Shown here: positions 1-64,000 of the stretch, one piece after another
Layout of the letters: the number at the start of each line of letters is the position of its first letter
How positions within the stretch are numbered: position 1 is the first letter of the stretch
Assembly: GCA_028277945.1 (NCBI GenBank)
Contig: JANQFH010000008.1
Coordinates: forward strand, 195,442-259,441
Direction of reading: 5' to 3'
DNA from: Oligoflexia bacterium
Lineage (GTDB): Bacteria > Bdellovibrionota_G > JANQFH01
Length of the DNA: 64,000 nt
The notes under the pieces: model-generated
The model's input: only the letters and a program-made list of their open reading frames with translations
Database searches by the model: none
Told to the model about the DNA's origin: nothing
Position numbers and translations under genes: made by a program

Positions 1-97
1 GCTATAGTCTAAGCAATGAAAACTATGAGGACCTAGGGGGGCAGCTTCGCGACAAGATCGGCGATGCAAGCTGCCGACATTAGTAGAGAAGGTTGAT

Positions 98-481
98 ATG
101 AAAAGACTTTGGCGATACATAAAATTTGTTTTGAAGAGTCTCTTAATTCTTCTGGTCCTGGCAGGTCTGTTTGCTGGACTAGTGTTTTGGAGAACACCTA
201 TAGAGGATAGGCTTGTGGAAACTGTCGCACGTGAAAAGATAGCAGCCATTAAGCAATCCGTTGAGGAGAGAAGACAGGTCGGTTTACCGGAAGGCATTGT
301 TATTCAAGACGATGAGCCTGACGACACCAACGCCTTAGGTGGCTTTTGGGAATTTTGGTACGAGTGCGAACCGAGAGGGTCCCTGTTATTATACTTTGAG
401 GCGAGACGACGTATTCTTTTGTTTCCGTTGTTCAATAGGAAACAGGATATTAAGCTCATACGAGCGGCCTACGTTCCGTAA
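98..481 (+). CDS. small membrane-anchored protein of unknown function (paralog of 9048..9431)
   Basis: 127-aa ORF with GAGAAGG Shine-Dalgarno-like motif before the ATG; N-terminal hydrophobic helix; shares FWEFWYECEP / LFNRKQD-type motifs with the 9048..9431 product. Confidence 0.5.
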   Translation: MKRLWRYIKFVLKSLLILLVLAGLFAGLVFWRTPIEDRLVETVAREKIAAIKQSVEERRQVGLPEGIVIQDDEPDDTNALGGFWEFWYECEPRGSLLLYFEARRRILLFPLFNRKQDIKLIRAAYVP

Positions 482-487
482 GTCCTG

Positions 488-2617
488 TCAAGAGCGCAGC
501 TGCGGGCCTGGTAGGCGGCTGTTGTCCTGGGTGCGCAGGGTGATCTTGTGCTGATCAAAGTACTCTAAAAAGGGTAGGGTGTACTTTCTTGAGGTGCGCG
601 TGAGCTGCTTAAACTCAGCCAGGCTCAGCATCTTGTTCTTATCAAAGTGATGTTGCAACTCAGTTCTGAGTTGGGCGATGGTTTCAGGGTGGGCATAGAA
701 CTCACCAGGTAGCCGCACCACCCGGTTTTCTCGCAGCAGCGACTTGATAAAACCAGCCGCCTTGGCCACAGGCACTTCCAACAGTTGTGCCAGCTCGCCA
801 ATATTGGGTGGGGTAAGCGCTGCCTTGGCAATAAGCGCTTCCATCTTTTCGGTGATCGAGGCGTTTGATGGCTGTGGCGCTGCTTGTTGGGCAAGTGGTG
901 GTGCCACTTTTTTGGAGGGCTCTTTGCCTTTGGTTTGATAGTCCTCGATCTCTTCGCCCACTAGCCTCAACCCACCATCGTCACTCTGTTGGATTTTTTT
1001 ATCCCTGTTGAGCTGCGTGAGCACACGTTTGAACACAGTTGTAGGCAGTGCCCGTCCCATCTTCACCCGCAGCGACTCTTGGTTCATGACTGGATCCTCA
1101 GGGTGGCTCTGTTGGTAGTGTTGCAACTCTGCAATGGCGCTGTCACACAGCTGCTGCAAACTGACCTCGCTTAGCAGTGGCGTTTGCCATTGTGCCGTCT
1201 CTGCCTGGTTGTCTTGCTGTTGCTTCTGCTTATGCTCCAGCGCTGCAACAATGCGCCCTTGCAGCAACTCCTCCTCCAGTGCCAAGGTAATGGTCTCCGG
1301 TGGGCGATCAAAGAAGCGCGCCAACTCTGCTATGGTACAACCGGCGCTGCCCGCACGTTGGATGAGCATCCCTGCAGCTACGGTTAGTTGCTCTTCATCA
1401 TCGATAAAATCTTGCAGTGTCTGCAGTTGTTGCCTCTGCCAACGACTACCGAGAAAACGTTTTTGCTCGTTGATCGGCACCAAGACTCTACCACCACCAA
1501 TGGTCGTCACCGGTGTTTGGCTACGCAGAATCACGGCATCGCCCAATTTCACAAAAACTGGCTCGTCTATTTTAATGAGCGCAAAGCTCTGCTCACCTGC
1601 CGGCAATTGTGGTTCAGCATAAAAACTCCGAAACAACAACCGCGCCCGGCTCTCAGCTGTGCCCCAGTGCAGTCGTACCCAGCTGTTGTGTTTGATGGCG
1701 TTGATATGGGGTAATGTCTTTATATGGACAAGCAATTGCGTGCTCGGTTGCACATTATCTGCAGTGGTAAGGCAGAACCCACGGTTGATTTCATGGGCAT
1801 CGGCGTGTTGCAGGTTGAGCGCCAAGCGCATGCCTGCCTCTCCCACCTGCAGCGGCTGCAGAAAAGACTCTATCTTACGTAGGGTAGTCTCCACCGCACC
1901 GGGAAAGAGTTGCAGCTTATCTCCCAGCCGCACTCTACCCCGGTAGCCGCTACCGGTGAGAACCGTACCAAAGCCTGGTTTAGAAAAGACCCGGTCCACA
2001 TAAAGGCGAAACGGCGCACTCAATCGGTGTGGCTTGGGTTTTGTTTTTGTGAGTTGTTGCAGTTGCTGCTTGAGTGCATCCACACCCTCACCGCTCACAG
2101 CACTGGTAGCAACAATCGGCGCCCCCTCCAGAGAGCTACCCTCTACCAACTTGGTAATCTCTTGGCGCCGCTGATCAATTAAGGTATGCCGTTCAGAGTC
2201 AGCCACACAGTCAATGCGGCTGATGGCAACCACCGCTTTATCAATGCCAAGCAGATTACAGATGTGCACATGCTCTACAGTCTGCGGCTGCACCCCTTGA
2301 TCTGCCGCCACCACCAACAGCAACAGATCCATGCCATAAGCACCGGCCACCATGTTCTTAATAAAGCGCTCATGTCCTGGCACATCGACAAATCCAAGCA
2401 GCCTGCCATCCTCCAGCGGCAGCGGCGCAAACCCCAGATCAATGCTAATACCGCGCTCCTTCTCCTGCGGCAGCTGATCGGTATCCGCACCCGTGAGCGC
2501 CTTAACCAGGGCACTCTTGCCATGATCAATGTGCCCCGCAGTACCGACAATCCACTGCTTCTTGAGCGTTGCTGCTTGCATAGCGGCAGTGATACTAATA
2601 ACCCATGCAATCGGCAA
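488..2617 (-). CDS. selB: selenocysteine-specific translation elongation factor SelB
   Basis: 709-aa ORF; N-terminal GTPase with G1 motif [11 protein letters not shown] and DVPGH G3 region, long C-terminal extension typical of SelB. Start is either TTG at 2617 (GGAG 9 nt upstream) or ATG at 2581. Confidence 0.85.
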
Positions 2618-3144
2618 TGCTAAAGCTCCTCGTCCCCCTGCTATGGGCAGTCAGCCTCCTGCTGCCTACCTCAAAACTACTCGCCTACGAGGCCGATCCC
2701 TTTGATGAGTACAACATGGTCGAGTTTGCCAGTATGGGCCTGGGCACCATGCTCTTTGCCGGTGACTTTGCCGCCCCCTTCAAAGCGGGTGGCTCTGCCA
2801 ACATCAAGCTGGGTCTGCGTGTGGTTGGCCCCCTCCTCCTGGTGCCCACGGTAGGTGGGGCCATTGTTGGCCGTGAGGGGACCTCAGAGAAGGTCTACTC
2901 CTCCTATAGCCTGAGAGCTCGATTCCGCCTCACCCCCAAGCGCTTCCCCCTCAAACCCTACCTCGAGGCCGGCTTTGGCCTCATCACCATTATAGGTACG
3001 GACTTTCAGTGGCTCGCTGGCCTCGGCCTCGATATCCTCGTTTGGGGCTCTGGCAGCCTCGGCATTGAGACCTTCTTCCAACACGTCCCCGTTGAGGATG
3101 GCCTCATCGTCCCCATCCACTTAGCCTTCACCCGCTTTTTCTAG
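2605..3144 (+). CDS. small outer-membrane beta-barrel-like protein (hypothetical)
   Basis: 179-aa ORF; signal-peptide-like N-terminus ([17 protein letters not shown]), alternating hydrophobic pattern, C-terminal aromatic residues (AFTRFF) typical of OMP barrels. Confidence 0.4.
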   Translation: MQSAMLKLLVPLLWAVSLLLPTSKLLAYEADPFDEYNMVEFASMGLGTMLFAGDFAAPFKAGGSANIKLGLRVVGPLLLVPTVGGAIVGREGTSEKVYSSYSLRARFRLTPKRFPLKPYLEAGFGLITIIGTDFQWLAGLGLDILVWGSGSLGIETFFQHVPVEDGLIVPIHLAFTRFF

Positions 3145-3146
3145 CT

Positions 3147-3569
3147 CTAGTTCGCTAGCAGATCTCTCAAAATGGGTAGCGCTCTTTTTATTTGATCAAG
3201 TGTCGTCCAGGTTGGGTTGGCTGCTTTTGGAGATTCATAGCGTTGGTAGGCAGAGACATCTATACCTATTTTATCAGCAACCTTTTGTTGGGTGAGTTTG
3301 CTCTTAAGACGGCTCATCCGAACCAGCATTGCAATTTCCACCCTAGGATGAACCTTTATCCGCACAATATTTTTCCCTCGAACAGACTTCTTCGGCAGTG
3401 GAAAAATGTATTTGGAATCCTCTGGTTCACTTAGATAAAGATTGAGAACTTCTTCCATTCTTTCCTGCAGTTCCTTTTTGGTTTTAGCGTGTGTAAAACA
3501 GCCATCGAGCTCTAGTCCTTGAGCCCAATAGGCATTGCCTTCCTTATGAACTTTGAAATGATAGTGCAT
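3147..3569 (-). CDS. hicB: HicB-family antitoxin with C-terminal helix-turn-helix
   Basis: 140-aa ORF 9 bp downstream of hicA on the same strand; C-terminal HTH-like segment LTQQKVADKIGIDVSAYQRYE. Confidence 0.7.
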   Translation of the reverse strand: MHYHFKVHKEGNAYWAQGLELDGCFTHAKTKKELQERMEEVLNLYLSEPEDSKYIFPLPKKSVRGKNIVRIKVHPRVEIAMLVRMSRLKSKLTQQKVADKIGIDVSAYQRYESPKAANPTWTTLDQIKRALPILRDLLAN

Positions 3570-3578
3570 GACGCTCTT

Positions 3579-3773
3579 CTATTTTCTCTTTAATCCTAGC
3601 TTTTTACGAATCGACATCTCAGTTCCCTTTGGCAAATCTTCGTTTGCATGTAATGGAATACTGACCGGTTTATGGCCTTCTTTTACAACAATGACATGAC
3701 TACCTGTCTGCCGATCCTTACGCCATCCCTCTTTTAGAGCCGCCCGCAATAGCTTCTTTCCACTTGTTGGCAT
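3579..3773 (-). CDS. hicA: HicA-family mRNA interferase toxin
   Basis: 64-aa basic protein with the HicA/YcfA-like core (QTGSHVIVVKEGH); paired with hicB. Confidence 0.75.
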   Translation of the reverse strand: MPTSGKKLLRAALKEGWRKDRQTGSHVIVVKEGHKPVSIPLHANEDLPKGTEMSIRKKLGLKRK

Positions 3774-3906
3774 TTATAGGCTATCCTCAATACTACAACT
3801 TCTATGCGGTAAAGTAAAGATACAATAATAAGTTATTGAAAATAATTTATAATATTTAACAACACAAACACAGTAAATAAGTGTACCAGCTGTTGATGTA
3901 AAGACA

Positions 3907-5727
3907 TCAAGTTTCTGTTATCGAAATCGGCACATAGCCAACGAGTTCTTTTGGGATGATGCCAACAGAGAGTTTGGCACATCGTTGCTGAAGAGGTTTT
4001 TCTTCATAACGATTGGTCACTAAGATACTCTTTTTGGCAATTCCGAGGCTTTCGATCAGGTCAAGACCGTTCTCTTGCTCTCCAGCAAGTTCATAGTCCA
4101 TGAGAAACAGCGACGACCCATTGTGTTCCAACTGTGAGCAGTCGACTTTAAAACTCTTGGCTGAGCGATAGTGCCGGATGTTCAAGTTCACTCCGTTCAA
4201 CTCCTGCTTAAAACGATAGTCCCATGTTTGGTGTACCGACTGGTCATCGTCAAGAACGATTGCATCCATCCCTTGACTCACCTGCAGGCTAGGTACGAAC
4301 CAGGAGGCCGGGGCGGTTCTCGGCAGCACAAGCGTCACGCAAGTACCCTGGCCAACCTCGGAGTCTATACTGAGATTGCCATTCCACGATTCAAGGGCCT
4401 TACGAGCCTGATAGAGACCAAGGCCCGAGCCTCCTTCTTTGTTATAGGTAAATCCGCGCTCACCGAGTTGGCTGAGCACATCTTTGGGAATGCCTTTACC
4501 ATTATCTCGAATAGTAATCCTGATCTTATCCTTGTCTGGAGGTTTATTATCGTTTTTACTAAGTCCAACTTCTATCAATCCTCCTTTGGGCATTGCCTCA
4601 ACGGCGTTGTTGACAAGGTTGGAGATGACTCGCTTAAAGGTCTTGGGGTCTATCTTGGAGAACAGTCCGTAACAGCTGGGTTCAAAGGTGTCCCGTATCT
4701 GCAAGTCTGTCCTCTCTTTAAACTGCATACGTTTTTCAGAGAGAACGCGACTGACAAGGCTGCTGAGTAGTACAGCCTCTCTTTGGCTGACCTCTGCTTT
4801 CTGGCTATCCATGGTGTCTTCTTTTCTTTTATTTAAATCATTGGCAACATCTCGAATTCTGTCGATAACACTGCGAATCAGCGTGCGTACCTGTTCAGGC
4901 AGATCAACGCAGATGTTGGTTACTGTGTCTAAGGCAGTCAAAGGAGATTGGATATCGTGTGCTACCTGTGTGGCGATCTCTCCCAAGGCCGCGTCCCGCT
5001 CCTTTTTCAAAAGCTCATGTTGCAGCTCGGTGATCTTTTCGCCTACCTCATTGATTGTCTTGTCTATCTCTTTTGATTCAGAGAAGAACAGTGGCGGCAC
5101 AGGTGGCGAGTCATGACGTCTGGCAAGGCCCTTGACGCGACTACGAATCGACAGGATTTCACTCCTAAAAATACGAAACTTTCTATGAGCAATGTAGGAG
5201 GATAGCAACAGTAGCACGGCAAGGGCGACTGTAGTGTAAAAAATAAACTTGTTTTGCAAAGAGCGTAGAAAACGGATGTCAGATACCAAAAATAGCCGCG
5301 CTTGAAGATGTTGTTTCCCGCCAACCATGGTGTGGAAGAAATCAGCCGTTTTATATATGAAGTCTTCGGAGTTTTGGTATTGATCTAGCCTGTTGCTTGA
5401 AAAGAAGCTGCATCCGGTATCGGTGCCGTTGCTGAATGCAAGGCACTGTTGCTCATTATCAAGCAAAAATGCCGCCTTGATATTGCTCAACCCTGAGAGC
5501 GTTTTGAAATACTCCTCTGCAGGCAGGTAGTCTGAATAACTCACCGATTTAGCGATAGCCCAGCGGGTCTGAGCAATAATGACGTCGAACTCCTTGAGGT
5601 AGTTGTCCTTTAGAATCTTCGGCACATAGTAAAAGGCAAGAAAGGCACCAAAGAGCAATAGCACAAGCTGACTACTTAAAATCCCAAGCAGGACTACCGT
5701 TGAAATCGATTGATGGTGCGGTTTCAT
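3907..5727 (-). CDS. hybrid sensor histidine kinase (two TM helices, periplasmic sensor domain, HisKA, HATPase_c, C-terminal receiver)
   Basis: 606-aa ORF; H-box VAHDIQSPLTAL, N-box NLVNNAVEA, G-boxes DNGKGIP and GSGLGL; C-terminal REC-like region (VLDDD ... LFLMDYEL ... ILVTNRY). Paralog of 22314..24110 and 35658..37493. Confidence 0.85.
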   Translation of the reverse strand: MKPHHQSISTVVLLGILSSQLVLLLFGAFLAFYYVPKILKDNYLKEFDVIIAQTRWAIAKSVSYSDYLPAEEYFKTLSGLSNIKAAFLLDNEQQCLAFSNGTDTGCSFFSSNRLDQYQNSEDFIYKTADFFHTMVGGKQHLQARLFLVSDIRFLRSLQNKFIFYTTVALAVLLLLSSYIAHRKFRIFRSEILSIRSRVKGLARRHDSPPVPPLFFSESKEIDKTINEVGEKITELQHELLKKERDAALGEIATQVAHDIQSPLTALDTVTNICVDLPEQVRTLIRSVIDRIRDVANDLNKRKEDTMDSQKAEVSQREAVLLSSLVSRVLSEKRMQFKERTDLQIRDTFEPSCYGLFSKIDPKTFKRVISNLVNNAVEAMPKGGLIEVGLSKNDNKPPDKDKIRITIRDNGKGIPKDVLSQLGERGFTYNKEGGSGLGLYQARKALESWNGNLSIDSEVGQGTCVTLVLPRTAPASWFVPSLQVSQGMDAIVLDDDQSVHQTWDYRFKQELNGVNLNIRHYRSAKSFKVDCSQLEHNGSSLFLMDYELAGEQENGLDLIESLGIAKKSILVTNRYEEKPLQQRCAKLSVGIIPKELVGYVPISITET

Positions 5728-5736
5728 TCTCCAAAC

Positions 5737-6675
5737 TCAAGAGATAGGGTGAAGCGCTGCATGTCGTGGTTGGCAAGCATAGCCCAGGCCCTGGGCACGC
5801 TTTTTGTTAATTTGAATCTCGTTCTCGGAAAAGAAGAGCTCTTGTAAACCATTGGAGAACGCCTGGCAGACAACTACGGAAAAAAATGGCAAGAGCTTTT
5901 GTTTGGTAAAGACAAATTCAACATGGATACGGCTTTTTCGCAGGCTATTCTCCAGCTCTCTAAGCGAGTGGTTTGGAAGGCTGGATTCATCAAGTTTCTT
6001 AATGTCATAGTCGGCTGGCGAAAAAGGCGGTATTTCTGTACTGCATACGGTCGGCACGACAAAGGGGAGAATATGCCAGAGGTTGCCACGGATATCTGTG
6101 GGTGGAGGGACATTGCGTGAGTCATAGAGGAGCAGAGCCTCTTTTAGTGCTTTATCCTTGGCTCTGGCCAGATCAAACGCCGCACCAAAACCGTAGCAAC
6201 GTTGTTTCTCAGCAGAAGCAATCTCAGTCATGACCACATGAATGGGAAGATCATGGGTGAGATAGAAGAGGCGAACGTTTTTGTCTTGGTTATGATCGAT
6301 TTCCCATAATACTTTGTTATAGAAGACGGATAGCAGAGCTTGATCGCGCTCAGCCAGTTCGATTAGCGCTGCTTGTCTTGCCTCATTACGGTTGAAGTGG
6401 CAACTCAGGCCGTTGGTGGTTGGCTTGACAGGTTTTGCGTAATAGTGATGTCGCTCCACACACTCCATCAGTGCCGTCAGTTGTGCCTGATAGGGATCTA
6501 AGGCGACACCCACGCCAGCTACCCGATCGTCTCGTCCCTGGGCGTAGACACGGTGCCAGGTGAGGTTGTTAAAGCGAATCTCTTTGTGGGCGAGCGTTTT
6601 GACGATTCCCTGCTGCTGTTTAAGAGTACCCGCAATAACGAGGTTAAGTCGAGCTCTCTGCAGCAGTTGTCCCAT
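5737..6675 (-). CDS. short YcaO-like domain protein
   Basis: 312-aa ORF carrying both YcaO signature segments, ALMECVERH and NGLSCHFNRNEARQAALIELAERD (compare E. coli YcaO SALGEYFERLS and SNGMSAGNTRNEARVQGLSEVFERY, recalled from memory); sits between an SBP5 gene and a histidine kinase gene. Confidence 0.6.
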   Translation of the reverse strand: MGQLLQRARLNLVIAGTLKQQQGIVKTLAHKEIRFNNLTWHRVYAQGRDDRVAGVGVALDPYQAQLTALMECVERHHYYAKPVKPTTNGLSCHFNRNEARQAALIELAERDQALLSVFYNKVLWEIDHNQDKNVRLFYLTHDLPIHVVMTEIASAEKQRCYGFGAAFDLARAKDKALKEALLLYDSRNVPPPTDIRGNLWHILPFVVPTVCSTEIPPFSPADYDIKKLDESSLPNHSLRELENSLRKSRIHVEFVFTKQKLLPFFSVVVCQAFSNGLQELFFSENEIQINKKRAQGLGYACQPRHAALHPIS

Positions 6676-6688
6676 GGCCTACAGTGAG

Positions 6689-8248
6689 TCATGGAGTTGC
6701 CGGCAGAGCAGTTCTTGCCAGCCTCATATCCGCGAAATTGATGTTAAACTCCCACTCTGGCATGTGAGATAGATCGATTTTGGAGGAGGCATAAAAGGGT
6801 GTGGCCAGAAAATAGTAGGGAATAACAAAGCCCTCTTCTAGCATATAGCGGCTGATCTCTCTTGCCATTTGGATACGCTCTTTGGTGTTTCCTGTGGACC
6901 TGGTTGCTTCAATCATCTTATAGAGCCTGCCATCGTTAGGATCACGCACATAAAAGTCATCTGGACCAAAGTCTAGACGAAACACCAAACAAGGGTCTCC
7001 TGGTGGTATGGGTATAATACGGGACCCAAGATCAAAGCCTTGTCCCTGCAATCGGGCTTGTTTCATGGAACTACGAGATAGGGGGGTCATCTCAATTTGA
7101 AATCCATACGCTGAGAGATCATTGATTAATAATAGATCTCTCTTTGTTCTCTTATTCCAAACGTCTGGGTACATATATCTCAACGTCAAAGGCTCCTCTC
7201 TCAACCTGGCATAGATTGCTGTAAACTCTTTGGTCGCAGGTAGTGGGGCTTCAATGCGGCCACTAAAGCCGGGGGGAAAGAACTGATCAGAAGGAGCGTA
7301 AAGAAGTGAGTTACCGAATCTCTTGTGTTGGTGCTCTATGAGAGCTGCAGCAAAGGCAAGCCGTAGGGTTTTGTCCTTAAGGGGGCCTGTAATCGCATTG
7401 ACATAAACAATACGGCTCCAGTTACGTTTTGGTATAAACTGCTGAAAACGCTTTACCCTCTCTTGATCCTCTCGTTCTACTAGTCTATTGCGCTTATCTA
7501 AGAAGATGTCTGTTGTGCCTGCTAAAAGACGCTCCACAGCCTCCAAATCGTCACGCTCATAAACAATAACCGTCTGTGCTCTCTCGCCCCGTGGCTCAAA
7601 CCACTGCTCATGCCACTGCAACTTCACATAGTCCTTACGTTTCCACTCCACAAACTTGTAGGGTCCGCCTAACACAGGAAGCTTTTCTTTATGATAAGGC
7701 TCGTTCTCTGGATAGATCTTCCTCGGTACAACACCAGTACCTGGCATGGCTAGAATAAAGAGAAAGTACTCATAGGGGTTCGATAGGTTAAACTCCAAAG
7801 TGTGTTTGTCGATCATACGAATGGCTTTAGAATCTTTCTTTGGATCGACCCAATCAAAGAGCACGTACTCGGGCCAGTTAGTCTGTTTTCTCTTTAAGGA
7901 GAAGATAACATCTTCAACAGTGATAGGTGAGCCATCGTGAAAGAAGGCATCTTTTCTGATGGTGATCTCATAGCGTCTGCCACCATCATAAGAGCGCCAG
8001 CTCTGAGCTAACATGCCTATCAATGATTGGTCTTCGGCAATAGCAAAGAGGGTGATGGAGGTGCTGTTCAACATATACCAACCGCTGTTGGTCATATTTG
8101 CAGCTGGATCAAGAAAAGCTGGAAAATGATCCAGGTCCAACTTGATTGTGGAGCGGTCATCGCTTTGCAGCTGAGGCAGAGAACTGGCAAAACAGACAGC
8201 CGAAAGGAGTCCTAGGATGCCGACGGCTTTAAAAATCAATCTTTTCAA
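6689..8248 (-). CDS. family-5 extracellular solute-binding protein (peptide/nickel-type SBP), orphan
   Basis: 519-aa ORF with TTG start and N-terminal signal peptide; SBP_bac_5-like length and motifs; paralog of 24097..25611, 37483..39021 and 43334..44740; no ABC permease or ATPase gene nearby. Confidence 0.8.
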   Translation of the reverse strand: MKRLIFKAVGILGLLSAVCFASSLPQLQSDDRSTIKLDLDHFPAFLDPAANMTNSGWYMLNSTSITLFAIAEDQSLIGMLAQSWRSYDGGRRYEITIRKDAFFHDGSPITVEDVIFSLKRKQTNWPEYVLFDWVDPKKDSKAIRMIDKHTLEFNLSNPYEYFLFILAMPGTGVVPRKIYPENEPYHKEKLPVLGGPYKFVEWKRKDYVKLQWHEQWFEPRGERAQTVIVYERDDLEAVERLLAGTTDIFLDKRNRLVEREDQERVKRFQQFIPKRNWSRIVYVNAITGPLKDKTLRLAFAAALIEHQHKRFGNSLLYAPSDQFFPPGFSGRIEAPLPATKEFTAIYARLREEPLTLRYMYPDVWNKRTKRDLLLINDLSAYGFQIEMTPLSRSSMKQARLQGQGFDLGSRIIPIPPGDPCLVFRLDFGPDDFYVRDPNDGRLYKMIEATRSTGNTKERIQMAREISRYMLEEGFVIPYYFLATPFYASSKIDLSHMPEWEFNINFADMRLARTALPATP

Positions 8249-8458
8249 GTTGTGTACTTCTAACTTAGGTTTTAGTGTTCTCTCTAATAATATGAAGAAC
8301 TTCTGTCAACGGGTACTTTTCATCAGCAACTCAACCAACACAAATGTGTTTCATTTTTAGACAAGTTGTTTCGTAAGACGACACTTAAATGATGGTTCAA
8401 TCTAGCTTCGAGAGCTTGACCCTGTCTATAAAATAAGCAATCATCCTGGGTTAAGAGT

Positions 8459-8965
8459 ATGAGGCGATGGTTTTATGAGCTAACCATATTCGGAACCATC
8501 CTTACCAGTTTGAATGCCTATGCAGTGAGTGAGGAGTGTGCGGCCTTTTTCCAGAACAACAACATTTATCCTGGTGCCGATTGTGAATTGTCGTGTGCAA
8601 CTTTGCCGACATCAATGGCTACGTTTGGTTGTCCCGCTCAGTGTCGCGAATACTGTCGTTCCCGGACATTAGCGACAGAACCCTCCAAATCGAATGAGCC
8701 TTTAGATAGCTTGCCAATGGATGAAGAAGAGCGTCGGCAGCGCCTTAAGGAGTTTGCTATAGAAGAGTTCAAGAGTGAAAACCGATGCAACGCCTTGGCC
8801 AATATTGTCGATGAAGCCTCCAGGCTCATTGGGAGTGAGGAGAACCCCTCAAAGACCATGCTTGAGGATCTTAAAGAGGTGCTAATTGGAGAAGGGCTTC
8901 ATGAAGGTCGAGGGAAGGGGCCATATTTTGCTGGTAATGTCTATGGCGCTTTGGTGACGTCCTGA
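8459..8965 (+). CDS. secreted cysteine-rich protein of unknown function
   Basis: 168-aa ORF; signal-peptide-like N-terminus then 7 Cys within about 45 residues (CAAFF...CELSCATLP...CPAQCREYC), acidic C-terminal half. Confidence 0.4.
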   Translation: MRRWFYELTIFGTILTSLNAYAVSEECAAFFQNNNIYPGADCELSCATLPTSMATFGCPAQCREYCRSRTLATEPSKSNEPLDSLPMDEEERRQRLKEFAIEEFKSENRCNALANIVDEASRLIGSEENPSKTMLEDLKEVLIGEGLHEGRGKGPYFAGNVYGALVTS

Positions 8966-9047
8966 ATGATGACAACTATGACACATTAGGGGATAGGATC
9001 AGAACAGCGATTGGAGATGAGAGTTGTCAGAAACTAGAGGAAATCAA

Positions 9048-9431
9048 ATGAAAAGGCTTTGGAAGGTCGCCAAGGTATTACTCTTCATTTTCTTGTTCCT
9101 AGTCGTGGTGGGTTCAGGTTTTGTAGTCGCTCTGATTATGACTAAAGATCAGGAACTCAAGGTTGCTCAGGAGGCGGCCTATGAGGTAGTGACCTCCATT
9201 ATGTCCTCCAAAGATAGACAACGTGAAGTTGGAATGCCTCAAGGTGTGGAACTTATCGACACGGATCCGGAAGATATTGATATATTATTTAGAACTTGGC
9301 AGTTTTGGTACGATTGCAAGCCTGAGGGCGTGCTTTTGTTGGAGTTTTTTCCCAAACGGGGGATTTGGATTTTTCATTTGTTCAACAGGAAAAAAGACCT
9401 AGAACTGATTACAGCAAAATACATAAAGTGA
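9048..9431 (+). CDS. small membrane-anchored protein of unknown function (paralog of 98..481)
   Basis: ATG at 9048 preceded by AGAGGA; 127 aa; N-terminal TM helix; conserved WQFWYDCKPEG / LFNRKKD motifs shared with 98..481. Confidence 0.5.
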   Translation: MKRLWKVAKVLLFIFLFLVVVGSGFVVALIMTKDQELKVAQEAAYEVVTSIMSSKDRQREVGMPQGVELIDTDPEDIDILFRTWQFWYDCKPEGVLLLEFFPKRGIWIFHLFNRKKDLELITAKYIK

Positions 9432-9716
9432 TGGCACTGAGCAAAAGAGACAAAAACAAGATTAAAAGCGTCTAGCTACCTATCTACCTCGTACAACCAT
9501 ATTCTTGGCAATTTTGGTGGAGAATTTCTGGCTTGATCACACCAACTTCAAATTTACTTAATAATTTTAGATGGTTATTATTAAATCTGTTATTCCGGCA
9601 AAAATATCGGCATATTTCTCTTAAAAAATAACTTCCCAAATTTATAACCATTTGTTATAAAATGTTATATATGAAAAATTCATCGGTAATAATACCGGCA
9701 TTTTCGACTTAAATCC

Positions 9717-10907
9717 ATGTCTCATCCAAAACCAGAGTCTCCAGCGCTTATGGAGCCGATGCTTCCGGCTGCAGGACAATCCTCGCAACTCGAGGATCTT
9801 GCTGTTGATCTCATTGCCAAGGGCAGTAGCTTTCACAGCCTTTTGCCCACGAACCTACAGACAGGCATTGCGGATCTGGTGCGCTCGATGAACTGCTATT
9901 ACAGCAATCTCATCGAAGATCATCACACCCACCCCCGCGACATTGATCGCGCTCTAGCAGATGATTTCTCTACTGAACCAAAAAAGAGAGCCTTACAATT
10001 GGAAGCCAAAGCGCACATTGAAGTACAACGCCTCATGGATCATGGAGGCATCCCCGCCAATCCAACGACGTCTACATTTATTACCTGGATCCACCGGAAG
10101 TTTTGTGAGCGTTTGCCCGACAATCTTCTATGGACTGAAAACCCTGACAGTGGAGAACGTCTTCGCATCCACGCAGGCAAGCTCAGACAAACTAATGTCA
10201 TAGTTGGTCGCCACCTTGCGCCTGAGGCAAAAAATCTCCACGCTTTTCTGGCTCGCTTTCAAGAGGCCTATGATCTACAGCGCCTTTCCAAAGTGCAACA
10301 GATCCTCGCAGTCGCTGCGTCACATCATCGGTTACTGTGGATCCACCCTTTTCTCGACGGCAACGGTAGGGTGGCACGTCTCTTCTCGCATGCGCTCTTG
10401 TTGCATCTGGGTATTGGCAGTTCCCTTTGGTCAGTATCACGCGGTCTAGCCCGTAGCGTCGACGACTATAAAAGCATGCTCATGCAGGCAGATCAGCTGC
10501 GCCGCAATGACCATGATGGTCGTGGTACGCTCTCCCAACAAGGGCTGATGGATTTTTGTGGCTTTTTCTTGGCCACATGTCTTGATCAAATTGAGTTCAT
10601 GCGCTCTCTGTTAGAACCTAAAGAGCTTCTAAATCGTGTTGCTGTTTATACCGAAGAAGAGATGCGTGCCAAGAGACTTCCAAAAGGGAGTCTGGCGCTA
10701 TTGCGACATGCCATACTGGTTGGCGAGATTGCGCGCCATGAGCTCTCTGGCATTACGGGTTACAAAGAACGTCAGGCTCGTAATGTATTAAAAGAACTAT
10801 TAGCTAAAAAACTCCTTTACTCAGCAACTCCACGTGGCCGCGTGCGTCTGGGTTTTCCTATTGAGGTGGTAGAGCGCTGGTTCCCAACCCTCTACCCTGG
10901 AGTCTAA
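9717..10907 (+). CDS. fic: Fic family protein (probable AMP transferase) with C-terminal winged-helix-like region
   Basis: 396-aa ORF with canonical Fic motif HPFLDGNGRVARL; AT-rich promoter-like region upstream (9540..9716). Confidence 0.85.
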   Translation: MSHPKPESPALMEPMLPAAGQSSQLEDLAVDLIAKGSSFHSLLPTNLQTGIADLVRSMNCYYSNLIEDHHTHPRDIDRALADDFSTEPKKRALQLEAKAHIEVQRLMDHGGIPANPTTSTFITWIHRKFCERLPDNLLWTENPDSGERLRIHAGKLRQTNVIVGRHLAPEAKNLHAFLARFQEAYDLQRLSKVQQILAVAASHHRLLWIHPFLDGNGRVARLFSHALLLHLGIGSSLWSVSRGLARSVDDYKSMLMQADQLRRNDHDGRGTLSQQGLMDFCGFFLATCLDQIEFMRSLLEPKELLNRVAVYTEEEMRAKRLPKGSLALLRHAILVGEIARHELSGITGYKERQARNVLKELLAKKLLYSATPRGRVRLGFPIEVVERWFPTLYPGV

Positions 10908-11045
10908 TAAGCGCTCTGTCACGATAACAAAAGGATAGACCACCCATAGTGTCCCCAGGGGCCGATTTGCAACTAGCCAGCGCATGCGATAGACTAGATC
11001 TAAGCTAAGACAACGAGATTTTTGAACATCTTCGCGGAGATACGC

Positions 11046-11987
11046 ATGCAACCAACCCCCCGTTTGTGGGTTTTGCCTCTCTTGATACTCTCTCTTCTAG
11101 CCAGTCCACTGATGGCCCAGGGGCCCGTAGAGGAGCTGGAGAAACAGCAAGAGGATACCCGTCTCTACCTTGAGACCATCGACATGCTCAAGGACAACTC
11201 CCTGGAAAATCAAATCAAAGGCTGGGAGAAGTTCCTCAAGGAGCATCCCGACAACTACTTTCGTGATGAGATCGAGGCCAACCTCGATAACATGAAGGCA
11301 CGCCAGGAGATCATTGCCAGAGAGCAGGAAGAGCAGGATTCTCGACGCTACTTTGCAACCGTGGAGCGGGCCGCAGACAAACCCGTAAGCGAGCAGATCC
11401 CTATCTGGGAGAAGTACCTCAAAGAGAACCCAGACTCACTCTTTGCCAACGAGGCACGCACCACCCTAAACCGCCTGCGTCTACAAGCAGGGCCTGCTGT
11501 GGCACCAGCCCAACAACCCCTGCCATCATCGCCACCCCCTCCAGCGCCCCTACCAACAGCTCCGCCAACCGTCGAGACCACCGCCAAAGATCTGACCCTG
11601 CAGGATGATGGGCTGCTCGATCCCAATCGCGCCCTCTTTCTCGCCTCCGTCCCAGGTCTCATTGTTCCAGGCCTTGGCCACTTTTATGCCGGCAACTATA
11701 CTATTGGCGGAGTCCTCGTCGGCCTACGCGTAGGTGGCTTAGCCCTCATGGGCTATGGTTTCTTTGATGAAAACCGCTTAGCGCTGATTATCCCCGGCAG
11801 CCTGGTGGCTGGCTTCTCCTACGTTCTCGATGTGGTCATGGCGCCCATCCAGGTACGCAACCGCAATCACAGCCTCGAGCCACTCCCACCCTTAGAGGGG
11901 AGCCAACTCAGACCTCTCGACCAAGATCACCCCTTCGCCAAGGCAGAGCAGGAGCTGCTCACCCTCACTGTGGGCTTCTCCTTTTAG
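11046..11987 (+). CDS. secreted/membrane hypothetical protein with proline-rich linker
   Basis: ATG at 11046 preceded by GGAG; signal peptide, helical repeat region, Pro-rich linker (PLPSSPPPPAPLPTAPP), glycine-rich hydrophobic C-terminal segment. Confidence 0.45.
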   Translation: MQPTPRLWVLPLLILSLLASPLMAQGPVEELEKQQEDTRLYLETIDMLKDNSLENQIKGWEKFLKEHPDNYFRDEIEANLDNMKARQEIIAREQEEQDSRRYFATVERAADKPVSEQIPIWEKYLKENPDSLFANEARTTLNRLRLQAGPAVAPAQQPLPSSPPPPAPLPTAPPTVETTAKDLTLQDDGLLDPNRALFLASVPGLIVPGLGHFYAGNYTIGGVLVGLRVGGLALMGYGFFDENRLALIIPGSLVAGFSYVLDVVMAPIQVRNRNHSLEPLPPLEGSQLRPLDQDHPFAKAEQELLTLTVGFSF

Positions 11988-12392
11988 GCTGGATAAAACG
12001 GGACTTTGATCTAGTCTGACCTAAGGTTTCTGGCCCCATACTTGGAAGAGCCACGGCACACTCATAAGAGTGCGGGTATCCTGAGACAAAGTCTTTAAGG
12101 TTGTAACGATTGCAAGGATACTTCTTCATCGTGATATTTGTCGAACTCAAGCAAAGCCCTGCCTTCGCCCTGTAATCAAAACAAGTTGGTCGTATAGTGA
12201 CCATTTTGTTTCCATAAAAGACAATCAGCATTCTATCCAACGTTAGGATCAAGACAAAGTTAATCACTCCACTCCCTTCGTGAAGGCTAACAACTGATTA
12301 CTCTTCGGCTAATAATGGTCTGGCTTTCTTGGCACACAATTTGCTTTTTTTTAAGCCAGCCACGTCACCTTCAATTTGTTATGGGAGGAACT

Positions 12393-12515
12393 ATGAAGGA
12401 CGCAAAAAAGACAAAACGTCAACAGTCTAAGTCGTCAAAAAAAATCTTTTCCCCTATTAAGGACAAGCTGTTAGATACAGCTATGTCGACTATCACATAT
12501 GATGTAACTGGCTAA
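12393..12515 (+). CDS. candidate precursor peptide (40 aa): MKDAKKTKRQQSKSSKKIFSPIKDKLLDTAMSTITYDVTG
   Basis: ATG preceded by GGGAGG at 4-nt spacing; lysine-rich N-terminal part and Ser/Thr-rich C-terminal part; 93 bp upstream of the HExxH and YcaO-like genes. Confidence 0.35.
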   Translation: MKDAKKTKRQQSKSSKKIFSPIKDKLLDTAMSTITYDVTG

Positions 12516-12608
12516 GTAGGCAACGAAAATAAGACAACGAAGCTAAGTATGGGAGTGGATGGTCTCTGCTCCCGTACCTTCAAGCCAGGCATATGAGAGA
12601 TCGATTTA

Positions 12609-13601
12609 ATGTGTTTAGAATATCATTCCGCCCCAGGAAAATTATCACCTTTTGTGCTTCGAAAAAATTTTCAAGGATATTTGGTTAAAAGCGCTATTTC
12701 CTACATTAATGAAGTTCAGTCGTCTTTAAAATTGGACCTCAACCACATAATATTAAAGTTATCCAGCCTAGATCAAAACCAGAAATTTTCCCCCTCTATC
12801 TATACAGGGTATCACATACTACAGTCAGCTTACGATAGTCAGAATAAAACCCTTGTGTTGGATGCCCTTCATTTCTTGGTTCAGTATTGCAATGATAAAG
12901 GTGGTAACAATAACATTGATTATTCAACTATACTTACAGAACCATATGAGAATCATTGTATAGACACTTTTCGAAAATCGAACCCTAAAGATGACTTCGG
13001 CGTGCCAGCTTTTGACGTTGTAGAAATGTTTCCAATACTGAATGTTAAAAAATATAAAATTCCTCCGTCTAGCCTTAAAAAGGCTGAAGAAATATTATCG
13101 CTGATTGATATGGATTTATGGAAAGAGTATCAAGCTTACGTTTCTATCTTAAAGATCTTCCAAGGAAAGAGTCTTCAAGGTGGAACAAGTCTCAACTGTT
13201 TTGGTACGGTATACCTGAGAATGCCTGAGGATTCCGAACATCCGGTACTCTACTTCCTGGAACATATTGTGCATGAAACCTCCCATTTGCATCTCTATGC
13301 ATTAGCCGGAGACAGAGACCTTGTTAGAAACGATTCAGCCTCTGTTTATGACTCGCCAATACGACACGACAAACGGCCCATTATTGGGGTATTTCACGCT
13401 ACGTTTGTTTTGGCTCGCTTAGTCCGTATATTTCAGCGCTACCTAAATCATTTTAGCAATGACTATCCAGAAGGAACTACCTTCTACAACAGAATAAGCA
13501 GAGACTTCAAAACCGGATACTCTATATTGAAAGAAAATTGTCTTTTTACAACGCTTGGGCGACAAATTTTTGATTCGTTAGATGATTGTACGAAAATTTG
13601 A
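12609..13601 (+). CDS. HExxH-motif protein (putative metal-dependent peptide-modifying enzyme)
   Basis: 330-aa ORF with HETSHLH motif and downstream RPIIGVFHATF segment; paralog of 26946..27779 (AHELGHH ... RPLFGIYHAAF); 3' end overlaps the next gene by 20 nt. Confidence 0.55.
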   Translation: MCLEYHSAPGKLSPFVLRKNFQGYLVKSAISYINEVQSSLKLDLNHIILKLSSLDQNQKFSPSIYTGYHILQSAYDSQNKTLVLDALHFLVQYCNDKGGNNNIDYSTILTEPYENHCIDTFRKSNPKDDFGVPAFDVVEMFPILNVKKYKIPPSSLKKAEEILSLIDMDLWKEYQAYVSILKIFQGKSLQGGTSLNCFGTVYLRMPEDSEHPVLYFLEHIVHETSHLHLYALAGDRDLVRNDSASVYDSPIRHDKRPIIGVFHATFVLARLVRIFQRYLNHFSNDYPEGTTFYNRISRDFKTGYSILKENCLFTTLGRQIFDSLDDCTKI

Positions 13602-14607
13602 AAGGAACGACCCTCTTGGAAATACCGCGTTTGGCAAACTACCTATCAAAAAACTGGTACGTGCTGCAGTCTTCCCTGATCGCTTTTTTGTAGGCAAAGC
13701 AGGTATCAAGCTTGTCAATTGGCAAGGAAATAATCAGTACCTTTGTGGCTTCTCATGCAGCAGACAACCGGCTATTGCCGAAAATGTAGCTGTTTTCGAA
13801 CTCTGTGAACGCTTGACAGCAAAGTATGAATTTCAATCTTTTCTGGGCACGAATATGAATACTTTCAGAGCGTTTACCTGGCCCGATGGGAATCCAGCTA
13901 GAGTGACAAAATCTCAATTATTCCTTGGTCCAAATCCATTTTCCCAATTTGGACAAGAGGCAACTGGCCTAGGTTTTGGCCCTGATTATCATCAAGCATT
14001 AAATCACGCTATTCTTGAATTGTTGGAGAGGCACATCTGCGCAGGTCTTTGGTATGAAGCAAAATATAGGCTATGCAAGGCAATCGACAGAGTATCTTTA
14101 GACTCCTTTGACATTTTCTACTATACCCTCCACAGACCGAAGATACCATTTGTTCTAGCCATTATATACTCGAATGAACTTGAGGTGCTTTCAGTCGGCC
14201 ATGCAATAAGATCTACGTTTGAGGAGGCGAAGGAAAAATCCTACTCCGAAGCAGTGATGCTGTTAGATTGTGTTCTCCACAAGGATAACGGTATCTGTAC
14301 CAATTTAAGAACTAAAAATCGTTTGCTTTCTCAAAGAGGTCCCTTAGCAAAAGAACGATTCCAACAATTTAACGATCTGACAGTAAACGTGGCAGCAGCA
14401 AAAAATATCCTAAGCCGATATTTTTCAATATCTGAGATTACTGCGGCGGTGCTTGGCACTAATGACGATATCGAAATTATTCAACTTTTCCGGGATAGAA
14501 ACTTCTGGTCTCTACGAGCACTTTCGAAGAAGGTGGCTACCTTGGCAGAACGTCGACAATCGAATCGATATTCAGAAAAACAAAAGATTCTGGACCCTTA
14601 TTGCTAA
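13582..14607 (+). CDS. short YcaO-like domain protein
   Basis: 341-aa ORF with YcaO signature segments VAVFELCERLTA and TGLGFGPDYHQALNHAILELLERH; overlaps the upstream HExxH gene. Confidence 0.6.
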   Translation: MIVRKFERNDPLGNTAFGKLPIKKLVRAAVFPDRFFVGKAGIKLVNWQGNNQYLCGFSCSRQPAIAENVAVFELCERLTAKYEFQSFLGTNMNTFRAFTWPDGNPARVTKSQLFLGPNPFSQFGQEATGLGFGPDYHQALNHAILELLERHICAGLWYEAKYRLCKAIDRVSLDSFDIFYYTLHRPKIPFVLAIIYSNELEVLSVGHAIRSTFEEAKEKSYSEAVMLLDCVLHKDNGICTNLRTKNRLLSQRGPLAKERFQQFNDLTVNVAAAKNILSRYFSISEITAAVLGTNDDIEIIQLFRDRNFWSLRALSKKVATLAERRQSNRYSEKQKILDPYC

Positions 14608-14619
14608 GATCAGCATACA

Positions 14620-15888
14620 TTAGAGCTTGTCGGAAATAAGGCTATATCTTTTGGCCGTGCTCCACAACAACAGTGTTGAAGCAAGCCCCACAATGCCAGA
14701 AAGACCAATTAACTTGCCTATGGCTGGATCGGCTTTCATAAGTACAGTGAAGATTACCATGGACAGTATATACCCGACTCTGCCATAAGCCTGTCCTTTC
14801 GATATTGAGTAGGTAAACCGATCTTGGCTAAATTGTGACTGAATCTTGTTTGAAAACATTATAAGGGAAACACCGTACAGGATACCGATAATGATCATTA
14901 GGGCAATAAAGGAGTCTCGAGAAGTTCCTCCAGCAAGAATTAGTGTTAGACTTAGAGCTACAAGAAGAAGAATCAATTTATGAATACTACGGAAGTACAC
15001 TTGAAATGCATTTGGGAAGAGAGTAATTGCGGTTAATGCTAGGAGGAATCCAAAGTAGATAGACGATGGACCTGAAAGTATTCGTGTAATTCCAGAAAGA
15101 TGTTTTGATGCTGCTAGCGATTGCATAAGAATAAAGGCAACCGCTCCAAAAGCTAAATTTGTCAAAAATAGAAACTGATTGTTCCATTTTAGCCAATGGT
15201 CGTCTTTTAAATCTATGATACGTTGATTTGCATTGTTCTGAAAAACATCAACCGATACTTGTTGCATACTGGTTATCTTTTTCATAAAGGATAGTAAAAG
15301 GAAGAGTCCAAGTAGAGAAATAAGGTAGGTTATGGAGTTTACGATGCAGACGACAGACCATCCACTAGTTAGCAGCAACGCTGCGACTGAAGCACTTACC
15401 ATGTTTACTCCACGATTTGCAGCATTCGAGAACGCTAAAGCTCTAGGTAGAGGGAAAAAATTATTCCTATCCAGGAAGATAGGAATAATGGTGGTCAGTT
15501 GTCTTGTTATAAGTGATAATGTACGCATTACTATCATCAGAGCGAGAAATAAGCCGTAAAATAGGTGCCTTGGAAGATATGATATTAAGATAGGCAGAAT
15601 GGTCAGTCCCATTAGGATAAATTCGATACATAGGGCGTAAAAAATTCTATCCTTGATATTTATAATGCGATCAATGTATTTTCCAAGAAAGGGTGCTAAA
15701 CCAATTTGCAGTATGGCATCTGTAGAGAACAGAATCCCCGATAACAATATTCCCGAACTATCGTCAAGAAAGAGTGCAACTGCGAAGAAAAGTAAAAGGC
15801 TATCCCCAAGTTTGGAAATAATCGATAAAGAAAGATACCCCCAAATAGGCGCCTTTGTCATGTTGTGGATTGGCTTTTCTCTATCCAT
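14620..15888 (-). CDS. MFS-type transporter
   Basis: 422-aa polytopic membrane protein (about 12 predicted helices), MFS-like loop motif GKYIDRIINIKDR; AT-rich. Confidence 0.7.
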   Translation of the reverse strand: MDREKPIHNMTKAPIWGYLSLSIISKLGDSLLLFFAVALFLDDSSGILLSGILFSTDAILQIGLAPFLGKYIDRIINIKDRIFYALCIEFILMGLTILPILISYLPRHLFYGLFLALMIVMRTLSLITRQLTTIIPIFLDRNNFFPLPRALAFSNAANRGVNMVSASVAALLLTSGWSVVCIVNSITYLISLLGLFLLLSFMKKITSMQQVSVDVFQNNANQRIIDLKDDHWLKWNNQFLFLTNLAFGAVAFILMQSLAASKHLSGITRILSGPSSIYFGFLLALTAITLFPNAFQVYFRSIHKLILLLVALSLTLILAGGTSRDSFIALMIIIGILYGVSLIMFSNKIQSQFSQDRFTYSISKGQAYGRVGYILSMVIFTVLMKADPAIGKLIGLSGIVGLASTLLLWSTAKRYSLISDKL

Positions 15889-15905
15889 ATACTATCATCA
15901 ACAAG

Positions 15906-16033
15906 GCAAGAATTAGGCCAATAGGAATGTCCGGTATTCCAATGGGTTGTAGATAGGTAACGCTTAGGAACAGTATGTCTGATATAGGACGCTCTGTTCA
16001 CCCTGAAGACAGTTTGTTTGTATTGCGAACAAT
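15906..16033. repeat. conserved ~128-bp operon-leader element, copy 1 (pairs with 28018..28145)
   Basis: About 80 percent nucleotide identity to 28018..28145 by eye; internal dyad symmetry (ACAG..GTCTGATATAGGAC..CTGT) and ACAGTTTGTTTG core; lies 17 bp upstream of the MFS start at 15888. Confidence 0.6.
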
Positions 16034-16149
16034 TGAGCCGTTGCCGGTCTGCCATCATGGAACCTCGCATCTGCCTTCAAGGTAAAGGTATACTCATCTC
16101 CTGCATCAGAGAGCAGCCCATTTTCTTGACCACAAACCAACGAACGCAT
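15964..16149 (-). pseudogene. internal fragment of a family-5 SBP gene (deletion remnant)
   Basis: Translation LLSDAGDEYTFTLKADARFHDGRPATAQ matches residues of the SBP5 paralogs (SDAGDEYTFTLNSDARFHDGSPVTAR in 43334..44740), then runs into the leader repeat; no signal peptide and no remainder of the roughly 500-aa protein. Confidence 0.5.
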
Positions 16150-17643
16150 CTAGCGTACCCACAAGACAGATGTATCATGTCTCGTTAGATTGATACTTTC
16201 AGGAAGCATGCCCGCAGAAGCACGATCATCGTGTACCAGGGTCTCAATAGCTCGGCCATCCGCAGATTCACCATGAAAAGCAAAGTAGCCACACCAATAG
16301 CTTAGTGGATCTGCCATGGCATTCAAGTAGGAATAGACATCTATGAGTTCAGAACGTAGCTGAGCAATCTCCGTTTCTGTTTCTCCAAGACCAAAACTCA
16401 GTTCTTCGATAGTCTCTTCCAAGTCGTGAGATGACCGCAAGTCGCCGCTGAAGCAGGTCGCAATAGCAGAAAGTCTTTCCTTCTCTAACCGGCTCAGCTT
16501 TCCTTCGTCGTGAAGTACTTGAACTTTTTGTCTAAACTCCTGTGGATTTTTCTCGATTTCCTCTACAGTAAAACTAATCGACTCTCTCTTATTTTCCAAA
16601 ATTGACAGGCCTCTCAGCGCGTCGATCAGTGTATCTATGACTACTACATCCTCGCCTTTCAAATCCTTGCGAAATTTTTCGAGACTTTGGACAGCCAATT
16701 CGACTGTCGCAAGACTTTCTCTAAAGTAGCTCCCCAGGGCCCTTCGAACAGTCATAGCATCTCCTATTAAAGAGACGAGTTCTCTTGAAGAGTCAGCAAT
16801 AGCCTCTAATCTTCTCAACCTCTGGCCTATTTCCTGACAAGGTTCGAGCAAAATTTTTCTTCTAGCACCTACTCTCAATATCAAGAGAGGAACATGATAT
16901 GGCCGATAGAACATCACAACTTCTGATAGGTCTGTCCTCGACCGCTCATCATATGAGCCCGTAATCGGATGAGGGTAGTATCGCCCTCGAAAATAATTAT
17001 CCACCACTCTTCTAATCAGTTCCCCTTTGAGACGAATTTCCAAAATTCCAGGCTCATCGATTTCAAAAGCTAGTTGAACAAACTCTGGACCAAGTTCAAA
17101 TTGCCTACCCATATCTGCATTTCTGTACATACCCCTATCGGCAAACATAATAGGTTCGCTTAGGGCAAAGTGGGAAACCCCATAATAAGCTTCCCTTTTC
17201 CTATCCCATCTCTTCAAGCTCTTCCAGGTAGTTAGAATGGTCTTTGAGTTTAAACGAACATCAACGTTTACCTTTAATCCGTCTAAACTCCTTTCCAGAT
17301 CGGTTCTCTCACCTCGCCGTTCTTCAAAACTTGCTCCAACAAAATGTAGATCTAGCTCCAAGAGGTACGGCCCTGGGCGAATGATTTTCACTCCTGGGAA
17401 CCTTAGTTCTTTGTTGCCATCTATGATATCAGGATAGTCCGAAGATAGACTGGTAATAAATCTACCGTTTTCCATCCTCCCAAAGAGTCGAAAATTAGTA
17501 ATATCAGCGTAGCTTCCAATTCTAGGACCACGAACTCCATGATAAAAAGTATCTCCAGCCTCTGCAGCACGATCACATAGCGCTACTAGTGCAACCAGAG
17601 ACAATAGGAGCCAATGGTACTTTTGTGTCTTTAGAATTATCAT
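16150..17643 (-). CDS. secreted hypothetical protein
   Basis: 497-aa ORF with N-terminal signal peptide; no recognised motif; the C-terminal end may be derived from the adjacent SBP5 remnant. Confidence 0.4.
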   Translation of the reverse strand: MIILKTQKYHWLLLSLVALVALCDRAAEAGDTFYHGVRGPRIGSYADITNFRLFGRMENGRFITSLSSDYPDIIDGNKELRFPGVKIIRPGPYLLELDLHFVGASFEERRGERTDLERSLDGLKVNVDVRLNSKTILTTWKSLKRWDRKREAYYGVSHFALSEPIMFADRGMYRNADMGRQFELGPEFVQLAFEIDEPGILEIRLKGELIRRVVDNYFRGRYYPHPITGSYDERSRTDLSEVVMFYRPYHVPLLILRVGARRKILLEPCQEIGQRLRRLEAIADSSRELVSLIGDAMTVRRALGSYFRESLATVELAVQSLEKFRKDLKGEDVVVIDTLIDALRGLSILENKRESISFTVEEIEKNPQEFRQKVQVLHDEGKLSRLEKERLSAIATCFSGDLRSSHDLEETIEELSFGLGETETEIAQLRSELIDVYSYLNAMADPLSYWCGYFAFHGESADGRAIETLVHDDRASAGMLPESINLTRHDTSVLWVR

Positions 17644-17648
17644 GCTAT

Positions 17649-18392
17649 TCAGTCTTTTCGCGGTGAAAAAATTACGCCCCCAAGCGTTTCAAAAGGCCTT
17701 CCTATATCTACATCTACCTTCAATACATCGCGGGTCTTGATTCTTGCCCAAAGCGTAGTCGGATCCACACGCCTTTCCTCTTCCATCCAAAACTCGTACT
17801 CGCGAACGAAGAATGCTGGAGAGGTAATATCCGCATCAAAAGCGTTCGGATTAAGATAGTAAATTCTAGGTACCCTATGTTGATGGACCCAATCTATGTC
17901 AGGTTTCTCACTACGAGGCCACTTGTGTGTTTCATAGTTGACCTCATCCACACGTGTTCCGTCGTAGCGGCGACTGTGTTTGAATGTTGCCTTGAGCTTC
18001 CGATTCTCTAGTGCTGATTTTATAATTTTGACTTTCCCAACTCCTGCATAGTGAAAAAATAGAATTACAAGTGCCGTTCGGCCTGAATCGATGTCCTGTA
18101 GAAGTTTCTGAGGAAGAACGGAATCTCTAATTTTATCCGTACCTTCCCTACTTAGGAAGTCAAAAAACCAAATTAGGAAGTCTGATCGAACGAAAAAGAA
18201 AAGTCGATCACCAACGGGATCATGAAATACAAGCGGTTCTTTTATAATCTCCTCCGCCTCGTTCTCGGAAAGCTTCACTCGATGAAAATATTTTGATTCC
18301 TTAATCACTTTGTCCGATGGAAAGTAAGAATCAGCATACAACACTGGCGTCACCACTATAAGAACACTCAAACACAACGTAAAGCGATACAA
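17649..18392 (-). CDS. secreted hypothetical protein
   Basis: 247-aa ORF with signal peptide, 5-bp gap to neighbours in a same-strand gene string. Confidence 0.4.
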   Translation of the reverse strand: MYRFTLCLSVLIVVTPVLYADSYFPSDKVIKESKYFHRVKLSENEAEEIIKEPLVFHDPVGDRLFFFVRSDFLIWFFDFLSREGTDKIRDSVLPQKLLQDIDSGRTALVILFFHYAGVGKVKIIKSALENRKLKATFKHSRRYDGTRVDEVNYETHKWPRSEKPDIDWVHQHRVPRIYYLNPNAFDADITSPAFFVREYEFWMEEERRVDPTTLWARIKTRDVLKVDVDIGRPFETLGGVIFSPRKD

Positions 18393-18395
18393 CTT

Positions 18396-19142
18396 CTACT
18401 CTCCAAAACCCTTCACAAAAAACTTCTCATCGATCAACCGCAGACCCTCATAGACCTCATACTTGATCAAGGCACCCTTGGTATCGCGGTAGAGCCCTTT
18501 GCGCACTTGTCTTGGTTTTTTGTAAAGGCCCTCAACCTTGCTCAAAAAGGCTGCCAGTTCCTCTCTACTAAAAGGGCCATGCCGTTCCCAATCGAGCCAA
18601 TCAGGGCCAATGGAGACCACCACCGATAGCTCACGGCTGCCAGGTTTTACTCCACCAAAGAGCTTCTTTGCCATCCTCTGACTGCCAAGCGTCAGGAGGT
18701 GCCAGTTGCGGCTTTCAAAATGCTCTCGCTTGTTCTGCTGATCCATAAACATAAAATAGACGCCTTCGCTCCAGGAGCTACGATCCAGATTGACGCCTTT
18801 TTTGAAGCGCTCTAAAAATGTTTTTAAATCGGCAGGTTGATCATGCCAATGCCGTATGATCCTTTTGATAAAAGACCAGGTTGAGATGACAGACATGCCC
18901 TCCTCATCTTGCGACTGATCCAGAGAGTCGAGTTTTTCTAATTCATAACCTCTAAACAGTTCCGAACCTGTATCAGGCTCTGTTACCAGCAGCAGAGCAC
19001 CATCTTTAAGTTCCACAGTATCTCCAAACTCTATAGGTCTTTCGATATCCTCAGGAACTCCAGGGATATCAATCACTGTATCTCCCTGCTGTGCAAAGGG
19101 AGAGTCTGGATGGGGGGGTCGTTTTTCTCTCTCACGCATCAC
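18396..19142 (-). CDS. hypothetical protein, possible immunity/partner protein for the upstream RES-domain protein
   Basis: 248-aa ORF whose start overlaps the stop of 19139..20923 by 4 nt; no signal peptide; acidic. Confidence 0.4.
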   Translation of the reverse strand: MMREREKRPPHPDSPFAQQGDTVIDIPGVPEDIERPIEFGDTVELKDGALLLVTEPDTGSELFRGYELEKLDSLDQSQDEEGMSVISTWSFIKRIIRHWHDQPADLKTFLERFKKGVNLDRSSWSEGVYFMFMDQQNKREHFESRNWHLLTLGSQRMAKKLFGGVKPGSRELSVVVSIGPDWLDWERHGPFSREELAAFLSKVEGLYKKPRQVRKGLYRDTKGALIKYEVYEGLRLIDEKFFVKGFGE

Positions 19143-20923
19143 TCTAGGGCCTCAAAAAGAACGACGTTAAAGCCATCTGGATTTCTTGCCGAGGGTACGA
19201 CAATACCACGATAGTGCAGCCGCGCCAATTCTCCTATTATTTGTGTTATTGAGTAATCCTCAGAGATCAAAGCTTCAGGAGCTATATTTAATAGCTCCCT
19301 GACACTTGGTTCATTAAGATCGAGCATGTTGTCGAGTGTGACATAGCGGCTTCTTGTTTCAATCACCCCCTTGACACCATGGGCTCGCATTTCCGCGGCG
19401 ATGGTCTGCCGATCGCCGCTCATGTAAAGCGCGCTTCTTCCCGGCGCTGAATAGCGATGGTTGGCGGCAATATTACCCTGCGGTATTTTCCACGAACCTG
19501 CTCGGTAAACATCACCTCTGTATTTACTTCCCTTGACAACACCTTGAACCAGCTTTTTGGTGGTATCAGGCCCCAAAGCTTGGCTCGCCCTTATCACCGC
19601 AGGCAGATGCTGCTGATCAAAGAGCTTTCTTGCCAAGCCACCACCACCGCGCCCTAGCAAACTGGTGGTCCCTCGGACCATGACCGTGCCTGACAGGACC
19701 ATAGGCACCATCATGGAGACAACTGTCTCTAAAGCCATCTCAAGCGGCAAGCTCGCCTCGACAACTCCAGTTGACGAATCCTCTTGTAGTGCCCACAAAT
19801 GGTAGTCTGCTGCCGCCATTTTGAGTGCTCCTGACAAGAACTCGCCGTCTCGGATATCTTGCACTCCCTCAATCATTAAATAGGCGGCATCTATAAGATG
19901 TGGCAGATCTGGCAGGGTTAAGGCATGATCGAGGGTAATCTCCACATGTTGCCAGATGTGTTGGGAGAGCCTCTCACCTAGATCGCGCTCTAACAGCGCC
20001 AACTCATCGAAGGTCTCAACACGGATGCGCGCCATGGAGCTGTCTGCTTCCAAATGGAGTCGACCTTTGGCCGTTGATTGAGCGCGTTCTGCTCGGTCAA
20101 TGAGTTCGTCTAATGTCTCCTGTATCCAGCGATGTCGTATGAGATCTCGCATGCTGCGAAGCTCGTGAACCCGCCGTGAGAATGCCGCGTAGCCATAGGC
20201 AACCACCTCCTTACTTGAAGCCCGTTCCACAGCCGCCAGGGCAACATCGGTGGAGGTGGCCGTGAGCCCCAGAAATAGTGGCAATCCATGTCTGTTTTCA
20301 GGAAGTGGCAACTGAGCTTGCTGTTGAAGTTGCACAAAAAGAGAGGAGTTGTGGATCATGTCACTAGCGGAACTGTGAGAAGCGAGATCGGAACCACCCC
20401 TTTCGTGGAGGGTGCGAATGTCGAGGCCGCTTGCAGATGATTCATCTCGAAGCTGATCATCTTGAGCTTGCTCTGCAGAGAGGCTTAGATGTTTGTTACT
20501 CTCTGCAACTGCAGTGTTGGCTTGAAGTAGGCTGAGGCCACGTTGCAACCCTGTAAGGTACTGAACTCTACGCCGAGCTTCCACATCACTGTGAGTCGGT
20601 GCTGAGCCTTCTTCATCCTCATCATCAAATCCACCGATCTCTCCTCTCGGGCTATCAAAGAAAGGGTCAAATCCTTCATCTTCTGTTTTGTCTTTGGGTT
20701 TTTGAGAGGAAACGATAACAATAGGCGTGTCAAAAACAATATGGACGTTGCCATCGGAGTCAACGGTCACATTTCCTGGCTCTGTGGTGTAGTCGTGCTC
20801 TCTTTCCTGAGCTGATTCAGTTTGTCCTGCATCATCTTGTGCAACAAGCTCTCTCTGCAACGGCGAAAAAAGACAAATCGTCGCGATCAATAAATAAAGC
20901 AGGCTTTTACATGAAATTTTCAT
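19139..20923 (-). CDS. secreted protein with C-terminal RES-domain (NAD-targeting toxin-like) module
   Basis: 594-aa ORF; signal peptide; C-terminal region with RES-domain signatures YRAGSW ... RYSAPGRSALYMSGDRQTIAAE ... VVPSARNPDGFNVVLFE. Confidence 0.6.
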   Translation of the reverse strand: MKISCKSLLYLLIATICLFSPLQRELVAQDDAGQTESAQEREHDYTTEPGNVTVDSDGNVHIVFDTPIVIVSSQKPKDKTEDEGFDPFFDSPRGEIGGFDDEDEEGSAPTHSDVEARRRVQYLTGLQRGLSLLQANTAVAESNKHLSLSAEQAQDDQLRDESSASGLDIRTLHERGGSDLASHSSASDMIHNSSLFVQLQQQAQLPLPENRHGLPLFLGLTATSTDVALAAVERASSKEVVAYGYAAFSRRVHELRSMRDLIRHRWIQETLDELIDRAERAQSTAKGRLHLEADSSMARIRVETFDELALLERDLGERLSQHIWQHVEITLDHALTLPDLPHLIDAAYLMIEGVQDIRDGEFLSGALKMAAADYHLWALQEDSSTGVVEASLPLEMALETVVSMMVPMVLSGTVMVRGTTSLLGRGGGGLARKLFDQQHLPAVIRASQALGPDTTKKLVQGVVKGSKYRGDVYRAGSWKIPQGNIAANHRYSAPGRSALYMSGDRQTIAAEMRAHGVKGVIETRSRYVTLDNMLDLNEPSVRELLNIAPEALISEDYSITQIIGELARLHYRGIVVPSARNPDGFNVVLFEALE

Positions 20924-22077
20924 TTTGCCAGGCTCAGAATCAACTGTAATAGAAATGTGCCGTCCCCCTCCAAGGCTTTGGCGATCTCCAACAAGAGTTC
21001 AAGCTCTTTTGCCTTTTCAGTATCTCCTTGCGCCTTCAAAGCGCTGATTCTTTTCTCAGCCTCTGCAACTGGATTGAATCCCTTGACAATACCGGCAATT
21101 CTCTCGATATCCTCTTGACTATGAGCAACAAGTACTTCCAGGTCTCCTTTCAGCTCAGCATCGCTCAACTGTGGTAACACCTCCTCCCGGATCATGTGCG
21201 TTGCTGTAGACCACGTGAAAATGGCTTCTAATGCGGCAAAGAAATCTCGATTGACCAAAACCTCTTTTTGAACCTCAAGCTTCAACGAGGAGAAGAGATC
21301 GGAAATGTCGAAAAGAAAATCAATCCGTTGAAAATCAGCAAAGTATTGTTCCTTGAGCTCCTTATAAATCGCCGCTGACAGTTCAGCGGGTGCAGCGGCA
21401 AGATAGGAGGCAAGCTGATTGTCACTGCGATCGAGTTTTCGCAGCAGAACATCAACCGCCTGTACGAGCCTATCCCCAGTCTCCAAAGCTTCTTTAAAAC
21501 CAATAATGACCTTGCGGTCCTCTTCTCGAATCCGCCGTTCCACTTCCCGAAATCCTTCTAAGTAGAGAGGATCTAATCGGTTACCAGGCGGAGGTATCCG
21601 TTCATCGATGTCTTCTCGGGTTAGCTCTGGAATAACCGCTGATAGACCGGAAGTCGCCGACAGGGCGACCTGTCGAGAGCCTGCAAGCAGGTTTCTCGCT
21701 GCATCAATGTGCGAGCGGACTTGAAAGGCGAGCGACACAGCCTGACGTATCTCTTCTCTAGAGGATGCTGTTTTAACGGCGTTGACTTTGGCAAAGGGAG
21801 CCTCCAACCCTTCTTTGGTACGGCGAAATTCGTTAAGGGCAGCCGTTAGTCGACGCGTTGACCTCGAGGCCCTTGCATAAAGACCCCGATAGTGCTTATG
21901 CGCTGCGGTGCGTCCCTCACTCTTAACGGTAGCGCTCCTGGTCTGCTCGTATTTAAGCTGGAGACGCCGCAGCTCACCTTCCAGTTCCTCTACCGACTGC
22001 GCAAAGGCAGGTGAAAGAACAAAAAGCGAGATCAGCAACGATTTTAAGACCGACATGGGTAAGTATTTAAAGCACAT
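20920..22077 (-). CDS. secreted coiled-coil hypothetical protein
   Basis: 385-aa ORF with signal peptide (LISLFVLSPAFAQS); overlaps the downstream gene start by 4 nt; similar N-terminal organisation to 54768..55964. Confidence 0.4.
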   Translation of the reverse strand: MCFKYLPMSVLKSLLISLFVLSPAFAQSVEELEGELRRLQLKYEQTRSATVKSEGRTAAHKHYRGLYARASRSTRRLTAALNEFRRTKEGLEAPFAKVNAVKTASSREEIRQAVSLAFQVRSHIDAARNLLAGSRQVALSATSGLSAVIPELTREDIDERIPPPGNRLDPLYLEGFREVERRIREEDRKVIIGFKEALETGDRLVQAVDVLLRKLDRSDNQLASYLAAAPAELSAAIYKELKEQYFADFQRIDFLFDISDLFSSLKLEVQKEVLVNRDFFAALEAIFTWSTATHMIREEVLPQLSDAELKGDLEVLVAHSQEDIERIAGIVKGFNPVAEAEKRISALKAQGDTEKAKELELLLEIAKALEGDGTFLLQLILSLAK

Positions 22078-22313
22078 TTAATGCCATCGAGCTGAGAGTT
22101 CAACTTTTTAAACAAAGTTCGTACCTTCTGAAACAAACTAGCCACCACAAGAACTGCTGCCACGCGTTTCAAGAACGACCACTTTGTCCATATAAGAAAC
22201 AAACCGTTCACGATCAAATCAGTCGTCGAAAAGCCTTCTTGTTCTTGGTGATGGCTACCGGGACGGTTCTGTGCACCAGCCCATCCGGTCCAGACTTCAC
22301 CGCTCTAAACTCT

Positions 22314-24110
22314 CTAACTCTGAGGCCGCAGGCCAATTGGAACGAGGCTAGCGAGACTTTTAGGAATACATTTCACACCAAGTCGAGCACAATTCATGAG
22401 GACAACCTCCTCTTCAAAATGGCTTGTCACAAGTATAGCCTGATCTTGAAGGTTGAGCTCTTCAATGAGATCGAGCCCGGTTTCCTTAAAGTTGAGAAGT
22501 TCATAGTCACACAGAAATAAAGCATTGTGTGTATCATTCTTCTCAACCCATGTTCTTATGGCGTCGGGTGTAGACAGATTGTCAAGTTTGATCCTATTTC
22601 CTCCTCCGTTGCGTAATGCATGAAATCGCTCTCGCCAAATCTGATGAATCGTAGGATCGTCGTCCAAGGTTACAATGCGGGAGTCTGGCGCAACTTCAAG
22701 TCTGGGTACAAACCAAGACGGAGGACTTTCTTTGGGTAAAAGCAGAGATATCTGAGTACCTTGTCCTTCCGTACTCTCAATTTTAAGCTCACCTCCCCAG
22801 CTTTCAGCGGCCACTTTTGCATGATAGACTCCAAGACCTAGACCACTATCCGTTCCCCCCTTTCCATAGGTCACTCCCTTTTGGCCCAGTTTTCCGAGAA
22901 TGTCCGGTGGTATTCCTGTCCCGTCGTCTTTTACATAGAGACACAATGTTGAATTATTATGTTGGAACAGGCCAATTTCGATGACACCCTCATCGGTCAT
23001 TGCTTCAACAGAGTTATTTACAAGATTTGAAATTACACGCTTAAGCTCAACAGCACTGACTTTGGCAAACAGTCCGTAGGATTTTTCATCCAATTTGGCC
23101 TCAATTCGGATTCCTGTTTTAGTTCGGAATTGACCCCGTTTTTCGCTGACGATACTTTCTATAATACTTGATATCAACCAAGTCCTTCTCATGGCTTGAT
23201 TGGGCCTCTCGTCATGTTGAGCCTGATGTATATTTCTGCCCAGCAAGTTGTTGGCGATATCTTTAATACGTTGGGACGCATTACGTATAAGAACGCGTTT
23301 CTCTTCCGGAATGTCTACAAGAGTGCCAGCCAAAAGATCCAATGCTGCTACAGGAGCTCGTATATCATGCGCGATTTGTTGAGCCACTTGGTAAACAGCT
23401 TCCGCCTTTTTTGTTTCGATCCTATATTGATTTGACTGAAGAGTTTGTTGCGCAAGTTTCCTAATGGAAGAGGTGAGAATAACAACTTCGGACAGATCAC
23501 CCTTGATATTTGGCTGATCAAGGAGTGAAAGATCTTCTAAGTTGCCACTTTCAGCTGTTTGACTAAGCGTGTGTAGCGGTGCTGAGATCCGATGTGCCAC
23601 TCTTTTTAGCATAAGGAAAGCTATAGCAGCGATAGTCATTAAGACAAATAGAGATACTCCCATAATCCGGTAGTATAGACCACGAATGATTCCGGTATTA
23701 AACCTCATACTAACCATAGCCGCTGGTTGTGTCTTTTCGTCGTCAAAATATACAGTGCGTTCAACGACAAATTTACTCGTCCTCGACACTTCTGCAGTTT
23801 CTGGTAAACTCTCGTAAATAACTTCTCCTCTTATGTTCGAAATAATAATGTTATCTATGGCCTCTTTTTTTATCAAGAGATTGCACTTTTCACGGATGCT
23901 GAGGTGAGAGCCGGTAAGAATTTCGTAGCGAATATTCTCGGAAAAGAGTTCTAAAATCATCTCATGTTTTGACGCAACTAAGTTATCGAAACTCTTGTTA
24001 ACCGCAAATAGAATTAGGATTCCCACAAGAATTAAACCCAATGATACTGTTATTGAAAAAGTTCTGAGTAAACTGGTGAATACAGTATGTTGACGTTTAG
24101 GCATTTCCAC
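22314..24110 (-). CDS. hybrid sensor histidine kinase with C-terminal receiver domain
   Basis: 598-aa ORF; two TM helices flanking a periplasmic domain, H-box IAHDIRAPVAAL, HATPase_c motifs (NLVNNSVEAM, DDGTGIP, GLGLGVY), REC-like C-terminus (TLDDD ... LFLCDYEL). Confidence 0.85.
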   Translation of the reverse strand: MEMPKRQHTVFTSLLRTFSITVSLGLILVGILILFAVNKSFDNLVASKHEMILELFSENIRYEILTGSHLSIREKCNLLIKKEAIDNIIISNIRGEVIYESLPETAEVSRTSKFVVERTVYFDDEKTQPAAMVSMRFNTGIIRGLYYRIMGVSLFVLMTIAAIAFLMLKRVAHRISAPLHTLSQTAESGNLEDLSLLDQPNIKGDLSEVVILTSSIRKLAQQTLQSNQYRIETKKAEAVYQVAQQIAHDIRAPVAALDLLAGTLVDIPEEKRVLIRNASQRIKDIANNLLGRNIHQAQHDERPNQAMRRTWLISSIIESIVSEKRGQFRTKTGIRIEAKLDEKSYGLFAKVSAVELKRVISNLVNNSVEAMTDEGVIEIGLFQHNNSTLCLYVKDDGTGIPPDILGKLGQKGVTYGKGGTDSGLGLGVYHAKVAAESWGGELKIESTEGQGTQISLLLPKESPPSWFVPRLEVAPDSRIVTLDDDPTIHQIWRERFHALRNGGGNRIKLDNLSTPDAIRTWVEKNDTHNALFLCDYELLNFKETGLDLIEELNLQDQAILVTSHFEEEVVLMNCARLGVKCIPKSLASLVPIGLRPQS

Positions 24111-25611
24111 CTAATCCTTTTCGGTGCAATTTCCATAATTCATGAAAAAATGTCTCTCCAAATTTTGGCATGTCTATTTGCTTTTTTAAGAGAATAGGAT
24201 AGTCAAAGGCCAGAATAGGGACAAAAAAATGTCTGCTTTCAAAATCTACCAGCTCTCTCTCGTACAGTTTTAGGCGTCGCAAGCGTTTTTTAGTAAACCG
24301 GATTGCCGAAATCCTATCCAAGAATTCTTTAACGGGAAATAATCTTTCAACGCCAAATAGCTTGCTCTGTAGAGGCCACAGGTAGCCATCTGGATCAGTT
24401 AGGCCTGCACCAAAAATAAAAGAGATCAGATCGAAATCCCCTGTCTTGTAGTAATTCAATAGCAGGGCCAAATCGACGATTCGAATATCCGGAACTAACC
24501 CTAGTCGTTCTAAAAGGGAGGAAACGCTATTGATGTGTTGCTGAGACATAAAACCTTTGTATACAACGACTCGAAATTTGTGGCCCTCAAGTTTCGGATA
24601 TTTTGTGACAAAGTTATCTTCAGTGATTTGGCTTTTTCTTGGTCCATAATAAGACATCGGAAGAGTACCCTCGGGAAGGAAGGTATGAAGAGATTTCTGG
24701 AAAGGCACTAGATTTTTCTTGATGGTGGATAGTGATGAAATAAGATAGCTTAAGTCGCGTCGTAGATTAGAGGACTTTAGATGGGCTCTATGTGTGTTAT
24801 ATAGGAAATGTAACACAAACACATTGTTGGGAAGAACCACATCAAAGCTGCTGCTATCAAGTTTGATTTTCGCAAGTTCATATGGGGCCACACCCAAAAA
24901 AACATCGAATTTGTTGGCCTCTATCAAGGTTCTTAAATCACTATAATCGTATCCTTCAACCACAAGTTTATAAATATTTTCGGAGGAAGTTCTTGGTTCA
25001 AAGCTCCAAGTTTTTCCTTTATTTGTTAGACTTGCAGTCATTAAACCGGAGCCGGTACAACAAAACGATTCTTTTTCGACAATGCCAAAAAGAGGATTGT
25101 TAAGAAGCTTTAGAAAAGGAGGATAGGGCCCCTTGAGATAAAATCTAATGTGTTGTTCGTCTATTGCCTCGACAGCATTGGTGCCTGCTTTGGTCTTGGG
25201 TTGCAGGGCAAGCTCCAAAATCGATCGTGAAGAAAAGTTTGATTCTAAAATTCTGAGAAATGAGTGCTCAACATCTTTGGCAGTGATTTTTCTTCCATTA
25301 TGAAAGCGTAGGTTAGGTTTTAGCTTAAAAGTGTATTCTCTGCCACTATCGTTTATGCTCCAACTTTCGGCTAGTTCAGACACAACAATACCTCTCTCAT
25401 TCAGGCGGACTAGACGCGAAAATACACAGGCGCTCATCATAAGGTGCGATACCGATACTATTTTCATTGGATCTAGAGTTTGTGGGAGAATGCTCACACC
25501 AATCTTTAGTTCATTGTAATTCGTCAGGTCTTTTGCCAGCAAATCAGTACTCAAAAAGCATATTAAGAATAGCACGGAGAAAATATTGAATTGTTTAGCA
25601 CTCTTTTTCAT
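24097..25611 (-). CDS. family-5 extracellular solute-binding protein, orphan
   Basis: Start chosen at ATG 25611 (MKKSAKQFNIFSVLFLICFL signal peptide) rather than the upstream in-frame start at 25701; stop overlaps the histidine kinase start by 14 nt. Confidence 0.8.
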   Translation of the reverse strand: MKKSAKQFNIFSVLFLICFLSTDLLAKDLTNYNELKIGVSILPQTLDPMKIVSVSHLMMSACVFSRLVRLNERGIVVSELAESWSINDSGREYTFKLKPNLRFHNGRKITAKDVEHSFLRILESNFSSRSILELALQPKTKAGTNAVEAIDEQHIRFYLKGPYPPFLKLLNNPLFGIVEKESFCCTGSGLMTASLTNKGKTWSFEPRTSSENIYKLVVEGYDYSDLRTLIEANKFDVFLGVAPYELAKIKLDSSSFDVVLPNNVFVLHFLYNTHRAHLKSSNLRRDLSYLISSLSTIKKNLVPFQKSLHTFLPEGTLPMSYYGPRKSQITEDNFVTKYPKLEGHKFRVVVYKGFMSQQHINSVSSLLERLGLVPDIRIVDLALLLNYYKTGDFDLISFIFGAGLTDPDGYLWPLQSKLFGVERLFPVKEFLDRISAIRFTKKRLRRLKLYERELVDFESRHFFVPILAFDYPILLKKQIDMPKFGETFFHELWKLHRKGLGGNA

Positions 25612-25616
25612 TTGTG

Positions 25617-26933
25617 TTATGATCCTGACCGCACAGAGCTCTTTCGTTTTTGTTCGGATAATAAATAGACAGAAAAAATAGAAACAACACAGATGATACA
25701 CACTGTAATCATGGCCTCTTCAACAGAAGGAGCTCCATCTCTACATTTGCCTAGGTACCAGCTGTAGAAGCCGATACCTGCAAAAGCAGGCATATTCTGT
25801 AAACTTAGAGCTGTTGCCAATTCCTCATTGTCTACTACGGAGCATAGAAGGTTAGTTGCTAATGCGCCTGTGGCTCCGACCACAACATCAGCCATAACGG
25901 CGTATACTAAGATCATGAGGATTAGCATCGTAGGGTTTAGTGAGCTGAATGTACATAAAATATACAGACTGATTGTAGCAAGAAGAGTAAAGTGAATTAA
26001 GAGGTAATTATTTGTACTTAATCTTTTGCTCATCACTAGCCTTGGTAGTACATGTCCTCTTACAATCCATCCTATTCCACCATAAGCAAAGGTAAAGAGT
26101 CCCATGATAAACCACGAGAATAGGCCGTGGTCCGCATTTCCAAACTGTCTACCCAGAGTGATCGCAAAGTAGCCCGCGTTTACTGCAGCTAACATAAAGG
26201 CTGATAGCCGTAAATAAATCGCCTTTTTGGCGACCATACTTTGCCGTAACCTGCTGATTAGATTCGATGTGCTTGGTCTCCCCCCACTTATTGAAGTATC
26301 ACCATAAATACGAAAGTCCCTGAAAAGACGATAGAATCCTGCATACCATAGCAAAATACCGATGATCAGTGTGTGATGCACTCCAATGGTGTGATAGGTA
26401 ACAAAAAGTAAGACAAAAGCCAGCAGGATAACCAAGGCTGTGAGATATTTCCCGGCATGTTGGCTGAGAGTAAAACTTTGGCTGGCCATTTTCTCTGCTT
26501 CGTTATGTCCTTTTGATAACCTACGGATAGCATCCTGGTAGAAAGCCTCCACAGATCCTGAAATCAATGGCTTTGAAAATCCAACAATGACGCCATGTAT
26601 GATAAAAAGAAGCCGAGAAAAGGTGTTCGGCATGCTCGGGAAAAGGGCCACATAGATGCCACAGGTTCCAAGGAGAATAAGAAAACCGCCCAATAGTGCG
26701 CAAGGAATTCTACCAAAACGATCCGCAACGTATCCCATTGGAACTTCAAAAATCACATTCATCAGAAACTCAATGCCCGTAAGCAGAGCAACTGTATCAA
26801 GCGGTACGTTAGCCAGCACACCAGCAGTAATACGGAAAGTGATCGAAATGAAATGAGTTGATGCGAGGTTGAGAGCTCTAAATATACCTAAACTTTTAAC
26901 ACATGCTTGAGTTTGTGCGAGGGTTTGATCCAT
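25617..26933 (-). CDS. MFS-type transporter
   Basis: 438-aa polytopic membrane protein with MFS motif-A-like loop GYVADRFGRIP. Confidence 0.7.
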   Translation of the reverse strand: MDQTLAQTQACVKSLGIFRALNLASTHFISITFRITAGVLANVPLDTVALLTGIEFLMNVIFEVPMGYVADRFGRIPCALLGGFLILLGTCGIYVALFPSMPNTFSRLLFIIHGVIVGFSKPLISGSVEAFYQDAIRRLSKGHNEAEKMASQSFTLSQHAGKYLTALVILLAFVLLFVTYHTIGVHHTLIIGILLWYAGFYRLFRDFRIYGDTSISGGRPSTSNLISRLRQSMVAKKAIYLRLSAFMLAAVNAGYFAITLGRQFGNADHGLFSWFIMGLFTFAYGGIGWIVRGHVLPRLVMSKRLSTNNYLLIHFTLLATISLYILCTFSSLNPTMLILMILVYAVMADVVVGATGALATNLLCSVVDNEELATALSLQNMPAFAGIGFYSWYLGKCRDGAPSVEEAMITVCIICVVSIFSVYLLSEQKRKSSVRSGS

Positions 26934-26945
26934 TATGATCTCTAT

Positions 26946-27779
26946 TTACACTTCTATTCTCTCTCTGACACCTAGCATAAACAACTTAATGTCCTTATCG
27001 AATTCCAGAAGACCAGATTTTGTAATAGTAGTAAGATCCTTTATATACTTGTTCTTATAACAATCTAAAATACGACTGGAACTCTGCTTGATTAACTCTT
27101 CTATCGAGTGATTCGAATGTATCCGCAAACCAAGTTCCAGCATGGCCGCCTCAGCAAAGGCTGCATGATAGATACCGAACAGTGGCCTTTTCATGTTTCT
27201 CAAAGCTGATCGGTCTTCTTTTGCCCATGGATAGCGATTCACTGTGGCTTCACTTTTTGTTGCAAAGACAATAGTAAGGTAGTGATGGCCCAACTCGTGA
27301 GCTAGAATTTCTGCCCACTTCACAGGGTCATCACTATTCATTACATATTCAATAAGTCCAAAGACTTGGGGATCAGAGGCTGATTCGTGTTCAACACCTT
27401 GCCTGGGAAAACACATTCTTGGTTTGATAATTTGCTCAAATGCAAATAGTTTCTTCCATACTACTCCGATAATTGTTCTTGCTGCAGAGTATAGTGCTTC
27501 TTTTTCTGGATAGCGTTGCAGTGAAGAATCAAAAATAATGTTACTGCCAACTACGAACTTGCTACGTGCGATATCACGAGTTATTAGATTGCTAACTTGG
27601 TCAGTTGACAGACTAAACTTATCACGATTGAAATAGATCCAAGAGAGAGTTGATAAGCTCAATTCTCTATTAATGTCTATATTGCGGAATGCTGGTATGA
27701 GCTTAAGAGCTTGCATTCCCTGCTGTCTAAATTGACTAACGTATTTTTTTGTCAGATCAATTGAGAATATAGAAGGCAT
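26946..27779 (-). CDS. HExxH-motif protein (paralog of 12609..13601)
   Basis: 277-aa ORF with AHELGHH and RPLFGIYHAAF segments; first long gene after the candidate precursor ORF. Confidence 0.55.
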   Translation of the reverse strand: MPSIFSIDLTKKYVSQFRQQGMQALKLIPAFRNIDINRELSLSTLSWIYFNRDKFSLSTDQVSNLITRDIARSKFVVGSNIIFDSSLQRYPEKEALYSAARTIIGVVWKKLFAFEQIIKPRMCFPRQGVEHESASDPQVFGLIEYVMNSDDPVKWAEILAHELGHHYLTIVFATKSEATVNRYPWAKEDRSALRNMKRPLFGIYHAAFAEAAMLELGLRIHSNHSIEELIKQSSSRILDCYKNKYIKDLTTITKSGLLEFDKDIKLFMLGVRERIEV

Positions 27780-27817
27780 TCATCATGCCAATTTTTTATT
27801 ACGTTTTAGTTGCCTCA

Positions 27818-27922
27818 CTACGACCCGGTAGGTATGCTAGCTAACTTAGCACCTAGCACACGGTGTGATTGAAAAGAGAAATTGAAGGAAACTGTCTTTT
27901 TACTTTCGTTGCTTTTTGCCAT
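27818..27922 (-). CDS. candidate precursor peptide (34 aa): MAKSNESKKTVSFNFSFQSHRVLGAKLASIPTGS
   Basis: Below the ORF-track size cutoff; ATG preceded by AGGAG at 7-nt spacing; stop lies 38 bp upstream of the HExxH gene start. Confidence 0.35.
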   Translation of the reverse strand: MAKSNESKKTVSFNFSFQSHRVLGAKLASIPTGS

Positions 27923-28017
27923 TTTCTAGCTCCTGGTTACAGATGGTTTGTAACTTGTTTGTAATTTTGTCAGTTACACATTATCTGGAATCGATAGCAA
28001 TTAATACCTTTTCAAAA

Positions 28018-28145
28018 GCAAGAGTTAGGCCAATGGGAATATCCAATATTTCAATACGTTGTAAATATATGATACTCGGAGACAGTGTGTCTGATATAAG
28101 ACATTCTGTTCACTATGAAGACAGTTTGTTTGTATTTCGAACAAT
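28018..28145. repeat. conserved ~128-bp operon-leader element, copy 2
   Basis: Paralogous to 15906..16033; contains GTCTGATATAAGAC imperfect palindrome and ACAGTTTGTTTG; lies about 95 bp upstream of the candidate precursor ORF at 27922. Confidence 0.6.
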
Positions 28146-28499
28146 AGCCTCAGTAAGGATTGAGGTAGGTTAGGCTCCATTTTTTATTCCTAGGTAACCC
28201 ACTGAAAGTAAACAAAAGGTGCAGTTGACGCAACTTGGGTTGGCACCGATCTGATGCGGCGCGCCCTTATTTGATATATTCTTGTTATTTTCATATAGTT
28301 AGCGAACCTATCTTCTGGTACACTAGTTGCAACTCCTAGAGAGTAGGGTACTAGGAGTTAATAGGGAACTAAAGTTACAAAAACCTCGGTATGAGGTTGC
28401 AATGTAACACGATAATGTATTAAAATTAAATTCTTAATTGAAAAAATAATACGTAACTTCTAGAGCTACGAACGTGTGTCATCAAAGGAGGGGGGCAAC

Positions 28500-29189
28500 A
28501 TGTTTCGCAACAAGGGTAGACGGTTTTCAAATAACGGCTTTTCTCTAACCGAGGTGATGATCTCGGTATCGATTGTTGGCATCCTCTCTGCTGTAGCCAT
28601 TCCTACGTATAAGAAACACTTCCGCCGCGCAAAAATCGCTGAGGCGCATCTGGGTTTGGCTGACCTACACAAATCCATGCAAGCGCACTTTCTCCAACAT
28701 CGTTGGTACAACGCCAATATAGATCAACTAACTAGTGACGCTAAGTTCACAGACTCAAAGTCACGGGCAATCTATGGGTTTAATGCAAACCAATATACTG
28801 GAGGTACATTCCCAACATGTAAAACCACCAACGAGGACTGCTTTACTACTCATGGGGAGGGTAATGATTTAAACGTAACTCCTGCGGATATCTTATTTGA
28901 ACGAGCCTGCCCCCAAGTGTCCTTCGGATCACTAGTAAAGTGTTCCTTTCCTATTCCGAGCTATGATCCTCGCAGCGGCGACCCTAAAGCCAGCGATTTT
29001 ACGTGGGGTCGACCAACCCGTTATGAAGCGCATGCAGTCATGGATATAGATAACGACGGCGAGTTGACAGTCTTTGGTGTTAATGAAACAGGTACGATTT
29101 TCCAGCTCTGTAATGATGGTGACAGTGTTGAAGTGGCTGGCAGTTATACTGGGGCACTTGCGGGAGATGTTATCTGTAGTAGACCCTAG
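28500..29189 (+). CDS. type IV pilin-like protein (prepilin-type N-terminal cleavage/methylation domain)
   Basis: ATG at 28500 preceded by AGGAGG; N-terminus RRFSNNGFSLTEVMISVSIVGILSAVAIP matches the prepilin G-F-(S/T)-L-x-E motif plus hydrophobic helix; Cys-containing C-terminal domain. Confidence 0.7.
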   Translation: MFRNKGRRFSNNGFSLTEVMISVSIVGILSAVAIPTYKKHFRRAKIAEAHLGLADLHKSMQAHFLQHRWYNANIDQLTSDAKFTDSKSRAIYGFNANQYTGGTFPTCKTTNEDCFTTHGEGNDLNVTPADILFERACPQVSFGSLVKCSFPIPSYDPRSGDPKASDFTWGRPTRYEAHAVMDIDNDGELTVFGVNETGTIFQLCNDGDSVEVAGSYTGALAGDVICSRP

Positions 29190-29207
29190 TAGATCACCTT
29201 TAAGACT

Positions 29208-31196
29208 ATGCCCCGAAGATTTAACTATAACTTTTCTGGCTGGCTGAAGAAGTATTTCATTCCTCTTTTTATCTTCCTATTAAGCCTTACCACGGTCTTC
29301 AGCTTTTACCTTCTCAGTTCTCCCTCTGATCAAAAAACTGTCTTCAGCATTGTAGACCGCTCCCTCTACCACTCCTTTTTATTGCCAACAACTACCCAAG
29401 AGCTCTCTAGCAACGCCCCCATAACTATCGTCGCCATAGACGACGAAGATCTAGAGCGTTATGGCTCTTGGCCTTGGTCACGAGCGCTCTTAGCCAACGG
29501 TATCGAGGCGATTAATCGTTACGATCCAGCCCTGGTTGGGTTCTCTATCCTCATTGATCCTTTGCGCACGGTGGCCCCTTCAGAGAACGCAGCGCTATTC
29601 AAAGAACTCGCTGCCACTAAACACTTGGTTACTGCCTTTAACTTCAACTTCTCTCAACGCTTTCAAATAGGCACTGAAGAAGTCAGCTGGATCGCCAAGG
29701 CCGCTTTAGATGATCGACCAACTACAGAGGTCTCTGTCTTTCCCTATCAGCGTCCATTTAGCTTTCATGCTGCTGCACCTGAAGTCGTCAACGCCTCTGC
29801 CAACATGGGCTTTCTCAGCTACGCCAACTCTAAGGGACTTCTAGTCTACCCAACACTCTCTTACTTTGGCAGTCACTTCTACAAATCCTATCCGTTGGCA
29901 ATCGCGCAGAGTTTTAAACAGCAACAAACCCCAACAAAACTCTCCATCTTACGTAATAGAGAAGGTGTAGAGGGTTTGGAGTTTGGTAACCACACCCTGC
30001 CTACCCTTAACAACGGTACCATTCTATTGAGACCCTACAAGAAGCTCTCCCAAAGGAACGACCGTGCCTTTCCACAACTACGCTTTCGTGATCTTTTAGA
30101 AGGCAAAATACAACCGCACAAGTTGCGCGATAAGATCGTCCTGGTTGATCTAACTGCTTCAGGTTACTCACAGTCCTTCAACGTTCTCGATGGTGGTTTG
30201 GCCTCGAGACCAGTGATCCATGCCACTGCTGTGGCCAACCTGTTGCAAAACGACTTTATCCGTCGCGATGGGCGGGCCACGCTGCTAGAGACCCTATTGA
30301 TTCTCCTGGTAACCCTCTTGGTTTGGTGGTGCTCACGTAACCTCAAGGCAGTTACGGCAGTATTTGCCATCTGCCTTACGATTCCAGCTACCTTGCTCCT
30401 CATTGCATTAGCTGCGATCCACTTTGCCAACCTCTGGTTGCTGATCTCCTATCCATTAGCAGCACTGCTGATCTCCTTTCCCCTGCAGTTTGGCTACAAA
30501 CACTTTGTTGAAGATCGCCAGCGTCGCATAGTCGAGCGAGCACTCACAGGTTACACCTCAAAAACCGTGATGGACCGCTTGATTGAGAGAGGAGAGAGCT
30601 TTTTAACCTTAGGGGGTGAACGCCGTGATCTCACTATCTTGTTGTTCGATATCAAGGGTTTTACCCAACTATCCCACCGTCTGACCCCTGAAGAGACCTT
30701 TAAGCTGTTAAACCACATCTTTAAGCTTACGGATGAGATCATTATCGATCGCTTCAATGGAATGATTGATAAAAAGATGGGTGATGCTTGCATAGCTCTC
30801 TTTGGTCTTGATGGTGGCAAGGAGCATGCTCTGCATGCTGTGCAGGCAGCGCTGGCTATACAGGAGACTTTGTTTGAGCGCTTTGCTGAGCTCTCTCGCT
30901 TGGCTCACAAACAGGAGCTGGGTCCAGGTTGTATCCAGATCCGCGTTGGCATCACCACCGGTACCGTACTCCTTGGCAATGTCGGCTCTGAGCGACACAA
31001 GAACTTTACGGCCGTGGGTGAGATCGTCAACCAATGCCAACGCCTTGAGGCAGCTTGCAGTCTAGGTGAAGTGTTGATCAGTGAGGAGACCTACAGACGT
31101 TTAGGTGACCAAGTCAGGGTTGAGAAGAAGCAAGCACCCGGCAAACGAGAGGAAGAGTCTTATCTCGCTTACCGGGTACTGGGTTTAGCACATTAA
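29208..31196 (+). CDS. CHASE2-sensor adenylate/guanylate cyclase (class III nucleotidyl cyclase)
   Basis: 662-aa ORF; N-terminal TM helix, extracytoplasmic CHASE2-like region, TM cluster, C-terminal cyclase homology domain (ILLFDIKGFT ... MGDACIALFG ... GNVGSERHKNFTAVGEIVN). Confidence 0.8.
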   Translation: MPRRFNYNFSGWLKKYFIPLFIFLLSLTTVFSFYLLSSPSDQKTVFSIVDRSLYHSFLLPTTTQELSSNAPITIVAIDDEDLERYGSWPWSRALLANGIEAINRYDPALVGFSILIDPLRTVAPSENAALFKELAATKHLVTAFNFNFSQRFQIGTEEVSWIAKAALDDRPTTEVSVFPYQRPFSFHAAAPEVVNASANMGFLSYANSKGLLVYPTLSYFGSHFYKSYPLAIAQSFKQQQTPTKLSILRNREGVEGLEFGNHTLPTLNNGTILLRPYKKLSQRNDRAFPQLRFRDLLEGKIQPHKLRDKIVLVDLTASGYSQSFNVLDGGLASRPVIHATAVANLLQNDFIRRDGRATLLETLLILLVTLLVWWCSRNLKAVTAVFAICLTIPATLLLIALAAIHFANLWLLISYPLAALLISFPLQFGYKHFVEDRQRRIVERALTGYTSKTVMDRLIERGESFLTLGGERRDLTILLFDIKGFTQLSHRLTPEETFKLLNHIFKLTDEIIIDRFNGMIDKKMGDACIALFGLDGGKEHALHAVQAALAIQETLFERFAELSRLAHKQELGPGCIQIRVGITTGTVLLGNVGSERHKNFTAVGEIVNQCQRLEAACSLGEVLISEETYRRLGDQVRVEKKQAPGKREEESYLAYRVLGLAH

Positions 31197-33940
31197 GGCA
31201 AATTGGGATCAATTGTAAACGTTCCCTGGGTGGTCTCCTCTAAGCCATTGTCATACAAGACCGTGGCGCTGACGTTAATTGGTTGGTCCTGCGCGGTGAT
31301 AGGTTGCGACACGTCACCAATAAGAGCACGGTTGTAGAGTTTAACGGTATGGGGTGAATTGGGCTGCAACATACCCTGGGTACCATCACCCCAATCAATG
31401 TTGACGCTGACAATATCAAGCGTTGGGTTAAGCAGTTCAGACATACTTGCATCCACAAAGAGCCACATTGGGTCTTTAAAAGGCACGGCTGAAGCGCGTA
31501 GGACAAAACCATTCTGAGGTGTTGATGGAGGAGGATCATCCGGTGGCTTGATCATTGCTTTGGTCACGAGGTAGCCAGGGCCACGTTTTCCATCGGCCAG
31601 GGAGTTTAATTCTAGGATGACCGTATCGCTGTCTGTGGCTGCATCCAGAGGTATAGTAACAGTGACTCCTTGTAGCTCGGTGTTTTTGTAGGTGTTGACA
31701 ACGGTTTCAATAGTACCGGTGGTGTCCAGCTTGATAATGGTGAGTGTGTCTTGATTGCCGGTATCGTCAAAGAAGAAGCGAGTTAGGTTATCAAAGGTGA
31801 GCATCATGCCCCCTGCAGCTGCAGCTCCAACCACGGTCTTTTTCTGTCTGAATTTATCCACCAAATCAGGGTAGGGACGTGGGGATTCAAGGTTGGACCC
31901 ATCATCTGCTGATTCAACAAAGCCTGGTGGGTTGGTAAAGCTGCCAACGCCTCGGGAAGCAAAGGCCTGTTGGATATCTTGGCTGTGCAGGCCACCAAAC
32001 ATCAGTTGATCAGTTGCTTGTAAGATGGTGGGAACATCGGGCAATCCATCCAATGAGGTGAAGCTAGCAACAGATTCTTGCATGATTAGGTAGGCTAAAT
32101 CGCCACGCATTTTGCTCCATTCCCAACCGGCAGAAGAACAAATCCGACTATCTTCGTGTTTTTCGCCAACAATGTCATCAGGAAAGGTAAGGGTGTTGTC
32201 GACGTTGCGGATGAACTGGAAACCAAAGTTCTTTGCATAGTACGGAGCAATTTCCGGGAATTTCAACATCAACGCAGAGTTTAGATCAGCAAAGCACTCG
32301 TCAATCAGCTCGTTGGCCGGGCCGCCAGTAAACGGGTAAATACCACCACCACGTACATGGTTAGCCCAGTGCTGCCACTCATGATATCCTACACTAGCGT
32401 CCCTCGATCCTTCAAACGAAGGACCGGCATCAAAGATTACCTTGCCAGTAATCGAATCATAAAAGTTTCCGAATGCACTCAAATTGATAGCCTCTGCTAG
32501 AGCGGCTCCTGGTAGGCCTGGGGGGTGGTCTAGAGGACCTGAGAATAAGTCGTCTAAGCTGAGGAGCTCAAAGGCATGTCCTTGGTCTGTGAGCCAACCG
32601 AGCACATTCACTTCAAGAGCGTGCAGTTTGTCAAGCGGAGAGCCAGCAGTCAAATAGCCGGTAAAATCGAGATCAGCTTCAAAAGCACGTTCAAACGGAG
32701 GCTCAACGATCGTTTTGACAAAATTGTTTTGTAGAAAACCCGTACCATCCACAAAGATCGGCTTGCCAAAATGAGTATGGTCTCCATCGGGATCTTGAAC
32801 ATCACCAATACCCACAGCCGCTATCAAAGGATTTTTCACTCCAAGAATGTCGCCATTTTCTGCATCAAAATATACTATCCGCTTGGTTTCTCTGTAGACT
32901 CGTTTACCATCATCGAGAGTTCTAGAATAGGCAAAGTCTGCATGTCTGCCGTTGTCTACGAAGTGTCCCTCTACCACAGCCTTGTCAACCACCTTGGGTG
33001 TAGTCTGAGCGGCATCTTTTTCTATTATGGCTCTGCCATCGTGAAGGATATTAGTATTAGCAACCTTGTCGGCATTGTAGGTAGTCTCTACGAGAATGCC
33101 CTTATCCATAATCTCGATGGATTCAATTTCCATCACGACGCCAACGGTTTTTGGAACACGTCTAGAGGTGTAATAGGTCTCTAACACATCGAGCTGTGCG
33201 CCTTGCCATCTGCTAATAATCTCTCGTTCACTCAACCACTCACTCGAGTCGACTGTTTCCTCAGGACGCGGGTTATCAAGCATTTGTATGGCTACTTGGG
33301 TAAGCGTGCCGGCGTTGGCTTGCCCGCTACCAACCAATTCAGTAGATCTCTGTCCACTAAAGAGATTTCCACCTGAGCTTTTTACCAAGGGTAGGGCCTT
33401 TTGCTCTCCTGGCTGTAGTGCCAATCGTTCAACGATCAACTTGGCGATCTCTTCAGGATCTTCTGGCTTCTCTATAGGAGGCTCATAGGCTGAGAAGAGC
33501 ACCTTCACCAGGCCACCAAAGACTGGCAGCTCTCCTAGCTTTTGTTTAAAGATAACCACGGTTGTGCGCTTTCCAGGCACGATTGTGGGGTCTTCTAGCT
33601 CATCGACACTTATTTCTAGCTCGGCGGCATTAGCCCGCAGAAACTCTAGGGCAAAGTCTTCGTAGTCTTCATTACTGTAGTGACTCTGACTACCCAATTG
33701 GTTGGCTAACGAGTGCCCTCGGATACCATAGACACGCTTAATACGGGTATAGTTAGGGTGGTTGGTATTTTCTTGCCAGGTCTCACCACTATATAATTGA
33801 TAGTAGCGAAGATCTTCAGAAGGCGCTGCAACCAGTTGTTGCTGGGTGACGACTCCCAAGAAAAGCAGTGGCAGGAGCAAACTCCCTGCCTTGACTAGAA
33901 AAGTTCTAGGACGACTGAGGCTCATGTCACTATCCTCCAT
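31193..33940 (-). CDS. large secreted protein with HExxH-like motif (possible metallopeptidase)
   Basis: 915-aa ORF with signal peptide; HEWQH motif followed by an acidic ELIDECFAD segment; family not assignable by eye. Confidence 0.4.
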   Translation of the reverse strand: MEDSDMSLSRPRTFLVKAGSLLLPLLFLGVVTQQQLVAAPSEDLRYYQLYSGETWQENTNHPNYTRIKRVYGIRGHSLANQLGSQSHYSNEDYEDFALEFLRANAAELEISVDELEDPTIVPGKRTTVVIFKQKLGELPVFGGLVKVLFSAYEPPIEKPEDPEEIAKLIVERLALQPGEQKALPLVKSSGGNLFSGQRSTELVGSGQANAGTLTQVAIQMLDNPRPEETVDSSEWLSEREIISRWQGAQLDVLETYYTSRRVPKTVGVVMEIESIEIMDKGILVETTYNADKVANTNILHDGRAIIEKDAAQTTPKVVDKAVVEGHFVDNGRHADFAYSRTLDDGKRVYRETKRIVYFDAENGDILGVKNPLIAAVGIGDVQDPDGDHTHFGKPIFVDGTGFLQNNFVKTIVEPPFERAFEADLDFTGYLTAGSPLDKLHALEVNVLGWLTDQGHAFELLSLDDLFSGPLDHPPGLPGAALAEAINLSAFGNFYDSITGKVIFDAGPSFEGSRDASVGYHEWQHWANHVRGGGIYPFTGGPANELIDECFADLNSALMLKFPEIAPYYAKNFGFQFIRNVDNTLTFPDDIVGEKHEDSRICSSAGWEWSKMRGDLAYLIMQESVASFTSLDGLPDVPTILQATDQLMFGGLHSQDIQQAFASRGVGSFTNPPGFVESADDGSNLESPRPYPDLVDKFRQKKTVVGAAAAGGMMLTFDNLTRFFFDDTGNQDTLTIIKLDTTGTIETVVNTYKNTELQGVTVTIPLDAATDSDTVILELNSLADGKRGPGYLVTKAMIKPPDDPPPSTPQNGFVLRASAVPFKDPMWLFVDASMSELLNPTLDIVSVNIDWGDGTQGMLQPNSPHTVKLYNRALIGDVSQPITAQDQPINVSATVLYDNGLEETTQGTFTIDPNLP

Positions 33941-34453
33941 GCAGATTCACATTCTGTTCGCGCTATTGGGTTGCTCCCCACAACCATCACCACAACTTTG
34001 CGAACCTTACACCCGGTCGTGACTCTATTTAGTCTAGGTTGGCTATTGCTCTACAAGCCACACGACTGTCATCCCTCCTAAGTTGATGTCGAACAAACGA
34101 TGCGTTGTTGACAGCTTCGTGTCCACACCGGGATGAGTGCCCGTCTTTGGTACCCCCCAAAATGACGCACACTCGCCAGGGTGCTTAGCCCGCTTACTTA
34201 GTACACTTTGACCCACTTTGTCAATCCTGAAGACCTAACCCACTGTTTTTAAACAAAAATATTCAGAAAGCCACTATTGTTATCATCACGGTGACAAAGC
34301 TTATACCACACGGTATCAAAGTCTTAATTGATAGAGTGCCAGTAGAGTAGAGTAAGGAATAAAGCGTCTCTCGATCTCTTATCATCACGAGAGAAGAAAG
34401 AGGGCCTCCACTAATATAGATTTCGGAAATTGGTCTATTAAAAAGTGTGACTT

Positions 34454-35638
34454 ATGAATAAAGAAAAGACGATTAAGAGCTCTCTTTTCAATGGATTTTC
34501 TCTCCAGGCCTTTATCTCCTCCACTCCAAGCATTGTGACGGTTGCGATTATTCCATTTATCGTTAAACACCTCGGTTTAGCATATATATGGATCGGAGTT
34601 ATTTTTTTTCTATTACGAGTGGGTCTAATAAGCGGTCGGTTTATCGGTCCGTTCTTTCTAAAATGGCTAAAACCACATTACCTCTGTGCTATTTTTGAGC
34701 TAAAGAATTTTTTCTTGATTACCATTATCTGGTTTTATTTCGACAGGATACCTTCTTCCCTCTTTGCTATTCTTTGGCTGCTAAAAGGAATCATCATTGG
34801 AGCCATATCAACCCTGGTATTTTCTTGGCTGCGTCATCTATCCGACGTCAGTAAGACCAAGCGAACGTTAATTACGGTTATGGCTATTATACAGTCTAGC
34901 TATGGTGTAGCAGGAGTTATCATTCTTACTACAACTCCTGATATAAATCTTATCAAGAATATCTTGTTAATTGATGCGCTGTCATCCTGTGTAGGACTAG
35001 TTACATTTTTGAATCTTAGGCGTTTTCGGGCTAAGGACACAGGTCGTGGAAACGCATTCTCCATATTTAAATTTCCATTTCTCAATAGAGAACGCGTCAT
35101 TCTTCTTATTGTGGATATTTTGGTAGCGGCAGGTCTTGGCGGTGCAAATATTCTACTAGTGAAGTATGGTGAAATGTACTTTTCTACCATAGGCGGATAT
35201 GGCACGACGCTTGTCGTATATGCGATAGCTTTTCTAATCGTTGGCTTTCTATTTAATATAGAACAGTCAGATACAGATCTCATTATTCGTAGACTGACGA
35301 TGCTTTGCGTGCCTCTAATGTGGGCAGGGTTGGTTGTTTTGGCTATCGCATCAGATAAGTCTTTGTTAGGTATTGCTGGATTTTCACTAGTCTATTTAAA
35401 CTTACCTATTTTCTTTTTAAGAATACAGGCGAAATGGTTCACGTTAAGTACCCCTGAAGAAGCGGCTAAGATATTCGCTTACAGAAGTTTACTTGTAGAT
35501 GTTGTTAGTGCTGTCGGTGAAGTGGTCTACGGTAGTATTAAAGAAGATATTCTGATAAGAATTACTCTCTTAACTCTTGCTATTATTCTTGGAATTGCTT
35601 TCCGAAATATGATCTTTCCTCACACACAACAATCATGA
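34454..35638 (+). CDS. polytopic membrane transporter (MFS-like)
   Basis: 394-aa ORF with about 12 hydrophobic segments; convergent with the histidine kinase at 35658..37493. Confidence 0.5.
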   Translation: MNKEKTIKSSLFNGFSLQAFISSTPSIVTVAIIPFIVKHLGLAYIWIGVIFFLLRVGLISGRFIGPFFLKWLKPHYLCAIFELKNFFLITIIWFYFDRIPSSLFAILWLLKGIIIGAISTLVFSWLRHLSDVSKTKRTLITVMAIIQSSYGVAGVIILTTTPDINLIKNILLIDALSSCVGLVTFLNLRRFRAKDTGRGNAFSIFKFPFLNRERVILLIVDILVAAGLGGANILLVKYGEMYFSTIGGYGTTLVVYAIAFLIVGFLFNIEQSDTDLIIRRLTMLCVPLMWAGLVVLAIASDKSLLGIAGFSLVYLNLPIFFLRIQAKWFTLSTPEEAAKIFAYRSLLVDVVSAVGEVVYGSIKEDILIRITLLTLAIILGIAFRNMIFPHTQQS

Positions 35639-35657
35639 AGAATGAGCTTTGTATAGC

Positions 35658-37493
35658 CTAGGCACTATATCTCGCCAGTGATGATTGATTGTTCAATTCG
35701 GGCATTACTAGTAGCGGCACAGTATTCGCCAGCATTTTAGGTAGTAATTTCACTTTCCACTTAGTACATAATTCTTGAATTTCCATTTCTTCAAAGCGAG
35801 AAGTTACAAGTATTGATTGTTGCTCCAGCCTGTATTCCTTGATCAAATCCAATCCGGTTTTTTTACTTCCTAGCAATTCATAGTCAAAAAGATAAATTGA
35901 TGGTCCCTGTTCTTTATGTTGTGCTAGATAGCTTGATGCATCGGTATAATTAGACAAATCAACTTGATTAATGGAATGTAGATATTTCAGCGGGCCAAGC
36001 CGGTTTGTCCACACGTGGTGGATAAATATATCGTCGTCAAGTACTACAAAGTCACTATTTGGCTTTATATGAATTTTTGGAACATACCAATTTGGTGGAG
36101 GAGCCTTGGGAACTATCATCTTCACATTCGTTCCCATGTTTTGCCGTGAGTCTATTGTTAGTTCTCCATGCCAACGTCCTAAGGAGCTCTTCGCATAGTA
36201 TAAGCCTAGTCCTAATCCATGTTTCTTGTTAGCAGTCACACCTCTCTCTGTCGCTTTTTTAAGCAGTTCCTCTGACATGCCGCATCCATTATCCGAGACT
36301 TCAATACAAAAATTGTCTCCGGAACAATTGCATAGTCGTATACTAACTTCACCATTATTTGGAATAGCTTCCACGGCGTTATTAATAAGGTTCGAGAGAA
36401 TTCTTTTGAACTCGACAATCTCGACCTTCGCAAAGATACTATAGGCTTCTTCCGTAAAAACTGTATTAATCTTTATATCCTTACGTCCTGAAAACTGAAT
36501 CCTCTTTTCGGACACAAGAGTTTCTATAAGCACGGCGATCTGCTGAGTACTTACACGTTCGAAGTGAGTGTTGTCTAAATGGCGGGCATCCTGATCTGAG
36601 TAATAGGTATTGTCATTCCAAAGTAGCTGACGATGCTTTTCTACTAAGCTATTAGCAATATCCTGAATACGTGTGGCCGCTTGTCGCAAAAGAACACGTT
36701 GTTCTTCAGGGATATCACTAGAAGACTTGCCCAACATCTGCAAAGCAGTCAACGGTGATCTGATATCATGGGCCACTCTTGAGGCAATCTCGCCCATTGC
36801 GGCCTTCTTTGTTGCTCGTACTAGAACAGCTTGGGCTGTTTCTAATTCTTTTACCAATTTTCGAGTATTTTTGTATAATTCATTAATCTCCTTTATGTTT
36901 GAAAATCGTACTTCTTGAGAATTCTCAAATAGAGACCTTAGTCCATGTTGCGAAAGTCGTCTAGATAGATGCACTATCGGCCAAGTAATTTTTTTTCCTA
37001 TAACCCCTCCTATCCAGACGAATATAATAAATAGGGAAACAAGGGCTATTACGAGCACTACTAACGCTCGATAAACAGATCGTGATAATAGTTGTTGTGA
37101 AAAAACAATCTGGATCGTTGCTGCCATTTCTTTGCTAGTTTGATCAAAGTAGACATGAGAGGTAATAACTTCAGTTGAGGAGATTCCCTCACGTTTGGTG
37201 GTACTGCAGATTGAAAAATTTTGACTGTCAACAACACTTATACCCAAAATTGACCGGTCACGTAAAAGTATTTTACATTTTCTGTAGACTTCCGCATGGG
37301 CTCCTATAAGAAGACTGTGGCTTATGTCCTCGGTAAAGATGTTTACGATAGATTGGAACTTTGCTTGAAGCTCCTCCTCTGCACTCTTCTTTATCAAGTA
37401 GAGTGCCAATGCCCCACTAAGTACGACAGTTGCCGCCGTTATGACGGCTGAGGGAACGAACATAGCCCTGCCTAATGTCCACCTAAATCTCAT
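35658..37493 (-). CDS. hybrid sensor histidine kinase with C-terminal receiver domain
   Basis: Paralog of the other two kinases; H-box VAHDIRSPLTAL, N-box NLINNAVEA, G-box DNGCGM, REC-like VVLDDD ... LFDYEL; start taken at ATG 37493 (track TTG start at 37532 is the alternative). Confidence 0.85.
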   Translation of the reverse strand: MRFRWTLGRAMFVPSAVITAATVVLSGALALYLIKKSAEEELQAKFQSIVNIFTEDISHSLLIGAHAEVYRKCKILLRDRSILGISVVDSQNFSICSTTKREGISSTEVITSHVYFDQTSKEMAATIQIVFSQQLLSRSVYRALVVLVIALVSLFIIFVWIGGVIGKKITWPIVHLSRRLSQHGLRSLFENSQEVRFSNIKEINELYKNTRKLVKELETAQAVLVRATKKAAMGEIASRVAHDIRSPLTALQMLGKSSSDIPEEQRVLLRQAATRIQDIANSLVEKHRQLLWNDNTYYSDQDARHLDNTHFERVSTQQIAVLIETLVSEKRIQFSGRKDIKINTVFTEEAYSIFAKVEIVEFKRILSNLINNAVEAIPNNGEVSIRLCNCSGDNFCIEVSDNGCGMSEELLKKATERGVTANKKHGLGLGLYYAKSSLGRWHGELTIDSRQNMGTNVKMIVPKAPPPNWYVPKIHIKPNSDFVVLDDDIFIHHVWTNRLGPLKYLHSINQVDLSNYTDASSYLAQHKEQGPSIYLFDYELLGSKKTGLDLIKEYRLEQQSILVTSRFEEMEIQELCTKWKVKLLPKMLANTVPLLVMPELNNQSSLARYSA

Positions 37494-39021
37494 TGTCTTT
37501 AGCCCACTGTAGTCGGTAGAGAGGAAAGTCAAATTGGTAGCGTTTTTCCGGGACTTTAATATGTTTGTGGTAAATTACCGGAGTATAAAGATGAAATAAT
37601 GGAACGATAAATGACTTTTCCTCAAACTCAATCATTAGATCAGTGTATTTTTCTAATCTCCGTATACGGTCAGATATGAAACTGATTTCATCAGCACCCT
37701 TTAAAAGCTTCGTTGTGGGGAAATTGCCAAATTGGATTGGATTTTTGGCTCGAAACAAGTCTAGGAAGCCATCTGGGTCTGGTATGACTCCAAAATAACC
37801 TACCATAATCAAATCGTAATCTTTGCTTTTTAGAAGAGGTATAACCTCTTCAATATTTTTGAACTCTATAATCGGGATCATACCTACGTTGGTCAACACT
37901 TCACTGATAGCCTTACCTACAGGTATGTTTAAATATTCTTTCCTCAAAACTATTCTAAGCTTTTTATGTTTTACTTTATTTTTCCAGAGCTTTTTGAAAC
38001 TGATCGGACTCATACGGCGAAAGTCACGTTCGTAGTATCTTCTTAGAAGAACGCCATGTGGTAAAAAATGCTTCTGATGGTCTATAAAGAAACCGGGTTT
38101 CTCTATCTGGGAAACTCGAGTTTTTATTAGCGCCGCAATATCTCTTCTAAAACTTTCATTACTTAGTGCTGGATTGTCAGTGTTTGTATATAGATGTAGG
38201 ATGCCCAGTCCTCCTAGACGGAGTAACTGATAATTATTTGGTAGTGTTCCCGGTTGTAATCCTGGATCAGCAAAGCCTAATGCGAAGTCAATCGAGTCAT
38301 TCCGTAATTGTGATAGTAGTTGATTTGCGCTTTCTACCCGTCGAAACGAAAGCCTGGATATATGGCTATCATTGGGAACGAACGGAACCATCTGCAGACG
38401 ATTTGGCAGTTGTACTGAGTCCAGAGAAAAAGAGCCAGACCCCACTACCTGAGAAGAACTACCAGAGGACTTTTTAGTTACACCGTAACCAGGTACTGCT
38501 AACAATTCTAACAGATACGGATACGGACGCTTGAGGCTTAGAATAATCGTGTGCTGATTCGGAGTGATAATTCCCGATGGTATTTGTCCATCTTTCAGGT
38601 TTTCGGCACCTACCACGATACGACCTAGATAGCTGGATATTTGCGTCATACTACCTTGCCATAAATGGCGTGACAGACTAAAGGCGATATCTTTACTCGT
38701 AATGAGCGCACCATCATGGAACCGAGCATGACGATCCAGATGAAAGCTATAACGTCTTCCATCTGAAGATATCTTCCAGCGCCTTGCAAGATCAGCTGTA
38801 ATACGATTTTCTTTGTCTAACTTTACTAGAGTGCGTAAGTATGGTCTAAGAAGGTCAGAATGTACGTAATGCCACGCATCTATTGGATCCAGAGAGCTGG
38901 GCAAAATAGGCAACGCTATCTCAAAGCTGTTGGTTGTCTTACGGTACTTCTGTTTAGATGATGCTGCATAAGTATGAAAGACAAATGAAAATAAAAGAAA
39001 GTGCAACAGGCACGCCTTCAT
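37483..39021 (-). CDS. family-5 extracellular solute-binding protein, orphan
   Basis: SBP5 paralog; start taken at ATG 39021 (MKACLLHFLLFSFVFHTYAASS signal peptide; GTG at 39042 is the alternative); stop overlaps the kinase start. Confidence 0.8.
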   Translation of the reverse strand: MKACLLHFLLFSFVFHTYAASSKQKYRKTTNSFEIALPILPSSLDPIDAWHYVHSDLLRPYLRTLVKLDKENRITADLARRWKISSDGRRYSFHLDRHARFHDGALITSKDIAFSLSRHLWQGSMTQISSYLGRIVVGAENLKDGQIPSGIITPNQHTIILSLKRPYPYLLELLAVPGYGVTKKSSGSSSQVVGSGSFSLDSVQLPNRLQMVPFVPNDSHISRLSFRRVESANQLLSQLRNDSIDFALGFADPGLQPGTLPNNYQLLRLGGLGILHLYTNTDNPALSNESFRRDIAALIKTRVSQIEKPGFFIDHQKHFLPHGVLLRRYYERDFRRMSPISFKKLWKNKVKHKKLRIVLRKEYLNIPVGKAISEVLTNVGMIPIIEFKNIEEVIPLLKSKDYDLIMVGYFGVIPDPDGFLDLFRAKNPIQFGNFPTTKLLKGADEISFISDRIRRLEKYTDLMIEFEEKSFIVPLFHLYTPVIYHKHIKVPEKRYQFDFPLYRLQWAKDNEI

Positions 39022-39038
39022 CAAAATGTGAATGAGTT

Positions 39039-40130
39039 TCACTGCGTACTCCGGTCACAGTAGATCTCAATATCATTCTGTTTTATCAGTATATGTTTTT
39101 GTGTATACGTTACTTCTACGCCTTTATGGTGTGCTTTGTAATCATATCTATAATGACCATCGAAATATCGGCATATTTGTAACGGCCCTGATTTTTTTAG
39201 TAGGTCTGTCACCCCCAATTGTAGAGGATTTTTATTTCCCGAACGTGATGACGAGGCCATCTCCTGAAACGGATGCAATTTTGAATCAATTCGCTTAGGT
39301 ACATTAGGATGAGCGTAATAAAATATTTCTCTGTCACCGCACTTCCTAAAGTAATAGGGAATGTCACCTCGTTCTAATTGTTCTAGCTCACTAGGTAGAA
39401 ATTCGTTCCCGTTTAAATTATTCGCCTTCTTTGTCAAGAAGGAATGATAATCTCTTGTAGACCGAGGAATGACCCGAATCGGATTTTGCATGAATCCATC
39501 AATGGAAGCAAAAAGATTCGCTGTGAGTTCTGTTACTGATGAGAGAAAGTTCAATGCGTCAAAAAAACCAAAGCAAATTGCAGCAACGCCACTGTGGGAT
39601 CTATCCAACTCTCGAAAGTTATTTAATAGGTGGGAGAGTCCTGAATCTTCAAATGTCAATGCAGGGGAAGGTATGAGTGCTGTTTCAGAGAGAAGTGTGT
39701 GATCTTCAAAGATACATTCTATATCGATAGGGCTGAATATGATACTGCCAGCAGAAGTCTTGCCAAGCAATACATTGGCACGGTGCAGATCTCCAATTCC
39801 GAACCAAGTAATAAGTGCGATGGTACGGCCAATATCTTCTAATACTTCTAAATCTAGATCTTTGGAAATGAGAGGTTTAAGTAGGAGTTCCTCTACTCTG
39901 CCAAAACATTTTTCACCAGGAGATGACATTTCGACATATAGTTTTGGTAAAGATCTTCCTGGGTATACAAATCCCCTTTTCTTAGCTTCAGATTCTAATA
40001 AAGATGTTAAGGGACTTAATCGAGATAAGAAGAGGTATTCCCAAAATACAGTTCTAGGCTTGCAAATCCTTTGGGTACCATCACGACAAACTCGCTGTCC
40101 AAAATTGTGAGGGTCGCCTAACGGTTGCAT
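39039..40130 (-). CDS. hypothetical protein, possible kinase-like phosphotransferase fold
   Basis: 363-aa ORF with GGGAGG before the ATG; segment GIGDLHRANVLL resembles catalytic loops of aminoglycoside/protein-kinase-like phosphotransferases; occupies the modifying-enzyme slot of the cassette. Confidence 0.35.
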   Translation of the reverse strand: MQPLGDPHNFGQRVCRDGTQRICKPRTVFWEYLFLSRLSPLTSLLESEAKKRGFVYPGRSLPKLYVEMSSPGEKCFGRVEELLLKPLISKDLDLEVLEDIGRTIALITWFGIGDLHRANVLLGKTSAGSIIFSPIDIECIFEDHTLLSETALIPSPALTFEDSGLSHLLNNFRELDRSHSGVAAICFGFFDALNFLSSVTELTANLFASIDGFMQNPIRVIPRSTRDYHSFLTKKANNLNGNEFLPSELEQLERGDIPYYFRKCGDREIFYYAHPNVPKRIDSKLHPFQEMASSSRSGNKNPLQLGVTDLLKKSGPLQICRYFDGHYRYDYKAHHKGVEVTYTQKHILIKQNDIEIYCDRSTQ

Positions 40131-40144
40131 ATGCCTCCCATCAG

Positions 40145-40258
40145 TCTATGCGGGTAGAGAAAGGGGAGGCTTACCTAGATCCCTACAGTCACGCCACGTA
40201 TTACGACAATCTTCTCCAATTTATCTAAATCTATGTATTCTCGTCTTCTTTTTTTCAT
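40145..40258 (-). CDS. candidate precursor peptide (37 aa): MKKRRREYIDLDKLEKIVVNTWRDCRDLGKPPLSLPA
   Basis: Below the ORF-track cutoff; ATG preceded by AGGAG at 6-nt spacing; stop lies 14 bp upstream of the 39039..40130 gene. Confidence 0.35.
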
Positions 40259-40895
40259 GATTTACTCCTATTTAGGTTATATCCACCAATTTTTCAAGCT
40301 CTTATTTGATATCCTTAAAGCTTAGGATGCACCCTATCCTAATTTATTTCTGCAAGGAACGTGCTAACAAAAAAGTTAATGATTTTAAAAGATTGGGTTC
40401 TTCAGGAAAGAGTATTGTTGGTTTTTGCAACAATCTAGTGCATAAAACGACAAATTGTATCTCTTACGACCAAGGTTAATAAAAGTTAATAGTGATTGAA
40501 GGGGAGGATTAGTTGTGGAGTGTTAACCCTTGGATGATATTAGACGAATTTTGAAAATCGGTCTTAATCTATTGATAAAAAAGAAACTTTTTGGGAAATT
40601 GGGGTTGATTGCCGACTGACCCAACAAAATACTACAGAAGTCTTAATGTGACAGACGTAACACATGATTCATTTCAGATGCTTATGTTGTAGTGCAGAGT
40701 GTATAGAATTTTCTCAACAAGAAGGCATATATCCTGGGAAAGGCTGCTGGTTATGGGATGTGGCCTTGCCTACTGGTATGGCGACTTACAACACTTACTC
40801 TTTTGTTAATTTCCGTAGGACTAAGAGTGGTTGCGAGGCTGGTGTACAGCATTCTCCCTATTTCAGTGGAGGGCTTGTTTTCAGAGTTTAAACAC

Positions 40896-41000
40896 CTAGT
40901 TCGCTATGAGGCTTTCCATAAACTGGTAGCCTTCGGCAATTGCAGCATCGGTAATTTGGTCCTTCAAACTGTCAACACTTCTCCGTCCCCAAGCACATGA
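40896..41000 (-). pseudogene. 3'-terminal remnant of a paralog of the lipase-like gene 44960..46414
   Basis: Minus-strand translation ...SVDSLKDQITDAAIAEGYQFMESLIAN-stop matches the C-terminus ...GLKDQITDAAITEGRQFMESLIVN-stop of 44960..46414, with a nucleotide match of about 70 bp; no upstream body. Confidence 0.5.
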
Positions 41001-41116
41001 AGTGTGTTGAACTTGAAATAGGTCTGCTACCTAAGCGAATGCTTTCCTACATTCCTATTGAAGTAGTTGGGCATAAATTACGTTAGTGGTTTTAACAAAT
41101 ACTAGTTAAGGTCTTG

Positions 41117-42331
41117 ATGTTTAGATTCTATTTCAACTCTTTTCGAGGTTTACCCAGGGCGGGAGTGTTGCTTTCATTGGCTGCATTGATAAACCGTCTT
41201 GGAAGTGTGGTGTTGTTTTTCTTTGCGATCTATTTAACGAAAAATAATTGGAGCGTATTTGATATTGGGAAGGTTCTATCAGCCTATAGTTTTGGCTATG
41301 CAGGTGGGGCTTATCTTGGTGGTCGTCTTAGTGATCGTTATGATAGCCGTTTTATACTTATAATTACACTAATGGGTTCTGGCTTATGTTTCTTCGGACT
41401 TTCTATAGCGGATTCTTTTACACCTGTTATTCTTTTACTTTCTATGGCTGGCATTTTGGAAGGTGCCTTTAAACCAGCATACAATGTTACAATGACCCGA
41501 TGTTGTACCCAGGACGAGTGGTCACGTGCTTATGCACTGTATATGACCACGACTTATTTAGGAGGAGCTATAGCTTCAATGGCAGGTGGATTTTTGTCCA
41601 AATGGAACTTTAGCTACATTTTTTATTTTGATGGTGTAACGTGTATCATTGCAGCGGTTTTTGTGTGTATTGTTTTCGATCGGCTAACCCGTTCAGTGGA
41701 AGCAGAGAAAGAGCAAATCACCGATGAGTTCAGTCTATCTAAAAATACACCTCCATCTTCTCTAGTTATTTGGATAATTTTTGTATCCATGTTTTTTGTC
41801 TATCTTGTTGATCAACAGGAGTCTGGAAGCTATATGATTCATATTACAAAACAGTATGGTATTGATACTCACCAGGTAGGTATGTTGATTGCTTTTGGCT
41901 GTGTACTTATGGCACTGACCACTGTACCTTTGACTCAGTTTTTCAAACGCATTCCGGATTTTATCGCGATGACTTTAGGATCTTTGATTCTTTGCCTGTC
42001 CTTTGGTCTTTTGAATCAGGGTGATAGTTTTGCCTTTCTTTTCTTGTTGATGGCTATGTGGTCCTTGGGCAGCATCATATCATTTCCGACCGTAGTGAGC
42101 CTCATTGGTAAGTACTCAACAAAGGAAAGGGTTGGACATAACATGGGAATTTACCATTTCATCTCTGGCTTAAGCAGAATCGTCGCGCCCTCTCTTGGTA
42201 CCTATGTCTATCAAAACTTGGGTCCGAATATCTTGTGGAGTGCTTGCACTGCTATTGGTGTTTTCAGTGGTGTATCCTTCCTTCTCATTTATCGTTTTAG
42301 TTTAAGGTCAATTCACTCCAGAGAAGCATGA
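41117..42331 (+). CDS. MFS-type transporter
   Basis: About 404-aa polytopic membrane protein, motif-A-like loop GGRLSDRYDSR; ATG at 41117 (track start is TTG at 41114). Confidence 0.7.
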   Translation: MFRFYFNSFRGLPRAGVLLSLAALINRLGSVVLFFFAIYLTKNNWSVFDIGKVLSAYSFGYAGGAYLGGRLSDRYDSRFILIITLMGSGLCFFGLSIADSFTPVILLLSMAGILEGAFKPAYNVTMTRCCTQDEWSRAYALYMTTTYLGGAIASMAGGFLSKWNFSYIFYFDGVTCIIAAVFVCIVFDRLTRSVEAEKEQITDEFSLSKNTPPSSLVIWIIFVSMFFVYLVDQQESGSYMIHITKQYGIDTHQVGMLIAFGCVLMALTTVPLTQFFKRIPDFIAMTLGSLILCLSFGLLNQGDSFAFLFLLMAMWSLGSIISFPTVVSLIGKYSTKERVGHNMGIYHFISGLSRIVAPSLGTYVYQNLGPNILWSACTAIGVFSGVSFLLIYRFSLRSIHSREA

Positions 42332-43131
42332 AACTGATCGAAAGAGATGTAGCTTTAATCAACCATGAATATTACATCGATGGAATTGCTGGCAGTCAGT
42401 ATACATCGAGACAGGTGTTTACGTGCCGAGGTAAACTATTTGTTGTGATTGATGAATTGTGTGTCGATAAGTTACATGATATAGCGGTTAACTACGTTGG
42501 CCAATATAGTACTAAGAGTATAGTGTGTCTTTGCTCACATTTACGTGTTAGACAAATTAGTGAAATGTGGGAAAAGACAAGTTCAAAATTCTATTCGTGG
42601 TTTGGTTTTACGTTTGATCCGGCATTGTCCCGGTTCGACTTTGCTTACTCGAAAAGTGCACTAGAGGGATTCGACGTATCGGTCGGTATGCCAATTAGTA
42701 AGGTTGAAAAGGAAACACTGTTAAAATTGTGGCAAAAACACTATATTGAAAAGGTTCTCCTAGGTTATCCGGAGAAAATAAGGCATCGTTATCTTGAAGA
42801 ATTTCAACAAAGATTGGGTTCTGATAATGAAAATCGGCATACCATAGTTCGGCAGGATAGTGAGATTGTGGCCCATCAGATGCTACGAAGACTTTTTACG
42901 GAGCAAAGAAACTGTTGGGATAAAGAGTTGCACTTTTGGGTCGATGGACAGCTGAATAAGTCGATTCGACGAGAAATTCATCGACGGTTTTGGTATGAAG
43001 TACATGAGGCATCGAGAAAACATATGGTGCTTGGTGGTGTTGCGAGTAATAATATATCGAGTATCAAACATCTCATTAAAAATGGTGGCCGATTACTTTT
43101 TATTCAATACATAGGGTTATCGTCTTACTAG
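42328..43131 (+). CDS. hypothetical protein (cassette enzyme slot)
   Basis: 267-aa ORF whose start overlaps the MFS stop by 4 nt; no recognised motif. Confidence 0.4.
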   Translation: MKLIERDVALINHEYYIDGIAGSQYTSRQVFTCRGKLFVVIDELCVDKLHDIAVNYVGQYSTKSIVCLCSHLRVRQISEMWEKTSSKFYSWFGFTFDPALSRFDFAYSKSALEGFDVSVGMPISKVEKETLLKLWQKHYIEKVLLGYPEKIRHRYLEEFQQRLGSDNENRHTIVRQDSEIVAHQMLRRLFTEQRNCWDKELHFWVDGQLNKSIRREIHRRFWYEVHEASRKHMVLGGVASNNISSIKHLIKNGGRLLFIQYIGLSSY

Positions 43132-43253
43132 TGGTCTGACATATCTTGGTTGTCACCCTACAAACTACACATAGATTGTGTCAAAATTGAACAGTTTGTT
43201 TGAAATGGAGACAGTAACAAACCAAGTAAAAACTAACTGATTTTATGCCTGTG

Positions 43254-43343
43254 TAACCTTGACGGATTTAAGCGATCAGGGTAAGCATTTATAATTAGAC
43301 GAGATTATAAATGAGCTTAGAAAGGGAAGCGCAATGCGGAGTT
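43254..43343. repeat. duplicated promoter/5'-leader element, copy 1 (pairs with 47260..47352)
   Basis: AACCTTGACGGATTTAA ... ATTATAAAT.AGCTT.GAAAGG.AA..GCAATGCGGAGTT shared with 47260..47352, including a TTGACG -35-like box, a purine-rich RBS and the ATG CGG AGT start. Confidence 0.6.
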
Positions 43344-44740
43344 CAAAAATTGGTATGACAAACGTTCCAAGTGACCTTGATCCATTGAAGGCACGATATG
43401 CTTACGACCTGATGATGAACGCATGCGTTTTTTCGCGACTTGTACAGCTTGATGGTAATGGTCAGGTGGTGTCAGAGCTTGCGTCCAGTTGGAAGGTTAG
43501 TGATGCAGGAGATGAGTATACCTTTACCTTGAATTCGGACGCGAGATTTCATGATGGGTCACCAGTAACAGCTCGAGATGTTGTCTATACCTTCGAAAGG
43601 ATCTTGAAGTCAGATCGGCCACCTGCTTCGATTCTTCGTCTAGCATTAGATCCTTCCTTTCGTTCGGATGAGGATTGTCCGGTAAAGGCAGTGAACGATC
43701 GTCAGGTCAAATTTCATTTACCTGGTGCGTACCCGCCATTTCTGTCTCTGCTTTGTAATCCTGTTTTTGGAATAGTTGCTCAGGATAGTGATGGTAAGAT
43801 TGGCTCTGGTCCAATGGTGCTGGAGGCTGACGAGCATAGTAAGACATTGAAGTTTAAACCCTTCCAGGAAGGCGCCGGTCTCGGCGAGTTTTATGTAAAG
43901 CAGATCTCCCGTGACAGCTTACCGGAAGTTATTGCCGAAGATGAACTAGATCTGATTTTTGGGCTCAATTCAATAGATTTTCAGAACGTAATCCGCATAG
44001 ACCCATACAAGGTCGTCAGAGGCCATGATTCGTTTGTCGCTCACTTTTTATGCAATACCAAAAGTCCAGTACTAGATTCTTTAGAGAGGCGACGTAATCT
44101 AAGCTATTTGATCAATTCGCTTTCAGATGAAGTGAGCAATTTAGCAGAATATCAAAAACCGCTGAAAAGTTTTCTACCAAGTGGGTTGTTGTCGCCATCT
44201 TATTACCAGAGAGCAACATCGCCTGTATCCGAGGATGCCTTTAGTGCAAAAAACAGCCAATTCAAAGCCCAACCGCTGCGTATCGTGGTTCAGAAAGGTA
44301 TTTTTTCTCAGAGTTATATGAGTGCGCTAGGTTCTCTAATAGAAAGGCTAGGTATGGTACCTGATATTCAACTAGTGGATTCAGACGCATTATGGAACCG
44401 CTATGCAAAGGATGATTATGATCTTATATCTTTTAGTTACAGTTTGGCGATTCCCGACGATCCAGATGGCTACCTATGGCCCTTCGACAATAAGGAGCTC
44501 GGCATTGATAATCGGTTTCCTATGAGCTCTTTTCTTCAGAAGATTGAAAAGGTCCGTTTTACGTCGAACCAGAAAGAGAGACTCGAGCTCTATGAACGTG
44601 AGTTCAAGCAGTTTGAACAGGAACATTACTTTATTCCAGTGCTTCAACATGACCATCTTATTGCTTTTAAAAACCGGAGCGAAATACCGACTTTAAAGCC
44701 TACATTCCTTTATCGATTGTCTGATTTTATCAGACCTTAG
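43334..44740 (+). CDS. family-5 solute-binding protein lacking a signal peptide (N-terminally truncated paralog)
   Basis: 468-aa ORF aligning to the other SBP5 paralogs from about residue 40 onward (SKIGMTNVPSDLDPLK vs LKIGVSILPQTLDPMK); begins MRSSKIG with no hydrophobic leader. Confidence 0.65.
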   Translation: MRSSKIGMTNVPSDLDPLKARYAYDLMMNACVFSRLVQLDGNGQVVSELASSWKVSDAGDEYTFTLNSDARFHDGSPVTARDVVYTFERILKSDRPPASILRLALDPSFRSDEDCPVKAVNDRQVKFHLPGAYPPFLSLLCNPVFGIVAQDSDGKIGSGPMVLEADEHSKTLKFKPFQEGAGLGEFYVKQISRDSLPEVIAEDELDLIFGLNSIDFQNVIRIDPYKVVRGHDSFVAHFLCNTKSPVLDSLERRRNLSYLINSLSDEVSNLAEYQKPLKSFLPSGLLSPSYYQRATSPVSEDAFSAKNSQFKAQPLRIVVQKGIFSQSYMSALGSLIERLGMVPDIQLVDSDALWNRYAKDDYDLISFSYSLAIPDDPDGYLWPFDNKELGIDNRFPMSSFLQKIEKVRFTSNQKERLELYEREFKQFEQEHYFIPVLQHDHLIAFKNRSEIPTLKPTFLYRLSDFIRP

Positions 44741-44959
44741 CCTAGATCCGGACACAGACATATTTTTTAACGAATTTATTATGGTTCATTTCGTGTAATA
44801 GTGTGTTCGATCCGAGTGTGTACCCTAGGCTTTTTCAAGAATGAGTTTGGTTTTGAGCCGAAAGGGCTCTAGCAGTATATCCAGGGTACCCCGTTTCAGG
44901 CGGCGACGTCCTTTAAGAAAGGCGGAGATGTTTGCTGGCGTTGCATGGGCAAGTAAAGC

Positions 44960-46414
44960 CTAATTCACTATTAGGCTCTCCATAAACTGGCGGCCTTCGG
45001 TAATTGCCGCATCGGTAATTTGATCCTTTAAACCTGTGGCATTCTTTGCCCAACACTCAGGGCTTTTTGAGAATAGGAATCGCTGCTGGTTGGCCTTGAA
45101 CCCATATTGGTGTCCGCCACCTCTGCCGCGCTGGGCGTGACCGTTGTAAGAGGTACAATAAGACATCTCTGCCCATTCTAAATCCTCTCGTCTCGCTTTC
45201 AAAACCAATGCCGGACAATCATCAAACCATTTCAACACGGCATCTGCCTGTTCACTACATTTAAGCAAAAGACCAGAGATAACATCCATAAAAGCCATTC
45301 CTGCCATACACTGACCTACACTCAACTTTTGCGGCCTATGAATATGCCGATGCATCCAATGCCAAACAGGCATTAAAGAAGAGTGTAATCCATTTACCAG
45401 TTCATGCATATAGGCTCGTTCGTATTGTACTACCGGATCTTCAGAATTGATTGATCCGATCAAAAATTCTTCTTTAATCTTTATCTTCATCTCTCCATTG
45501 TTTTCAAAAACCCATTTTTCAAACATCTCGTCTATAGCCGAACGGATCATCAGCATTACAAAATCCCATGCTGAACCACTAAGATAATGCCTTACAAAAT
45601 CGTGCCCCGTACCTGTCGCCTCCTCATCACTCCAGTTTGGCGGTAGTTTTTTTGGCACTGCTCTGATAATTCGATCTTGCTTCAGCGTAATATGCAATGG
45701 CTTGATATAAGGGGTGTCTCCAGGACCTTTTGCTCTAGATAAATCACCCAACTTAGTTCGCTCAAACCGAGTATCAGACACCTTACTTGCTGGCGTTGCC
45801 ACTGAAATCAGCATCATGATACCTTTAAAGCCTCCGTTATCACCCTCGAACATCACCTTTTCATAAGCCTCATTTGAAAAGAAATTCCCTTGTGAGTGAC
45901 TGACTGTTAATGTATTGTAACCTTCCTCCAGTGATTTTCGATAAGCCGCTACTTGTTCAGCAATGTCAGCTCTTCTTTGTCTGTTCACAAATTCGTCAAA
46001 TAACCCCCTAATCGACTTAGAGATGTTCACCAAAAAATCCGGCGCTAGGTGCTGCTGGGAGAACAGACGAAACATGCTCCCTGAATCTAAGACAACGTTT
46101 TTTCTACGCAGATCGTCCCGCTTTTGATCCATTGCCTCGGCAATCTGCAGCAAAACTGTTTGATCGGTGTTGAACGCGATGTTCGGCTCAGCGTCTCGTA
46201 CTAGCCCTTCCACACCTCTCAAAACACGCATTTTCTCCCAAAGCTGAGTCCAAGATTTTTGTGCCTCCTCAAAAGAGGTAAACATTCCATTTGCGAAATA
46301 TAATCTCGATTTCCTCCAACACTCACCTGCACCATAACCTACCTCAGCCACAGTCAGCAGAACGACAAGGATCCCTAGAGCAATGTTCAAATTTCTACTT
46401 GTGTTCAAATTCAC
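44960..46414 (-). CDS. secreted hypothetical protein, possible alpha/beta-hydrolase (lipase-like)
   Basis: 484-aa ORF with signal peptide; SxSxG-type nucleophile-elbow candidate (TVSHSQGNFF); its C-terminus is duplicated as a remnant at 40896..41000. Confidence 0.35.
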   Translation of the reverse strand: MNLNTSRNLNIALGILVVLLTVAEVGYGAGECWRKSRLYFANGMFTSFEEAQKSWTQLWEKMRVLRGVEGLVRDAEPNIAFNTDQTVLLQIAEAMDQKRDDLRRKNVVLDSGSMFRLFSQQHLAPDFLVNISKSIRGLFDEFVNRQRRADIAEQVAAYRKSLEEGYNTLTVSHSQGNFFSNEAYEKVMFEGDNGGFKGIMMLISVATPASKVSDTRFERTKLGDLSRAKGPGDTPYIKPLHITLKQDRIIRAVPKKLPPNWSDEEATGTGHDFVRHYLSGSAWDFVMLMIRSAIDEMFEKWVFENNGEMKIKIKEEFLIGSINSEDPVVQYERAYMHELVNGLHSSLMPVWHWMHRHIHRPQKLSVGQCMAGMAFMDVISGLLLKCSEQADAVLKWFDDCPALVLKARREDLEWAEMSYCTSYNGHAQRGRGGGHQYGFKANQQRFLFSKSPECWAKNATGLKDQITDAAITEGRQFMESLIVN

Positions 46415-46898
46415 AAGGATCTACCTTTGGATCATGCCCGCCAAGCATCTTCCCTGAAAGCTTACCGTTGAACTCTATATAACGCCTCGCTCTTGCTCGT
46501 GTGTTCACTACGAGATCTTCGATTACCTCACCAGCCTCCCCAGCATAAGCCTCCAAATCTACCTTGGCAAAACAAAGCGATGCTCTCGTAATCTGTCCTG
46601 CCACTACCTCAGCGTCTAAGTCGTTTTTAAGGGCATTCTGTAGGGCCTTTGCCTGTTGTCGCATCGCCATCTGTACCATTCTATCTCCGGCATACTCCCT
46701 CTCAATGAGGGCTTCCACGTCATCTCGCACGCCGTCTTGGTTTTTATCTACCCCCTCAATTGTCTCGTCTTCTGCTTTCTTACTACAGGGCCCACATCCA
46801 GCTCCCACCAGGCTTCCTAAGGTAAGACTAAGCAGCAGGACAAAAGAGGCACCGGTCATACGGATTGTCTTCAGAATCAACAACCATAAATTCATCAT
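46395..46898 (-). CDS. probable lipoprotein of unknown function
   Basis: 167-aa ORF; signal peptide with lipobox-like LVGAGC; 3' end overlaps the start of 44960..46414 by 20 nt. Confidence 0.4.
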   Translation of the reverse strand: MMNLWLLILKTIRMTGASFVLLLSLTLGSLVGAGCGPCSKKAEDETIEGVDKNQDGVRDDVEALIEREYAGDRMVQMAMRQQAKALQNALKNDLDAEVVAGQITRASLCFAKVDLEAYAGEAGEVIEDLVVNTRARARRYIEFNGKLSGKMLGGHDPKVDPCEFEHK

Positions 46899-47259
46899 CT
46901 CTATTCTCCTTCTTTAGTTACTACGATTGCGGAAAGTTGTTCTGTTTCCTTAATAACGCAAGAATCGTGCCTATACAGGGTCATATAGGCAATCTCATGA
47001 TTCGGGTTTCTGATGTATCTGATAAAACAAAGATGGATGAAGGAAAATGAAACAACCTGACGTTAATCCAAGCAATATGTATGAAAAGAAAACAACAGCG
47101 TGTATGTCATGCTTGGAGTCTTTTCACTCGGTATAAGTAAAAGAGCCTCGACAGAAACGACGTGGATATGTTTGTGCTGAGTCAATTGTTATTTGCGCAT
47201 CTCCGGATCTGATGAAACAGCGACAAACTGAAAGAAGAACTGACCAACTTTACCATTTA

Positions 47260-47352
47260 TAACCTTGACGGATTTAATCAGTCAAGGTAGTCAATGAACT
47301 AGGATTAGTAGGATTATAAATAAGCTTGGAAAGGAAATTGCAATGCGGAGTT
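47260..47352. repeat. duplicated promoter/5'-leader element, copy 2
   Basis: Matches 43254..43343; here the shared ATG CGG AGT start opens only a 16-codon upstream ORF (MRSLMLQFIGRKYVSR, stop 47391..47393) overlapping the start of the gene at 47380. Confidence 0.6.
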
Positions 47353-47379
47353 TAATGTTGCAGTTTATAGGAAGAAAGT

Positions 47380-47748
47380 ATGTCAGCCGTTAAAATTACA
47401 GCAAATTTATTTTCGCTGTACTTTGTAATAGTGCCTTTCAGCAATGCAGCAAACTGGTCACTCGTAGAGAAGATTGACCCAAGCACAACGGCTCAGACCA
47501 AACGTGAATTAACCGACAGCGAGTATTCGTATATTTCTGGTAAATTCAAATGCACTGTTTTAGCACCAGAGAAAGACTCAAATAAAAAACGTGGGTGGTT
47601 TAGAACTATTAAGTGTAAAAATGGCGATCTAGTATTTGAAGATACTGCTTCTTGTGGCGGTATACATGGAGAATTCGGTATTGTCGGGGTTAAAGTTACC
47701 TATAAAGGTGAAACTTTTCAGCCATTGCTAGTTTGTCAGGCAAAATAG
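47380..47748 (+). CDS. small secreted hypothetical protein
   Basis: 122-aa ORF with signal peptide and four Cys. Confidence 0.45.
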   Translation: MSAVKITANLFSLYFVIVPFSNAANWSLVEKIDPSTTAQTKRELTDSEYSYISGKFKCTVLAPEKDSNKKRGWFRTIKCKNGDLVFEDTASCGGIHGEFGIVGVKVTYKGETFQPLLVCQAK

Positions 47749-47975
47749 TTTCATCGCCTAAAATGGCCTAGTCAAGAAAAGCGTTTACAGGTTGTGAAAA
47801 GAGAAGGCCCTCTTATTTCAATGAGGCCGAATTTATCCGCGATATAAATTAGTTGTACAATGGAAACGCATAAGGAACCAGGGCATTCTAGATTTCTCCG
47901 CCCGTCTAAAACCGTGTATATCTGGTATGTAACATCAATAATGCATGATATTGGTCGAAGAAAAGGTTAACATGC

Positions 47976-49151
47976 GTGGATAGGTTAATGAGCGGAAGCT
48001 TGGTCCGTGTCTATGTTGTCCGATTTTGTGCTTCAAGCATTGAAGGGATCGTAGCCGTAATCACGATTACAGCCTTCATCAGAGCGACGGGATCAGTTAG
48101 TGCGGCAAACCTTCTCAATTCCATATTTTGGCTGACGTTATTTTTTGCAGAGCTGCCAACTGGCTATCTAACAGATAAGTGGGGTGGTAAAAGAGCGCTA
48201 GGTATTAGCTTAACTCTACGGGCTATTGGGTTTTTAATTTTCTACCTTGCTGGAGGCTCTTGGATTCTGCTTATAGTAGGCTGTATATTAACAGGCGTCG
48301 CTGTAACTTTCCTAAGTGGAACCTTTGAGCTACAAGTAAAGCAAATTCAAAAAGAGGCACAGACACAAGAGCTAGCCGGAGATTCCTCAAAGACCGTCAT
48401 TTCTTATCTACATTTTTCTCACTATCTGGGCCTATGTACCGGGTCACTTCTCGTAACACTTTGGCTGCTTAAAATGGAGATACAGACAGCATGGCTATTG
48501 TCGGCTTGTCTATCATTTATTGCGCTCGGTATCTTATCCTTTACCTGGGATTCTCTTAAGCCTGCTTATGATAAGGGTCCTTTTATTCATTTCAAAGAAG
48601 CTGTCTCGAAAGTTATTAATGAGCAGAAAGTTCGGAGCCTATTTGTATATCAATTTATCTTTGTACTTTTTTCGATATCGTTTCTAACGAACTGGGTAGT
48701 GATTTTTGTCCCAAGACTAGACAATACGCCGATTCAGCTCGGCGTATTAACGGTGGTTTTTTCTATGCTGATTAGTTTTTTTGTATGGACGTGGAAGTAC
48801 CTAGAGATACTTAAAAGATTAACTATACCTTATGTTTTCATTGGATTTTCTATATCGCAAGTGCTCGCATGCAGCGATGTTATGGTGTTTAGATTTCTTG
48901 GCGGATTAGGTGCCTTATTTTTCTTTGCTGGCTGCCAGATAGGCATCCGGCATGCAATATTTTCATCTATTTCGTCCTCGAAAGCGGGAGCTATCTTGTC
49001 GCTATTTAGTTTGCAGGAAAATTTTTCTGGTTGGGTTGGTTTACTTTCATTGGCATTCTTTCTGAAGCTCTATTCAGTTGAGGTATCCTGGATAGCCTCA
49101 GGAGCCTGCATGGTTGCTGCAGTTGGCTTTTATTCATTCCATCGACGTTGA
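47976..49151 (+). CDS. MFS-type transporter
   Basis: 391-aa polytopic membrane protein; motif-A-like loop GYLTDKWGGKRAL; GTG start at 47976 or ATG at 47988. Confidence 0.55.
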   Translation: MDRLMSGSLVRVYVVRFCASSIEGIVAVITITAFIRATGSVSAANLLNSIFWLTLFFAELPTGYLTDKWGGKRALGISLTLRAIGFLIFYLAGGSWILLIVGCILTGVAVTFLSGTFELQVKQIQKEAQTQELAGDSSKTVISYLHFSHYLGLCTGSLLVTLWLLKMEIQTAWLLSACLSFIALGILSFTWDSLKPAYDKGPFIHFKEAVSKVINEQKVRSLFVYQFIFVLFSISFLTNWVVIFVPRLDNTPIQLGVLTVVFSMLISFFVWTWKYLEILKRLTIPYVFIGFSISQVLACSDVMVFRFLGGLGALFFFAGCQIGIRHAIFSSISSSKAGAILSLFSLQENFSGWVGLLSLAFFLKLYSVEVSWIASGACMVAAVGFYSFHRR

Positions 49152-49213
49152 AAGGACCGGTTAATAGCTACGGTCATATTGCACTTTCAGCTTCTATGAT
49201 CTATTAAGTCGAA

Positions 49214-50011
49214 ATGGCAAGAAAGTCGGTCTACACAAAGGAGTGGTGGAACGCCGCATTTCAAGGAGGTGTCTATCCTCTTACGCAACTGGCGGCCTTA
49301 AAGGATCAAGTGGGGTTAACGCGAAGAGAGGTTCAGGGTATTAAAAAACTGTTGAATCTTCCAAAAGGGTCAAAGATCTTGGATTTAGGATGCGGAGTCG
49401 GACGACACTCGCTAGGTCTTGCAAGACATTCATATGATGTAACCGGAGTTGACATCTCGAATACGTTCCTTAGATATGCACGAGCGAGAGCTAGAAAAAT
49501 GAAACTGCAAGTCAATTTTATACGAAAAGATATGCGACTCCTATCTTTCAAGGGTCAATTTGATGCAGCTATAAATATTTTTACCAGCTTCGGATACTTT
49601 CCGCAAAAGTCTGATGATCTCCGCGTTGCTAGAAAAGTCTGTAAATGCCTTAAGCCAGGCGGTAAATTTCTTCTAGAGATCTTCAACGGTACAAAAATTC
49701 AAAAACTCCTGGTTAATGCCAATAGCAATAGAGAACCCGTCCGCCGCTGGTATGAATTTGCAGATAGGAGTCTGCTGTTAGAGCATCCAAGCTACTCCAA
49801 GCGTCTCGGGGGGACAGTCACGAGGTGGATTTATATCACTAAGGGAAAACGAAAAGAAGTGACTTCGTTCACCAGAGCGTATTCTAAGAGCAGTTTAGTC
49901 CATTTGCTGAAAAATGCAGGATTCAGACAGGTGACAGTTTATGGAGACCTGGAATGTTCACGTTACTATCCGCATAAATCTAACCGCCTAGTAGCAGTAG
50001 CAACGAAGTAG
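49214..50011 (+). CDS. class I SAM-dependent methyltransferase
   Basis: 265-aa ORF with motif I ILDLGCGVGRHS and downstream acidic-loop and motif-II-like segments. Confidence 0.75.
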   Translation: MARKSVYTKEWWNAAFQGGVYPLTQLAALKDQVGLTRREVQGIKKLLNLPKGSKILDLGCGVGRHSLGLARHSYDVTGVDISNTFLRYARARARKMKLQVNFIRKDMRLLSFKGQFDAAINIFTSFGYFPQKSDDLRVARKVCKCLKPGGKFLLEIFNGTKIQKLLVNANSNREPVRRWYEFADRSLLLEHPSYSKRLGGTVTRWIYITKGKRKEVTSFTRAYSKSSLVHLLKNAGFRQVTVYGDLECSRYYPHKSNRLVAVATK

Positions 50012-50306
50012 AGGATGACGGGGGAAAACTAGCAGTCGATCGACAATTTGGAAACCCTATTCCGGATTTTGAGGATATACTAAATGGAAGATTTTGAGAC
50101 ATTGACTCCGCAAATAAATCCTATGGGCGCTATTCGTCCTGTATCCTACGACCAACGGTTGAGGAGGCTGTACGCCGCTATCCTGAGAGTGTCACAATGC
50201 AAAAACTCGTTCAGGCGTTAAAAGCTGCTACTCCGTTCCCCACGCCAGTTCCTAAAAATTAAATCGCTATTCACTGCTTCGGTTGGTGGCAACGCATTAG
50301 GGAAAA

Positions 50307-50426
50307 AATTCCCGATCGGTAATAAATAGGCCTCAAATCTGTCTTATTTGATATAAAATTCCCGATCAGGAATAATTTTCTTGATTTCAGTCTAGGTGTA
50401 GATTAATATTCCCGTACGGGAATATG
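50307..50426. promoter_or_regulatory. three spaced palindromic operator-like sites upstream of hipBA
   Basis: AATTCCCGATCGGTAAT (about 50307..50323), ATTCCCGATCAGGAAT (about 50358..50373) and the perfect 16-bp palindrome ATTCCCGTACGGGAAT (50407..50422) at about 50-bp spacing; the third ends 1 bp before the hipB ATG at 50424. Confidence 0.55.
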
Positions 50427-50654
50427 AAACAGGCAGCAGCACAGATTGGTCATTTAGTGAAAAAGACCCGTAAAAGTCTAGGTGTCACCCAGAAGGAGTT
50501 GGCGCTGACCTCGGGTACAGGTCTGCGCTTCATCATTGAGCTGGAGAAGGGCAAACCGACCTGTCAACTAGCCAAGGTGCTGACGGTTCTACATACGCTG
50601 GGCATCAAGCTTGAGCTAACGGCGCCAGCCACTGCAAGAGATGACGGCAAATGA
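50424..50654 (+). CDS. hipB: HipB-like XRE-family HTH antitoxin
   Basis: 76-aa ORF with HTH segment LGVTQKELALTSGTGLRFIIELEKGK; overlaps the hipA start by 4 nt. Confidence 0.7.
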   Translation: MKQAAAQIGHLVKKTRKSLGVTQKELALTSGTGLRFIIELEKGKPTCQLAKVLTVLHTLGIKLELTAPATARDDGK

Positions 50655-51907
50655 GCAAGACTCTTGATGTTTATTTGTACCGCCACCTGGTTGGCTGCCT
50701 CATACAGGATGAGCATGGTCTGATGGTATTTGATTATGCAGAGAACTGGCTAGAGAATCCCAACGCAATTCCTCTATCGTGTTCGCTACCGCTAAGAAAA
50801 GAGCGCTTCTCGTTTAAGGAATGCCGAGGATTTTTTACCGGCGTCCTACCAGAAGAAAGTAAACGAGAGGTGATTGCGCGCATTTTTGGAATTAGTGCAC
50901 GCAATGACTTTGCCATGCTTGAGCAAATTGGCGGTGAGTGCGCTGGAGCAGTTACTTTCATTCCCACTGGTCAATTGTTGCCGGAGCGTGACGAGCACTA
51001 CCGTGAGGTTTCCAACCAAGAGTTGGCGGAAGTTCTTCGAACACTACCAACTCGGCCCCTTTTGGCGGGAGAAGAGGGCGTCCGTCTATCGCTAGCAGGT
51101 GCACAGGACAAAATTGCTGTTCGTATGGATGGCGATAGAATCTCCATTCCGCTTGGAGACTCTCCCAGCACACACATCCTGAAGCCCGACATCGAGCGTT
51201 TCCAAGGGGTGGTTTTCAACGAGGCGCTCTGTATGCAATTGGCGGCCTCTATCGGCCTACCAACGGCGAATGTACAAACCCGCAGCGTTGAAGGCATCGA
51301 TTATCTTTTGATTGAACGCTATGACCGAGTGGTTCATATGACGTCCGATGGTCAGGCAAAGCTTCAACGTCTGCATCAGGAGGATTTTTGTCAGGCACTC
51401 GGTATTCCATCCGAGATGAAGTACCAGAGCGAGGGAGGGCCATCTCTCAAACAGTGCTTTAGCTTACTGCGAGAAGTTTCCAGCGCACCGGTGATCGACC
51501 TACAGCATCTTCTAGATGCCGTTATTTTTAATCTGCTGATTGGCAATCACGATGCGCATGCAAAGAACTTTTCATTTTTGTATGGAGATGGGACATCAGT
51601 AGAGCGGGGGACAAGACTTGCACCTCTGTATGATCTGATCAGCACCGTCTATTACCCAGAACTATCCAAGAAGATGGCCATGAAAATTGGTGGTGAGTAT
51701 GCTGCAGACAAAATCTTCCCAAGACATTTTGAGAGACTTGCCGAAGAGGCTGCCTTAGCCAAGCCGATGGTCAAGAAACGTATACCGGAGGTAGCTGAAT
51801 CCCTGATACACAGTCTAAGCAGCTTAACTACTGAAGAGTCGGTAGCAAAGGGTGTCACTCAAACTATACAAAAGCAGGCTGAATTGGTTCTGGAACGATT
51901 CAGATAA
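50651..51907 (+). CDS. hipA: HipA-family serine/threonine kinase toxin
   Basis: 418-aa ORF; HipA N-terminal region and catalytic motif FNLLIGNHDAHAKNFSF, plus LAGAQDKIAV. Confidence 0.85.
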   Translation: MSKTLDVYLYRHLVGCLIQDEHGLMVFDYAENWLENPNAIPLSCSLPLRKERFSFKECRGFFTGVLPEESKREVIARIFGISARNDFAMLEQIGGECAGAVTFIPTGQLLPERDEHYREVSNQELAEVLRTLPTRPLLAGEEGVRLSLAGAQDKIAVRMDGDRISIPLGDSPSTHILKPDIERFQGVVFNEALCMQLAASIGLPTANVQTRSVEGIDYLLIERYDRVVHMTSDGQAKLQRLHQEDFCQALGIPSEMKYQSEGGPSLKQCFSLLREVSSAPVIDLQHLLDAVIFNLLIGNHDAHAKNFSFLYGDGTSVERGTRLAPLYDLISTVYYPELSKKMAMKIGGEYAADKIFPRHFERLAEEAALAKPMVKKRIPEVAESLIHSLSSLTTEESVAKGVTQTIQKQAELVLERFR

Positions 51908-51913
51908 GGTTAG

Positions 51914-52180
51914 TTATTTCCCCCATCCGATATATTTCTTGTAACCTTTTTCTAAATTTATAATTTCAAAGACATCACCATCAAATGTTGAGCACTGCAA
52001 TTTTTTTCCATTACATCCAAGATTGGCGTAGTTAATTTCTGGCTGGTGTCTGGATGGCGGTGCTAGGGTCCACATTTCTTTACCGTTTAGATCGAACGCT
52101 CGGATGTTTTGTGGGTCTCTGGATTCAAAGAGAAAGACGATGAGTTTATCAGCTAGGTAGGCTGTTTGATACATTCCCAC
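51914..52180 (-). CDS. immunity-like small protein, N-terminally shortened paralog of 52293..52658
   Basis: 88-aa ORF sharing RDPQNIRAFDLNG ... DVFEIINLEKGYKK with 52293..52658; in-frame stop about 8 codons upstream of its start. Confidence 0.4.
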   Translation of the reverse strand: MGMYQTAYLADKLIVFLFESRDPQNIRAFDLNGKEMWTLAPPSRHQPEINYANLGCNGKKLQCSTFDGDVFEIINLEKGYKKYIGWGK

Positions 52181-52292
52181 AATGCTTTGGGATTGGTACA
52201 GGCTTGAGGTTATCAGTTTTTATCTCTATGTTATCGCCGTTAGTAATAAAATATATTGAATTGAGCATTCTGAGTTTGCCAAACAACGTTGA

Positions 52293-52658
52293 TTACTTAC
52301 CCCATCTTTTTTTAAAACCTTTTTCTAGGTTTATGATCTCGAATACATCGCACTCCACTGTAGCGCATAGCAGACTGTTTTCATATTCCCATAGATTGAC
52401 GTAGTAGACCTCCGGTCTATATCTAGATGCCTTTGTTAGTGCCCATAATTCATTGCCATGGAGATCAAAAGCACGGATATTCTGTGGGTCTTTGGATCTA
52501 AAAAGTACAATAATGATGTTATCGATCAGATATCCTACTGTAATCTTCCCATATGTTTTAGGAAGGAGTATGGATTTGTGATTGTCTACTTTTATTTCTA
52601 TTCTATTGTCTCTTTCTAGAAGTTTTTGTAATTTCACCATATTATTGGTTCGCTCCAT
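52293..52658 (-). CDS. immunity-like small protein (downstream of large secreted toxin-like gene)
   Basis: 121-aa ORF overlapping the 3' end of 52634..54766; no signal peptide. Confidence 0.4.
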   Translation of the reverse strand: MERTNNMVKLQKLLERDNRIEIKVDNHKSILLPKTYGKITVGYLIDNIIIVLFRSKDPQNIRAFDLHGNELWALTKASRYRPEVYYVNLWEYENSLLCATVECDVFEIINLEKGFKKRWGK

Positions 52659-54766
52659 GCTTCAACCGATGATTCTAGAGGTTCATCAATCAATTCCCAT
52701 TGAATGCCTCCACCCGGAGTACCGAATTCATCAACTTTGTCGACGATTCCCTTTCTTAGAACAGTACTCGTAGGGACACGAACTTCGACCATGAAGGTCA
52801 TACTATTATTTGGAGGAAGAGAATATAAATCCCTTACAACACTTTTACTCAGAGTTCGAGGATCAACTTCCATTAACCATGGCCCCATTTTGTCAGAATT
52901 ATCTCCAAACACTCGATAGAAGATTTTTGTTTCTTTTAGTTCTATTGTTTCAACAATCTGATTTGGGGCATAGGGCCTGATACCTTTGGCATATTTCCAA
53001 TAGCTGTCAACCGCACCGGCGGTCTGTTTGCCAGGAAGAGCAGCTTTTGCCAGTTTGGTCCAGGTCGAGGCTTGTGTGAGCTCTTCTGGGGTTATCTGGT
53101 CCTTTTGTACGGCGCGGAAGCCGCGAAGGGAGAGGAGGACAGGACGTTTTTTGACGAAGGCTTCTACGGTCTCTGGGCCCAGCTCTGCGACCACCGTGGC
53201 GAATCCGGCGCTGGCCTGCTTTTCTCCGGAAATGGCCATCTTTAGGGCGATGGCTTGGGTATAGGGGCCGAGACGGGGCAGGGTATCGACAAGAACGCCA
53301 GACTGTAATGCCTTTGCCATCCTGGCGTGGTGGATTTTGGCGAGGGGGATGCCAACTTTACTCAAGACAACGCGTAATGATTGGACGCCGATGGCTCTGG
53401 CAAGACCGCCGATGGTATTAACGCCGAGGCTGCCGAGTGCCAGGACCGTTTCCCCAGCTATCCCTGGGGCAGTGATGGCGTCACGATCCACAAAGCCATC
53501 GGTGAGATACTTGGCGATGGCTGCTGCGGTTGCTGCTCGCAGGTAGTCGCCTTGGGAGAGGGCCTCTTGGCTACTGCGGATCTGCTCCTGCAGTAGGGCA
53601 GGTGAGTACGGTTGGTTGTAAGGGGTGATCTTACCGGCAACCACCTGCTGGTTGTAAAGGGCAGCACGGATCAGGGTGTTGAACACGGCACTTTCGGCTG
53701 CTGCATCGATCTCCGCCAGTCCTTCGTGCAGAGTGCGTTCAAAATCGTAACTGCGGAGAATTCCCGCCAGTCCTGAACGGAGTGTGGCGAGTTTCGTGCG
53801 CATGCTTTCAAAAAGCTCACGGGTTGCCAGCATCGAGGCATGCAAGTTGGGATCTTCAATCAGATCGGCAACAGCCTCGATGGTAAGCAGATGCAGATCA
53901 ACAGCTTCGGTGAGCTCTAAGACAAGATACTCGTCGTTGACACGAATGGCCTCCTCGACTTTGGCTCCTAGAGGCGCGTACGCAGCTGCCAGGGACTGTT
54001 TGAGTGGGTCTCTGAGAAGAGAGAGAGGATTTTGAAAGACATCATGGAAGATCTGTTCAGGGTTCCAGAGATTTTCTAGATCCACCTCCTGCATGGCTTC
54101 TTCAATGAGCTCTCTGTGGGTGGCACGGGCCATGTTTGCTACTGCCTTGTCCCCCTCTAAGGTATCGAGGCCGACGACAATGGTGTTTTCACTCAAGTGG
54201 CTCCATTTGAGATTTGCCTGTTGATGAAAGCGCTGGTAAAGCGCTTGCATCCGGGGGATTAAGGATTGTTGTTCGTAACCTTTCCACTGTTGGTGTTTGA
54301 TGCGGATCACTTCTGAATTGGGACGAACAGTGTGCAATGGCTCAGGTCTTTTAGGTGGCTCTCTAGGATCGACCTCACCAGGATGAGGTCTGTCCCAGTG
54401 AAAGGGATCGAAGTCATTAAAATGATCATGACCGTTGCTGTTGGGAAGGTCGTCTTCAGCATACTGTTCATCGACCGGATGAGGTCGTTCTGTCGGGTTT
54501 TTTGGGGATTCGTTCTTTACGGGAAATTCAACATCACGCTCCATCGTGACGGTGATTTTTCCTGTTTTAGGATCTATATAAACTCCAGGATAACCTCCAG
54601 GCATGATGTCTTTAGGCGCGTGGTTATTTCCTGGTTTTTCGACCTCGCTCCCATTGCCATCACCGCCGCCTGTTTCCTGAGCGCTAGCTGATAAATCAAC
54701 AGCTGATGTGGCCATGATATAGAGAGTCAACAAGAAGGTGATAAATCTCTTCAGAGAGTCCTTCAT
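52634..54766 (-). CDS. large secreted polymorphic-toxin-like protein
   Basis: 710-aa ORF; signal peptide, Gly/Pro-rich region, long helical region; C-terminal about 100 residues contain an R ... TST ... QWE arrangement (FYRVFG, PTSTVL, IQWELID) compatible with, but not proving, an ADP-ribosyltransferase-like domain. Confidence 0.45.
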   Translation of the reverse strand: MKDSLKRFITFLLTLYIMATSAVDLSASAQETGGGDGNGSEVEKPGNNHAPKDIMPGGYPGVYIDPKTGKITVTMERDVEFPVKNESPKNPTERPHPVDEQYAEDDLPNSNGHDHFNDFDPFHWDRPHPGEVDPREPPKRPEPLHTVRPNSEVIRIKHQQWKGYEQQSLIPRMQALYQRFHQQANLKWSHLSENTIVVGLDTLEGDKAVANMARATHRELIEEAMQEVDLENLWNPEQIFHDVFQNPLSLLRDPLKQSLAAAYAPLGAKVEEAIRVNDEYLVLELTEAVDLHLLTIEAVADLIEDPNLHASMLATRELFESMRTKLATLRSGLAGILRSYDFERTLHEGLAEIDAAAESAVFNTLIRAALYNQQVVAGKITPYNQPYSPALLQEQIRSSQEALSQGDYLRAATAAAIAKYLTDGFVDRDAITAPGIAGETVLALGSLGVNTIGGLARAIGVQSLRVVLSKVGIPLAKIHHARMAKALQSGVLVDTLPRLGPYTQAIALKMAISGEKQASAGFATVVAELGPETVEAFVKKRPVLLSLRGFRAVQKDQITPEELTQASTWTKLAKAALPGKQTAGAVDSYWKYAKGIRPYAPNQIVETIELKETKIFYRVFGDNSDKMGPWLMEVDPRTLSKSVVRDLYSLPPNNSMTFMVEVRVPTSTVLRKGIVDKVDEFGTPGGGIQWELIDEPLESSVEAWSEPIIW

Positions 54767-54767
54767 G

Positions 54768-55964
54768 TTAATCTTCTTCTAGTTTGTTGAGAGCTAGTTC
54801 CGCGAACGCGGCATATGTGCCATGGCTGTCTTCGTTAGCGATTTCTGCGTAGAGTAGAAGTGCCTTTGCCTGTTCAAGCTCTGCTGGCAGGACTCTGCCG
54901 CTCTTTTCTAGCTTGCGGATACGCTTTTGGATCCAATAGGAAGGTGGATTCTTTGTGACCAGGCGTCGGTATTTTTTGACCTTTGCTGTCCATTCAACGG
55001 CCAGCTCTTTTGCCTTTTTCGCCTCTTTTTCGCGCAAATCAAGCGACAGTAGGGCATTAAGGAGGATGAGAGAACCTGTTTGCAGGACTTCTAACCTTCG
55101 TAGGGCCTCAAAGTAACGGTAGTGCAGGAGTAAAGCATCTTGAAACTGTTGCTCCAGCTCCACCAATACATTCTCGGCATCGTAGTAGGCGTCAAGACTG
55201 ACTTCTGCATGAGCCAGCCTCTCCTGAAAATCCTTGTACATACCATGGGCTAAAACTTCGGAGGTGTGGTCGAGGTATTTCTCCAAAGTTTCGCCATACT
55301 GCTCGAAAATGCGCCCATAAGCTTGCTCGACTTGTGGCAATGGTTGCCTGAGCTTTTCGCAGTAATCCACCAGAGGGGAGAAACCATGTGATTTGAGCCA
55401 AGAGATTGCACCTGCAAGGGATGGCTTGTAGCCGTATTGCAGATCTTGTGAATATTCGGGAGGAATGGCATCTACAAGTCGGTCGGCGTTGGTTTCGAGG
55501 ACGATGCGACACTGTGCTTCCATGGACGATAACGACCTACGGTATCGTTCCAAGGCCGTGGTGGCTTTATGTTCTTCCTCGGCAAACCCAAAAGCCGCCG
55601 TATGGAGCTTTTGTGTCCACTGCTTTGCCTCTTCAGCCCCTAGACTCTCAACCTCCGGAGGTTGTATTACTTGGACATTCTCAGCAGCTACAGCAATGGT
55701 CCTGAATGCAGACTTCATCACCTCACGATGTTTGACCCCTTGTAGATATGCCCCATTCAAGAAATCGTAGGCTTGCAGGCGGGCCTTTTCATGGACTATC
55801 TTGCGTTTTAGCTCATCTTTTTGCGTCTCAATTTCTCTCCTCTCACGTGCCATTTCTTCGACAGATTGTGCCTGACTAAGAGAAGGAAGTGAGACAAACA
55901 ACAAAAGTAAAAGAGGAAGATTGAACAGGTTTGTCATAACAACGTTACTTTTAATCGCCCTCAA
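54768..55964 (-). CDS. secreted coiled-coil hypothetical protein
   Basis: 398-aa ORF with signal peptide (LFVSLPSLSQAQS); 1-bp gap to the downstream toxin-like gene. Confidence 0.4.
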   Translation of the reverse strand: MRAIKSNVVMTNLFNLPLLLLLFVSLPSLSQAQSVEEMARERREIETQKDELKRKIVHEKARLQAYDFLNGAYLQGVKHREVMKSAFRTIAVAAENVQVIQPPEVESLGAEEAKQWTQKLHTAAFGFAEEEHKATTALERYRRSLSSMEAQCRIVLETNADRLVDAIPPEYSQDLQYGYKPSLAGAISWLKSHGFSPLVDYCEKLRQPLPQVEQAYGRIFEQYGETLEKYLDHTSEVLAHGMYKDFQERLAHAEVSLDAYYDAENVLVELEQQFQDALLLHYRYFEALRRLEVLQTGSLILLNALLSLDLREKEAKKAKELAVEWTAKVKKYRRLVTKNPPSYWIQKRIRKLEKSGRVLPAELEQAKALLLYAEIANEDSHGTYAAFAELALNKLEED

Positions 55965-55969
55965 TAGTG

Positions 55970-57538
55970 CTAATAGCGGCGTCCTACTTGGTCTCCATAT
56001 CTATCTAGTATAGGAGTTTGCGTCCTGTACTTTTTATCGCCTTCGATAGCCCCAATAGCGGCGTCCTCCTTGGCCTCCATACACTTTGTATAGAGCAGAT
56101 CGCGTCCTGTATCTTTTAAGGCGCGAATAAACTTTTGCAGGTGTTTGGTTTCATCTTGCACTTCAAAACTCTTGGAAATCAGCATGGCATGCAGCTCTGT
56201 TAAGCGAGTGAATGCTCTGCCTATCTCGTCTTCCGGGCCGACTGTATCTGTAGGTTCCTGCATAAGGCTGTAAACGGCGATCAGGCGCTCATAGTCGCTT
56301 AGCGACAATTCTTCGTCTTCATAGAGCTCTTCTACTGTCTTCCGAAACGCTTTCGGGCGCTTCTCGATCTTAGCTAGCGTCCATTCCTGCAGATTCCCTA
56401 CTTTTTTGAGTAACAACAGCCCTTCGAGTGTTGCGGCTGTAAGTTCTAACTCTTGGAAGGTATCGTCGTACTCCTCATCGTTTATAGCGCGGAGACGATC
56501 GATGATTCTTTTTAGCGAGGATTCGGATTTCTTGAAATAGGCTTTGAATATCCTGCGTGCCTCAAAATTGACCATTAACGCTCTTTCAAGATCTTCTTTG
56601 TCTGATTTAATTAGCGTTTCGAGCCAACTCAGGCGATTTTCTGCATCACCAAGGTTTGTGCAAGCTTCGAGCACAGAGTCTTCATAAACAAGGAGATCGT
56701 AACCAACGAGGTTAAGGGAGTAACTACGAAGCATCCCAACAGGCATTTTTATCTTTATTGTTGTGTTTCCCAGCAGGTCTAACTGCTGTCTCATGCTGGA
56801 CCTTGCTGTGTAGGTCCATCGCTGTGGTCCTCTTTCTTGACACCAAAATCCGTCTTTAGGATTATGATGGTGTGCGTGACGCCCATTTAAATTGCAGTAA
56901 CACCAGCCACTGTCACCCGTGTAGGTGGGTTTTCCATAGCGCCAATGATCCTCGGGAAAGACGATTTCAACACGGTGCATACGGTATAGAGAGTTTAACT
57001 TGCTTAAAGGGGTGTCACCGAGAAATGCATTGGTCGTCTGTTCGGTGCGAAATTTATTCCAGTCTATGACTGCGAGTGGAAGAGGAAAGTTTTCAATATC
57101 ATACCTCTTATAAGATGCTGGAGGATCTAACGCAGACGAGAAAGGTCGATAGCTGACGGTTGTTTGGGGAAATGGATATTTGTATTTAAACAGTGTTTCG
57201 TCATTTTGTTTATAATAGAGCTTAAAATAGACGTTGCTTCCTAAGAGCTGCTGCTCCAGCTCTCTATGTACTTCGGAATCATCAATTCCTTCGCCTTTCG
57301 CACCCATCTTGCCAAATAGCCGAACTTTGTAGGTGGCGGGATAGAGATATGATTCTCTTTCGTCAATATCCTCAAAATCTGAAAGGAATAATCCCAAGGA
57401 AGGAAGGCCTTGCTTCATCGCATAGCTGTTAACGTAGTAAATTTCACTCTTAGCCCAGGAGATTGGTGGAAAAATAATTAGGACCATGGTTAGAAGCAGA
57501 AAATATAGCCAGGGGATATGTGTTACTCGGTTTGACAT
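55970..57538 (-). CDS. membrane-anchored hypothetical protein
   Basis: 522-aa ORF; N-terminal TM/signal segment; His-rich patch HAHHHNPKDGFWC; first gene of a same-strand string ending at 51914. Confidence 0.4.
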   Translation of the reverse strand: MSNRVTHIPWLYFLLLTMVLIIFPPISWAKSEIYYVNSYAMKQGLPSLGLFLSDFEDIDERESYLYPATYKVRLFGKMGAKGEGIDDSEVHRELEQQLLGSNVYFKLYYKQNDETLFKYKYPFPQTTVSYRPFSSALDPPASYKRYDIENFPLPLAVIDWNKFRTEQTTNAFLGDTPLSKLNSLYRMHRVEIVFPEDHWRYGKPTYTGDSGWCYCNLNGRHAHHHNPKDGFWCQERGPQRWTYTARSSMRQQLDLLGNTTIKIKMPVGMLRSYSLNLVGYDLLVYEDSVLEACTNLGDAENRLSWLETLIKSDKEDLERALMVNFEARRIFKAYFKKSESSLKRIIDRLRAINDEEYDDTFQELELTAATLEGLLLLKKVGNLQEWTLAKIEKRPKAFRKTVEELYEDEELSLSDYERLIAVYSLMQEPTDTVGPEDEIGRAFTRLTELHAMLISKSFEVQDETKHLQKFIRALKDTGRDLLYTKCMEAKEDAAIGAIEGDKKYRTQTPILDRYGDQVGRRY

Positions 57539-57901
57539 GTGGCACTTTCCATGTGCAAAGAAAATGCCACTGTCATTTCGAAACGCCGATCTCTGCTAAA
57601 TTACAACAGAGATGTTCATTGAAAATTGAAGCTTAAGATCTATGCATATTTTTTTCAGTTGTTGGTTCCTCGTACAGGCTATTGCATATCTGGGCAACTT
57701 GTCTCTTCAGCAGGCAATGACAGATGGGAGAATCACTGAAAGGTGGACGGGATCGGCTGTTCATGTCTAACCTTATGATATAACAGGGATAAACGACTAA
57801 ACTGCAAGGCACAGGAGTTGCAAAAGTTAGATCAAAGAACTTGACGGAGCCCCAAAAAGTATATACTATTAAATATATACTATAATCTCGTCCTGAGTAA
57901 G

Positions 57902-58138
57902 GTGATGAAACAAGCGAAGCTATTTAAGAACGGTCAGAGTCAGGCGGTGAGACTGCCGAAGGAATTTCGTTTTAAGGGGAATCGGGTATTTATTCGTCGG
58001 ATTGGGAATGCTGTGGTACTTCTTCCTGAAGATCAGCCATGGCAACCACTGTTAGAAAGCCTGGAACACTTTTCAGATGATTTTATGCAGCAACGTCGTC
58101 AGCCTTCCTCGCAAGAGAGAGATCTCTCTTTTGACTGA
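57902..58138 (+). CDS. vapB: AbrB/MazE-fold antitoxin (VapB-type)
   Basis: 78-aa ORF with SpoVT/AbrB-like segment KNGQSQAVRLPKEFRF; stop overlaps the vapC start. Confidence 0.7.
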   Translation: MMKQAKLFKNGQSQAVRLPKEFRFKGNRVFIRRIGNAVVLLPEDQPWQPLLESLEHFSDDFMQQRRQPSSQERDLSFD

Positions 58139-58536
58139 TGTATCTTCTTGATACCAACATTTGTATTTATATTATCCGAAAAAAACCGAAGAAAGTATTA
58201 AACCAACTGCAGTCTATATCTCCTACTGAGATTGGCATCTCTGCTGTGACCCTTGGCGAGTTGCAGTATGGTGTTGAAAATAGTAAACAGCCGACAAAAA
58301 ATCAAGAGGCGCTGAATTATTTTTTGGCACCATTAGAAATCTATCTGTTCGGTGTGGAAGCAGCTCAGATGTATGGTAAGGTACGTGCTGATCTCGAGAC
58401 CAGAGGCAAGACCATTGGGCCGTTTGATACGATGATTGGGGCACACGCTTTGGCATTAGGGGCGATTTTGGTTACAAATAATACTAGGGAGTTTTCGCGG
58501 ATTAAGAGTCTATCTGTCGAAAACTGGACTCGGTAG
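58138..58536 (+). CDS. vapC: PIN-domain ribonuclease toxin VapC
   Basis: 132-aa ORF; PIN-like acidic residues (MYLLDTNICIY ..., TLGELQYG, FDTMIGAHALALGAILVTNN). Confidence 0.8.
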   Translation: MYLLDTNICIYIIRKKPKKVLNQLQSISPTEIGISAVTLGELQYGVENSKQPTKNQEALNYFLAPLEIYLFGVEAAQMYGKVRADLETRGKTIGPFDTMIGAHALALGAILVTNNTREFSRIKSLSVENWTR

Positions 58537-58591
58537 ACTCTTCAACCCTTGTGATGCACCGCATCTAGAGTCTGGGAATCTGCTGCAACGC

Positions 58592-60259
58592 CTACCGTAA
58601 CATATCTTCGACCTGGGCATAGAGGTCATCGCCGCGCAGGTCCTTAGCTGCTATGGTGCCCTCTTTATCAATCACGAAAACCCGGGGGTAGGAGCGTACG
58701 CAGTAAAGGGTGCGGATATTATGTGTTGCATCGTGGAGCTGTGTCCAGTCCATAGTGAACCTGCCGGAGTCAAGAAAACGTTTAAGATCGGCCAAACTAT
58801 TGTCAGTAGAAACTGAAACCAATGCAAACTCGTTTGAGTCGCCAAAAGCTTGGTGCAGTTTAATAAGGTTTGGTAACTCGTTGATGCAGGGAGGGCAGGT
58901 GGTGTACCAAAAATCAAGTACCACGACCTTGCCTTTGAGGTGTTCTAATTCAATTGGATTGTTGTCCAAATCTTTTATGTTGCCGCCAAAACCAAAGTCT
59001 GGCGCTGGTTTGCCTACTACCAAGTGGTCTAATTCCGTGAGCATTCTCTCACAGTAAGACAGGTCTCTACTGTTTGGAAAGTGCTCGATCATGAGGTTGC
59101 AGTATTCTCTTGCTGTATCGAGATGGCCGGTTTTCTCGGCATGGTATGCAAACGCGTAGAGGAGGAATGGACCGGTATAGGAGTTGGTGCGCACATCCAT
59201 ATTGTTGGTGGCTAGGGTTTGCTCGATGCTTGTACTCAGGGCGATGTCGATGGCCTCCAACCAGGTTTTATCGTCGTCTCGCTTAGAGATCTCTTCTTCA
59301 CTATCGTCCATAATGCGGGCGAGGGATAGTGCTCGCCTTGCATCCATGCCAACCTCTGGTGCTGTGGGGTGGTTGGTGGCGAGATCTTCGAAGTGCTGTA
59401 ACCATTTTAGGGTGGCCACCTCTGGGTCGATCCATTCTACGTCTGTTTCCGGGCCTCGATACGGTCTCCGTAATTTGAAAAGAATAGTGAGAAGATCGAA
59501 GTAAATCTGGGATTGAATGCGTGGTGCTCTGTGGGTCTCTAGCATTGCTTCAAAGTACGGTAGCCACTCTTCTTGCGCCTTCTGTCGATCCCGCTGGCTA
59601 CGAAGATAGTCGCGTCTTTGGAGTGCATAGTGGATTGCTGAAGCACTCGACGTTGTCGGATGCCCATCTAGGCTAGCCCTTAATGCATCTACGAGTTTTT
59701 GCGACCTACCGCTGACTGCAGCCCACTTTAGTGCTGTTACAGCAAGGTTGCCGACCGCTTCGTCTTCGGGTCTTTGCTCGAGCATGGTGAGGTAGAGCTC
59801 TACTGCCTTGGCTAAATAGGCAGCAGGTTCTTGGGCTTGATGGGCTGCACGTTGGTAGGCAGCTAGCAGATCGTGCTGCATCTCAGGTATGCGTGCCTGG
59901 TTTTCTTCTGCTGCGAGGGCTTTTTCCAAGCGGCCGAGCCAGTCGGGATAAAAATCTGCGGGCTCTTCGGGCACATCCTTAACCGAACCTGTTTTGATGG
60001 CCGCTTCAAAGCGTTGCATGGCGATGGCATCGTCGCTGAGATCGATGGTTGCTGCTAGGCCATGGCGTTGGCGTTGTTCTAAGCGCCAGCGGATAAAAGC
60101 TTTTTGACGGTCCTTTTTTATCCTATGCCAAGTTGCTTCAGTAACGGTAAAAGTAGCGGAAAAATCTTGTTCGAACCTCTCATACCCCTGCTGAGCGTAA
60201 CTATTAGAGATTATTAGGCTAGAGACAATGATGGCAAGGATGGTGCGGTGTAGAGACAT
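58592..60259 (-). CDS. secreted TPR-like / TlpA-like thioredoxin-fold thiol-disulfide oxidoreductase
   Basis: 555-aa ORF; signal peptide, helical N-terminal region, C-terminal thioredoxin-like domain with WYTTCPPC active-site motif. Confidence 0.65.
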   Translation of the reverse strand: MSLHRTILAIIVSSLIISNSYAQQGYERFEQDFSATFTVTEATWHRIKKDRQKAFIRWRLEQRQRHGLAATIDLSDDAIAMQRFEAAIKTGSVKDVPEEPADFYPDWLGRLEKALAAEENQARIPEMQHDLLAAYQRAAHQAQEPAAYLAKAVELYLTMLEQRPEDEAVGNLAVTALKWAAVSGRSQKLVDALRASLDGHPTTSSASAIHYALQRRDYLRSQRDRQKAQEEWLPYFEAMLETHRAPRIQSQIYFDLLTILFKLRRPYRGPETDVEWIDPEVATLKWLQHFEDLATNHPTAPEVGMDARRALSLARIMDDSEEEISKRDDDKTWLEAIDIALSTSIEQTLATNNMDVRTNSYTGPFLLYAFAYHAEKTGHLDTAREYCNLMIEHFPNSRDLSYCERMLTELDHLVVGKPAPDFGFGGNIKDLDNNPIELEHLKGKVVVLDFWYTTCPPCINELPNLIKLHQAFGDSNEFALVSVSTDNSLADLKRFLDSGRFTMDWTQLHDATHNIRTLYCVRSYPRVFVIDKEGTIAAKDLRGDDLYAQVEDMLR

Positions 60260-60390
60260 GGGCTCTCCTTTTTCGATGCATTACTGAGCCCATAACTGAT
60301 TTCTGCCAATTTAGCAATGGCGTCAAATGGCTTTGCGAGAGCTCTGATATTGTTCATACAAACACTCACTTATAGTATATTTCAGAGACT

Positions 60391-61332
60391 ATGGTCTGCC
60401 GTTGGGTCTTGTTGGGAGTACTGTTTGCTAGCGTTTCTGGCTATGGCAACTCCTTAGAGTACCATCCGGTGACGCCGGGTAAGGTGTGGTGGATTGTGGC
60501 GCCGGATGAGAAGATACCCCGGTTTGATCCTTCGGGCTTGGTGAAATACCAAGGCCAGTGGCTGGTGGTGAGCGATCGGACGGCTTACAACGATATCTAC
60601 AAACTTACTGAAGTGGGACGGTCTAAGCTGCAAGCAGAGACATTTTTACAACTACAGTTGCCAGCAAGCCAATCCAAAGGCCAACCCAAGCATCGTCAAG
60701 ACTTTGAAGGCATTACCTATTGTCATGGGCGTTTCTATATCGTCGAAGAGATAACCAACTCACTGTTGACGGTGGAGCTGTCTGGAAAGACTACAGTACA
60801 ACCCTTGGATCTGGTTTCTATCCATAAGGAGAGATCCCAGGCTCCAGCTACGGGTACTAGCCGTGGTGGCTTGGAAGGTGTTAGCTGCGATGCCCACAAG
60901 CAGCAACTCTATGTGGCCAACGAGCGGCAGTTCCGTATGATCTACGTGTTAAAACTTGGTATGGCTAAACCCTTTGACTTTTTTGATGTGCCAGCTGGTT
61001 GGGATTCACCAAGATGGGAGGGGCGGTTTGATGTCTTTCCTGACTATACGGGTCTGCACTTTGCGGATGGCTTTCTCTATGCGCTACAACGTAGCGACCA
61101 TCAGATCTTAAAGATTGATCCAAAGAAGAAACGTCTGGTCGCTGTACTCAAGTACGATTTGGATGAGAGGACGATCTACCGCTGGAAAAAGCCCTTTGGC
61201 ATGGCGGAAGGACTCTATGTGGATAAAGAGAAGATCTATCTGTTGCTGGATAACAATGGTGTCGGGCGAAGAAAGAAGCGCAGAGATATCTCAGCGAGCT
61301 TGGTCGAACTCGCACGTCCACAGGGATTTTAG
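60391..61332 (+). CDS. secreted hypothetical protein
   Basis: 313-aa ORF with signal peptide; no recognised catalytic motif. Confidence 0.4.
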   Translation: MVCRWVLLGVLFASVSGYGNSLEYHPVTPGKVWWIVAPDEKIPRFDPSGLVKYQGQWLVVSDRTAYNDIYKLTEVGRSKLQAETFLQLQLPASQSKGQPKHRQDFEGITYCHGRFYIVEEITNSLLTVELSGKTTVQPLDLVSIHKERSQAPATGTSRGGLEGVSCDAHKQQLYVANERQFRMIYVLKLGMAKPFDFFDVPAGWDSPRWEGRFDVFPDYTGLHFADGFLYALQRSDHQILKIDPKKKRLVAVLKYDLDERTIYRWKKPFGMAEGLYVDKEKIYLLLDNNGVGRRKKRRDISASLVELARPQGF

Positions 61333-61337
61333 CGATT

Positions 61338-61832
61338 TTAGTTTGCCAGCTGTTCTAGGGAAGCCTTAAGCTTTTTGTTGAGGCGATCGCCACGATACTG
61401 AATTCTGCCATGCTGATCAACCAGAATGATGGTTGGGGTGGCGTTTACTTTAAAGAGTTCTGCAAGCTCTATATTGGAGTCGATGAGGTTGGGGTAGGGG
61501 AGTGAGGTCTTATTAATAAATGCCTGTGCCTTGGCAACTTTAATGTCAACGCTGATGCCAACGATATCGACCTTGGTGTGGAGTTGCTCATAGAGCTTTA
61601 GAAGCTCAGCGATTTCATAGTGGCAGGACTGGCACCAACTGGCCCAAAAGAGCAACAGTGTTGGTTTTTGGCGGCTGGCTGGATCAAACTGCCACGGCTG
61701 ACCACCCAGCGTTTGCGCGGTGAAGCTTGGGGCTAACGCTGTAGCAGGAGTAGGATTGGTTTTACCGAGAGCAAACGTGGCGACGACGCTGCTTAAGACA
61801 ACCAACAACAGAATGGGCTTTGCTGTGTGCAT
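61338..61832 (-). CDS. TlpA/ResA-like periplasmic thioredoxin
   Basis: 164-aa ORF; signal peptide; WASWCQSC CxxC motif in a thioredoxin-size domain. Confidence 0.75.
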   Translation of the reverse strand: MHTAKPILLLVVLSSVVATFALGKTNPTPATALAPSFTAQTLGGQPWQFDPASRQKPTLLLFWASWCQSCHYEIAELLKLYEQLHTKVDIVGISVDIKVAKAQAFINKTSLPYPNLIDSNIELAELFKVNATPTIILVDQHGRIQYRGDRLNKKLKASLEQLAN

Positions 61833-61895
61833 GAGGAAAATGTAACCTACCGAGTTTGAGTTGACAAATGACCTTTATATAGTCATAGTATAGTC

Positions 61896-62183
61896 ATGAA
61901 AAGGTCATCAGCACTACCCAAAAAATCTATTAATATCGCAAGCTTAAAGGCAGAGTTGGCGAAGTATCTGCGCTTGGTTAAAGCTGGAGAGGAGGTTGTG
62001 GTGTTGGAGCATAGGATGCCGATTGCCAAGATTATCCCGTTTGCGACCGATAGCACGCTCGAGTCTATTCAGCCTAAAGGGAACTTTGCCGCCAAGGTGG
62101 CTAAATTAAAGATTCCGCCGCTAAAGAGGAGAACTGGTGTTGATTCCCTCAAGCTTCTTTTGGCCGAACGTGGTCAGCGCTGA
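61896..62183 (+). CDS. Phd/YefM-family antitoxin
   Basis: 95-aa ORF with Phd/YefM-like N-terminal region (ASLKAELAKYLRLVKAGEEVVVLEHRMPIAKIIP); overlaps the downstream PIN gene start. Confidence 0.55.
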   Translation: MKRSSALPKKSINIASLKAELAKYLRLVKAGEEVVVLEHRMPIAKIIPFATDSTLESIQPKGNFAAKVAKLKIPPLKRRTGVDSLKLLLAERGQR

Positions 62184-62596
62184 TGTTAGCCTACGTGGAT
62201 TCGTCTGTACTACTGCGCATTGTTCTTGCGGAACCTCACGCCCTAAAAGAGTTCAGAGAGATCAACTTTGCGGTCTCTAGTGAGTTGATTCGGGTTGAGT
62301 GTTTAAGAACGATGGATCGTTATAGAGTGCAAGCGTCTCTGTCGGAGGAGGAGTACCTATCTCGTGTTGGTCTTGTGCACGACCTTCTTGCTGAGTTTGA
62401 ATTGATTAAAATTTCATCCATGGTTTTGAACCGAGCCTGTCATCCCTTTCCCGTCAGGCTAGGAACCTTGGATGCTATCCATCTTTCAAGCTGCCTATTG
62501 TATGGAGAGAGGGCCGAACAAGAGATCACCCTCTGCTCCCATGACGAAAGCTTAAAAAGAGCAGCGCGATCTCTTGGACTAGCTGTGCTTGGTTAG
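62183..62596 (+). CDS. PIN-domain toxin (VapC-like)
   Basis: 137-aa ORF; PIN-type pattern (LAYVDSSVLL ..., TLDAIHLSS). Confidence 0.65.
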   Translation: MLAYVDSSVLLRIVLAEPHALKEFREINFAVSSELIRVECLRTMDRYRVQASLSEEEYLSRVGLVHDLLAEFELIKISSMVLNRACHPFPVRLGTLDAIHLSSCLLYGERAEQEITLCSHDESLKRAARSLGLAVLG

Positions 62597-62768
62597 ACCA
62601 CATACCTTCAGGCCAAAAAACAAATAATTTCAAATAGTTATTTTATATTCTGGTTTAAACAGAGGTCAGCTTTCCATATTTGTATAAATTTAGAAACTAT
62701 ACTTGCCAAATTTGTACAAATACAGCGCACTGATGTGGTCACACTGTTGGAGTTTCTGACCTGATGGG

Positions 62769-63206
62769 TTAGCGCTCGAGCCAGGCGGCAACGATGCCCA
62801 TGCAGGTGACGGCAATGGTGTCGAAAATGATCTGTTTGAAAACAAGCATGCCTGGTGTGGGCTGAACGGCGTAGTAGATGAGATAGACCGGAATGATGGC
62901 GATCAAGGCGACGGCGATGCCGTAGCGCAGACCCTGACCGAGCCACGGTTTGTTTGCTTTACCCTGACGGTAAATCCAGACAAAGCCAAAGCTGAAGAGG
63001 ATGTGCGCGAGCAGCATAAAGTGGAAGTAGTTTTGTGAGTCTTCGGGAGTGCGAAAGAGCTCTGGCAGGGTGGCGTAGGTGCCTCCTAAGAGAGCGCCGT
63101 GGACGACAAAACCAAACACCATGGAGAGAACAAAAACAGCCAGTGCAGCTAGGAAGAACTTCTTATCCATGTCCATGATGGTAATGTGATTGAGGGGCTT
63201 AATCAA
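62769..63206 (-). CDS. small integral membrane protein of unknown function
   Basis: 145-aa ORF with about four hydrophobic helices; alternative starts at the internal MDMDKK. Confidence 0.45.
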   Translation of the reverse strand: MIKPLNHITIMDMDKKFFLAALAVFVLSMVFGFVVHGALLGGTYATLPELFRTPEDSQNYFHFMLLAHILFSFGFVWIYRQGKANKPWLGQGLRYGIAVALIAIIPVYLIYYAVQPTPGMLVFKQIIFDTIAVTCMGIVAAWLER

Positions 63207-63367
63207 TGCTTTTCAGCTGGGACATCGATGCCCCTGATATCCAAGCCTTGAAGCAGATTTATCGAGAGTGCCGGTTTGCTTTCGTGAAATAACCACTTGA
63301 AATCTATGAAATATCTGGCAGGATGCAGACAGAGCGGGTGGCATATTCGTTGCTTCACTAGGTCCTG

Positions 63368-64000
63368 ATGAGAAGCCAAAGCCAAAGAGCTCAGCTAGGT
63401 ATTGGTTCACAGACACTGCGGTCATGGTCGTTGCTTGTGGCCTGGATTTTTTTGGTGGCCATGGCTGTCTGCGAGCCACTCTTTGCCCAGATCCCAAGAG
63501 AAAAAGCTCCTCTAACGACACCGCAGCTGCACGGACAAGTCGATGAGGAAGACGCAGAGGCACTCTATGATCTGCTTGTCTTTCTGCATCATGGCGACAT
63601 GGATGCTATTCTAAACTACCTCAAAGAAGAAAAGAACATTAAGACCAAGGAAGATGATGAGCCCCTTAGTAAGAAGCTCATCGTCTATCTCTACTTTTAC
63701 TTTGGCCTGATGGATCCAGATTATGAAGGAACGATTTATTTACGTCCAGTGGAAGGGAGGAGTGGCGCTGAAAGACCAGACTTGGTTTTCAGAAGAGACC
63801 GTGCTGATGGGGCGCACCTGTTTTTCAGGCCTAATGCGGACGATCGGCTTTTTCTGACAGAGCTCGATGAGGCTTATGCTGAACAGAAGACAAACCCGCA
63901 GGTCTCTTTGGATTCACCTGCGCCGTCCTCTTCTCTAACAACCGAGAGCGCTCACCTGACTCGCCTAATTGTTAATTTTAATAACACCCTGTTCGAACAG
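63368..64000 (+). CDS. secreted hypothetical protein (3' end outside window)
   Basis: Open frame from ATG 63368 to the window end with no stop (hence absent from the ORF track); signal-peptide-like LLVAWIFLVAMAVCEPLFAQ. Confidence 0.4.
   Translation, partial: MRSQSQRAQLGIGSQTLRSWSLLVAWIFLVAMAVCEPLFAQIPREKAPLTTPQLHGQVDEEDAEALYDLLVFLHHGDMDAILNYLKEEKNIKTKEDDEPLSKKLIVYLYFYFGLMDPDYEGTIYLRPVEGRSGAERPDLVFRRDRADGAHLFFRPNADDRLFLTELDEAYAEQKTNPQVSLDSPAPSSSLTTESAHLTRLIVNFNNTLFEQ

Follow-up and report, generated by a model that had tools for sequence, protein, structure and literature searches.

The 12-mer ACAGTTTGTTTG, which occurs three times in the window (the whole stretch of 64,000 nt from an Oligoflexia bacterium that was analysed), is, as read from the sequence, the junction of two abutting 19-bp inverted repeats of the form YTGT-N11-ACAR, or better TTGTT-N9-RACAR. 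Arrays of these dyads are probably enhancers (UAS) for a sigma-54 activator, with the 12-mer lying at the centre of the array. The architecture, its specificity for intergenic DNA and for one spacing, its phasing, the boundaries of a repeat that carries it and its association with -24/-12 elements are read directly from the DNA, and all evidence comes from these 64 kb of one genome.

The 12-mer, the 131-nt repeat and the dyad motif

All three exact copies are on the plus strand (16009-16020, 28121-28132 and 43191-43202), and the first-pass annotation was right that the first two belong to a leader repeat and that the third, hereafter site 3, does not. The repeat is a 131-nt direct repeat (copy A 15903-16033, copy B 28015-28145), 80% identical without indels, and the 12-mer lies in its longest perfectly conserved block, which is 21 nt long (TGAAGACAGTTTGTTTGTATT). 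Site 3 is in a 202-nt gap between a 267-aa ORF (42328-43131) and an SBP_bac_5 (SBP5) gene (43334-44740), and the 131 nt that we measured from the 12-mer to the ATG agree with the distance of about 130 bp given in that annotation. No homology to the 131-nt repeat was found on either side of site 3: a MAFFT alignment gave no flank identity, the Smith-Waterman match consisted of the 12-mer only (score 24, which 5% of random windows attain), a profile of the repeat searched with nhmmer hit site 3 with E = 11 at rank 10, and the best ungapped 31-nt matches equalled the shuffle maxima.

A third match had also been called unlikely by chance, which is too strong. For ACAGTTTGTTTG alone, 0.011-0.021 extra copies are expected by chance; however, for the recurrence of any of the ten 12-mers kept in both copies of the repeat, E = 0.11-0.20 and the probability of at least one is 0.11-0.18. 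Another word of the core, TGAAGACAGTTT, also has a third match, at 29335 within the coding region of a cyclase. Because of this expectation and this second recurrence, the recurrence of the 12-mer taken alone is only suggestive.

Several other readings of these sequences were tried and rejected. A DNA uptake sequence occurs about once per kb throughout a genome, genes included, while the 12-mer has three copies in 64 kb, all intergenic; the idea had been prompted by a weak ComP_DUS match in the pilin-like gene at 28476, the Pfam score of which is below the cutoff. The repeat is not a coding relic, as the differences between copies A and B show no significant bias by codon position (17, 15, 8) and no frame is open in both copies. 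An attC-like GTTAGGC inside it is really the -24 region of a promoter-like element read from the opposite strand, and an invertible segment at 28116-29346 was discarded because there is no recombinase and inversion would disrupt the cyclase gene. When metagenomes were scanned with the 20-nt core of the repeat, six unrelated gut contigs came back, where the word is the start of a gene (MKTVCLYF).

A relaxed word, CAGTTTGTTT with at most one mismatch, is found 7 times in 4,157 nt of DNA upstream of cassettes, against 0.69 in dinucleotide shuffles and 0.6 in permutations of the same composition, and just 5 times in 56 kb of coding DNA. When the sites are aligned, a second conserved box, ACA(A/G), appears at a constant offset, so the sites are inverted repeats, TTGT-N11-ACAA. 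The dyads at the three copies of the 12-mer are as follows (dyads carry no strand).

43191-43202, plus strand: 12-mer ACAGTTTGTTTG at site 3, made of ACAG (right arm of dyad 1), a T linker, TTGT (left arm of dyad 2) and TTG
43176-43214: tandem dyads of site 3, TTGT-gtcaaaattga-ACAG-t-TTGT-ttgaaatggag-ACAG
43176-43194: dyad 1 of site 3, TTGT-gtcaaaattga-ACAG
43196-43214: dyad 2 of site 3, TTGT-ttgaaatggag-ACAG, 20 nt after dyad 1
15994-16032: dyads of repeat copy A, CTGT-tcaccctgaag-ACAG-t-TTGT-ttgtattgcga-ACAA
28106-28144: dyads of repeat copy B, arms the same as in copy A

Site 3 and both copies of the repeat therefore share the 39-nt layout YTGT-N11-ACAG-T-TTGT-N11-ACAR, with identical spacing and unrelated spacers; copies A and B differ in this array by three substitutions, all in the spacers, and at site 3 all 16 arm positions are intact. 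With intergenic frequencies of 0.0094 for YTGT and 0.0117 for ACAR, the probability of finding both outer arms in register, beyond the 12-mer itself, is about 1.1e-4. Arms that are conserved around unrelated spacers would be the signature of selection on a protein-binding site and not of common descent.

YTGT-Nx-ACAR was scanned at x = 3-25 in intergenic and coding DNA of the 64-kb window. There are 13 perfect YTGT-N11-ACAR dyads, of which 8 are intergenic and non-redundant, against a mean of 0.82 and a maximum of 3 at other spacings; coding DNA has no excess (3 at N11, mean 3.8 at other spacings), and YTGT-N10-ACAR is absent from the intergenic DNA of the window. Dinucleotide shuffles of the intergenic DNA gave a mean of 0.63 N11 dyads (maximum 5 in 2,000 shuffles). 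The arms are short, and since the N11 spacing had already been seen before it was tested, we also ran an unbiased enumeration on intergenic DNA with 128 arms (purine/pyrimidine plus 3-mer) at 23 spacings, i.e., 2,944 tests. YTGT-N11-ACAR came first (8 against 0.8 expected; P = 2.5e-6, approx. 0.007 after correction), followed by RACA-N3-TGTY, which is simply the place where two abutting dyads meet. When the arms were cut to 3 nt, TGT-N11-ACA and ACA-N3-TGT took the first two places among 1,600 tests. The dyad was third of 5,888 when its 4-nt arms had to be strictly perfect palindromes (P = 4.6e-4, not significant after correction), and de novo searches for words and mismatch words gave nothing above shuffled maxima. 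Pairs of N11 dyads (at most one mismatch) are offset by 20 nt three times and by 40 nt twice, whereas control spacings never repeat an offset; the resulting arrays span 39-59 nt.

Promoter-like elements beside the dyads

Since TGT-N10-ACA is the enhancer of NifA, we scanned the window for -24/-12 elements (TGGCAC-N5-TTGCW). The remaining dyads and the elements found near them, including those of the repeat, are listed below.

15905-15920, minus strand: -24/-12-like TGGCCTAATTCTTGCC, at the far end of repeat copy A, toward the MFS gene 15888->14620; homologue of the element 28032->28017
28017-28032, minus strand: -24/-12-like TGGCCTAACTCTTGCT, 74 nt from the dyads of copy B, toward a small ORF (27922->27818) and a 277aa-MFS-SBP5-kinase operon
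28316-28331, plus strand: -24/-12-like TGGTACACTAGTTGCA, 1 mismatch, 172 nt from the dyads of copy B on their other side, toward the pilin-like gene at 28476
12206-12224: single perfect dyad TTGT-N11-ACAA, upstream of a YcaO cassette
12330-12345, plus strand: perfect sigma-54 consensus TGGCACACAATTTGCT, 106 nt from the dyad at 12206
22184-22202: single perfect dyad, upstream of an operon of a 385aa gene and an MbnB-like+RES gene
22071-22086, minus strand: -24/-12-like TGGCATTAAATGTGCT, 98 nt from the dyad at 22184, overlapping a mechanically called ATG at 22077
40415-40473: array of two phased dyads 40 nt apart, the one at 40415-40433 perfect (ATTGTTG-N5-CAACAAT), the other with 1 mismatch
40351-40366, minus strand: -24/-12-like TAGCACGTTCCTTGCA, 1 mismatch (AG for GG), 49 nt from the array, toward a small ORF (40258->40175) and a DUF4135-like/SBP5/kinase operon
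57659-57717: array of two phased dyads 40 nt apart, one perfect, the other with 1 mismatch
57554-57569, minus strand: -24/-12-like TGGCATTTTCTTTGCA, 1 mismatch, 90 nt from the array at 57659, toward a 522-aa gene
57807-57822, plus strand: -24/-12-like AGGCACAGGAGTTGCA, 1 mismatch, 90 nt from the array at 57659 on its other side
8346-8384: weaker tandem pair (8346/8366), GTGT-N11-ACAA, g, TTGT-N11-ACAC, one mismatch in each, upstream of the SBP5 gene 8248->6689; no -24/-12 element was found for this pair
46865-46883: perfect dyad TTGT-N11-ACAA, 15-33 nt inside the 5' end of a 167-aa gene

Five of the eight arrays have an outward-pointing -24/-12 match (at most 2 mismatches) 30-140 nt away, compared with a mean of 1.24 under random intergenic placement (P = 0.003), and the distances observed in these five are 49-106 nt. 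When GG and GC had to be intact, with no more than 2 mismatches, intergenic DNA gave 8 matches where shuffles gave 0.9, and each of the 8 is directed at the adjacent downstream gene. Some predicted leaders would be very short, namely from the copy A element to the MFS ATG and from the 57554 element to the ATG at 57538. For annotation, it matters that the ATG at 22077 and the first third of the ORF 12315-12515 overlap predicted promoters.

The ends of the 131-nt repeat fall on these features: it stops 1 nt past the distal dyad arm (16032) on one side and 2 nt past the -12 element (15905) on the other. As the boundaries coincide with the dyad pair and the -12, the repeat appears to be a complete enhancer-plus-promoter module set before two different operons, and an 80%-identical non-coding segment stands out here because the proteins of the cassettes cannot be aligned to one another.

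Enhancers of the NtrC family are tandem dyads that act in either orientation and can serve divergent promoters; a like divergent layout is seen in the window, where arrays are flanked by -24/-12 elements on both sides at 28017-28331 and 57554-57822. The arrays also resemble the UAS of NifA and NtrC in being short TGT...ACA inverted repeats, often in tandem, about 100 bp upstream of GG-N10-GC (-24/-12). NifA-type enhancers are described as TGT-N10-ACA sites that lie 100 bp or more before the start site (PMC2820453). Unlike these, the window has a spacing of N11, adjacent dyads are 20 nt apart, and site 3 is without an intact promoter.

The dyads may also be considered as operators of a conventional sigma-70-type regulator (most obviously a LysR-type tetramer on its recognition and activation sites, or else any cooperative dimeric repressor), in which case the -24/-12 matches would be incidental; we find this unlikely. 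LysR sites lie at about -65/-35 of sigma-70 promoters, usually beside a divergent LysR gene. In favour of such operators, the LysR-type core is T-N11-A, with two adjacent sites covering 50-60 bp in which flanks are conserved and centres vary (PMC8407307), and the recognition site of the LysR-family PsrA of Serratia is TGT-N11-ACA (PMC8754645). The window sequences share this TGT-N11-ACA skeleton, with arms kept, centres variable and two adjacent sites over 40-60 bp; TTGT-N11-ACAA holds the T-N11-A core, its inner T and A being 11 nt apart; the tandem arrays are 39-59 nt long; and a sigma-70-like TTGTCA-16-TAGATT overlaps dyad 1 of site 3 in a repressor-like position. However, the placement of arrays 49-106 nt upstream of -24/-12 elements is far above chance, and it puts them near -100 and not at -65/-35. 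Moreover, no conserved sigma-70 promoter adjoins the arrays, and no LysR gene (HTH_1 or LysR_substrate) was found in the window.

Coincidence, i.e., a T/G-rich, low-complexity 12-mer that recurs in AT-rich intergenic DNA and to which a dyad was fitted afterwards, is in our judgement quite improbable. It draws support from the chance expectation for the core 12-mers, the recurrence of TGAAGACAGTTT inside a gene, the lack of extended homology between site 3 and the repeat in the alignment, nhmmer and ungapped comparisons, and the non-significant results for de novo words and perfect 4-nt arms. Set against this are several largely independent signals: the excess of N11 in intergenic DNA, the 20/40-nt phasing, the register of the four arms, the association with -24/-12 elements and the boundaries of the repeat.

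Site 3 and the SBP5 gene behind it

Enhancers for a sigma-54 activator, the reading that we prefer, would be expected to have a -24/-12 element downstream, and at site 3 no intact one was found within 140 nt. The elements around this site are the following.

43318-43333, plus strand: degenerate -24/-12-like TAGAAAGGGAAGCGCA, 5 mismatches, GG lost, TT->GC, 104 nt downstream of site 3
43208-43346, plus strand: duplicated leader/promoter module, second copy at 47218-47355, homology starting within dyad 2
43334-44740, plus strand: SBP_bac_5 gene, without a signal peptide, N terminus 8-37 residues shorter than in relatives, no histidine kinase downstream

TAGAAAGGGAAGCGCA is homologous to TGGAAAGGAAATTGCA at 47327-47342, in which the 47-kb copy of the module ends, pointing at a 122-aa gene. 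The first four codons of the SBP5 gene at 43334 are part of the duplicated module, and the 12-mer is just outside it, 5 nt from its start. Judging from these features, the promoter beside site 3 looks decayed, and the cassette of the SBP5 gene at 43334 seems to be degenerating. A weak -24/-12 candidate, TGGCCCATCAGATGCT, is present upstream at 42869, inside the 267-aa gene. The role of site 3 as a control site of the SBP5 gene, which had been implied by its position, is thus not obviously a working one, since the element expected downstream is degenerate. As this element has lost its GG, site 3 would be either an orphan or relic enhancer before a degenerate SBP5 cassette, or one that serves an unrecognised promoter.

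It is very unlikely that site 3 descends from a third, now decayed copy of the 131-nt repeat, or that it is microhomology at a junction where cassettes recombined. The region is a mosaic with duplications of 84-87% identity, and the closeness of the 12-mer to the module duplicated at 47218 could be taken as a trace of such an event; nevertheless, homology to the repeat is lacking on both sides of the 12-mer, the match being confined to the dyad arms, and no recombinase or transposase gene was found in the window.

The first-pass annotation had placed site 3 in a local hairpin, GTTTGTT-N17-AACAAAC. The spacer needs correction, as the arms at 43194-43200 and 43216-43222 are separated by N15, and the symmetry that matters is that of the N11 dyads. 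Folded as DNA, the hairpin has -5 kcal/mol (z = -0.53), a stability matched by 63 of 200 shuffles; the centroid structure of the entire intergenic RNA does not contain it, and 7-bp dyads with spacers of 3-20 nt cover approx. 3.5% of intergenic positions anyway. For the 131-nt repeat no significant fold was obtained on either strand (z from -1.1 to +0.6), and the two-sequence consensus fold of its copies has two compensatory pairs, which are too few to build on.

It is highly improbable that the GTTTGTT-N15-AACAAAC hairpin is active in RNA or single-stranded DNA (as a terminator, attenuator or 5' stabiliser), or that ACAGTTTGT-N11-ACAGTAACA is a pair of LytTR-type (AgrA-like) direct repeats. 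A perfect 7-bp dyad does exist at site 3, and TTGTTTG pairs with CGAACAA in the repeat copies as well; but the stability is that of shuffles, the spacing of the stem is not the same between contexts, no terminator-like site or T tract is present at site 3, and Rfam gave no matches. As for LytTR, known sites are two repeats of 9-11 nt with spacers of 11-13 nt (PMC4847170), into which ACAGTTTGT-N11-ACAGTAACA fits numerically, and the AgrA 9-mer is ACAGTTAAG (PMC11039898). There is thus a likeness to AgrA/ComE-type loci in the 9-nt box starting with ACAGTT, the 11-nt spacer and the peptide-related kinase cassettes (PMC4847170, PMC11039898). On the other hand, the second 9-mer matches the pattern at just 5 of 8 positions (3 mismatches), scans for pairs show no enrichment, no LytTR gene was found in the window, the kinases are of the HisKA + HATPase_c type, and the units are inverted and not direct. 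Of the boxes, the central one alone is complete and the outer ones are halves, and dyads therefore fit the data better than direct repeats.

The proposal that the 12-mer marks a site for a shared regulator consequently stands in part. It is favoured by the 39-nt four-arm layout that site 3 and the repeat have in common and by a dyad that ranks first in intergenic DNA; the grounds originally given for it, recurrence of the 12-mer and the hairpin, do not carry it.

A putative sigma-54 regulon

In the window are five genes or relics of the SBP_bac_5 type, three HisKA/HATPase_c kinases that have no response regulator next to them, MFS transporters, and enzymes of peptide-modification type, namely YcaO twice, an MbnB/TglH-like protein with a RES fusion, and one that is DUF4135/LanM-N-like. 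Relics and segmental duplications (I1, D2, D5 and D9) make the region a mosaic, and the sole HTH gene that adjoins a kinase is HicB-like. Among ORFs of at least 100 aa in the window there are no genes for an enhancer-binding protein (Sigma54_activat), rpoN or response regulators. A paralogue search with the kinase as query returned no further paralogues from the same genome.

The closest homologues of the SBP5 proteins are 28-30% identical and come from metagenome-assembled genomes of Bdellovibrio and Pseudobdellovibrio, and at the two loci of these relatives (L009 and L010) no N11 dyads were found. In a homologous cassette of a Bdellovibrio metagenome-assembled genome, a -24/-12-like element, AGGCATGAAAATTGCT, is 51 nt before the first small ORF, again with no N11 dyad. 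Therefore, sigma-54 control may be older than the N11 enhancer motif.

From this architecture we infer that a protein binds, to which class of regulator it belongs, that it activates, and that it is linked to the kinases. Each dyad would be bound by a dimer of one transcription activator, an NtrC/NifA-type sigma-54 enhancer-binding protein; neighbouring dimers would cooperate, and sites phased by 20 nt would let the activator oligomerise. Bound at single sites or arrays 49-106 nt (in one case 172 nt) upstream of -24/-12 promoters, it would drive peptide-modification, SBP5-kinase, MFS and pilin-like operons. The 131-nt repeat would then be a portable enhancer-plus-promoter module, and site 3 an independent instance of the enhancer. 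That 131 nt of non-coding DNA are 80% conserved while the genes on either side are not alignable would be explained by the segment being the whole enhancer-promoter module.

Sigma-54 enhancer-binding proteins are usually response regulators, so by analogy the activator could be the partner that the histidine kinases of these cassettes lack. To go further, a single NtrC-type response regulator, encoded elsewhere and phosphorylated by several SBP5-coupled kinases, might bind the TTGT-N11-ACAA arrays and drive all the cassettes (YcaO, MbnB/TglH-like and LanM-N-like), the exporters and the type IV pilin-like operon; we offer this as a tentative and rather doubtful extension.

If the enhancer reading is correct, it defines a candidate regulon that unites five or more operons not related in other ways (peptide-modification enzymes, MFS exporters, SBP/kinase sensors and a pilin-like gene) in an organism whose nearest sequenced relatives share only approx. 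30% protein identity. Were the one-regulator extension also true, it would mean a peptide-signalling network that runs from many sensors to one output in an uncultivated member of the Bdellovibrionota.

Sigma-54-type elements in the intergenic DNA

The -24/-12 elements, i.e., matches to a sigma-54-type promoter, are strongly over-represented in the intergenic DNA of the window (8 non-redundant elements, compared with 0.9 in shuffles), and every intergenic match points in the direction of its adjacent gene. The pilin-like gene at 28476 is preceded by one such element.

Sigma-54-type -24/-12 elements from the intergenic scan
12330-12345, +, -24/-12 element
15905-15920, -, -24/-12 element
22071-22086, -, -24/-12 element
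28017-28032, -, -24/-12 element
28316-28331, +, -24/-12 element
46957-46972, -, -24/-12 element
47327-47342, +, -24/-12 element
57554-57569, -, -24/-12 element
57807-57822, +, -24/-12 element

Mechanical start calls clash with the predicted promoters at 22077, where the called ATG lies within a -24/-12 element, and at 12315-12515, where a 66-aa ORF encloses a perfect sigma-54 consensus at 12330. In the homologous cassette of a Bdellovibrio sp. metagenome-assembled genome (L009; small ORF, DUF4135-like, SBP5, kinase), AGGCATGAAAATTGCT is located 51 nt ahead of the first ORF (L009:6490-6505, +), and no TGT-N11-ACA dyad was found in that cassette.

Relics and repeated segments

A truncated SBP5 relic (16035-16149, -) adjoins copy A of the 131-nt direct repeat and matches the SBP5 gene at 43334 over codons 56-80 (43501-43574, +) with 84% identity. 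The two share a 33-nt identical block (16076-16108 = 43501-43533), which forms one end of the public Logan contig covering this region and, by coordinate arithmetic, apparently the other end as well. Upstream of the MFS gene at 41114, a 75-nt relic (40895-40969; counterpart 44959-45033) matches the 3' end of the 484-aa gene with 87% identity. Taken with the 43208/47218 duplication, this relic is suggestive of an old duplicated segment of about 4 kb, which would later have been overwritten. A 54-nt direct repeat (55946-55999 and 56028-56081; 85% identical, 82 nt apart) is located where the 398-aa and 522-aa genes meet.

The repeat core has a 13-nt inverted copy, AAACTGTCTTCAG, within the CHASE2-cyclase gene (29335-29347, +), 1.2 kb from repeat copy B, and we judged it to be a chance occurrence. 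Inversion through this copy was rejected, as the window has no recombinase gene and the CHASE2-cyclase gene would be disrupted.

Another exact 12-mer, CTTATTTGATAT (+ strand), occurs three times (28266, 40301 and 50343), each time intergenic, with no flanking homology. It includes a -35-like TTGATA, which is found as TTGATA-17-TATAGT at 28271-28299 and as TTGATA-17-AATAAT upstream of the HTH/HipA-like pair.

Antitoxin-like genes and candidate precursor peptides

The AAAATTCCCGATC(G/A)G direct repeats at 50296-50375, 5' of the HTH_19/HipA-like gene pair (50424, 50651), are probably antitoxin operators. Downstream of the kinase at 3907, the encoded HTH_3 protein (3147-3569, -) looks like an antitoxin rather than the cassette regulator, and its N terminus, read by eye from MHYHFKVHKEG..., appears HicB-like. 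The 17-aa ORF 22191->22138, overlapping a dyad, is probably spurious.

Small ORFs, candidate precursor peptides
12381-12515, +, small ORF, MGGTMKDAKK...TITYDVTG
27922->27818, -, small ORF, MAKSNESKKTVSFNFSFQSHRVLGAKLASIPTGS
40258->40175, -, small ORF, MKKRRREYIDLDKLEKIVVIRGVTVGI
47047-47136, +, small ORF, MKQPDVNPSNMYEKKTTACMSCLESFHSV

These small ORFs sit between predicted promoters upstream and modification-enzyme genes downstream, and are candidates for precursor peptides.

Follow-up and report, generated by a model that had tools for sequence, protein, structure and literature searches.

Within the window, the term used here for the whole 64-kb stretch of DNA that was analysed, an open reading frame (ORF) on the forward strand at 43334..44740 encodes a leaderless paralog of the SBP_bac_5 (SBP5) family, which starts at an ATG, comprises 468 aa and has the N-terminus MRSSKIGMTNVPSDLDP. 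The Pfam SBP_bac_5 profile (PF00496) matches residues 45-386 of the product with 124 bits (E 1e-35; gathering score 32.4 bits) over profile positions 2-362 of 368, and the 468 codons run without interruption through the entire mature domain to the C-terminus. In a phmmer search of the PDB, residues 6-448 are aligned to the mature chains of solved periplasmic binding proteins, with CtaP/Lmo0135 (5isu, E 4e-17) as the best match, followed by AapF, NikA, MppA, and OppA. An AlphaFold2 (AF2) model, built from a 50-sequence alignment, reaches a mean pLDDT of 89 and a pTM of 0.89 and places the first beta-strand at residues 3-8, while Foldseek against the PDB gives TM values of about 0.8 to AapF (7kz8/7kz9), DppA, NikA, and OppA, the complete two-lobed cluster C fold being present. 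Judged from this model, no more than four residues separate the start of the gene product from the onset of the mature fold, and its end is the normal C-terminus. The product is a single SBP domain, with neither a signal peptide nor a transmembrane segment.

The leaderless protein shares 42%, 26%, and 21% identity with the three other SBP5 paralogs of the window. No orthologue was found; the exact protein is a singleton among 5.8 billion clusters, in which the next-best match is the organism's own paralog at 42%. For SelB, encoded in the same window, the best non-self matches are 44-46% identical, and the lineage is considered poorly sampled because SelB finds nothing above 46% identity.

Cassettes, neighbouring genes and relics

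The three leader-bearing paralogs, each of which gives a Pfam SBP_bac_5 match, are located on the reverse strand. The closest paralog of the leaderless protein (24097..25611; 42% identity by alignment) carries a signal peptide and is followed by the kinase gene 22314..24110; its ORF spans 24097..25701 (-), and the NCBI annotation of 504 aa (P0002) puts the start at 25611, which is probably the true start. The second paralog (37483..39042), also with a signal peptide, is preceded by a LanM-N-like gene (39039..40130) and followed by the kinase gene 35658..37532, and the third, more distant one (6689..8248) combines a signal peptide with a subsequent YcaO-like gene (5737..6675) and the kinase gene 3907..5727. 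All three kinases contain HisKA and HATPase_c domains, are encoded on the same strand as the paralogs, which they overlap or nearly overlap, and are 34-39% identical to each other. Each has two transmembrane helices around a loop of about 120 aa, and because the helices enclose this loop, the partner of the kinases must be periplasmic. The layout fits an arrangement in which a periplasmic SBP would signal to the kinase. The kinases also bear a C-terminal extension with a DDD...D...T/S...K pattern, which is receiver-domain-like and receives no Pfam call.

A RiPP-type enzyme adjoins each of the three cassettes, namely a YcaO/SagD-like protein (5737..6675) in the cassette with SBP5 6689..8248, an aKG-HExxH peptide beta-hydroxylase (26946..27779; 43.6 bits, cutoff 40) in cassette 2, which also includes an MFS transporter, and a LanM-N/DUF4135-like protein (39039..40130) in the cassette with SBP5 37483..39042. 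The homologous loci L001-L003 have the same order of small ORF, DUF4135-like gene, SBP5, and kinase. Among the scanned window ORFs of at least 150 aa (excluding 1134..1622, 4171..4770, and 61338..61832), no match to BPD_transp or ABC_tran was obtained.

The leaderless gene belongs to a block that also includes an MFS transporter gene further upstream (41114..42331, +; Pfam MFS_1, E 1e-56), with u267, a 267-aa ORFan (42328..43131, +), directly before the SBP5 gene. For u267, no Pfam or NCBIfam match and no homologue was found, and its single-sequence AF2 model (pLDDT 36.5) is unusable. The upstream MFS gene and u267 were also compared, as potential relatives, with the MFS gene and the 277-aa gene of cassette 2, and no homology was detected. 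The gene that comes after the leaderless SBP5 gene, u484 (44960..46414), is convergent and unrelated, and a permissive tblastn search of 44741..44959 recovered no kinase relic, in agreement with the first-pass annotation, according to which no histidine kinase follows this copy. An adjacent membrane kinase with a periplasmic loop is a feature of the three paralogs and not of the leaderless gene.

Traces of rearrangement also accompany this block. What remains at 40988..41080 (+) of a histidine kinase gene of the cassette type is its last ~27 codons (KCVELEIGLLPKRMLSYIPIEVV), which all three cassette kinases match with their extreme C-termini. This relic abuts a u484-like 3'-end relic at 40895..40982 (-; 87% nucleotide identity over 75 bp and 71% amino acid identity over 28 residues), which forms the left copy of a direct repeat, D1 (40895..40969); the right copy (44959..45033, -) is the true 3' end of the u484 gene. 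The two D1 copies show 13% mismatch and bracket the block holding the leaderless gene. A single deletion would leave two 3' ends that meet where they were truncated, and the segment 40895..41080, in which the kinase relic abuts the u484-like relic, reads as a deletion joint.

A further SBP5 relic is located near 16 kb, where the first-pass annotation had pointed to a fragment at 15964..16149, which is a 61-codon ORF. The SBP5-derived part of this ORF is limited to 16033..16146 (-), which corresponds to about codons 36-81 with a 6-codon deletion. Compared with the leaderless gene, the relic is 84% identical at the nucleotide level over 74 bp and 78% identical at the amino acid level over 27 residues (residues 55-81), versus 45% identity to the next-closest paralog, 24097; by this measure its closest relative is the leaderless gene, and the two belong to the same sub-lineage. 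The relic is abutted by a second kind of repeated 5' segment of 131 bp (15903..16033, -), which is 80% identical to 28015..28145, upstream of cassette 2. Because this segment adjoins the relic, a further 5' segment appears to have been pasted beside a truncated SBP5.

Absence of the leader and origin of the 5' end

The signal-peptide calls on all four paralogs were based on hydropathy and inspection. In a Kyte-Doolittle scan with a 12-residue window, an h-region scoring 2.4-2.8 was detected near the N-terminus in all three leader-bearing paralogs (VGILGLLSAVCF, IFSVLFLICFLS, and CLLHFLLFSFVF), whereas none was detected within the first 20 residues of the leaderless protein, whose sole mildly hydrophobic stretch near the N-terminus, LMMNACVFSRLV, is part of the conserved mature domain. 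Upon inspection, neither a twin-arginine motif nor a lipobox cysteine was found in MRSSKIGMTNVPSDLDP, and hydropathy and inspection together revealed no Sec or lipoprotein signal for an extracytoplasmic location. In a four-way alignment, KIG of the leaderless ORF stands opposite ELKIG, SFEIA, and TIKLD of the paralogs, corresponding to paralog residue 36-66; the paralogs carry 35-65 additional N-terminal residues before this point, and the Pfam domain begins 32-61 residues deeper in them than in the leaderless protein.

A normal signal peptide could in principle be hidden by a misplaced start, by a frameshift in the sequencing, or by chimerism of the assembly, and such an artefact might be suspected from two circumstances. 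Three homologues looked leaderless as called and proved to be start-call artefacts in every case (3/3), and at 43505..43530 short-read assembly is broken by a 33-bp stretch that recurs exactly in the 16-kb relic. The explanation is nevertheless hardly credible for the gene at 43334..44740, where an in-frame TAA (43292..43294, +) closes the frame 14 codons 5' of the ATG, the 13 codons between them reading LDEIINELRKGSA. In the spacer of about 200 bp between u267 and the ATG (43132..43333), the three forward frames are each closed by several stops, and neither a hydrophobic run nor any leader remnant was found, so that an upstream start, an alternative start codon, and a frameshifted leader are ruled out and none of them can rescue the leader. 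Over 32328..43530, which includes the leaderless 5' end, the window agrees at 100% identity with the independent Logan assembly of run SRR20820740; the Logan contig stops at 43530, and another contig holds the remaining 411 codons of the gene. This identity rules out an assembly error at the 5' end, and the coincident 33-bp repeat accounts for the break of the contig at 43505..43530; across this repeat, the similarity of the leaderless gene to the paralog is unbroken. The earlier claim that this SBP5 copy has no hydrophobic leader is confirmed by the missing h-region, the closed upstream frames, and the identical independent assembly; the upstream in-frame start that was named there as a possible refutation is absent.

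The three homologues in question (P0003, P0006, and P0007; 27-28% identity), which originate from Bdellovibrio/Pseudobdellovibrio MAGs and a Logan contig, were considered as possible members of a leaderless clade and rejected. They are short only as called, and the loci L001-L003 encode in-frame upstream hydrophobic leaders, for example MYCVKTETGYSKNQIQKFLFLAVNIIFIGFS followed by VNSYA; as judged from these upstream extensions, their apparent leader loss is a start-call artefact, unlike that of 43334..44740. About one in five database homologues is N-terminally short as called, and for this reason database lengths are unreliable for SBP5 homologues.

Export by another route, non-classical or piggy-back, would leave the leaderless protein periplasmic, with a kinase or transporter encoded elsewhere. 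Nothing direct speaks for this possibility, and the 64 kb inspected belong to a contig of at least 514 kb, which leaves room for a partner in trans; the N-terminus, devoid of a hydrophobic region, a twin-arginine motif, and a lipobox cysteine, and the lack of an ABC permease or ATPase gene among the scanned ORFs of at least 150 aa make it very improbable.

The sequence that takes the place of the leader could be traced. A 5' module comprising a putative promoter, 5'UTR, ribosome-binding-like site, ATG, and the first four codons was delimited by blastn and alignments at 43208..43346 (+; copy A), and window self-comparison revealed a second copy at 47214..47355 (+; copy B), upstream of ORF 47380..47748. 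The copies are 74% identical over 144 bp (blastn, E 3e-13), with core blocks of 86-87% identity, and their divergence amounts to JC d = 0.36. They have in common an identical 18-nt block, TAACCTTGACGGATTTAA, the element GATTATAAAT, the ribosome-binding-like GAAAGG(G/A)AA, and GCAATGCGGAGTT, which holds the ATG and first codons (M R S). In copy A, the Shine-Dalgarno-like AAAGGGAAG (43321..43329, +) has a G-rich core ending 6 nt before the ATG, and the ribosome-binding-like site of the leaderless gene ranks among the better sites of the window. In copy B, the ATG opens a 16-codon upstream ORF overlapping the start of the secreted-looking 122-aa ORF 47380..47748 (+), after which an MFS gene (47976..49151) and a methyltransferase gene (49214..50011) follow. 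The promoter role of the module is putative, being assigned from position and conservation only; a scan of 42900..45100 for sigma-70 promoters and terminators gave no more sites than shuffled sequence, and Rfam and tRNA scans returned nothing in the window, the module included. A search for the 18-mer in a contig collection that does not contain the source genome gave 21 matches in unrelated taxa, which corresponds to the chance level.

In a three-way alignment, the leaderless gene tracks the module to ATGCGGAGTTCAA and then follows paralog 24097 from AAAATTGGT (K-I-G), which places the junction between module and SBP5 at about 43344-43348, where T(C/T)AA is common to all three sequences. From this alignment it is inferred that the leader was lost by 5' replacement and not by erosion, in a single illegitimate recombination at microhomology. 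What is new relative to the first-pass annotation is the substitution itself, in which the leader is, on the alignment evidence, replaced by a copy of the promoter, 5'UTR, and start codon of another gene. The 16-kb relic, the kinase relic, the u484-like relic, and the duplicated 5' modules together make turnover of cassette copies in the window well supported, as had been proposed under the term birth and death. The spacings of the two repeat pairs are 4064 and 4006-4009 nt; a single old 4-kb tandem duplication was considered for both, and their interiors are not homologous.

Decay or constraint

The question of whether the leaderless gene is decaying was approached indirectly, through its rate of change and the integrity of its frame. 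In a Tajima-type relative-rate test, which counts unique changes at otherwise conserved sites and is blind to a neutral phase of about 0.05 substitutions/site or less, seven of the eight outgroups assigned 32-36 changes to the leaderless gene and 31-41 to paralog 24097 (chi2 < 1), and the most distant outgroup, L001b, assigned 19 versus 32 (chi2 3.3). With none of the eight outgroups did the leaderless gene show the excess of changes that would mark accelerated, unconstrained evolution. Of the near-invariant family columns, 34 out of 40 are preserved in it, as many as in the leader-bearing paralog 37483, and it contains no frameshift, premature stop, or domain truncation. In a neutral simulation restricted to substitutions, the ORF stayed stop-free in 31%, 6%, 0.35%, and 0.15% of replicates at 0.02, 0.05, 0.10, and 0.15 substitutions/site, respectively, and a simulated neutral phase of 0.18/site (half the module divergence) led to about 60 versus 32 unique changes, unlike the observed symmetry. 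A junction dating from the module duplication would mean that purifying selection has acted on the ORF ever since; if the gene is dead, its death is recent, within roughly 0.05 substitutions/site, and the junction would have to have formed well after the module was copied. That the fusion preserves the frame, coincides exactly with the boundary of the domain, and comes with a usable ribosome-binding-like site favours a selected outcome. The way in which the leaderless gene was noticed biases the argument from this fusion.

The reading preferred here, regarded as about evenly poised between right and wrong, is that replacement of the 5' module yielded a cytoplasmic, still-constrained SBP5 that is probably co-regulated with the 47380 operon. 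The ancestor would have been a member of a family of secreted SBP5 proteins working beside a two-transmembrane sensor kinase. Its original 5' end, comprising the signal peptide and linker, would have been swapped by illegitimate recombination at the T(C/T)AA microhomology for a duplicate of the segment in front of the 47380 operon, with its putative promoter, 5'UTR, ribosome-binding site, and ATG, and the swap would have placed a new start codon, in frame, four codons ahead of the first beta-strand of the mature domain. Loss of the cis kinase would have belonged to the same series of rearrangements. The product would be made and kept in the cytoplasm, unable to serve as a periplasmic co-sensor, and it is considered most likely that the gene is still expressed and has been kept, as a predicted cytoplasmic ligand-binding protein, because the ORF is intact, the fold is confident, and the rate is not accelerated; co-regulation with the 47380 operon would be mediated by the shared module. 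Of the two outcomes for the product named in the first-pass annotation, a cytoplasmic location is thus retained as a prediction from the missing Sec, Tat, and lipoprotein signals, and non-functionality is unsupported in view of the full ORF, the fold, the ribosome-binding-like site, and the rate. Several points count against a retained gene. The selection argument assumes a fusion as old as the module duplication, and a later deletion could give a recent junction; furthermore, no cytoplasmic partner is evident, u267 is an ORFan, and the module has no recognisable sigma-70 promoter.

A rival explanation, possible although somewhat doubtful, is that the gene is a young dead orphan, made useless by the loss of its leader and kinase and still open only through the short time elapsed, in which case it would be the next relic of the 16-kb type. 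Both the leader and the adjacent two-transmembrane kinase, common to the three working paralogs, are indeed lost, and the gene thereby lacks what its ancestral role required; a dead fragment of the same sub-lineage is present in the window, as are other deletion scars, and no orthologue shows conservation. At d <= 0.02, a neutral ORF is stop-free in about 31% of simulations, and the rate test would miss a neutral phase that does not exceed about 0.05. This explanation, however, needs a junction several-fold younger than both the module divergence (d = 0.36) and the D1 repeats (13% mismatch), and it has to accommodate a fusion that preserves the reading frame as well as the ribosome-binding-like site and ATG and lies exactly at the mature-domain boundary, together with a rate that is not accelerated and conserved residues that are kept.

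The reading of a retained cytoplasmic protein can be extended to a switch of compartment, in which the former periplasmic co-sensor, having captured the module of the 47380 operon, is now, through selected neofunctionalisation, a cytoplasmic binder of the peptide-like product of the cassettes. Such a protein could act as an intracellular receptor, as a sequestering or immunity protein, or as a chaperone together with the adjacent MFS and ORFan genes; this extension is considered unlikely. If the gene is expressed and constrained, a signalling SBP would have moved from the periplasm to the cytoplasm.

Taken alone, the case is fairly ordinary and carries little weight, since leaderless SBP-profile proteins are already known as a minority and paralog turnover is expected in variable islands. 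Its value lies in providing a clean, datable example of the loss of an export signal through a single 5' swap with an in-frame start at the domain boundary. The leaderless gene also marks an island with at least three cassettes that combine a RiPP-type peptide-modifying enzyme, a secreted SBP5, and a two-transmembrane kinase, and related cassettes were found in Bdellovibrio-like MAGs.

Relation to known systems

In the CBP-ChiS system of Vibrio cholerae, an SBP_bac_5 protein controls a membrane kinase (PMC8050422, PMC12704726), and SBP-to-kinase signalling is represented by this system and about ten other characterised cases (PMC8050422, PMC9602780, PMC12704726). The window resembles CBP-ChiS in the PF00496 family and in the position of the three paralogs, directly upstream of and overlapping a two-transmembrane kinase, which is the layout expected for SBP-to-kinase coupling. 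It differs in that the leaderless copy has neither an export signal nor an adjacent kinase, that no ABC transporter was found among the scanned ORFs of the window, and that RiPP-type enzymes, instead of catabolic genes, are located beside the cassettes.

The cluster C binding proteins AapF, NikA, OppA, DppA, MppA, and CtaP provide a structural comparison. The leaderless protein shares their complete fold (TM ~0.8) at an identity of only 16-23% to the solved members. All of the latter possess a signal peptide or lipobox, whereas the leaderless copy has neither, nor does it have a transporter partner.

Among the proteins of 49 model proteomes that match SBP Pfam profiles, about 1% are cytosolic (PMC9602780). 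The leaderless copy is similar to these in being a single domain with no signal peptide and no transmembrane segment; the known cases have established alternative functions, unlike the leaderless copy, whose descent by 5' replacement from a family of secreted, kinase-linked paralogs encoded within the same 64 kb is visible. Compared with the relics at 16033..16146 and 40988..41080, which occupy the same rearrangement-prone region and span 27-38 codons, the leaderless gene is full length and undisrupted.

Direct repeats around the leaderless SBP5 gene

Two pairs of diverged direct repeats flank the leaderless gene (43334..44740, +), an SBP5 paralog without a signal peptide or an adjacent kinase, one consisting of 40895..40969 and 44959..45033 at a spacing of 4064 nt and the other of 43254..43346 and 47260..47355 at a spacing of 4006-4009 nt. 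A single old tandem duplication of approximately 4 kb, followed by replacement, would fit both pairs and their almost equal spacing, although the interiors enclosed by the two pairs now lack homology to each other. Either this or coincidence, to which a rough estimate gives a chance of about 2%, may account for the near-equal spacing.

The 5' module of the leaderless gene (43208..43346) is shared, as a diverged copy at 47214..47355, with an operon at 47380..50011 (+). The first protein of this operon, 122 aa long, is hydrophobic at its N-terminus, contains four Cys residues and yielded no family match; the other genes code for an MFS transporter and for a class I SAM methyltransferase. Two more direct repeats are present. 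One is a 217-bp pair (51935..52150 and 52308..52523) with 68% identity and a period of 373 nt, situated in the spacer separating hipA from gene 52634..54766; the other is a tandem repeat with an 82-nt period (55946..56036 and 56028..56118) in the 3' end of gene 55970..57538.

The SBP5 relic and the genomic setting

A 131-bp repeat, 80% identical between its copies at 15903..16033 and 28015..28145, is located directly upstream of the MFS gene 14620..15888 and approximately 235 nt upstream of cassette 2, respectively. Read as short ORFs, the two copies would encode similar peptides (IQTNCLxxEQxVLYQTxC), but identity at the amino-acid level does not exceed that at the nucleotide level and thus gives no sign of coding constraint. 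The 61-codon ORF containing the SBP5 relic (16033..16146, -) has its ATG immediately after the stop codon of 16150..17643 (-), in the identical frame. The latter gene and 55970..57538 (-) encode secreted-looking proteins of about 500 aa each, which share 27% identity over 134 residues, neither having a family match.

Toxin or addiction-type genes are dense in the window, comprising a Fic protein (9717..10907), a RES-domain protein of 594 aa (19139..20923), HipA (50651..51907) with an HTH partner encoded by the 76-aa ORF just upstream (called in locus L026 at 5761..5991), and a PIN-like ORF near the window end (about 62100..62600). This density and a G+C content varying from 39% to 53% along the window would fit a variable genomic island. 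The lineage of the source genome is without close sequenced relatives: database relatives of the SelB gene 488..2617 (-) do not exceed 46% identity, most proteins checked from this genome are singletons, and the genome is not a member of the GTDB-representative collection scanned.

Recurrent SBP5, kinase and RiPP-enzyme cassettes

In cassettes that recur in the window, a RiPP-type enzyme is accompanied by a secreted SBP5 and by a histidine kinase with two TM helices. The enzyme is a YcaO/SagD-like protein in the cassette at 3907..8248, an aKG-HExxH peptide beta-hydroxylase, together with an MFS protein, in cassette 2 (22314..27779), and a LanM-N/DUF4135-like protein in the cassette at 35658..40130. 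A candidate precursor peptide for cassette 2, MAKSNESKKTVSFNFSFQSHRVLGAKLASIPTGS, is encoded by a 34-codon ORF at 27818..27922 (-), with the gene for the HExxH peptide hydroxylase 39 nt downstream. The cassettes look like a family of modules for making and sensing modified peptides, of which no description was found in the literature searched. Comparable cassettes, composed of a small ORF, a DUF4135-like gene, SBP5, and a kinase, occur in Bdellovibrio/Pseudobdellovibrio MAGs, with similar cassettes at L001 9097..13508, L002 8929..13227, and L003 1541..5376 (loci from these MAGs and a Logan contig, in their own coordinates).

Follow-up and report, generated by a model that had tools for sequence, protein, structure and literature searches.

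The locus analysed here raises a simple question: how did the same upstream sequence, closed by the same start codon, come to stand before two unrelated genes, and what does it do in front of them? The sequence lies twice on the plus strand of a 64,000-nucleotide stretch (hereafter, the window) from the genome of an uncultured, Bdellovibrio-like Oligoflexia bacterium. At 43208..43346 (copy A), non-coding upstream DNA followed by ATG CGG AGT TCA A is joined to a truncated SBP5 gene, and at 47214..47355 (copy B) the sequence stands in the intergenic DNA that separates the divergently oriented genes p167 (minus strand) and p122 (plus strand). An earlier note on this DNA had described a shared segment of about 90 bp. 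The segment is real and longer than claimed: blastn and alignment within the 64-kb window give 144 columns with 73.6% identity, at E=1.6e-19 with +1/-1 scoring and 3e-13 with default scoring, and a MAFFT alignment of the two copies has 99 identical columns out of 143. The pairwise alignment likewise shows that the similarity is not confined to a short low-complexity stretch, and low complexity is ruled out for the module as such. It is non-coding, measures ~140 bp and is present in exactly two copies in the window, ~4 kb apart (offset 4006-4009). Our preferred reading, to which we assign a probability of about 0.6, is that these are two diverged copies of one upstream regulatory region, arising through duplication and illegitimate recombination, with copy B promoter-like and copy A joined to the truncated SBP5 gene.

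Conservation is uneven along the module. Three blocks are perfectly conserved in both copies, TAACCTTGACGGATTTAA (18 nt), GATTATAAAT (10 nt) and GCAATGCGGAGTT (13 nt), and this clustering is beyond chance when match and mismatch columns are shuffled (the two longest runs give P=0.003, the summed length of the three longest P=0.005). The 18-nt block, at 43254..43271 in copy A and 47260..47277 in copy B, comprises the left arm and the spacer of a palindrome. In copy B this is a perfect 7-bp inverted repeat, CCTTGAC-N11-GTCAAGG (47263..47287, plus strand), a candidate enhancer or operator or, at the RNA level, a hairpin; its counterpart in copy A (43257..43281, plus strand) is degraded by 2 mismatches and would form, as RNA, 6 bp including one U-G pair. 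The 10-nt block contains the heptamer TATAAAT, on the plus strand at 43306..43312 in copy A and 47315..47321 in copy B, and the 13-nt block surrounds the shared ATG. The similarity of the two copies ceases 12-13 nt past that ATG. We also considered the module as a coding relic and rejected this, as stop codons abound in all six frames and the differences upstream of the ATG, read in frame, are non-synonymous.

In copy A the module runs directly into a gene. This gene, SBP5t (43334..44740, plus strand), belongs to SBP_bac_5 by Pfam and by alignment to its paralogs, and its first four codons come from the module. Module homology extends to 43346 and DNA homology of the SBP5t body to a paralog begins at 43345, placing the breakpoint at 43345..43346 on the plus strand with 2-4 nt of possible microhomology. 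The closest relative of SBP5t is an in-window paralog, P0003 (25611-24097), with 42% identity; outside this genome, the best protein matches come from MAGs of Bdellovibrio and Pseudobdellovibrio and are only 30% identical. Residues 3-5 of SBP5t align with residues 34-36 of P0003, and the tripeptide MRS stands in SBP5t in place of 33 N-terminal codons. What these codons encode in the relatives is a signal peptide: all three full-length SBP5 paralogs in the window, P0003 and two others, begin with a hydrophobic one. A Bdellovibrio homolog, P0004 (contig L042, 5900-6001), is annotated as starting with MNSY, but this start is mis-called, the frame running upstream to an ATG and a signal peptide that overlap the preceding DUF4135-like gene. 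Between an in-frame stop at 43292-43294 and the ATG at 43334 there is no alternative start codon for SBP5t, and its signal peptide is therefore truly lost. SBP5t also has no histidine kinase downstream, whereas an overlapping kinase gene follows each of the three intact SBP5 genes. As judged from the sequence, SBP5t is a fragment of such a cassette, the 5' end of which has been replaced by the module.

The switch of homology at 43345/43346 is abrupt and in frame, and both parents can be named, copy B for the module and P0003 for the body. In this the locus resembles the chimeric genes and promoter captures known from bacteria, in which a sharp breakpoint with a few nucleotides of microhomology places a foreign upstream region and start codon in frame on a 5'-truncated gene, and in which both parent sequences can still be recognised in the same genome. 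It differs from them in that the event is old (26-31% divergence) and that the surroundings have since been overwritten.

A junction of this kind could be produced by misassembly, especially as there are repeats in the region and the Logan assembly breaks 158-185 nt past the junction, the Logan contig that carries p122 (L001) beginning at 43504. However, an independent Logan contig, L043, equals window positions 32328-43530 at 100% identity and thereby covers p267 and module A as well as the junction, reaching 197 nt into SBP5t. A 33-nt exact repeat (43501-43533 = 16076-16108) is present where the Logan assembly breaks and accounts for the break, across which SBP5t is collinear with its paralog. 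The junction between copy A and SBP5t is real, and we consider the probability of an assembly chimera to be negligible. The earlier note's view of a recombination product thus holds: the same upstream region with its ATG precedes two unrelated genes, and the breakpoint at 43345/43346 is read through by L043.

The direction proposed in that note, with the start of the SBP5 gene now driving a short open reading frame (ORF) in front of p122, should probably be reversed. MRS replaces 33 codons that the SBP5 paralogs and the corrected Bdellovibrio homolog devote to a signal peptide. Because MRS is foreign to the SBP5 family, and because both homologies end at one and the same copy A breakpoint, a B-like region (or a lost third copy) would have donated the module to the SBP5 gene. 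This polarity follows from parsimony on a comparison of two copies only, and is the most economical one. We accordingly picture the history as follows. An upstream region of ~140 bp would have been duplicated and recombined illegitimately within an island of paralogous SBP5-histidine-kinase cassettes. Copy B, the more intact one, would front the orphan secreted-protein gene p122 with the anatomy of an activator-dependent promoter. In copy A, a sharp breakpoint would have brought the region onto an SBP_bac_5 gene without its first 33 codons, and hence without the signal peptide that they encode, whereby an ATG lying inside the core promoter of copy B would have become the first in-frame start of SBP5t. 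The positions most critical to the palindrome and to a sigma-54 promoter would have decayed in this copy.

The 468-codon frame of SBP5t is still open. With random substitutions at 10-13%, a frame of this length survived in 0.1-0.3% of simulations; with substitutions at 5% it did so in 5.6%. According to this model, either the fusion is much younger than the divergence of the two modules, or the gene is under selection. It is therefore possible that SBP5t is expressed and functional from the start codon supplied by the module. As for its transcription, a scan found no intrinsic terminator between p267 and SBP5t, which makes read-through plausible, and read-through from the upstream MFS and p267 genes appears more likely as the source of SBP5t transcripts.

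What kind of element, then, is the module? The earlier note had read it as a sigma-70 promoter with a TTGACG -35 box, a ribosome binding site and a start codon. Part of this stands: an SD-like stretch, AAAGG(G/A)AA, is found ~8 nt before the shared ATG in both copies, as is the ATG itself. The promoter part does not. TTGACG, present in both copies, agrees with the -35 consensus TTGACA at 5 of 6 positions, but no -10 lies at 16-18 nt from it, the hexamers 17 nt downstream (copy A, TAAGCA; copy B, TAGTCA) both matching the -10 consensus at 2 of 6 positions. The conserved TATAAAT, 22 nt before the ATG, might act like a -10 or bend the DNA and lacks a partner at -35, and a scan with the sigma-70 consensus returned no site in either module. 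The FliA (sigma-28) motif TTAAG-N16-CCGATA, reported for Bdellovibrio, is absent from the module on inspection by eye.

Copy B does, on the other hand, contain a candidate for a sigma-54-type -24/-12 element. We used the extended consensus TGGCACG-N4-TTGCW. The candidate, TGGAAAGGAAATTGCA (47327..47342, plus strand), has the GG-N10-GC core with TGG and TTGCA flanks, agrees with the consensus at 10 of 12 positions and lies 38 nt upstream of the p122 ATG. Its -24 half, TGGAAA, is the weakest of the candidate set, with A at positions 4 and 6 of the consensus; the remaining candidates of the window show C or T there, except for one A at position 6. A second candidate, AGGCACGATTCTTGCG (46957..46972, minus strand), lies 59 nt upstream of p167 and diverges from module B. 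B. bacteriovorus encodes an RpoN-like sigma factor, bd0843 (PMC3464611). No gene for a sigma-54 activator (Sigma54_activat domain) was detected in the window.

Such elements are over-represented across the window. With up to 2 mismatches to the consensus there are 21 matches against 8.8±3.1 expected, a number reached by none of 100 shuffles, and the strict form TGG-N8-TTGCW occurs 11 times against 5.25 expected (0/100 shuffles reach 11). Both GG and GC are present in eleven sites with a score of 10/12 or better. Of these, five lie in intergenic DNA within 400 nt upstream of a start on the same strand, where ~0.6 would be expected from random placement (5.4%), a binomial probability of roughly 1e-4 that includes the copy B site, which was picked post hoc. 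These five lie at 12330, at 28316 (before a pilin-like gene, 28476-29189), at 46957 (p167), at 47327 (p122) and at 57554 (p522). Another consensus match is seen at 63339. Two matches stand only 16-17 nt ahead of a start codon, implying near-leaderless mRNAs. In a Bdellovibrio MAG with a related locus, the sole sigma-54 consensus match lies 51 nt upstream of the first cassette gene.

If the copy B element is used, transcription is predicted to begin at ~47352. The shared ATG at 47343 would then occupy positions -9 to -7, the module homology (to 47355) would end ~3 nt into the transcript, and neither the ATG nor the start of the short ORF that it opens would be transcribed. The palindrome, which stands about 60-75 bp upstream of the core and has its centre ~53 bp upstream of the -24 element, would be centred at about -77, a plausible enhancer position. 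With sigma-54 (RpoN) promoters copy B has in common its candidate GG-N10-GC core and flanks, a suitable distance to the gene, an upstream inverted repeat and the clustering of similar elements upstream of operons across the island. The likeness is incomplete: the TGGAAA half of copy B is atypical, and copy A has lost an invariant G. The equivalent sequence in copy A, TAGAAAGGGAAGCGCA (43318..43333, plus strand), has AG for GG and GC for TT, scores 7/12 against the consensus by eye, and is probably inactive. These changes make up 3 of the 6 differences in the 3' block, and the right arm of the palindrome is degraded as well, so copy A looks like a decayed copy. Pure decay nevertheless fits poorly, since three blocks without a single difference, the 13 nt around the ATG among them, point to constraint on both copies. 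On balance, copy B is more probably a promoter that depends on an activator, possibly of the sigma-54 type, than a unit of sigma-70 promoter, RBS and start codon.

In copy B the shared ATG opens an upstream ORF (uORF) of 16 codons (MRSLMLQFIGRKYVSR, 47343..47393, plus strand). It overlaps the ATG of p122 (47380) by 14 nt in a different frame, and its stop, TAA at 47391-47393, lies 11 nt past that ATG; these positions had been given correctly in the earlier note. The gene p122 itself (47380..47748, plus strand) is an orphan encoding 122 aa with a signal-peptide-like N-terminus, and has a Shine-Dalgarno sequence of its own, AGGAAG. A search of 5.8 billion protein clusters returned no homolog but the protein itself. 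The protein has four cysteines. Does the uORF control p122? It has initiation signals of its own, including an AAGGA before its ATG, and terminates near the downstream start, as in systems of termination-reinitiation coupling, and a stop 11 nt beyond the next ATG falls in the range for which reinitiation is known. It departs from such systems in several ways. The peptide is common to both copies for 4 codons only and unique to copy B thereafter. No structure hides the p122 Shine-Dalgarno sequence, the folds of 47300-47420 and 47320-47400 giving z=+0.34 and z=+0.98 against shuffles. A scan of the plus strand at copy B detected no terminator or attenuator hairpin, nor alternative terminator and antiterminator forms. 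In addition, the coupling becomes moot if transcription begins at ~47352, as the uORF ATG would lie upstream of that start. Translational coupling, as suggested in the earlier note, is physically possible but unsupported, and the uORF is most likely a by-product of promoter sequence rather than a coupling device. Of 25 long ORFs in the window, only about a quarter show a Shine-Dalgarno core that can be recognised no further than 25 nt from the start, and SD-independent initiation seems to be common in this organism.

Several other accounts of the module have to be weighed against our reading of two diverged copies of a regulatory region. The strongest among them, though still unlikely, is neutral debris: an old segmental duplication would have left behind two copies without function, and SBP5t would be a dead remnant. 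The window does contain several decaying fragments, SBP5t lacks both a signal peptide and the kinase partner of the three intact cassettes, and no canonical promoter was found; yet neutral debris would not be expected to show significantly clustered conserved blocks, an open frame of 468 codons or, in copy B, a well-placed -24/-12 match with a perfect palindrome. Rather less probable is the combination of sigma-70 promoter, ribosome binding site and start codon, with the uORF of copy B translated and its termination coupled to initiation at p122. The joint conservation of TTGACG, the SD-like stretch and the ATG speaks for it, as does a stop within reinitiation range, and the conserved TATAAAT could serve as a -10 that would put the uORF ATG on the mRNA. 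But each promoter half lacks its partner, p122 has an unoccluded Shine-Dalgarno sequence of its own, the uORF is shared for no more than its first codons, and only about one gene in four in the window has a Shine-Dalgarno sequence at all. Less probable again is a structured RNA leader, in which two hairpins, the second enclosing the SD sequence and the AUG, would regulate translation of the downstream gene. RNAalifold keeps two hairpins in both copies, with one U-A to U-G change and one compensatory exchange of G-C for A-U (43313/43344 versus 47322/47353), single-sequence folding of copies A and B gives z-scores of -2.98 and -1.93, respectively, and the base of hairpin 2 is exactly where the homology stops. 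However, covariation between two sequences has no power (227 of 500 shuffles were as good), hairpin 2, whose 7 bp include G-U pairs and close a 20-nt loop, is weak, an Rfam scan of 40000-51000 gave no match at E<=1, and such a leader needs a promoter upstream of the module, where none is evident in copy B.

The module might also be a MITE- or REP-like repeat, small and either mobile or dispersed, and with REP/BIME elements and MITEs it does share its short length, its non-coding nature and its internal palindrome. We regard this as very improbable. Unlike those elements it has two copies only in 64 kb, shows no terminal inverted repeats or target-site duplications by inspection, and is absent from all collections searched: the 18-mer yielded 21 single matches in 185,579 genomes and 19 in the JGI metagenomes, all at chance level and none extending past ~28 nt, and a 23-mer had 0 matches in viral contigs. 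A bolder idea concerns the island as a whole. One may speculate that units of ~135 bp, each an enhancer with a sigma-54 core, act as portable modules that are repeatedly recopied within the SBP5-kinase island, rewiring orphan genes and, in the case of SBP5t, creating and maintaining a signal-less cytoplasmic SBP5 protein with a new role. The reason for this thought is that two independent non-coding duplicates in the window, the present module and the one described below, both end at a -24/-12 element; we consider it doubtful, with a probability well below that of the preferred reading.

The event itself is an ordinary product of bacterial genome shuffling and involves no new mechanism, and its significance beyond this genome is small. 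It does provide a clean and datable case in which illegitimate recombination in a paralog-rich island supplied a truncated gene with a new 5' end. The case further illustrates that what is read by eye as promoter, ribosome binding site and ATG may be a promoter of another type with an incidental ATG. Should the idea of portable sigma-54 modules be true, it would offer a hint as to how the wiring of SBP5-kinase signalling diversifies in relatives of predatory bacteria.

The surroundings of the module are those of a mosaic island. The window contains three intact cassettes on the minus strand (3907-8248, 22314-26933 and 35658-40130), each made up of a YcaO, MFS or DUF4135-like gene followed by SBP5 (SBP_bac_5) and a histidine kinase, and the order DUF4135-SBP5-kinase recurs in a Bdellovibrio sp. 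MAG (L042, 5097-9508). The cassettes resemble a module family for sensing peptides in the periplasm, with a link to enzymes of the RiPP type.

Comparison of the window with itself revealed four to five further relic duplications, including gene fragments with sharp edges. A non-coding duplicate of 131 nt (15903-16033 and 28015-28145, minus-strand sense, 80% identity) lies upstream of two minus-strand operons; both of its copies end in the -24/-12-like sequence TGGCCTAAYTCTTGCY, an architecture that parallels the module. One of these copies is abutted by a 74-nt fragment (16035-16108, minus strand) that is 84% identical to codons 55-81 of SBP5t (43501-43574) and holds the 33-nt exact repeat mentioned above. 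A pair of small ORFs (51935-52150 and 52308-52523, minus strand) are adjacent paralogs with 68% identity over 217 nt, and a tandem duplication with a period of 82 nt (55946-56036 and 56028-56118) covers the boundary between p398 (54768-55964) and p522 (55970-57538). Finally, a relic of a p484 paralog (40895-40982, minus strand) preserves the last ~28 codons and the stop in register with its counterpart at 44959-45033.

The offset of this p484 pair, 4064, is nearly equal to that of the module pair (4006-4009), which suggests that one copying event of ~2.4 kb (44959-47355) was the source of both. A simple tandem duplication of 4 kb was considered as a full explanation and rejected, the sequence between and beyond the matching ends being unrelated. 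Yet the 2.2 kb between the p484 relic and the module in the A locus, occupied by the MFS gene and p267, is unrelated, and a relaxed tblastn of 40131-43333 found no remnants of p484 or p167 beyond the 3' fragment.

The motif ACAAACAAACTGT has 9 occurrences in the window with up to 2 mismatches, against 1.9 expected, among them 16009, 28121, 43191, 22195, 27939 and 62945. Its sites include both copies of the 131-nt duplicate and, in inverted orientation, a position just upstream of module A. Genes of toxin type are scattered through the window, encoding a Fic-domain protein (9717-10907), a RES-domain protein (19139-20923) and HipBA (50424-51907), consistent with a variable genomic island. Just upstream of hipB-hipA, at 50296-50375, two 30-nt direct repeats with 80% identity stand 50 nt apart and may be HipB operators.

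Follow-up and report, generated by a model that had tools for sequence, protein, structure and literature searches.

Predicted HipB operators upstream of a Y4mF-family hipBA operon: three palindromes with a sequence and spacing conserved across phyla

Introduction

In Escherichia coli K-12, HipB binds cooperatively to four TATCC-N8-GGATA operators, O1-O4, with HipA as the co-repressor (PMC3920265). These operators are 18 bp long and are separated by gaps of 10, 21 and 10 bp (PMC4150777). The hipBA locus of Shewanella oneidensis MR-1 has four operators of the form GTGTA-N6-TACAC, which are separated by 34-bp gaps and the last of which lies inside hipB (Wen et al. 2014, PMC4150777). In the hipBST system of Legionella pneumophila, three 18-nt operators with 6-nt half-sites and 53-bp gaps were validated by gel shift, and the only conserved hipBA operator sequences to which the authors of that work refer are the two from E. 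coli and S. oneidensis (PMC10653801). Sites upstream of hipBA1 and hipBA2 of Caulobacter crescentus are presented as inverted repeats that are identical, or as three operators (PMC7029023 Fig. S8; PMC8545095 Fig. S2G). A gel shift performed with HipB of Acidovorax citrulli (PMC11990009) was considered as further support and rejected, since the HipB gene of that organism is 507 bp in length and represents a different HipB type.

Here we describe the promoter region of a hipBA operon located in a 64-kb stretch of DNA from an Oligoflexia bacterium. This whole stretch is referred to below as the window, and coordinates are positions within it. The original prediction, made from the letters of the window, was that three regularly spaced palindromes upstream of hipBA resemble the multi-operator autoregulation known for E. 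coli hipBA, with a half-site of a different sequence.

Results

The hipBA operon of the window

The hipB gene (50424-50654, plus strand) encodes a 76-aa Y4mF-family helix-turn-helix antitoxin with a match to Pfam HTH_3. The protein scored 75.5 bits against the NCBIfam model TIGR03070 (couple_hipB, Y4mF family antitoxin), above the curated cutoff of 71.65, and its N-terminus lines up with orthologs of the MKYTPQQIG type. The hipA gene (50651-51907, plus strand) shares 4 bp with the hipB reading frame and encodes a predicted HipA-family Ser/Thr kinase toxin of 418 aa with the Pfam domains Couple_hipA and HipA_C. Matches were obtained to TIGR03071 and PF13657, as well as to PF07804 at E = 4.8e-57. 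Alignment with E. coli HipA (2WIU) revealed that SLAGAQDK, HDAHAKN and LYDLIS are kept, corresponding to the motifs AGAQ(D/E)K, D-x-HAKN and YD(I/L)IS; as read from this alignment, the P-loop serine and the catalytic and Mg-binding kinase motifs are intact.

Searches of PDB sequences with the window HipB returned Legionella HipB(Lp) (8EZT) as the best match at E = 6e-8 and S. oneidensis HipB (4PU3) at E = 0.0015, while E. coli HipB (88 aa) gave no match at E <= 1. The window HipA matched E. coli HipA at 1e-46 and S. oneidensis HipA (4PU3) at about 1e-41 to 8e-41. Judged by these sequence matches, none of the solved structures is close to the window proteins. The GC content of hipBA (50500-51500) is 51-53% compared to 37-44% in the flanks (47000-50000 and 51500-53000), and the nearest HipA homologs, which are mostly from Acidobacteriota and Verrucomicrobiota, are at most 69% identical. 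Because of its elevated GC content and the distance to its closest HipA homologs, the hipBA module looks horizontally acquired.

Three palindromes precede hipB

A pattern search for ATTCCCG-N2-CGGGAAT with up to two mismatches revealed exactly three matches within the 64-kb window, which we designate O1, O2 and O3 without assigning them a strand. The distal site O1 (ATTCCCGATCGGTAAT, 50308-50323) has one mismatch to the palindrome and has a counterpart in orthologous loci. The middle site O2 (ATTCCCGATCAGGAAT, 50358-50373) also has one mismatch, and it ends 7 bp 5' of a predicted -35 hexamer that is conserved and is described below. The proximal site O3 (ATTCCCGTACGGGAAT, 50408-50423) is perfect and overlaps both the predicted -10 hexamer and the predicted transcription start. 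The gaps between the 16-mers (50324-50357 and 50374-50407) are 34 bp each. A repeat finder, applied as a second, independent method, identified the same kind of array, a three-copy family with spacings of 50 and 50. Three palindromes of this pattern before hipBA, one of them a perfect 16-mer, are thus confirmed by two methods, and the spacing, originally given as about 50 bp, is indeed regular and can be refined to exactly 50 bp. The last palindrome had been placed 1 bp before the hipB start codon. This holds for the 14-bp core of O3, which stops 1 bp short of the ATG, but not for the 16-mer, which adjoins the ATG directly. When O3 is widened further, the perfect palindrome spans 20 bp (50406-50425) and reaches into the hipB start codon at 50424, of which it includes the A and T.

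Chance occurrence was estimated from 100 dinucleotide-preserving shuffles of the window, in which 0.16 sites were expected compared to the three seen; none of the 100 shuffles gave three or more. This argues against the palindromes being a chance or relic repeat that has no function. No fourth operator was found one period upstream (50258) or one period downstream (50458) of the array. Looking for the palindrome elsewhere, as had originally been suggested, likewise yielded no copies in the 64-kb window beyond the three.

The array accompanies hipB in related loci

A scan of a genome collection for HipA yielded 80 loci with HipA identities of 46-68%, spanning Acidobacteriota, Verrucomicrobiota, Planctomycetota, Nitrospirota, Bacteroidota, Alpha-, Beta- and Gammaproteobacteria and other groups. 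A hipB gene could be placed in 72 of them, and in these we counted the core TTCCCG-N2-CGGGAA, allowing at most two mismatches out of 12. The core occurred 200 times between -200 and +100 of the hipB starts (21.6 kb in total), compared to 31 times in the remaining 436 kb of flanking DNA, and two of these 31 are truly upstream of a mis-called hipB. The density upstream of hipB was therefore ~130-fold that of the flanking DNA. Perfect copies of the core were absent from the flanks except for those belonging to a hipB upstream region. Exactly three sites were present in 55 of the 72 loci. The spacing between sites was 49 bp in 55 instances and 50 bp in 64, and O1 and O3 were 98-101 bp apart in the related loci. 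Three sites with spacings of 49 and 49 bp are also present in the family archetype, y4mF/HipA on the Sinorhizobium fredii plasmid pNGR234a, and a Brevundimonas plasmid has three sites upstream of hipB spaced by 50 and 50 bp. Together with the shuffled controls, the ~130-fold enrichment upstream of hipB at 72 independent loci and the fixed 49/50-bp spacing effectively refute the reading of the palindromes as a functionless repeat, to which we attach next to no likelihood.

Across the loci, HipB is 36-75% identical to the window protein. Within its helix-turn-helix, the residues Q23, L26, A27, G31, R35, F36, E41, G43, K44 and T46 are invariant. The half-site varies at one position only (C/A at position 3, G/T at position 12), and the invariance of the HipB residues agrees with this invariance of the half-site. 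It could be argued that the sites are bound by a regulator other than HipB, such as a global factor of the host or one encoded by a mobile element, and the apparent horizontal acquisition of the region, with its GC content above that of the flanks, would be in keeping with this. However, the motif accompanies hipB across phyla and onto plasmids, and the sole DNA-binding protein common to all these loci is HipB. The lack of other copies in the 64-kb window, and of perfect copies in the flanks of the related loci outside hipB upstream regions, also speaks against this, and we consider a regulator other than HipB highly improbable.

The spacers between the sites are AT-rich (38% GC compared to 56% for the loci overall). 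In the 55 aligned loci, a T-rich tract (tatTTt) is conserved 3' of O1 and of O2 and is absent after O3. Outside the palindrome, the repeated unit is therefore not symmetric. The tract may be a bending element or an element contacted by HipA.

The array also crosses a number of hipB gene calls. In six loci (L043, L044, L045, L064, L073 and L078), the hipB gene called as the longest open reading frame runs upstream through the operators, and the deposited hipB annotation on the Brevundimonas plasmid (L082, 1532-1804) likewise extends upstream across them. The spurious N-termini contain the residues FPIGN, which are the translation of TTCCCGATCGGGAA. The operator motif offers a means of correcting hipB start codons where the annotated gene crosses operators.

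A promoter is predicted between O2 and O3

The 55 three-site loci were anchored on their operators, and pairs of -35 and -10 hexamers were scored out of 12 against the consensus. A TTGAC-like hexamer starts 6-9 nt past the O2 core in these loci, and in 54 of the 55 the end of a TAnnnT hexamer falls between -1 and +2 relative to the base at which the O3 core begins. The mean promoter score was 8.7 for the O2-O3 spacer compared to 5.9 for the O1-O2 spacer, which served as the control, and scores of at least 9/12 were reached by 28 of 55 and 1 of 55 loci, respectively. These consensus matches suggest a conserved sigma-70-like promoter between O2 and O3. In the window, the predicted -35 hexamer is TTGATT (50381-50386, plus strand) and the predicted -10 hexamer is TAATAT (50404-50409, plus strand), separated by a 17-nt spacer; both match the consensus and are at the conserved positions. 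The pair scores 8/12, compared to 10/12 for a second, window-specific promoter-like match that brackets O2 (TTGATA-17-AATAAT, 50348-50376, plus strand). The match around O2 is not conserved in the orthologous loci.

The conserved hexamers would place the transcription start near A50416, at the centre of O3, giving a leader of ~8 nt. As the predicted -10 adjoins O3, the predicted transcription start is covered by this site. Occupied operators would be expected to occlude RNA polymerase with either promoter. In the window, no Shine-Dalgarno sequence separates O3 from the hipB ATG, nor is there room for one, and therefore initiation of hipB translation would need an mRNA with a very short leader. 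The hipB start codon is at most 7 nt after O3 in about 44% of the loci (L027, L040, L044 and about 20 others besides the window), where the predicted start inside O3 would likewise give a very short leader lacking a Shine-Dalgarno sequence. In the remaining loci the gap is 9-47 nt, often with an SD-like element.

The position of O3 raises the alternative that the proximal palindrome acts as an RNA hairpin in the hipB 5' leader, sequestering the start codon and governing translation or mRNA stability, with the upstream copies being incidental. If transcribed from an upstream start, the segment 50384-50450 folds at -17.4 kcal/mol (z = -3.05), and two bases of the AUG, the A and the U, are part of the 8-bp hairpin stem (AUAUUCCC/GGGAAUAU). 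The missing Shine-Dalgarno sequence would suit such a leader, and the promoter-like match bracketing O2 would transcribe the whole of O3. From the conserved -10, however, transcription is predicted to start in the middle of O3, so that only half of the palindrome would be transcribed, and O1 and O2 are conserved equally although they are upstream of the conserved predicted promoter. In about half of the loci O3 is 11-47 nt from the start codon, where sequestration is impossible. Base pairing would moreover be expected to produce compensatory change at position 3/12, which is absent: the combinations found were C/G (115), C/T (49), A/G (23) and A/T (13), with a Fisher p of 0.55. The variable position thus changes independently in the two halves, which fits recognition by a protein and not hairpin pairing. 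A search of 49900-50700 against Rfam gave no match. Collectively, these observations make the hairpin reading very unlikely.

Discussion

The results described above suggest, with a high degree of likelihood, that O1-O3 are the operators of the hipBA promoter and that they are bound by the Y4mF-family HipB for autorepression, HipB binding being inferred from the association of the array with hipB. The originally proposed multi-operator autoregulation by HipB, through a half-site unlike that of E. coli, is supported by the core and the 49/50-bp spacing that accompany hipB in the 72 loci and in y4mF, and further by the interleaved conserved promoter-like hexamers and the invariant HipB helix-turn-helix. 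There are precedents in E. coli (PMC3920265), S. oneidensis (PMC4150777) and the Legionella HipBST system (PMC10653801), in each of which HipB controls its own operon via repeated palindromes. We propose that a dimer of HipB, produced from the adjacent downstream gene, would recognise each palindrome, probably with HipA attached as co-repressor. In this arrangement O2 ends just 5' of the predicted -35, O3 overlaps the end of the predicted -10 and the predicted start, and O1 lies one period further upstream. Occupation of the operators would block RNA polymerase and keep hipBA off, and the operon would be de-repressed if HipB were lost, for instance through proteolysis.

E. coli hipBA, the model originally put forward, remains apt for the kind of control: both promoters have multiple palindromic operators, and hipB and hipA overlap in both. 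It does not provide the nearest geometry, as the E. coli operators are 18 bp with an N8 centre in four copies with gaps of 10/21/10, compared to 16-bp ATTCC-N6-GGAAT sites in three copies with gaps of 34 here. The nearest published geometry is that of S. oneidensis (PMC4150777), where 16-bp operators (5-N6-5) and 34-bp gaps give the same 50-bp period and where the array, located upstream of a hipB-hipA operon, similarly extends as far as, or into, the beginning of hipB. The S. oneidensis array differs in its half-site (GTGTA/TACAC compared to ATTCC(CG)/(CG)GGAAT) and in having four copies instead of three, and the HipB and HipA proteins are only distantly related. The L. pneumophila promoter resembles the one described here in having three evenly spaced operators upstream of hipB, of which the proximal one overlaps the predicted promoter, and in a motif that is restricted to the system's own promoter; HipB(Lp) is in addition the nearest solved relative of the window HipB. 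In contrast, its period is 71 bp, its O2 and O3 are asymmetric, and the system is tripartite (HipB, HipS and HipT) where that of the window is bipartite. The C. crescentus loci share the presence of repeated sites upstream of hipBA in an alphaproteobacterium, their repeats being given as figures only in the published sources. Caulobacteraceae relatives carry the TTCCCG-N2-CGGGAA motif, and when a Caulobacteraceae HipB served as the query for homologs, no named C. crescentus protein was among the best 120 matches. In full-text literature we found no description in words of the motif in connection with HipB or hipBA, and neither the half-site nor the three-site architecture with its 49/50-bp period is described in words in the accessible literature.

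The strictness of the 49/50-bp period suggests one defined higher-order assembly made up of the three bound complexes. Such an assembly is not a given, because HipB of S. oneidensis alone shows no cooperativity between neighbouring operators (Wen et al. 2014, PMC4150777). Measured from centre to centre, neighbouring operators of the described HipB arrays are 28 or 39 bp apart in E. coli, 50 bp apart in S. oneidensis and 71 bp apart in Legionella (PMC4150777, PMC10653801), and the distance in the window family is 49/50 bp. By arithmetic on the published values and our own counts, all of them are about 2.5-3.5 bp below a whole number of 10.5-bp turns. This common phase offset could mean that promoter DNA takes the same three-dimensional course in assemblies of HipA and HipB. 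The operator is strongly bent by HipB, with 70 degrees quoted for E. coli (PMC3920265) and about 125 degrees for S. oneidensis (PMC4150777). A bolder proposal, which we regard as rather doubtful, is that the 49/50-bp period encodes an obligate higher-order nucleoprotein particle. In such a particle, each sharply bent operator would be turned by about -90 to -120 degrees relative to the one before it, the path of the AT-rich spacers would be a left-handed wrap, and HipA molecules on adjacent operators could touch each other. If this were true, the promoter would not only be a target of repression but would also act as a scaffold on which the kinase is stored and silenced. That the distantly related S. 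oneidensis system has this spacing too hints at a shared constraint on how HipA-HipB is seated on promoter DNA, and such a constraint bears on how HipA is kept inactive.

With the autorepression reading, the Y4mF-type HipBA systems, which are widespread but unstudied, gain a putative operator consensus, (A)TTCCCG-WW-CGGGAA(T), and a defined promoter architecture of three sites with a 49/50-bp period and a predicted promoter between O2 and O3. Both should ease gel-shift, footprint and structural work. On this reading the array is an ordinary control element and reveals no new kind of system; what is unusual is how well its sequence and its 49-50 bp spacing are conserved across phyla.

The larger open reading frames scanned in the window are accessory genes. 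Downstream of hipA, the minus strand carries a 710-aa open reading frame (52634-54766) and, after it, two small ones of 121 aa (52293-52658) and 88 aa (51914-52180). None of the three has a Pfam match, and the two small ones are paralogous (55% identity, E = 5e-34). The three are arranged like a toxin gene accompanied by duplicated immunity-like genes. A further open reading frame of 594 aa (19139-20923, minus strand) has a C-terminal RES domain, a domain found in the toxins of RES-Xre toxin-antitoxin pairs.

Follow-up and report, generated by a model that had tools for sequence, protein, structure and literature searches.

The closest described relatives of the toxin analysed here belong to the TNT-like family, which is represented by the Pseudomonas protegens T6SS effector Tne2 (6B12), Tse6/Tne1, Rhs1-CT (6XTD), TNT (4QLP) and the fungal NADases. 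6XTD is the Serratia Rhs1 NADase (PMC10539506). TNT-type NADases contain a strictly conserved glutamine and a glycine cradle; this active-site glutamine is Q822 in TNT, Q387 in Tne2, Q413 in Tse6 and Q1452 in Rhs1 (PMC10539506; PMC6398120). The immunity proteins of the TNT-like NADase subfamilies are mutually unrelated (PMC10539506). Another point of comparison is the Maf system of Neisseria, in which the layout consists of the lipoprotein gene mafA, the Sec-dependent polymorphic toxin gene mafB, and mafI.

Our analysis of the window (the whole 64,000-nucleotide stretch of DNA) indicated, with a probability of about 78%, that one of its genes encodes a Sec-exported polymorphic toxin. The last ~125 residues of this protein would be a divergent TNT-like NAD(P)+ glycohydrolase, located in a low-GC cassette together with DUF7957-type immunity. 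The analysis shows homology, fold, residue conservation, gene linkage and a break in composition. Unlike its TNT-like relatives, which are associated with PAAR, Rhs and T6SS or with CpnT, the toxin carries a Sec leader. The Tne2 subfamily is marked by T6SS-linked delivery through PAAR, Rhs or VgrG, and no PAAR or Rhs domain was found in the toxin with Pfam.

The locus probably encodes a Sec-dependent polymorphic toxin of known type with a lineage-specific delivery module. Features in common with Maf and with further polymorphic toxins that depend on Sec (Zhang et al. 2012, PMC3482391) are a toxin with a predicted signal peptide and an N-terminal region restricted to the lineage, a lineage-restricted secreted partner gene immediately upstream, a variable C-terminal toxin (predicted TNT-like here, RES in a paralogous locus) and downstream immunity genes, extra or decayed copies included. 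Pfam gave no match to MAFB-N (DUF1020) or MafA at the locus, and the resemblance to Maf is one of layout only. Unlike in Maf, the accessory secreted proteins number two and both lack a lipobox, orphan toxin-CT cassettes were not found, and the N-terminal regions of the two toxins in the window are not detectably similar.

The predicted toxin gene and its leader

The toxin gene encodes 710 amino acids (52634-54766, minus strand). Its product is predicted to consist of a leader, a unique N-terminal and helical region, a pre-toxin region and a C-terminal TNT-like NADase domain. The sequence-only reading had described a secreted toxin-like protein followed by two small genes, and we located all three ORFs where it had placed them, all on the minus strand. 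The predicted signal peptide spans residues 1-29 (54680-54766, minus strand). By eye, the translation begins with MKDSLKRF, continues with a hydrophobic core and reaches a cleavage site after A27-S28-A29, before Q30, which suggests a Sec-type leader.

Direct searches with this protein returned very little. The full-length sequence matched only itself in a word-indexed search of 5.8 G clusters, and had zero sequence matches in Pfam, NCBIfam or the PDB. Pfam and PDB sequence searches with its C-terminal 181 and 121 residues were also empty. PADLOC, Pfam and NCBIfam gave nothing meaningful for the five proteins of the locus, and relatives of the toxin N-terminus were not detectable elsewhere. A single-sequence AlphaFold model of the full 710-aa protein was uninformative (pLDDT 37). 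The analysis below would assign depletion of NAD(P)+, an activity that can be tested, to a protein that is blank in every sequence library.

No dedicated secretion machinery is encoded within the 64-kb window. For the lineage of this locus, T5, T6 and T7 scaffolds were not recognisable in the window.

The C-terminal domain and its predicted active site

The C-terminal toxin domain comprises residues ~586-710 (52637-53011, minus strand). A HMMER search of 1.84 G representatives with the toxin gave 199 matches at E<=1e-3, which represent no fewer than 199 clusters formed at 50% identity; the counts of conservation below are from the 150 of the 199 that were listed. The alignments of all 150 are confined to toxin residues ~446-710, and in 145 of the 150 the domain reaches the protein C-terminus or stops a few residues short of it. 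The N-termini of the homologs are diverse. Among the 147 scanned with Pfam, we found PT-TG in 13, LXG and RHS in 3 each, DUF4280, DUF637 and PT-HINT in 2 each, and Phage_Mu_F in 1. Such fusion of one C-terminal toxin domain to diverse N-terminal trafficking domains is characteristic of polymorphic toxins (Zhang et al. 2012).

The Pfam TNT model (PF14021) was matched by 34 of these 147 homologs at E<=0.01 (best 6.2e-8), and thus covers this large toxin clade poorly. The window protein itself is unmatched even at E<=10, and because the homologs provide the matches, its link to the TNT family in Pfam is transitive only. Against PDB sequences, the family profile found TNT (4QLP) only, weakly (E = 1) and at the GGxIQ loop, where GGgiQ falls on GGSIQ. 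The 37-member family profile did not reach Tne2 (6B12), Tse6 or Rhs1-CT, and 6B12 was absent at E<=10.

Sequence identity between the domain and the solved TNT-like structures is 12-19%. Remote homology and structure prediction, the checks put forward for this C-terminus by the sequence-only reading, led to a TNT-like NADase fold. The AF2 model of the domain, calculated from the 37-sequence alignment, has a pLDDT of 93.4. The palm-domain fold is common to the modelled domain and the solved TNT-type NADases, and the domain is predicted to have the fold of a TNT/Tne2-type NAD(P)+ glycohydrolase.

The same reading had proposed that an R ... TST ... QWE arrangement in this domain forms a triad like that of ADP-ribosyltransferases. 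The residues are all present, as R618 (in YRV; codon 52913-52915, minus strand), T666-S667-T668 and Q689-W690-E691, and two of them are well conserved among the 150 listed homologs, with Q689 in 150/150 and R618 in 148/150. The rest of the proposal did not hold. Position 667 is Gly in 136 of the 150 (91%) and Ser in the window protein only, and position 691 is variable (D in 55, E in 41 and Q in 27 of the 150). R-S-E transferases keep the second, acidic residue of their Q/E-x-E motif invariant. Here the invariant residue is Q689, the first of the motif, and the domain therefore does not contain an R-S-E triad of the C3/cholera-toxin type.

The codon of Q689 (52700-52702, minus strand) lies downstream of that for a glycine loop, G682/G685-G687, in which G685 is conserved in 99%, G686 in 97% and G682 in 82% of the 150 listed homologs. 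An invariant glutamine preceded by a glycine cradle is the signature of TNT-type NADases. The other conserved residues of the family are kept in the window toxin as well, namely R618, W630, L650-P651 and G685-G687. An alternative is that the domain is an ADP-ribosyltransferase acting on a protein or nucleic-acid target, not a simple NAD(P)+ hydrolase. The fold alone does not separate ART-fold NADases from transferases; we consider a transferase quite unlikely and favor the hydrolase.

In TNT, the phosphate-binding R757 is located in a DRxG motif, and D756 forms a salt bridge with R780 of a QRxL motif. R618 occurs in a [YFV]-R-V-x-G context and may correspond to R757, as judged from the order of the motifs and not from a residue-level superposition. 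By motif position only, the Asp756-Arg780 pair appears to be replaced by Y617 and S649. Since the pair is apparently missing, substrate handling may differ from that in TNT.

The candidate immunity genes and the low-GC segment

The first small gene (copy 1; 52293-52658, minus strand) encodes a candidate DUF7957-like immunity protein that has no signal peptide. It could start at ATG 52658, giving 121 amino acids. More likely, it starts at ATG 52640, giving a 115-aa protein beginning with MVKLQK, which is also the start in the public collection. With this start, the gene overlaps the last Trp codon and the stop codon of the toxin gene by 7 nucleotides (ATGGTGA). An overlap with the toxin stop had been noted from the sequence, and it stands with this modified start and length. 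Similar toxin-immunity overlaps are found in two related loci, L083 (TCATGGTAA) and L002 (ATATGGCC).

The second small gene (copy 2; 51914-52268, minus strand) had been viewed as a decayed, N-terminally shortened copy of the first. Our analysis agrees with the decay and revises its nature. Copy 2 carries a single +1 frameshift and its N-terminal part is preserved in another frame (52149-52268, MLNSIYFITNGDNIEIKTDNLKPVPIPKHCGN), next to the ORF of the C-terminal part (51914-52180, 88 aa). DNA alignment with copy 1 revealed one extra base in copy 2, and any one-base deletion within ~52150-52199 restores an intact 117-aa ORF. The two proteins are paralogs that share 55% of their residues over 87 aa (E 5e-34). 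L002 has tandemly duplicated immunity genes as well. We detected no orphan toxin-CT remnant anywhere in the window, nor any in the stretch that separates the L002 copies.

To relate the small genes to known families, we used a profile of five external genes that neighbor homologous toxins; four have a precomputed DUF7957 match and the one from L001 has a weak match. Among 282 ORFs of the window, this profile picks exactly two, the small ones, with E 1.4e-7 for copy 1 and E 2e-12 for copy 2. Pairwise, the L001 gene is 24% identical to copy 1 (E 2e-7) and 37% identical to copy 2. The Pfam model of DUF7957 (PF25857) did not match the 121-aa and 88-aa products at E<=10, and a word-indexed search of 5.8 G clusters with the immunity gene returned only the self match. 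Based on the local neighbor-gene profile, both genes probably belong to the DUF7957 family. In our Pfam comparison, the DUF7957-type protein shares no family with Tni2, Tsi6, RhsI1 or IFT.

A DUF7957-type gene directly follows the toxin gene in all seven of the other loci that were informative, whatever the front end of the toxin. This agrees with the assignment of the small genes as an immunity gene and its tandem paralog in the sequence-only reading. A downstream cognate immunity gene that co-varies with the toxin domain is a hallmark of polymorphic toxins, and suggests that its product neutralizes the toxin. DUF7957, of which we found no mention in the literature searched, would thereby gain a function as the immunity partner of this TNT-like clade.

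The toxin could instead act on eukaryotes, either a host or a predator, like TNT of M. tuberculosis, in which case the small protein would only protect the producer from itself, as the antitoxin IFT does. Such a target would suit the placement of TNT and the fungal NADases in one structural family, and also a protein that is predicted to leave the cell by Sec while the window encodes no contact-dependent apparatus. The lineage would also allow a host-associated lifestyle, since it is phylogenetically isolated: the best SelB match among GTDB representatives has 36% identity, and the matches scatter across many phyla. However, the homologous domains are found on scaffolds of interbacterial weapons (LXG/T7SS, Rhs, PAAR-like and CDI), and the tandem immunity duplicates in the window and in L002 are typical of interbacterial arms races. 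A eukaryotic target therefore seems unlikely to us, and it would bear on the target of the toxin, not on its mechanism.

The composition of the DNA changes within the toxin gene. GC content is 0.57-0.62 at residues 381-570 and 0.34-0.38 at residues 601-660. The step, from ~0.60 to ~0.36, lies at about residue 585-600, and GC remains low through both immunity genes (0.36 and 0.40). The pre-toxin region, residues 446-585 (53012-53431, minus strand; GC ~0.57-0.62), precedes the step. It aligns to the PT-TG-bearing part of the homolog P0004, whose residues 278-550 share 32% identity with toxin residues 447-710 (BLASTP, E 9e-29). PT-TG (PF14449) occupies residues 293-355 of P0004, where the similarity of window residues 447-585 is weak; Pfam PT-TG is unmatched in the window protein itself. 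The GC break, together with a paralogous locus that has a RES toxin instead, points to cassette-like replacement of toxin and immunity.

For the NADase reading, we infer enzymatic activity, neutralization, export route and target as follows. In the target cell, a cleft of the domain lined by R618, W630, G682/G685-G687 and Q689 would accommodate NAD(P)+. Hydrolysis of the nicotinamide-ribose bond would deplete the cofactor pool and stop growth. The cytoplasmic, ~115-aa DUF7957-type protein, made from the overlapping gene, whose translation is presumably coupled to that of the toxin, would dock onto the domain and obstruct its active site, shielding the producer and its kin. Copy 2 may have arisen by tandem duplication and lost its function through a single frameshift, unless the frameshift is an assembly error. 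Recombination downstream of the pre-toxin region probably brought in the toxin domain and the two immunity genes as a low-GC cassette.

Certain features would also fit a decayed, non-toxic relic: one immunity copy is frameshifted, S667 takes the place of a Gly conserved in 91% of the listed homologs, and an 82-nt diverged tandem duplication lies at the junction between the two genes upstream. Yet the 710-aa ORF is intact with the other conserved residues all there, immunity copy 1 is likewise undamaged and presumably coupled in translation to the toxin gene, and the model of the toxin domain folds with high confidence. We regard a relic cassette as very improbable and retain the active NADase.

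Accessory secreted genes and the paralogous locus

Two genes for accessory secreted proteins are located upstream of the toxin gene. The first gene of the cluster is a 522-aa ORF (55970-57538, minus strand). The second (54768-55964, minus strand) encodes a helical protein of 398 aa from a TTG start, or 389 aa from ATG 55937 as in the public collection, and ends 1 nt upstream of the toxin start. Both proteins have type-I-like leaders without a lipobox.

The window contains a paralogous locus (16150-22077, minus strand), which encodes, in this order, proteins of 385 aa (398-like), 594 aa, 248 aa, 247 aa and 497 aa (522-like). The 398-aa protein shares 21% identity over 373 aa (E 1e-8) with its paralog at 20920-22077, and the 522-aa protein shares 27% identity over 134 aa (E 4e-10) with its paralog at 16150-17643. 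The 594-aa protein consists of a leader and a C-terminal RES domain (E 3.6e-12), an NAD+-targeting domain as in MbcT, ParT and Xre-RES. Its RES domain sits exactly where the other locus has the TNT-like domain, which indicates that both loci carry NAD+-utilising toxins of the ART superfamily. Similarity between the 710-aa and 594-aa toxins was not significant by BLASTP, and their N-terminal regions are not detectably alike. With shared accessory secreted proteins and different NAD+-targeting warheads, the two loci are a small and convenient case in which to study the construction of polymorphic toxins that depend on Sec.

Relatives of the accessory proteins were sought more widely. The 398/385 pair returned only self matches in the word-indexed search of 5.8 G clusters, its alignment found zero relatives in genome_contigs and metagenome_contigs, and the 522/497 alignment found zero in metagenome_contigs. 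The genes upstream of the L001 and L002 toxins were considered as homologs of the 398-aa gene and rejected: hhalign was negative, and a BLASTP match at E 0.004 was in a different register. The L001 and L002 genes are not homologous to each other either. Because the upstream genes of L001, L002 and the window are non-homologous, the layout that they share, with a gene for a secreted helical protein preceding that of the toxin, is positional only.

By analogy with the proposal for MafA and MafB-N of Neisseria, the lineage-specific N-terminal region and the co-transcribed 398-aa and 522-aa secreted proteins may retain the toxin on the cell surface or serve in its delivery there. A broader proposal, possible though doubtful in our view, is that the 398/385 and 522/497 proteins and the N-terminal ~445 residues of the toxins form an undescribed Sec-dependent display or delivery apparatus for interchangeable NAD+-targeting toxins, confined to a deeply branching lineage, and that DUF7957 is dedicated to immunity against a large and as yet unnamed clade of TNT-like NADase toxins.

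Where the two upstream genes join, the DNA contains the 82-nt diverged tandem duplication.

The predicted C-terminal toxin domain

The 710-aa protein (52634-54766, minus strand) has no match in Pfam, NCBIfam, PADLOC or PDB sequence searches, and it was its own only match when 5.8 billion clusters were searched by word index. HMMER, run exhaustively against 1.84 billion representatives, found 199 matching proteins at E<=1e-3. All 150 matches listed of these 199 align solely with its C-terminal portion (residues ~580-710); P0004, the closest homolog among them, aligns farther back, to residue 446. The matched domain ends at or a few residues from the subject C-terminus in 145 of the 150, in proteins of 90 to 3446 aa. 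A Pfam scan of 147 listed homologs identified PT-TG (13), LXG (3), RHS (3), DUF4280 (2), DUF637 (2), PT-HINT (2), Fil_haemagg (1) and Phage_Mu_F (1) front ends, which are typical of polymorphic toxins. TNT (tuberculosis necrotizing toxin, PF14021) matches 34 of the 147. The C-terminal-only matches, the front ends and the TNT matches together identify the C-terminal module as a predicted mobile toxin domain belonging to the TNT family. Most members, including the 710-aa protein, lie beyond the reach of the Pfam model because of their divergence.

Remote homology and structure prediction of the C-terminus had been proposed as a check, and both yielded a result: the homologs point to the TNT family, and AlphaFold produced a confident model of the toxin domain from a 37-sequence alignment (A3; pLDDT 93.4, pTM 0.85). 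The structure table contains Tne2 (6B12, 12.7), Serratia Rhs1-CT (6XTD, the Serratia marcescens Rhs1 NADase, 11.0), Tse6 (4ZV4, 9.1), the A. fumigatus and Fusarium NADases (6YGE and 8R15, both 8.2) and TNT (4QLP, 5.6).

Among the 150 listed homologs, Q689 is invariant (150/150) and R618 is present in 148. G685 and G686 (99% and 97%), W630 (90%), L650 and P651 (94% and 91%) and T668 (87%) are also conserved. This pattern agrees with the description of TNT, in which a glycine cradle is followed by Gln822 and an Arg binds the substrate (PMC6398120). The family profile places GGgiQ on GGSIQ of TNT, although weakly (E = 1). By motif position only, the Asp756-Arg780 pair of TNT seems to be replaced by Y617 and S649 in the 710-aa protein. 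In R-S-E transferases, the conserved elements are the S-T-S motif and a second acidic residue. In the toxin-domain family, S667 is Gly in 136 of 150 homologs and Ser in the 710-aa protein only, T666 is Ala in 81, and E691 is Asp in 55, Glu in 41, Gln in 27 and other residues in the rest. The ADP-ribosyltransferase-like R/TST/QWE triad proposed in the sequence-only reading is therefore not upheld. The domain is better described as a predicted TNT/Tne2-type NAD(P)+ glycohydrolase than as an R-S-E ADP-ribosyltransferase.

The putative immunity genes

Genomic context was taken for seven toxin-domain homologs (L001, L002, L083, L084, L085, L086 and L087). In all seven, a gene of 113-136 aa directly follows the toxin. 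It encodes 133/121 aa in L001, forms a tandem pair of 116-aa copies sharing 41% identity in L002 (4217-5318), and is present in L083 and L084. It also follows an LXG-like toxin adjoining DUF4176, a T7SS context, in L085, a Rhs/YD-shell toxin in L086 and a Sec-leader toxin in L087. Precomputed Pfam matches to DUF7957 cover the downstream gene in L002, L083, L084, L085 and L086, weakly that in L001, and not that in L087. An HMM built from the L001, L002, L083 and L084 genes only also picks up those of L085, L086 and L087. Of the 282 ORFs in the window that reach 60 aa, it finds just the two small ones (E = 1.4e-7 for copy 1, 2e-12 for copy 2). Because the pairing persists whatever the front end, it is the signature of a putative cognate immunity protein. 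The locus is real, and its earlier reading as toxin and immunity is right. DUF7957 is not mentioned in the literature searched. Since L002 also has tandem immunity copies, the tandem arrangement in the window is not unique. In L087 (5001-11428), the toxin-immunity pair shares its contig with MobC/NikA and relaxase/primase genes, suggesting that this pair is carried on a mobilisable element.

The 121- and 88-aa proteins are paralogs, as had been proposed (55% identity over 87 aa, E 5e-34). The overlap of copy 1 (52293-52658) with the toxin stop also stands, with a different start: ATG 52640, giving 115 aa and used in the public collection, is most likely. Given this start, ATGGTGA at 52634-52640 combines the immunity start with the last Trp codon and stop of the toxin. 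The same coupling is found in L083 (TCATGGTAA, ~830-838) and L002 (ATATGGCC, ~4217-4226), with the pattern A-TGG-TGA or TAA, read as ATG-G.. for the immunity start. Its retention across distant loci points to conserved translational coupling. Copy 2 (51914-52268), previously described as truncated at the N-terminus, is instead frameshifted. A different frame still encodes its N-terminal third (MLNSIYFITNGDNIEIKTDNLKPVPIPKHCGN, 52149-52268). Aligned with copy 1 at the DNA level, copy 2 has one extra base, and removal of any one base within about 52150-52199 regains a 117-aa ORF.

GC content in the toxin gene is 0.57-0.62 over residues 381-570 and 0.34-0.38 over residues 601-660; it is 0.36 and 0.40 in the immunity genes and 0.45 in the whole window. 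The break falls where the homologous toxin domain begins, which supports a gain of toxin domain and immunity as one unit downstream of the pre-toxin region. The latter has a weak alignment with the stretch of P0004 that bears PT-TG. No orphan toxin fragments were found.

Accessory genes and the paralogous RES locus

Five minus-strand genes run head to tail, encoding 522 aa (55970-57538), 398 aa (54768-55964; the public collection starts it at ATG 55937, giving 389 aa), 710 aa, 121 aa and 88 aa (51914-52180). Read by eye, the first three proteins carry Sec-type leaders and the two small ones do not. Where the 522-aa gene meets the 398-aa gene, an 82-nt tandem duplication (55946-56118, copies 79-85% identical) covers the 3' end of the former and the start region of the latter. 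As 82 is not divisible by 3, translation enters the second unit in another frame, and this unit provides the final ~18 codons of the 522-aa protein.

When the window was searched all against all, a paralogous locus emerged at 16150-22077 on the minus strand. Its first gene encodes a 385-aa relative of the 398-aa protein (21% identity over 373 aa, E 1e-8). Next comes a leader-bearing 594-aa protein, whose gene overlaps the preceding one by 4 nt and which contains a C-terminal RES domain (E 3.6e-12). Genes of 248 and 247 aa follow, and then one for a 497-aa relative of the 522-aa protein (27% identity over 134 aa, E 4e-10). The 248-aa gene overlaps the 594-aa toxin stop by 4 nt, has no match in a Pfam scan, and is likely the immunity gene of this toxin. 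The RES locus has no GC break. Judged by these similarities, both loci encode the same two accessory secreted proteins with different warheads, both predicted to be NAD+-utilising ART-superfamily toxins.

The N-terminal regions of the 710- and 594-aa toxins share no significant similarity. No relatives were found of the 398/385 family in 5.8 G protein clusters or GTDB genomes, of the 398/385 and 522/497 families in JGI metagenomes, or of the toxin N-terminus beyond P0004 among the matches listed from the 1.84 G representatives. Upstream genes in L001 and L002 also encode secreted or lipoproteins, with no homology to the window's upstream gene or to each other. No T5, T6 or T7 machinery is found within the window. 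Sec-dependent polymorphic toxins combine lineage-specific N-terminal domains with a lineage-specific secreted partner, for example Neisseria MafA/MafB (PMC3482391). This is the closest described layout, but the likeness is an analogy only, because a Pfam scan of the locus proteins finds no MAFB-N (DUF1020) or other domain. The locus belongs to a known kind of system. Its novelty is modest: an unannotated toxin clade, the tie of DUF7957 to immunity, and an orphan module for delivery and accessory functions whose duplicate carries a RES warhead.

Surroundings of the locus

Addiction-type modules surround the toxin locus: HipB-like HTH with HipA (50424-51907), MazE/AbrB-type antitoxin with PIN (57902-58536) and Phd/YefM with PIN (61896-62596). 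A Fic-domain protein lies farther away (9717-10907). Several large ORFs have no Pfam match, for example 915 aa at 31193-33940. SelB (488-2617) is 30-36% identical to its best 80 matches among 185,579 GTDB species representatives, scattered over Bacillota, Desulfobacterota, Acidobacteriota and further phyla. It seems that the source organism belongs to a poorly sampled lineage. Modules of a histidine kinase and an SBP_bac_5 solute-binding protein repeat at 3907-8248, 12609-15888, 22314-26933 and 35658-40130, with YcaO-domain proteins, MFS transporters and a DUF4135 (LanM-associated) protein added in varying combinations; in appearance, the modules are several paralogous clusters of a RiPP-like or peptide-sensing type.
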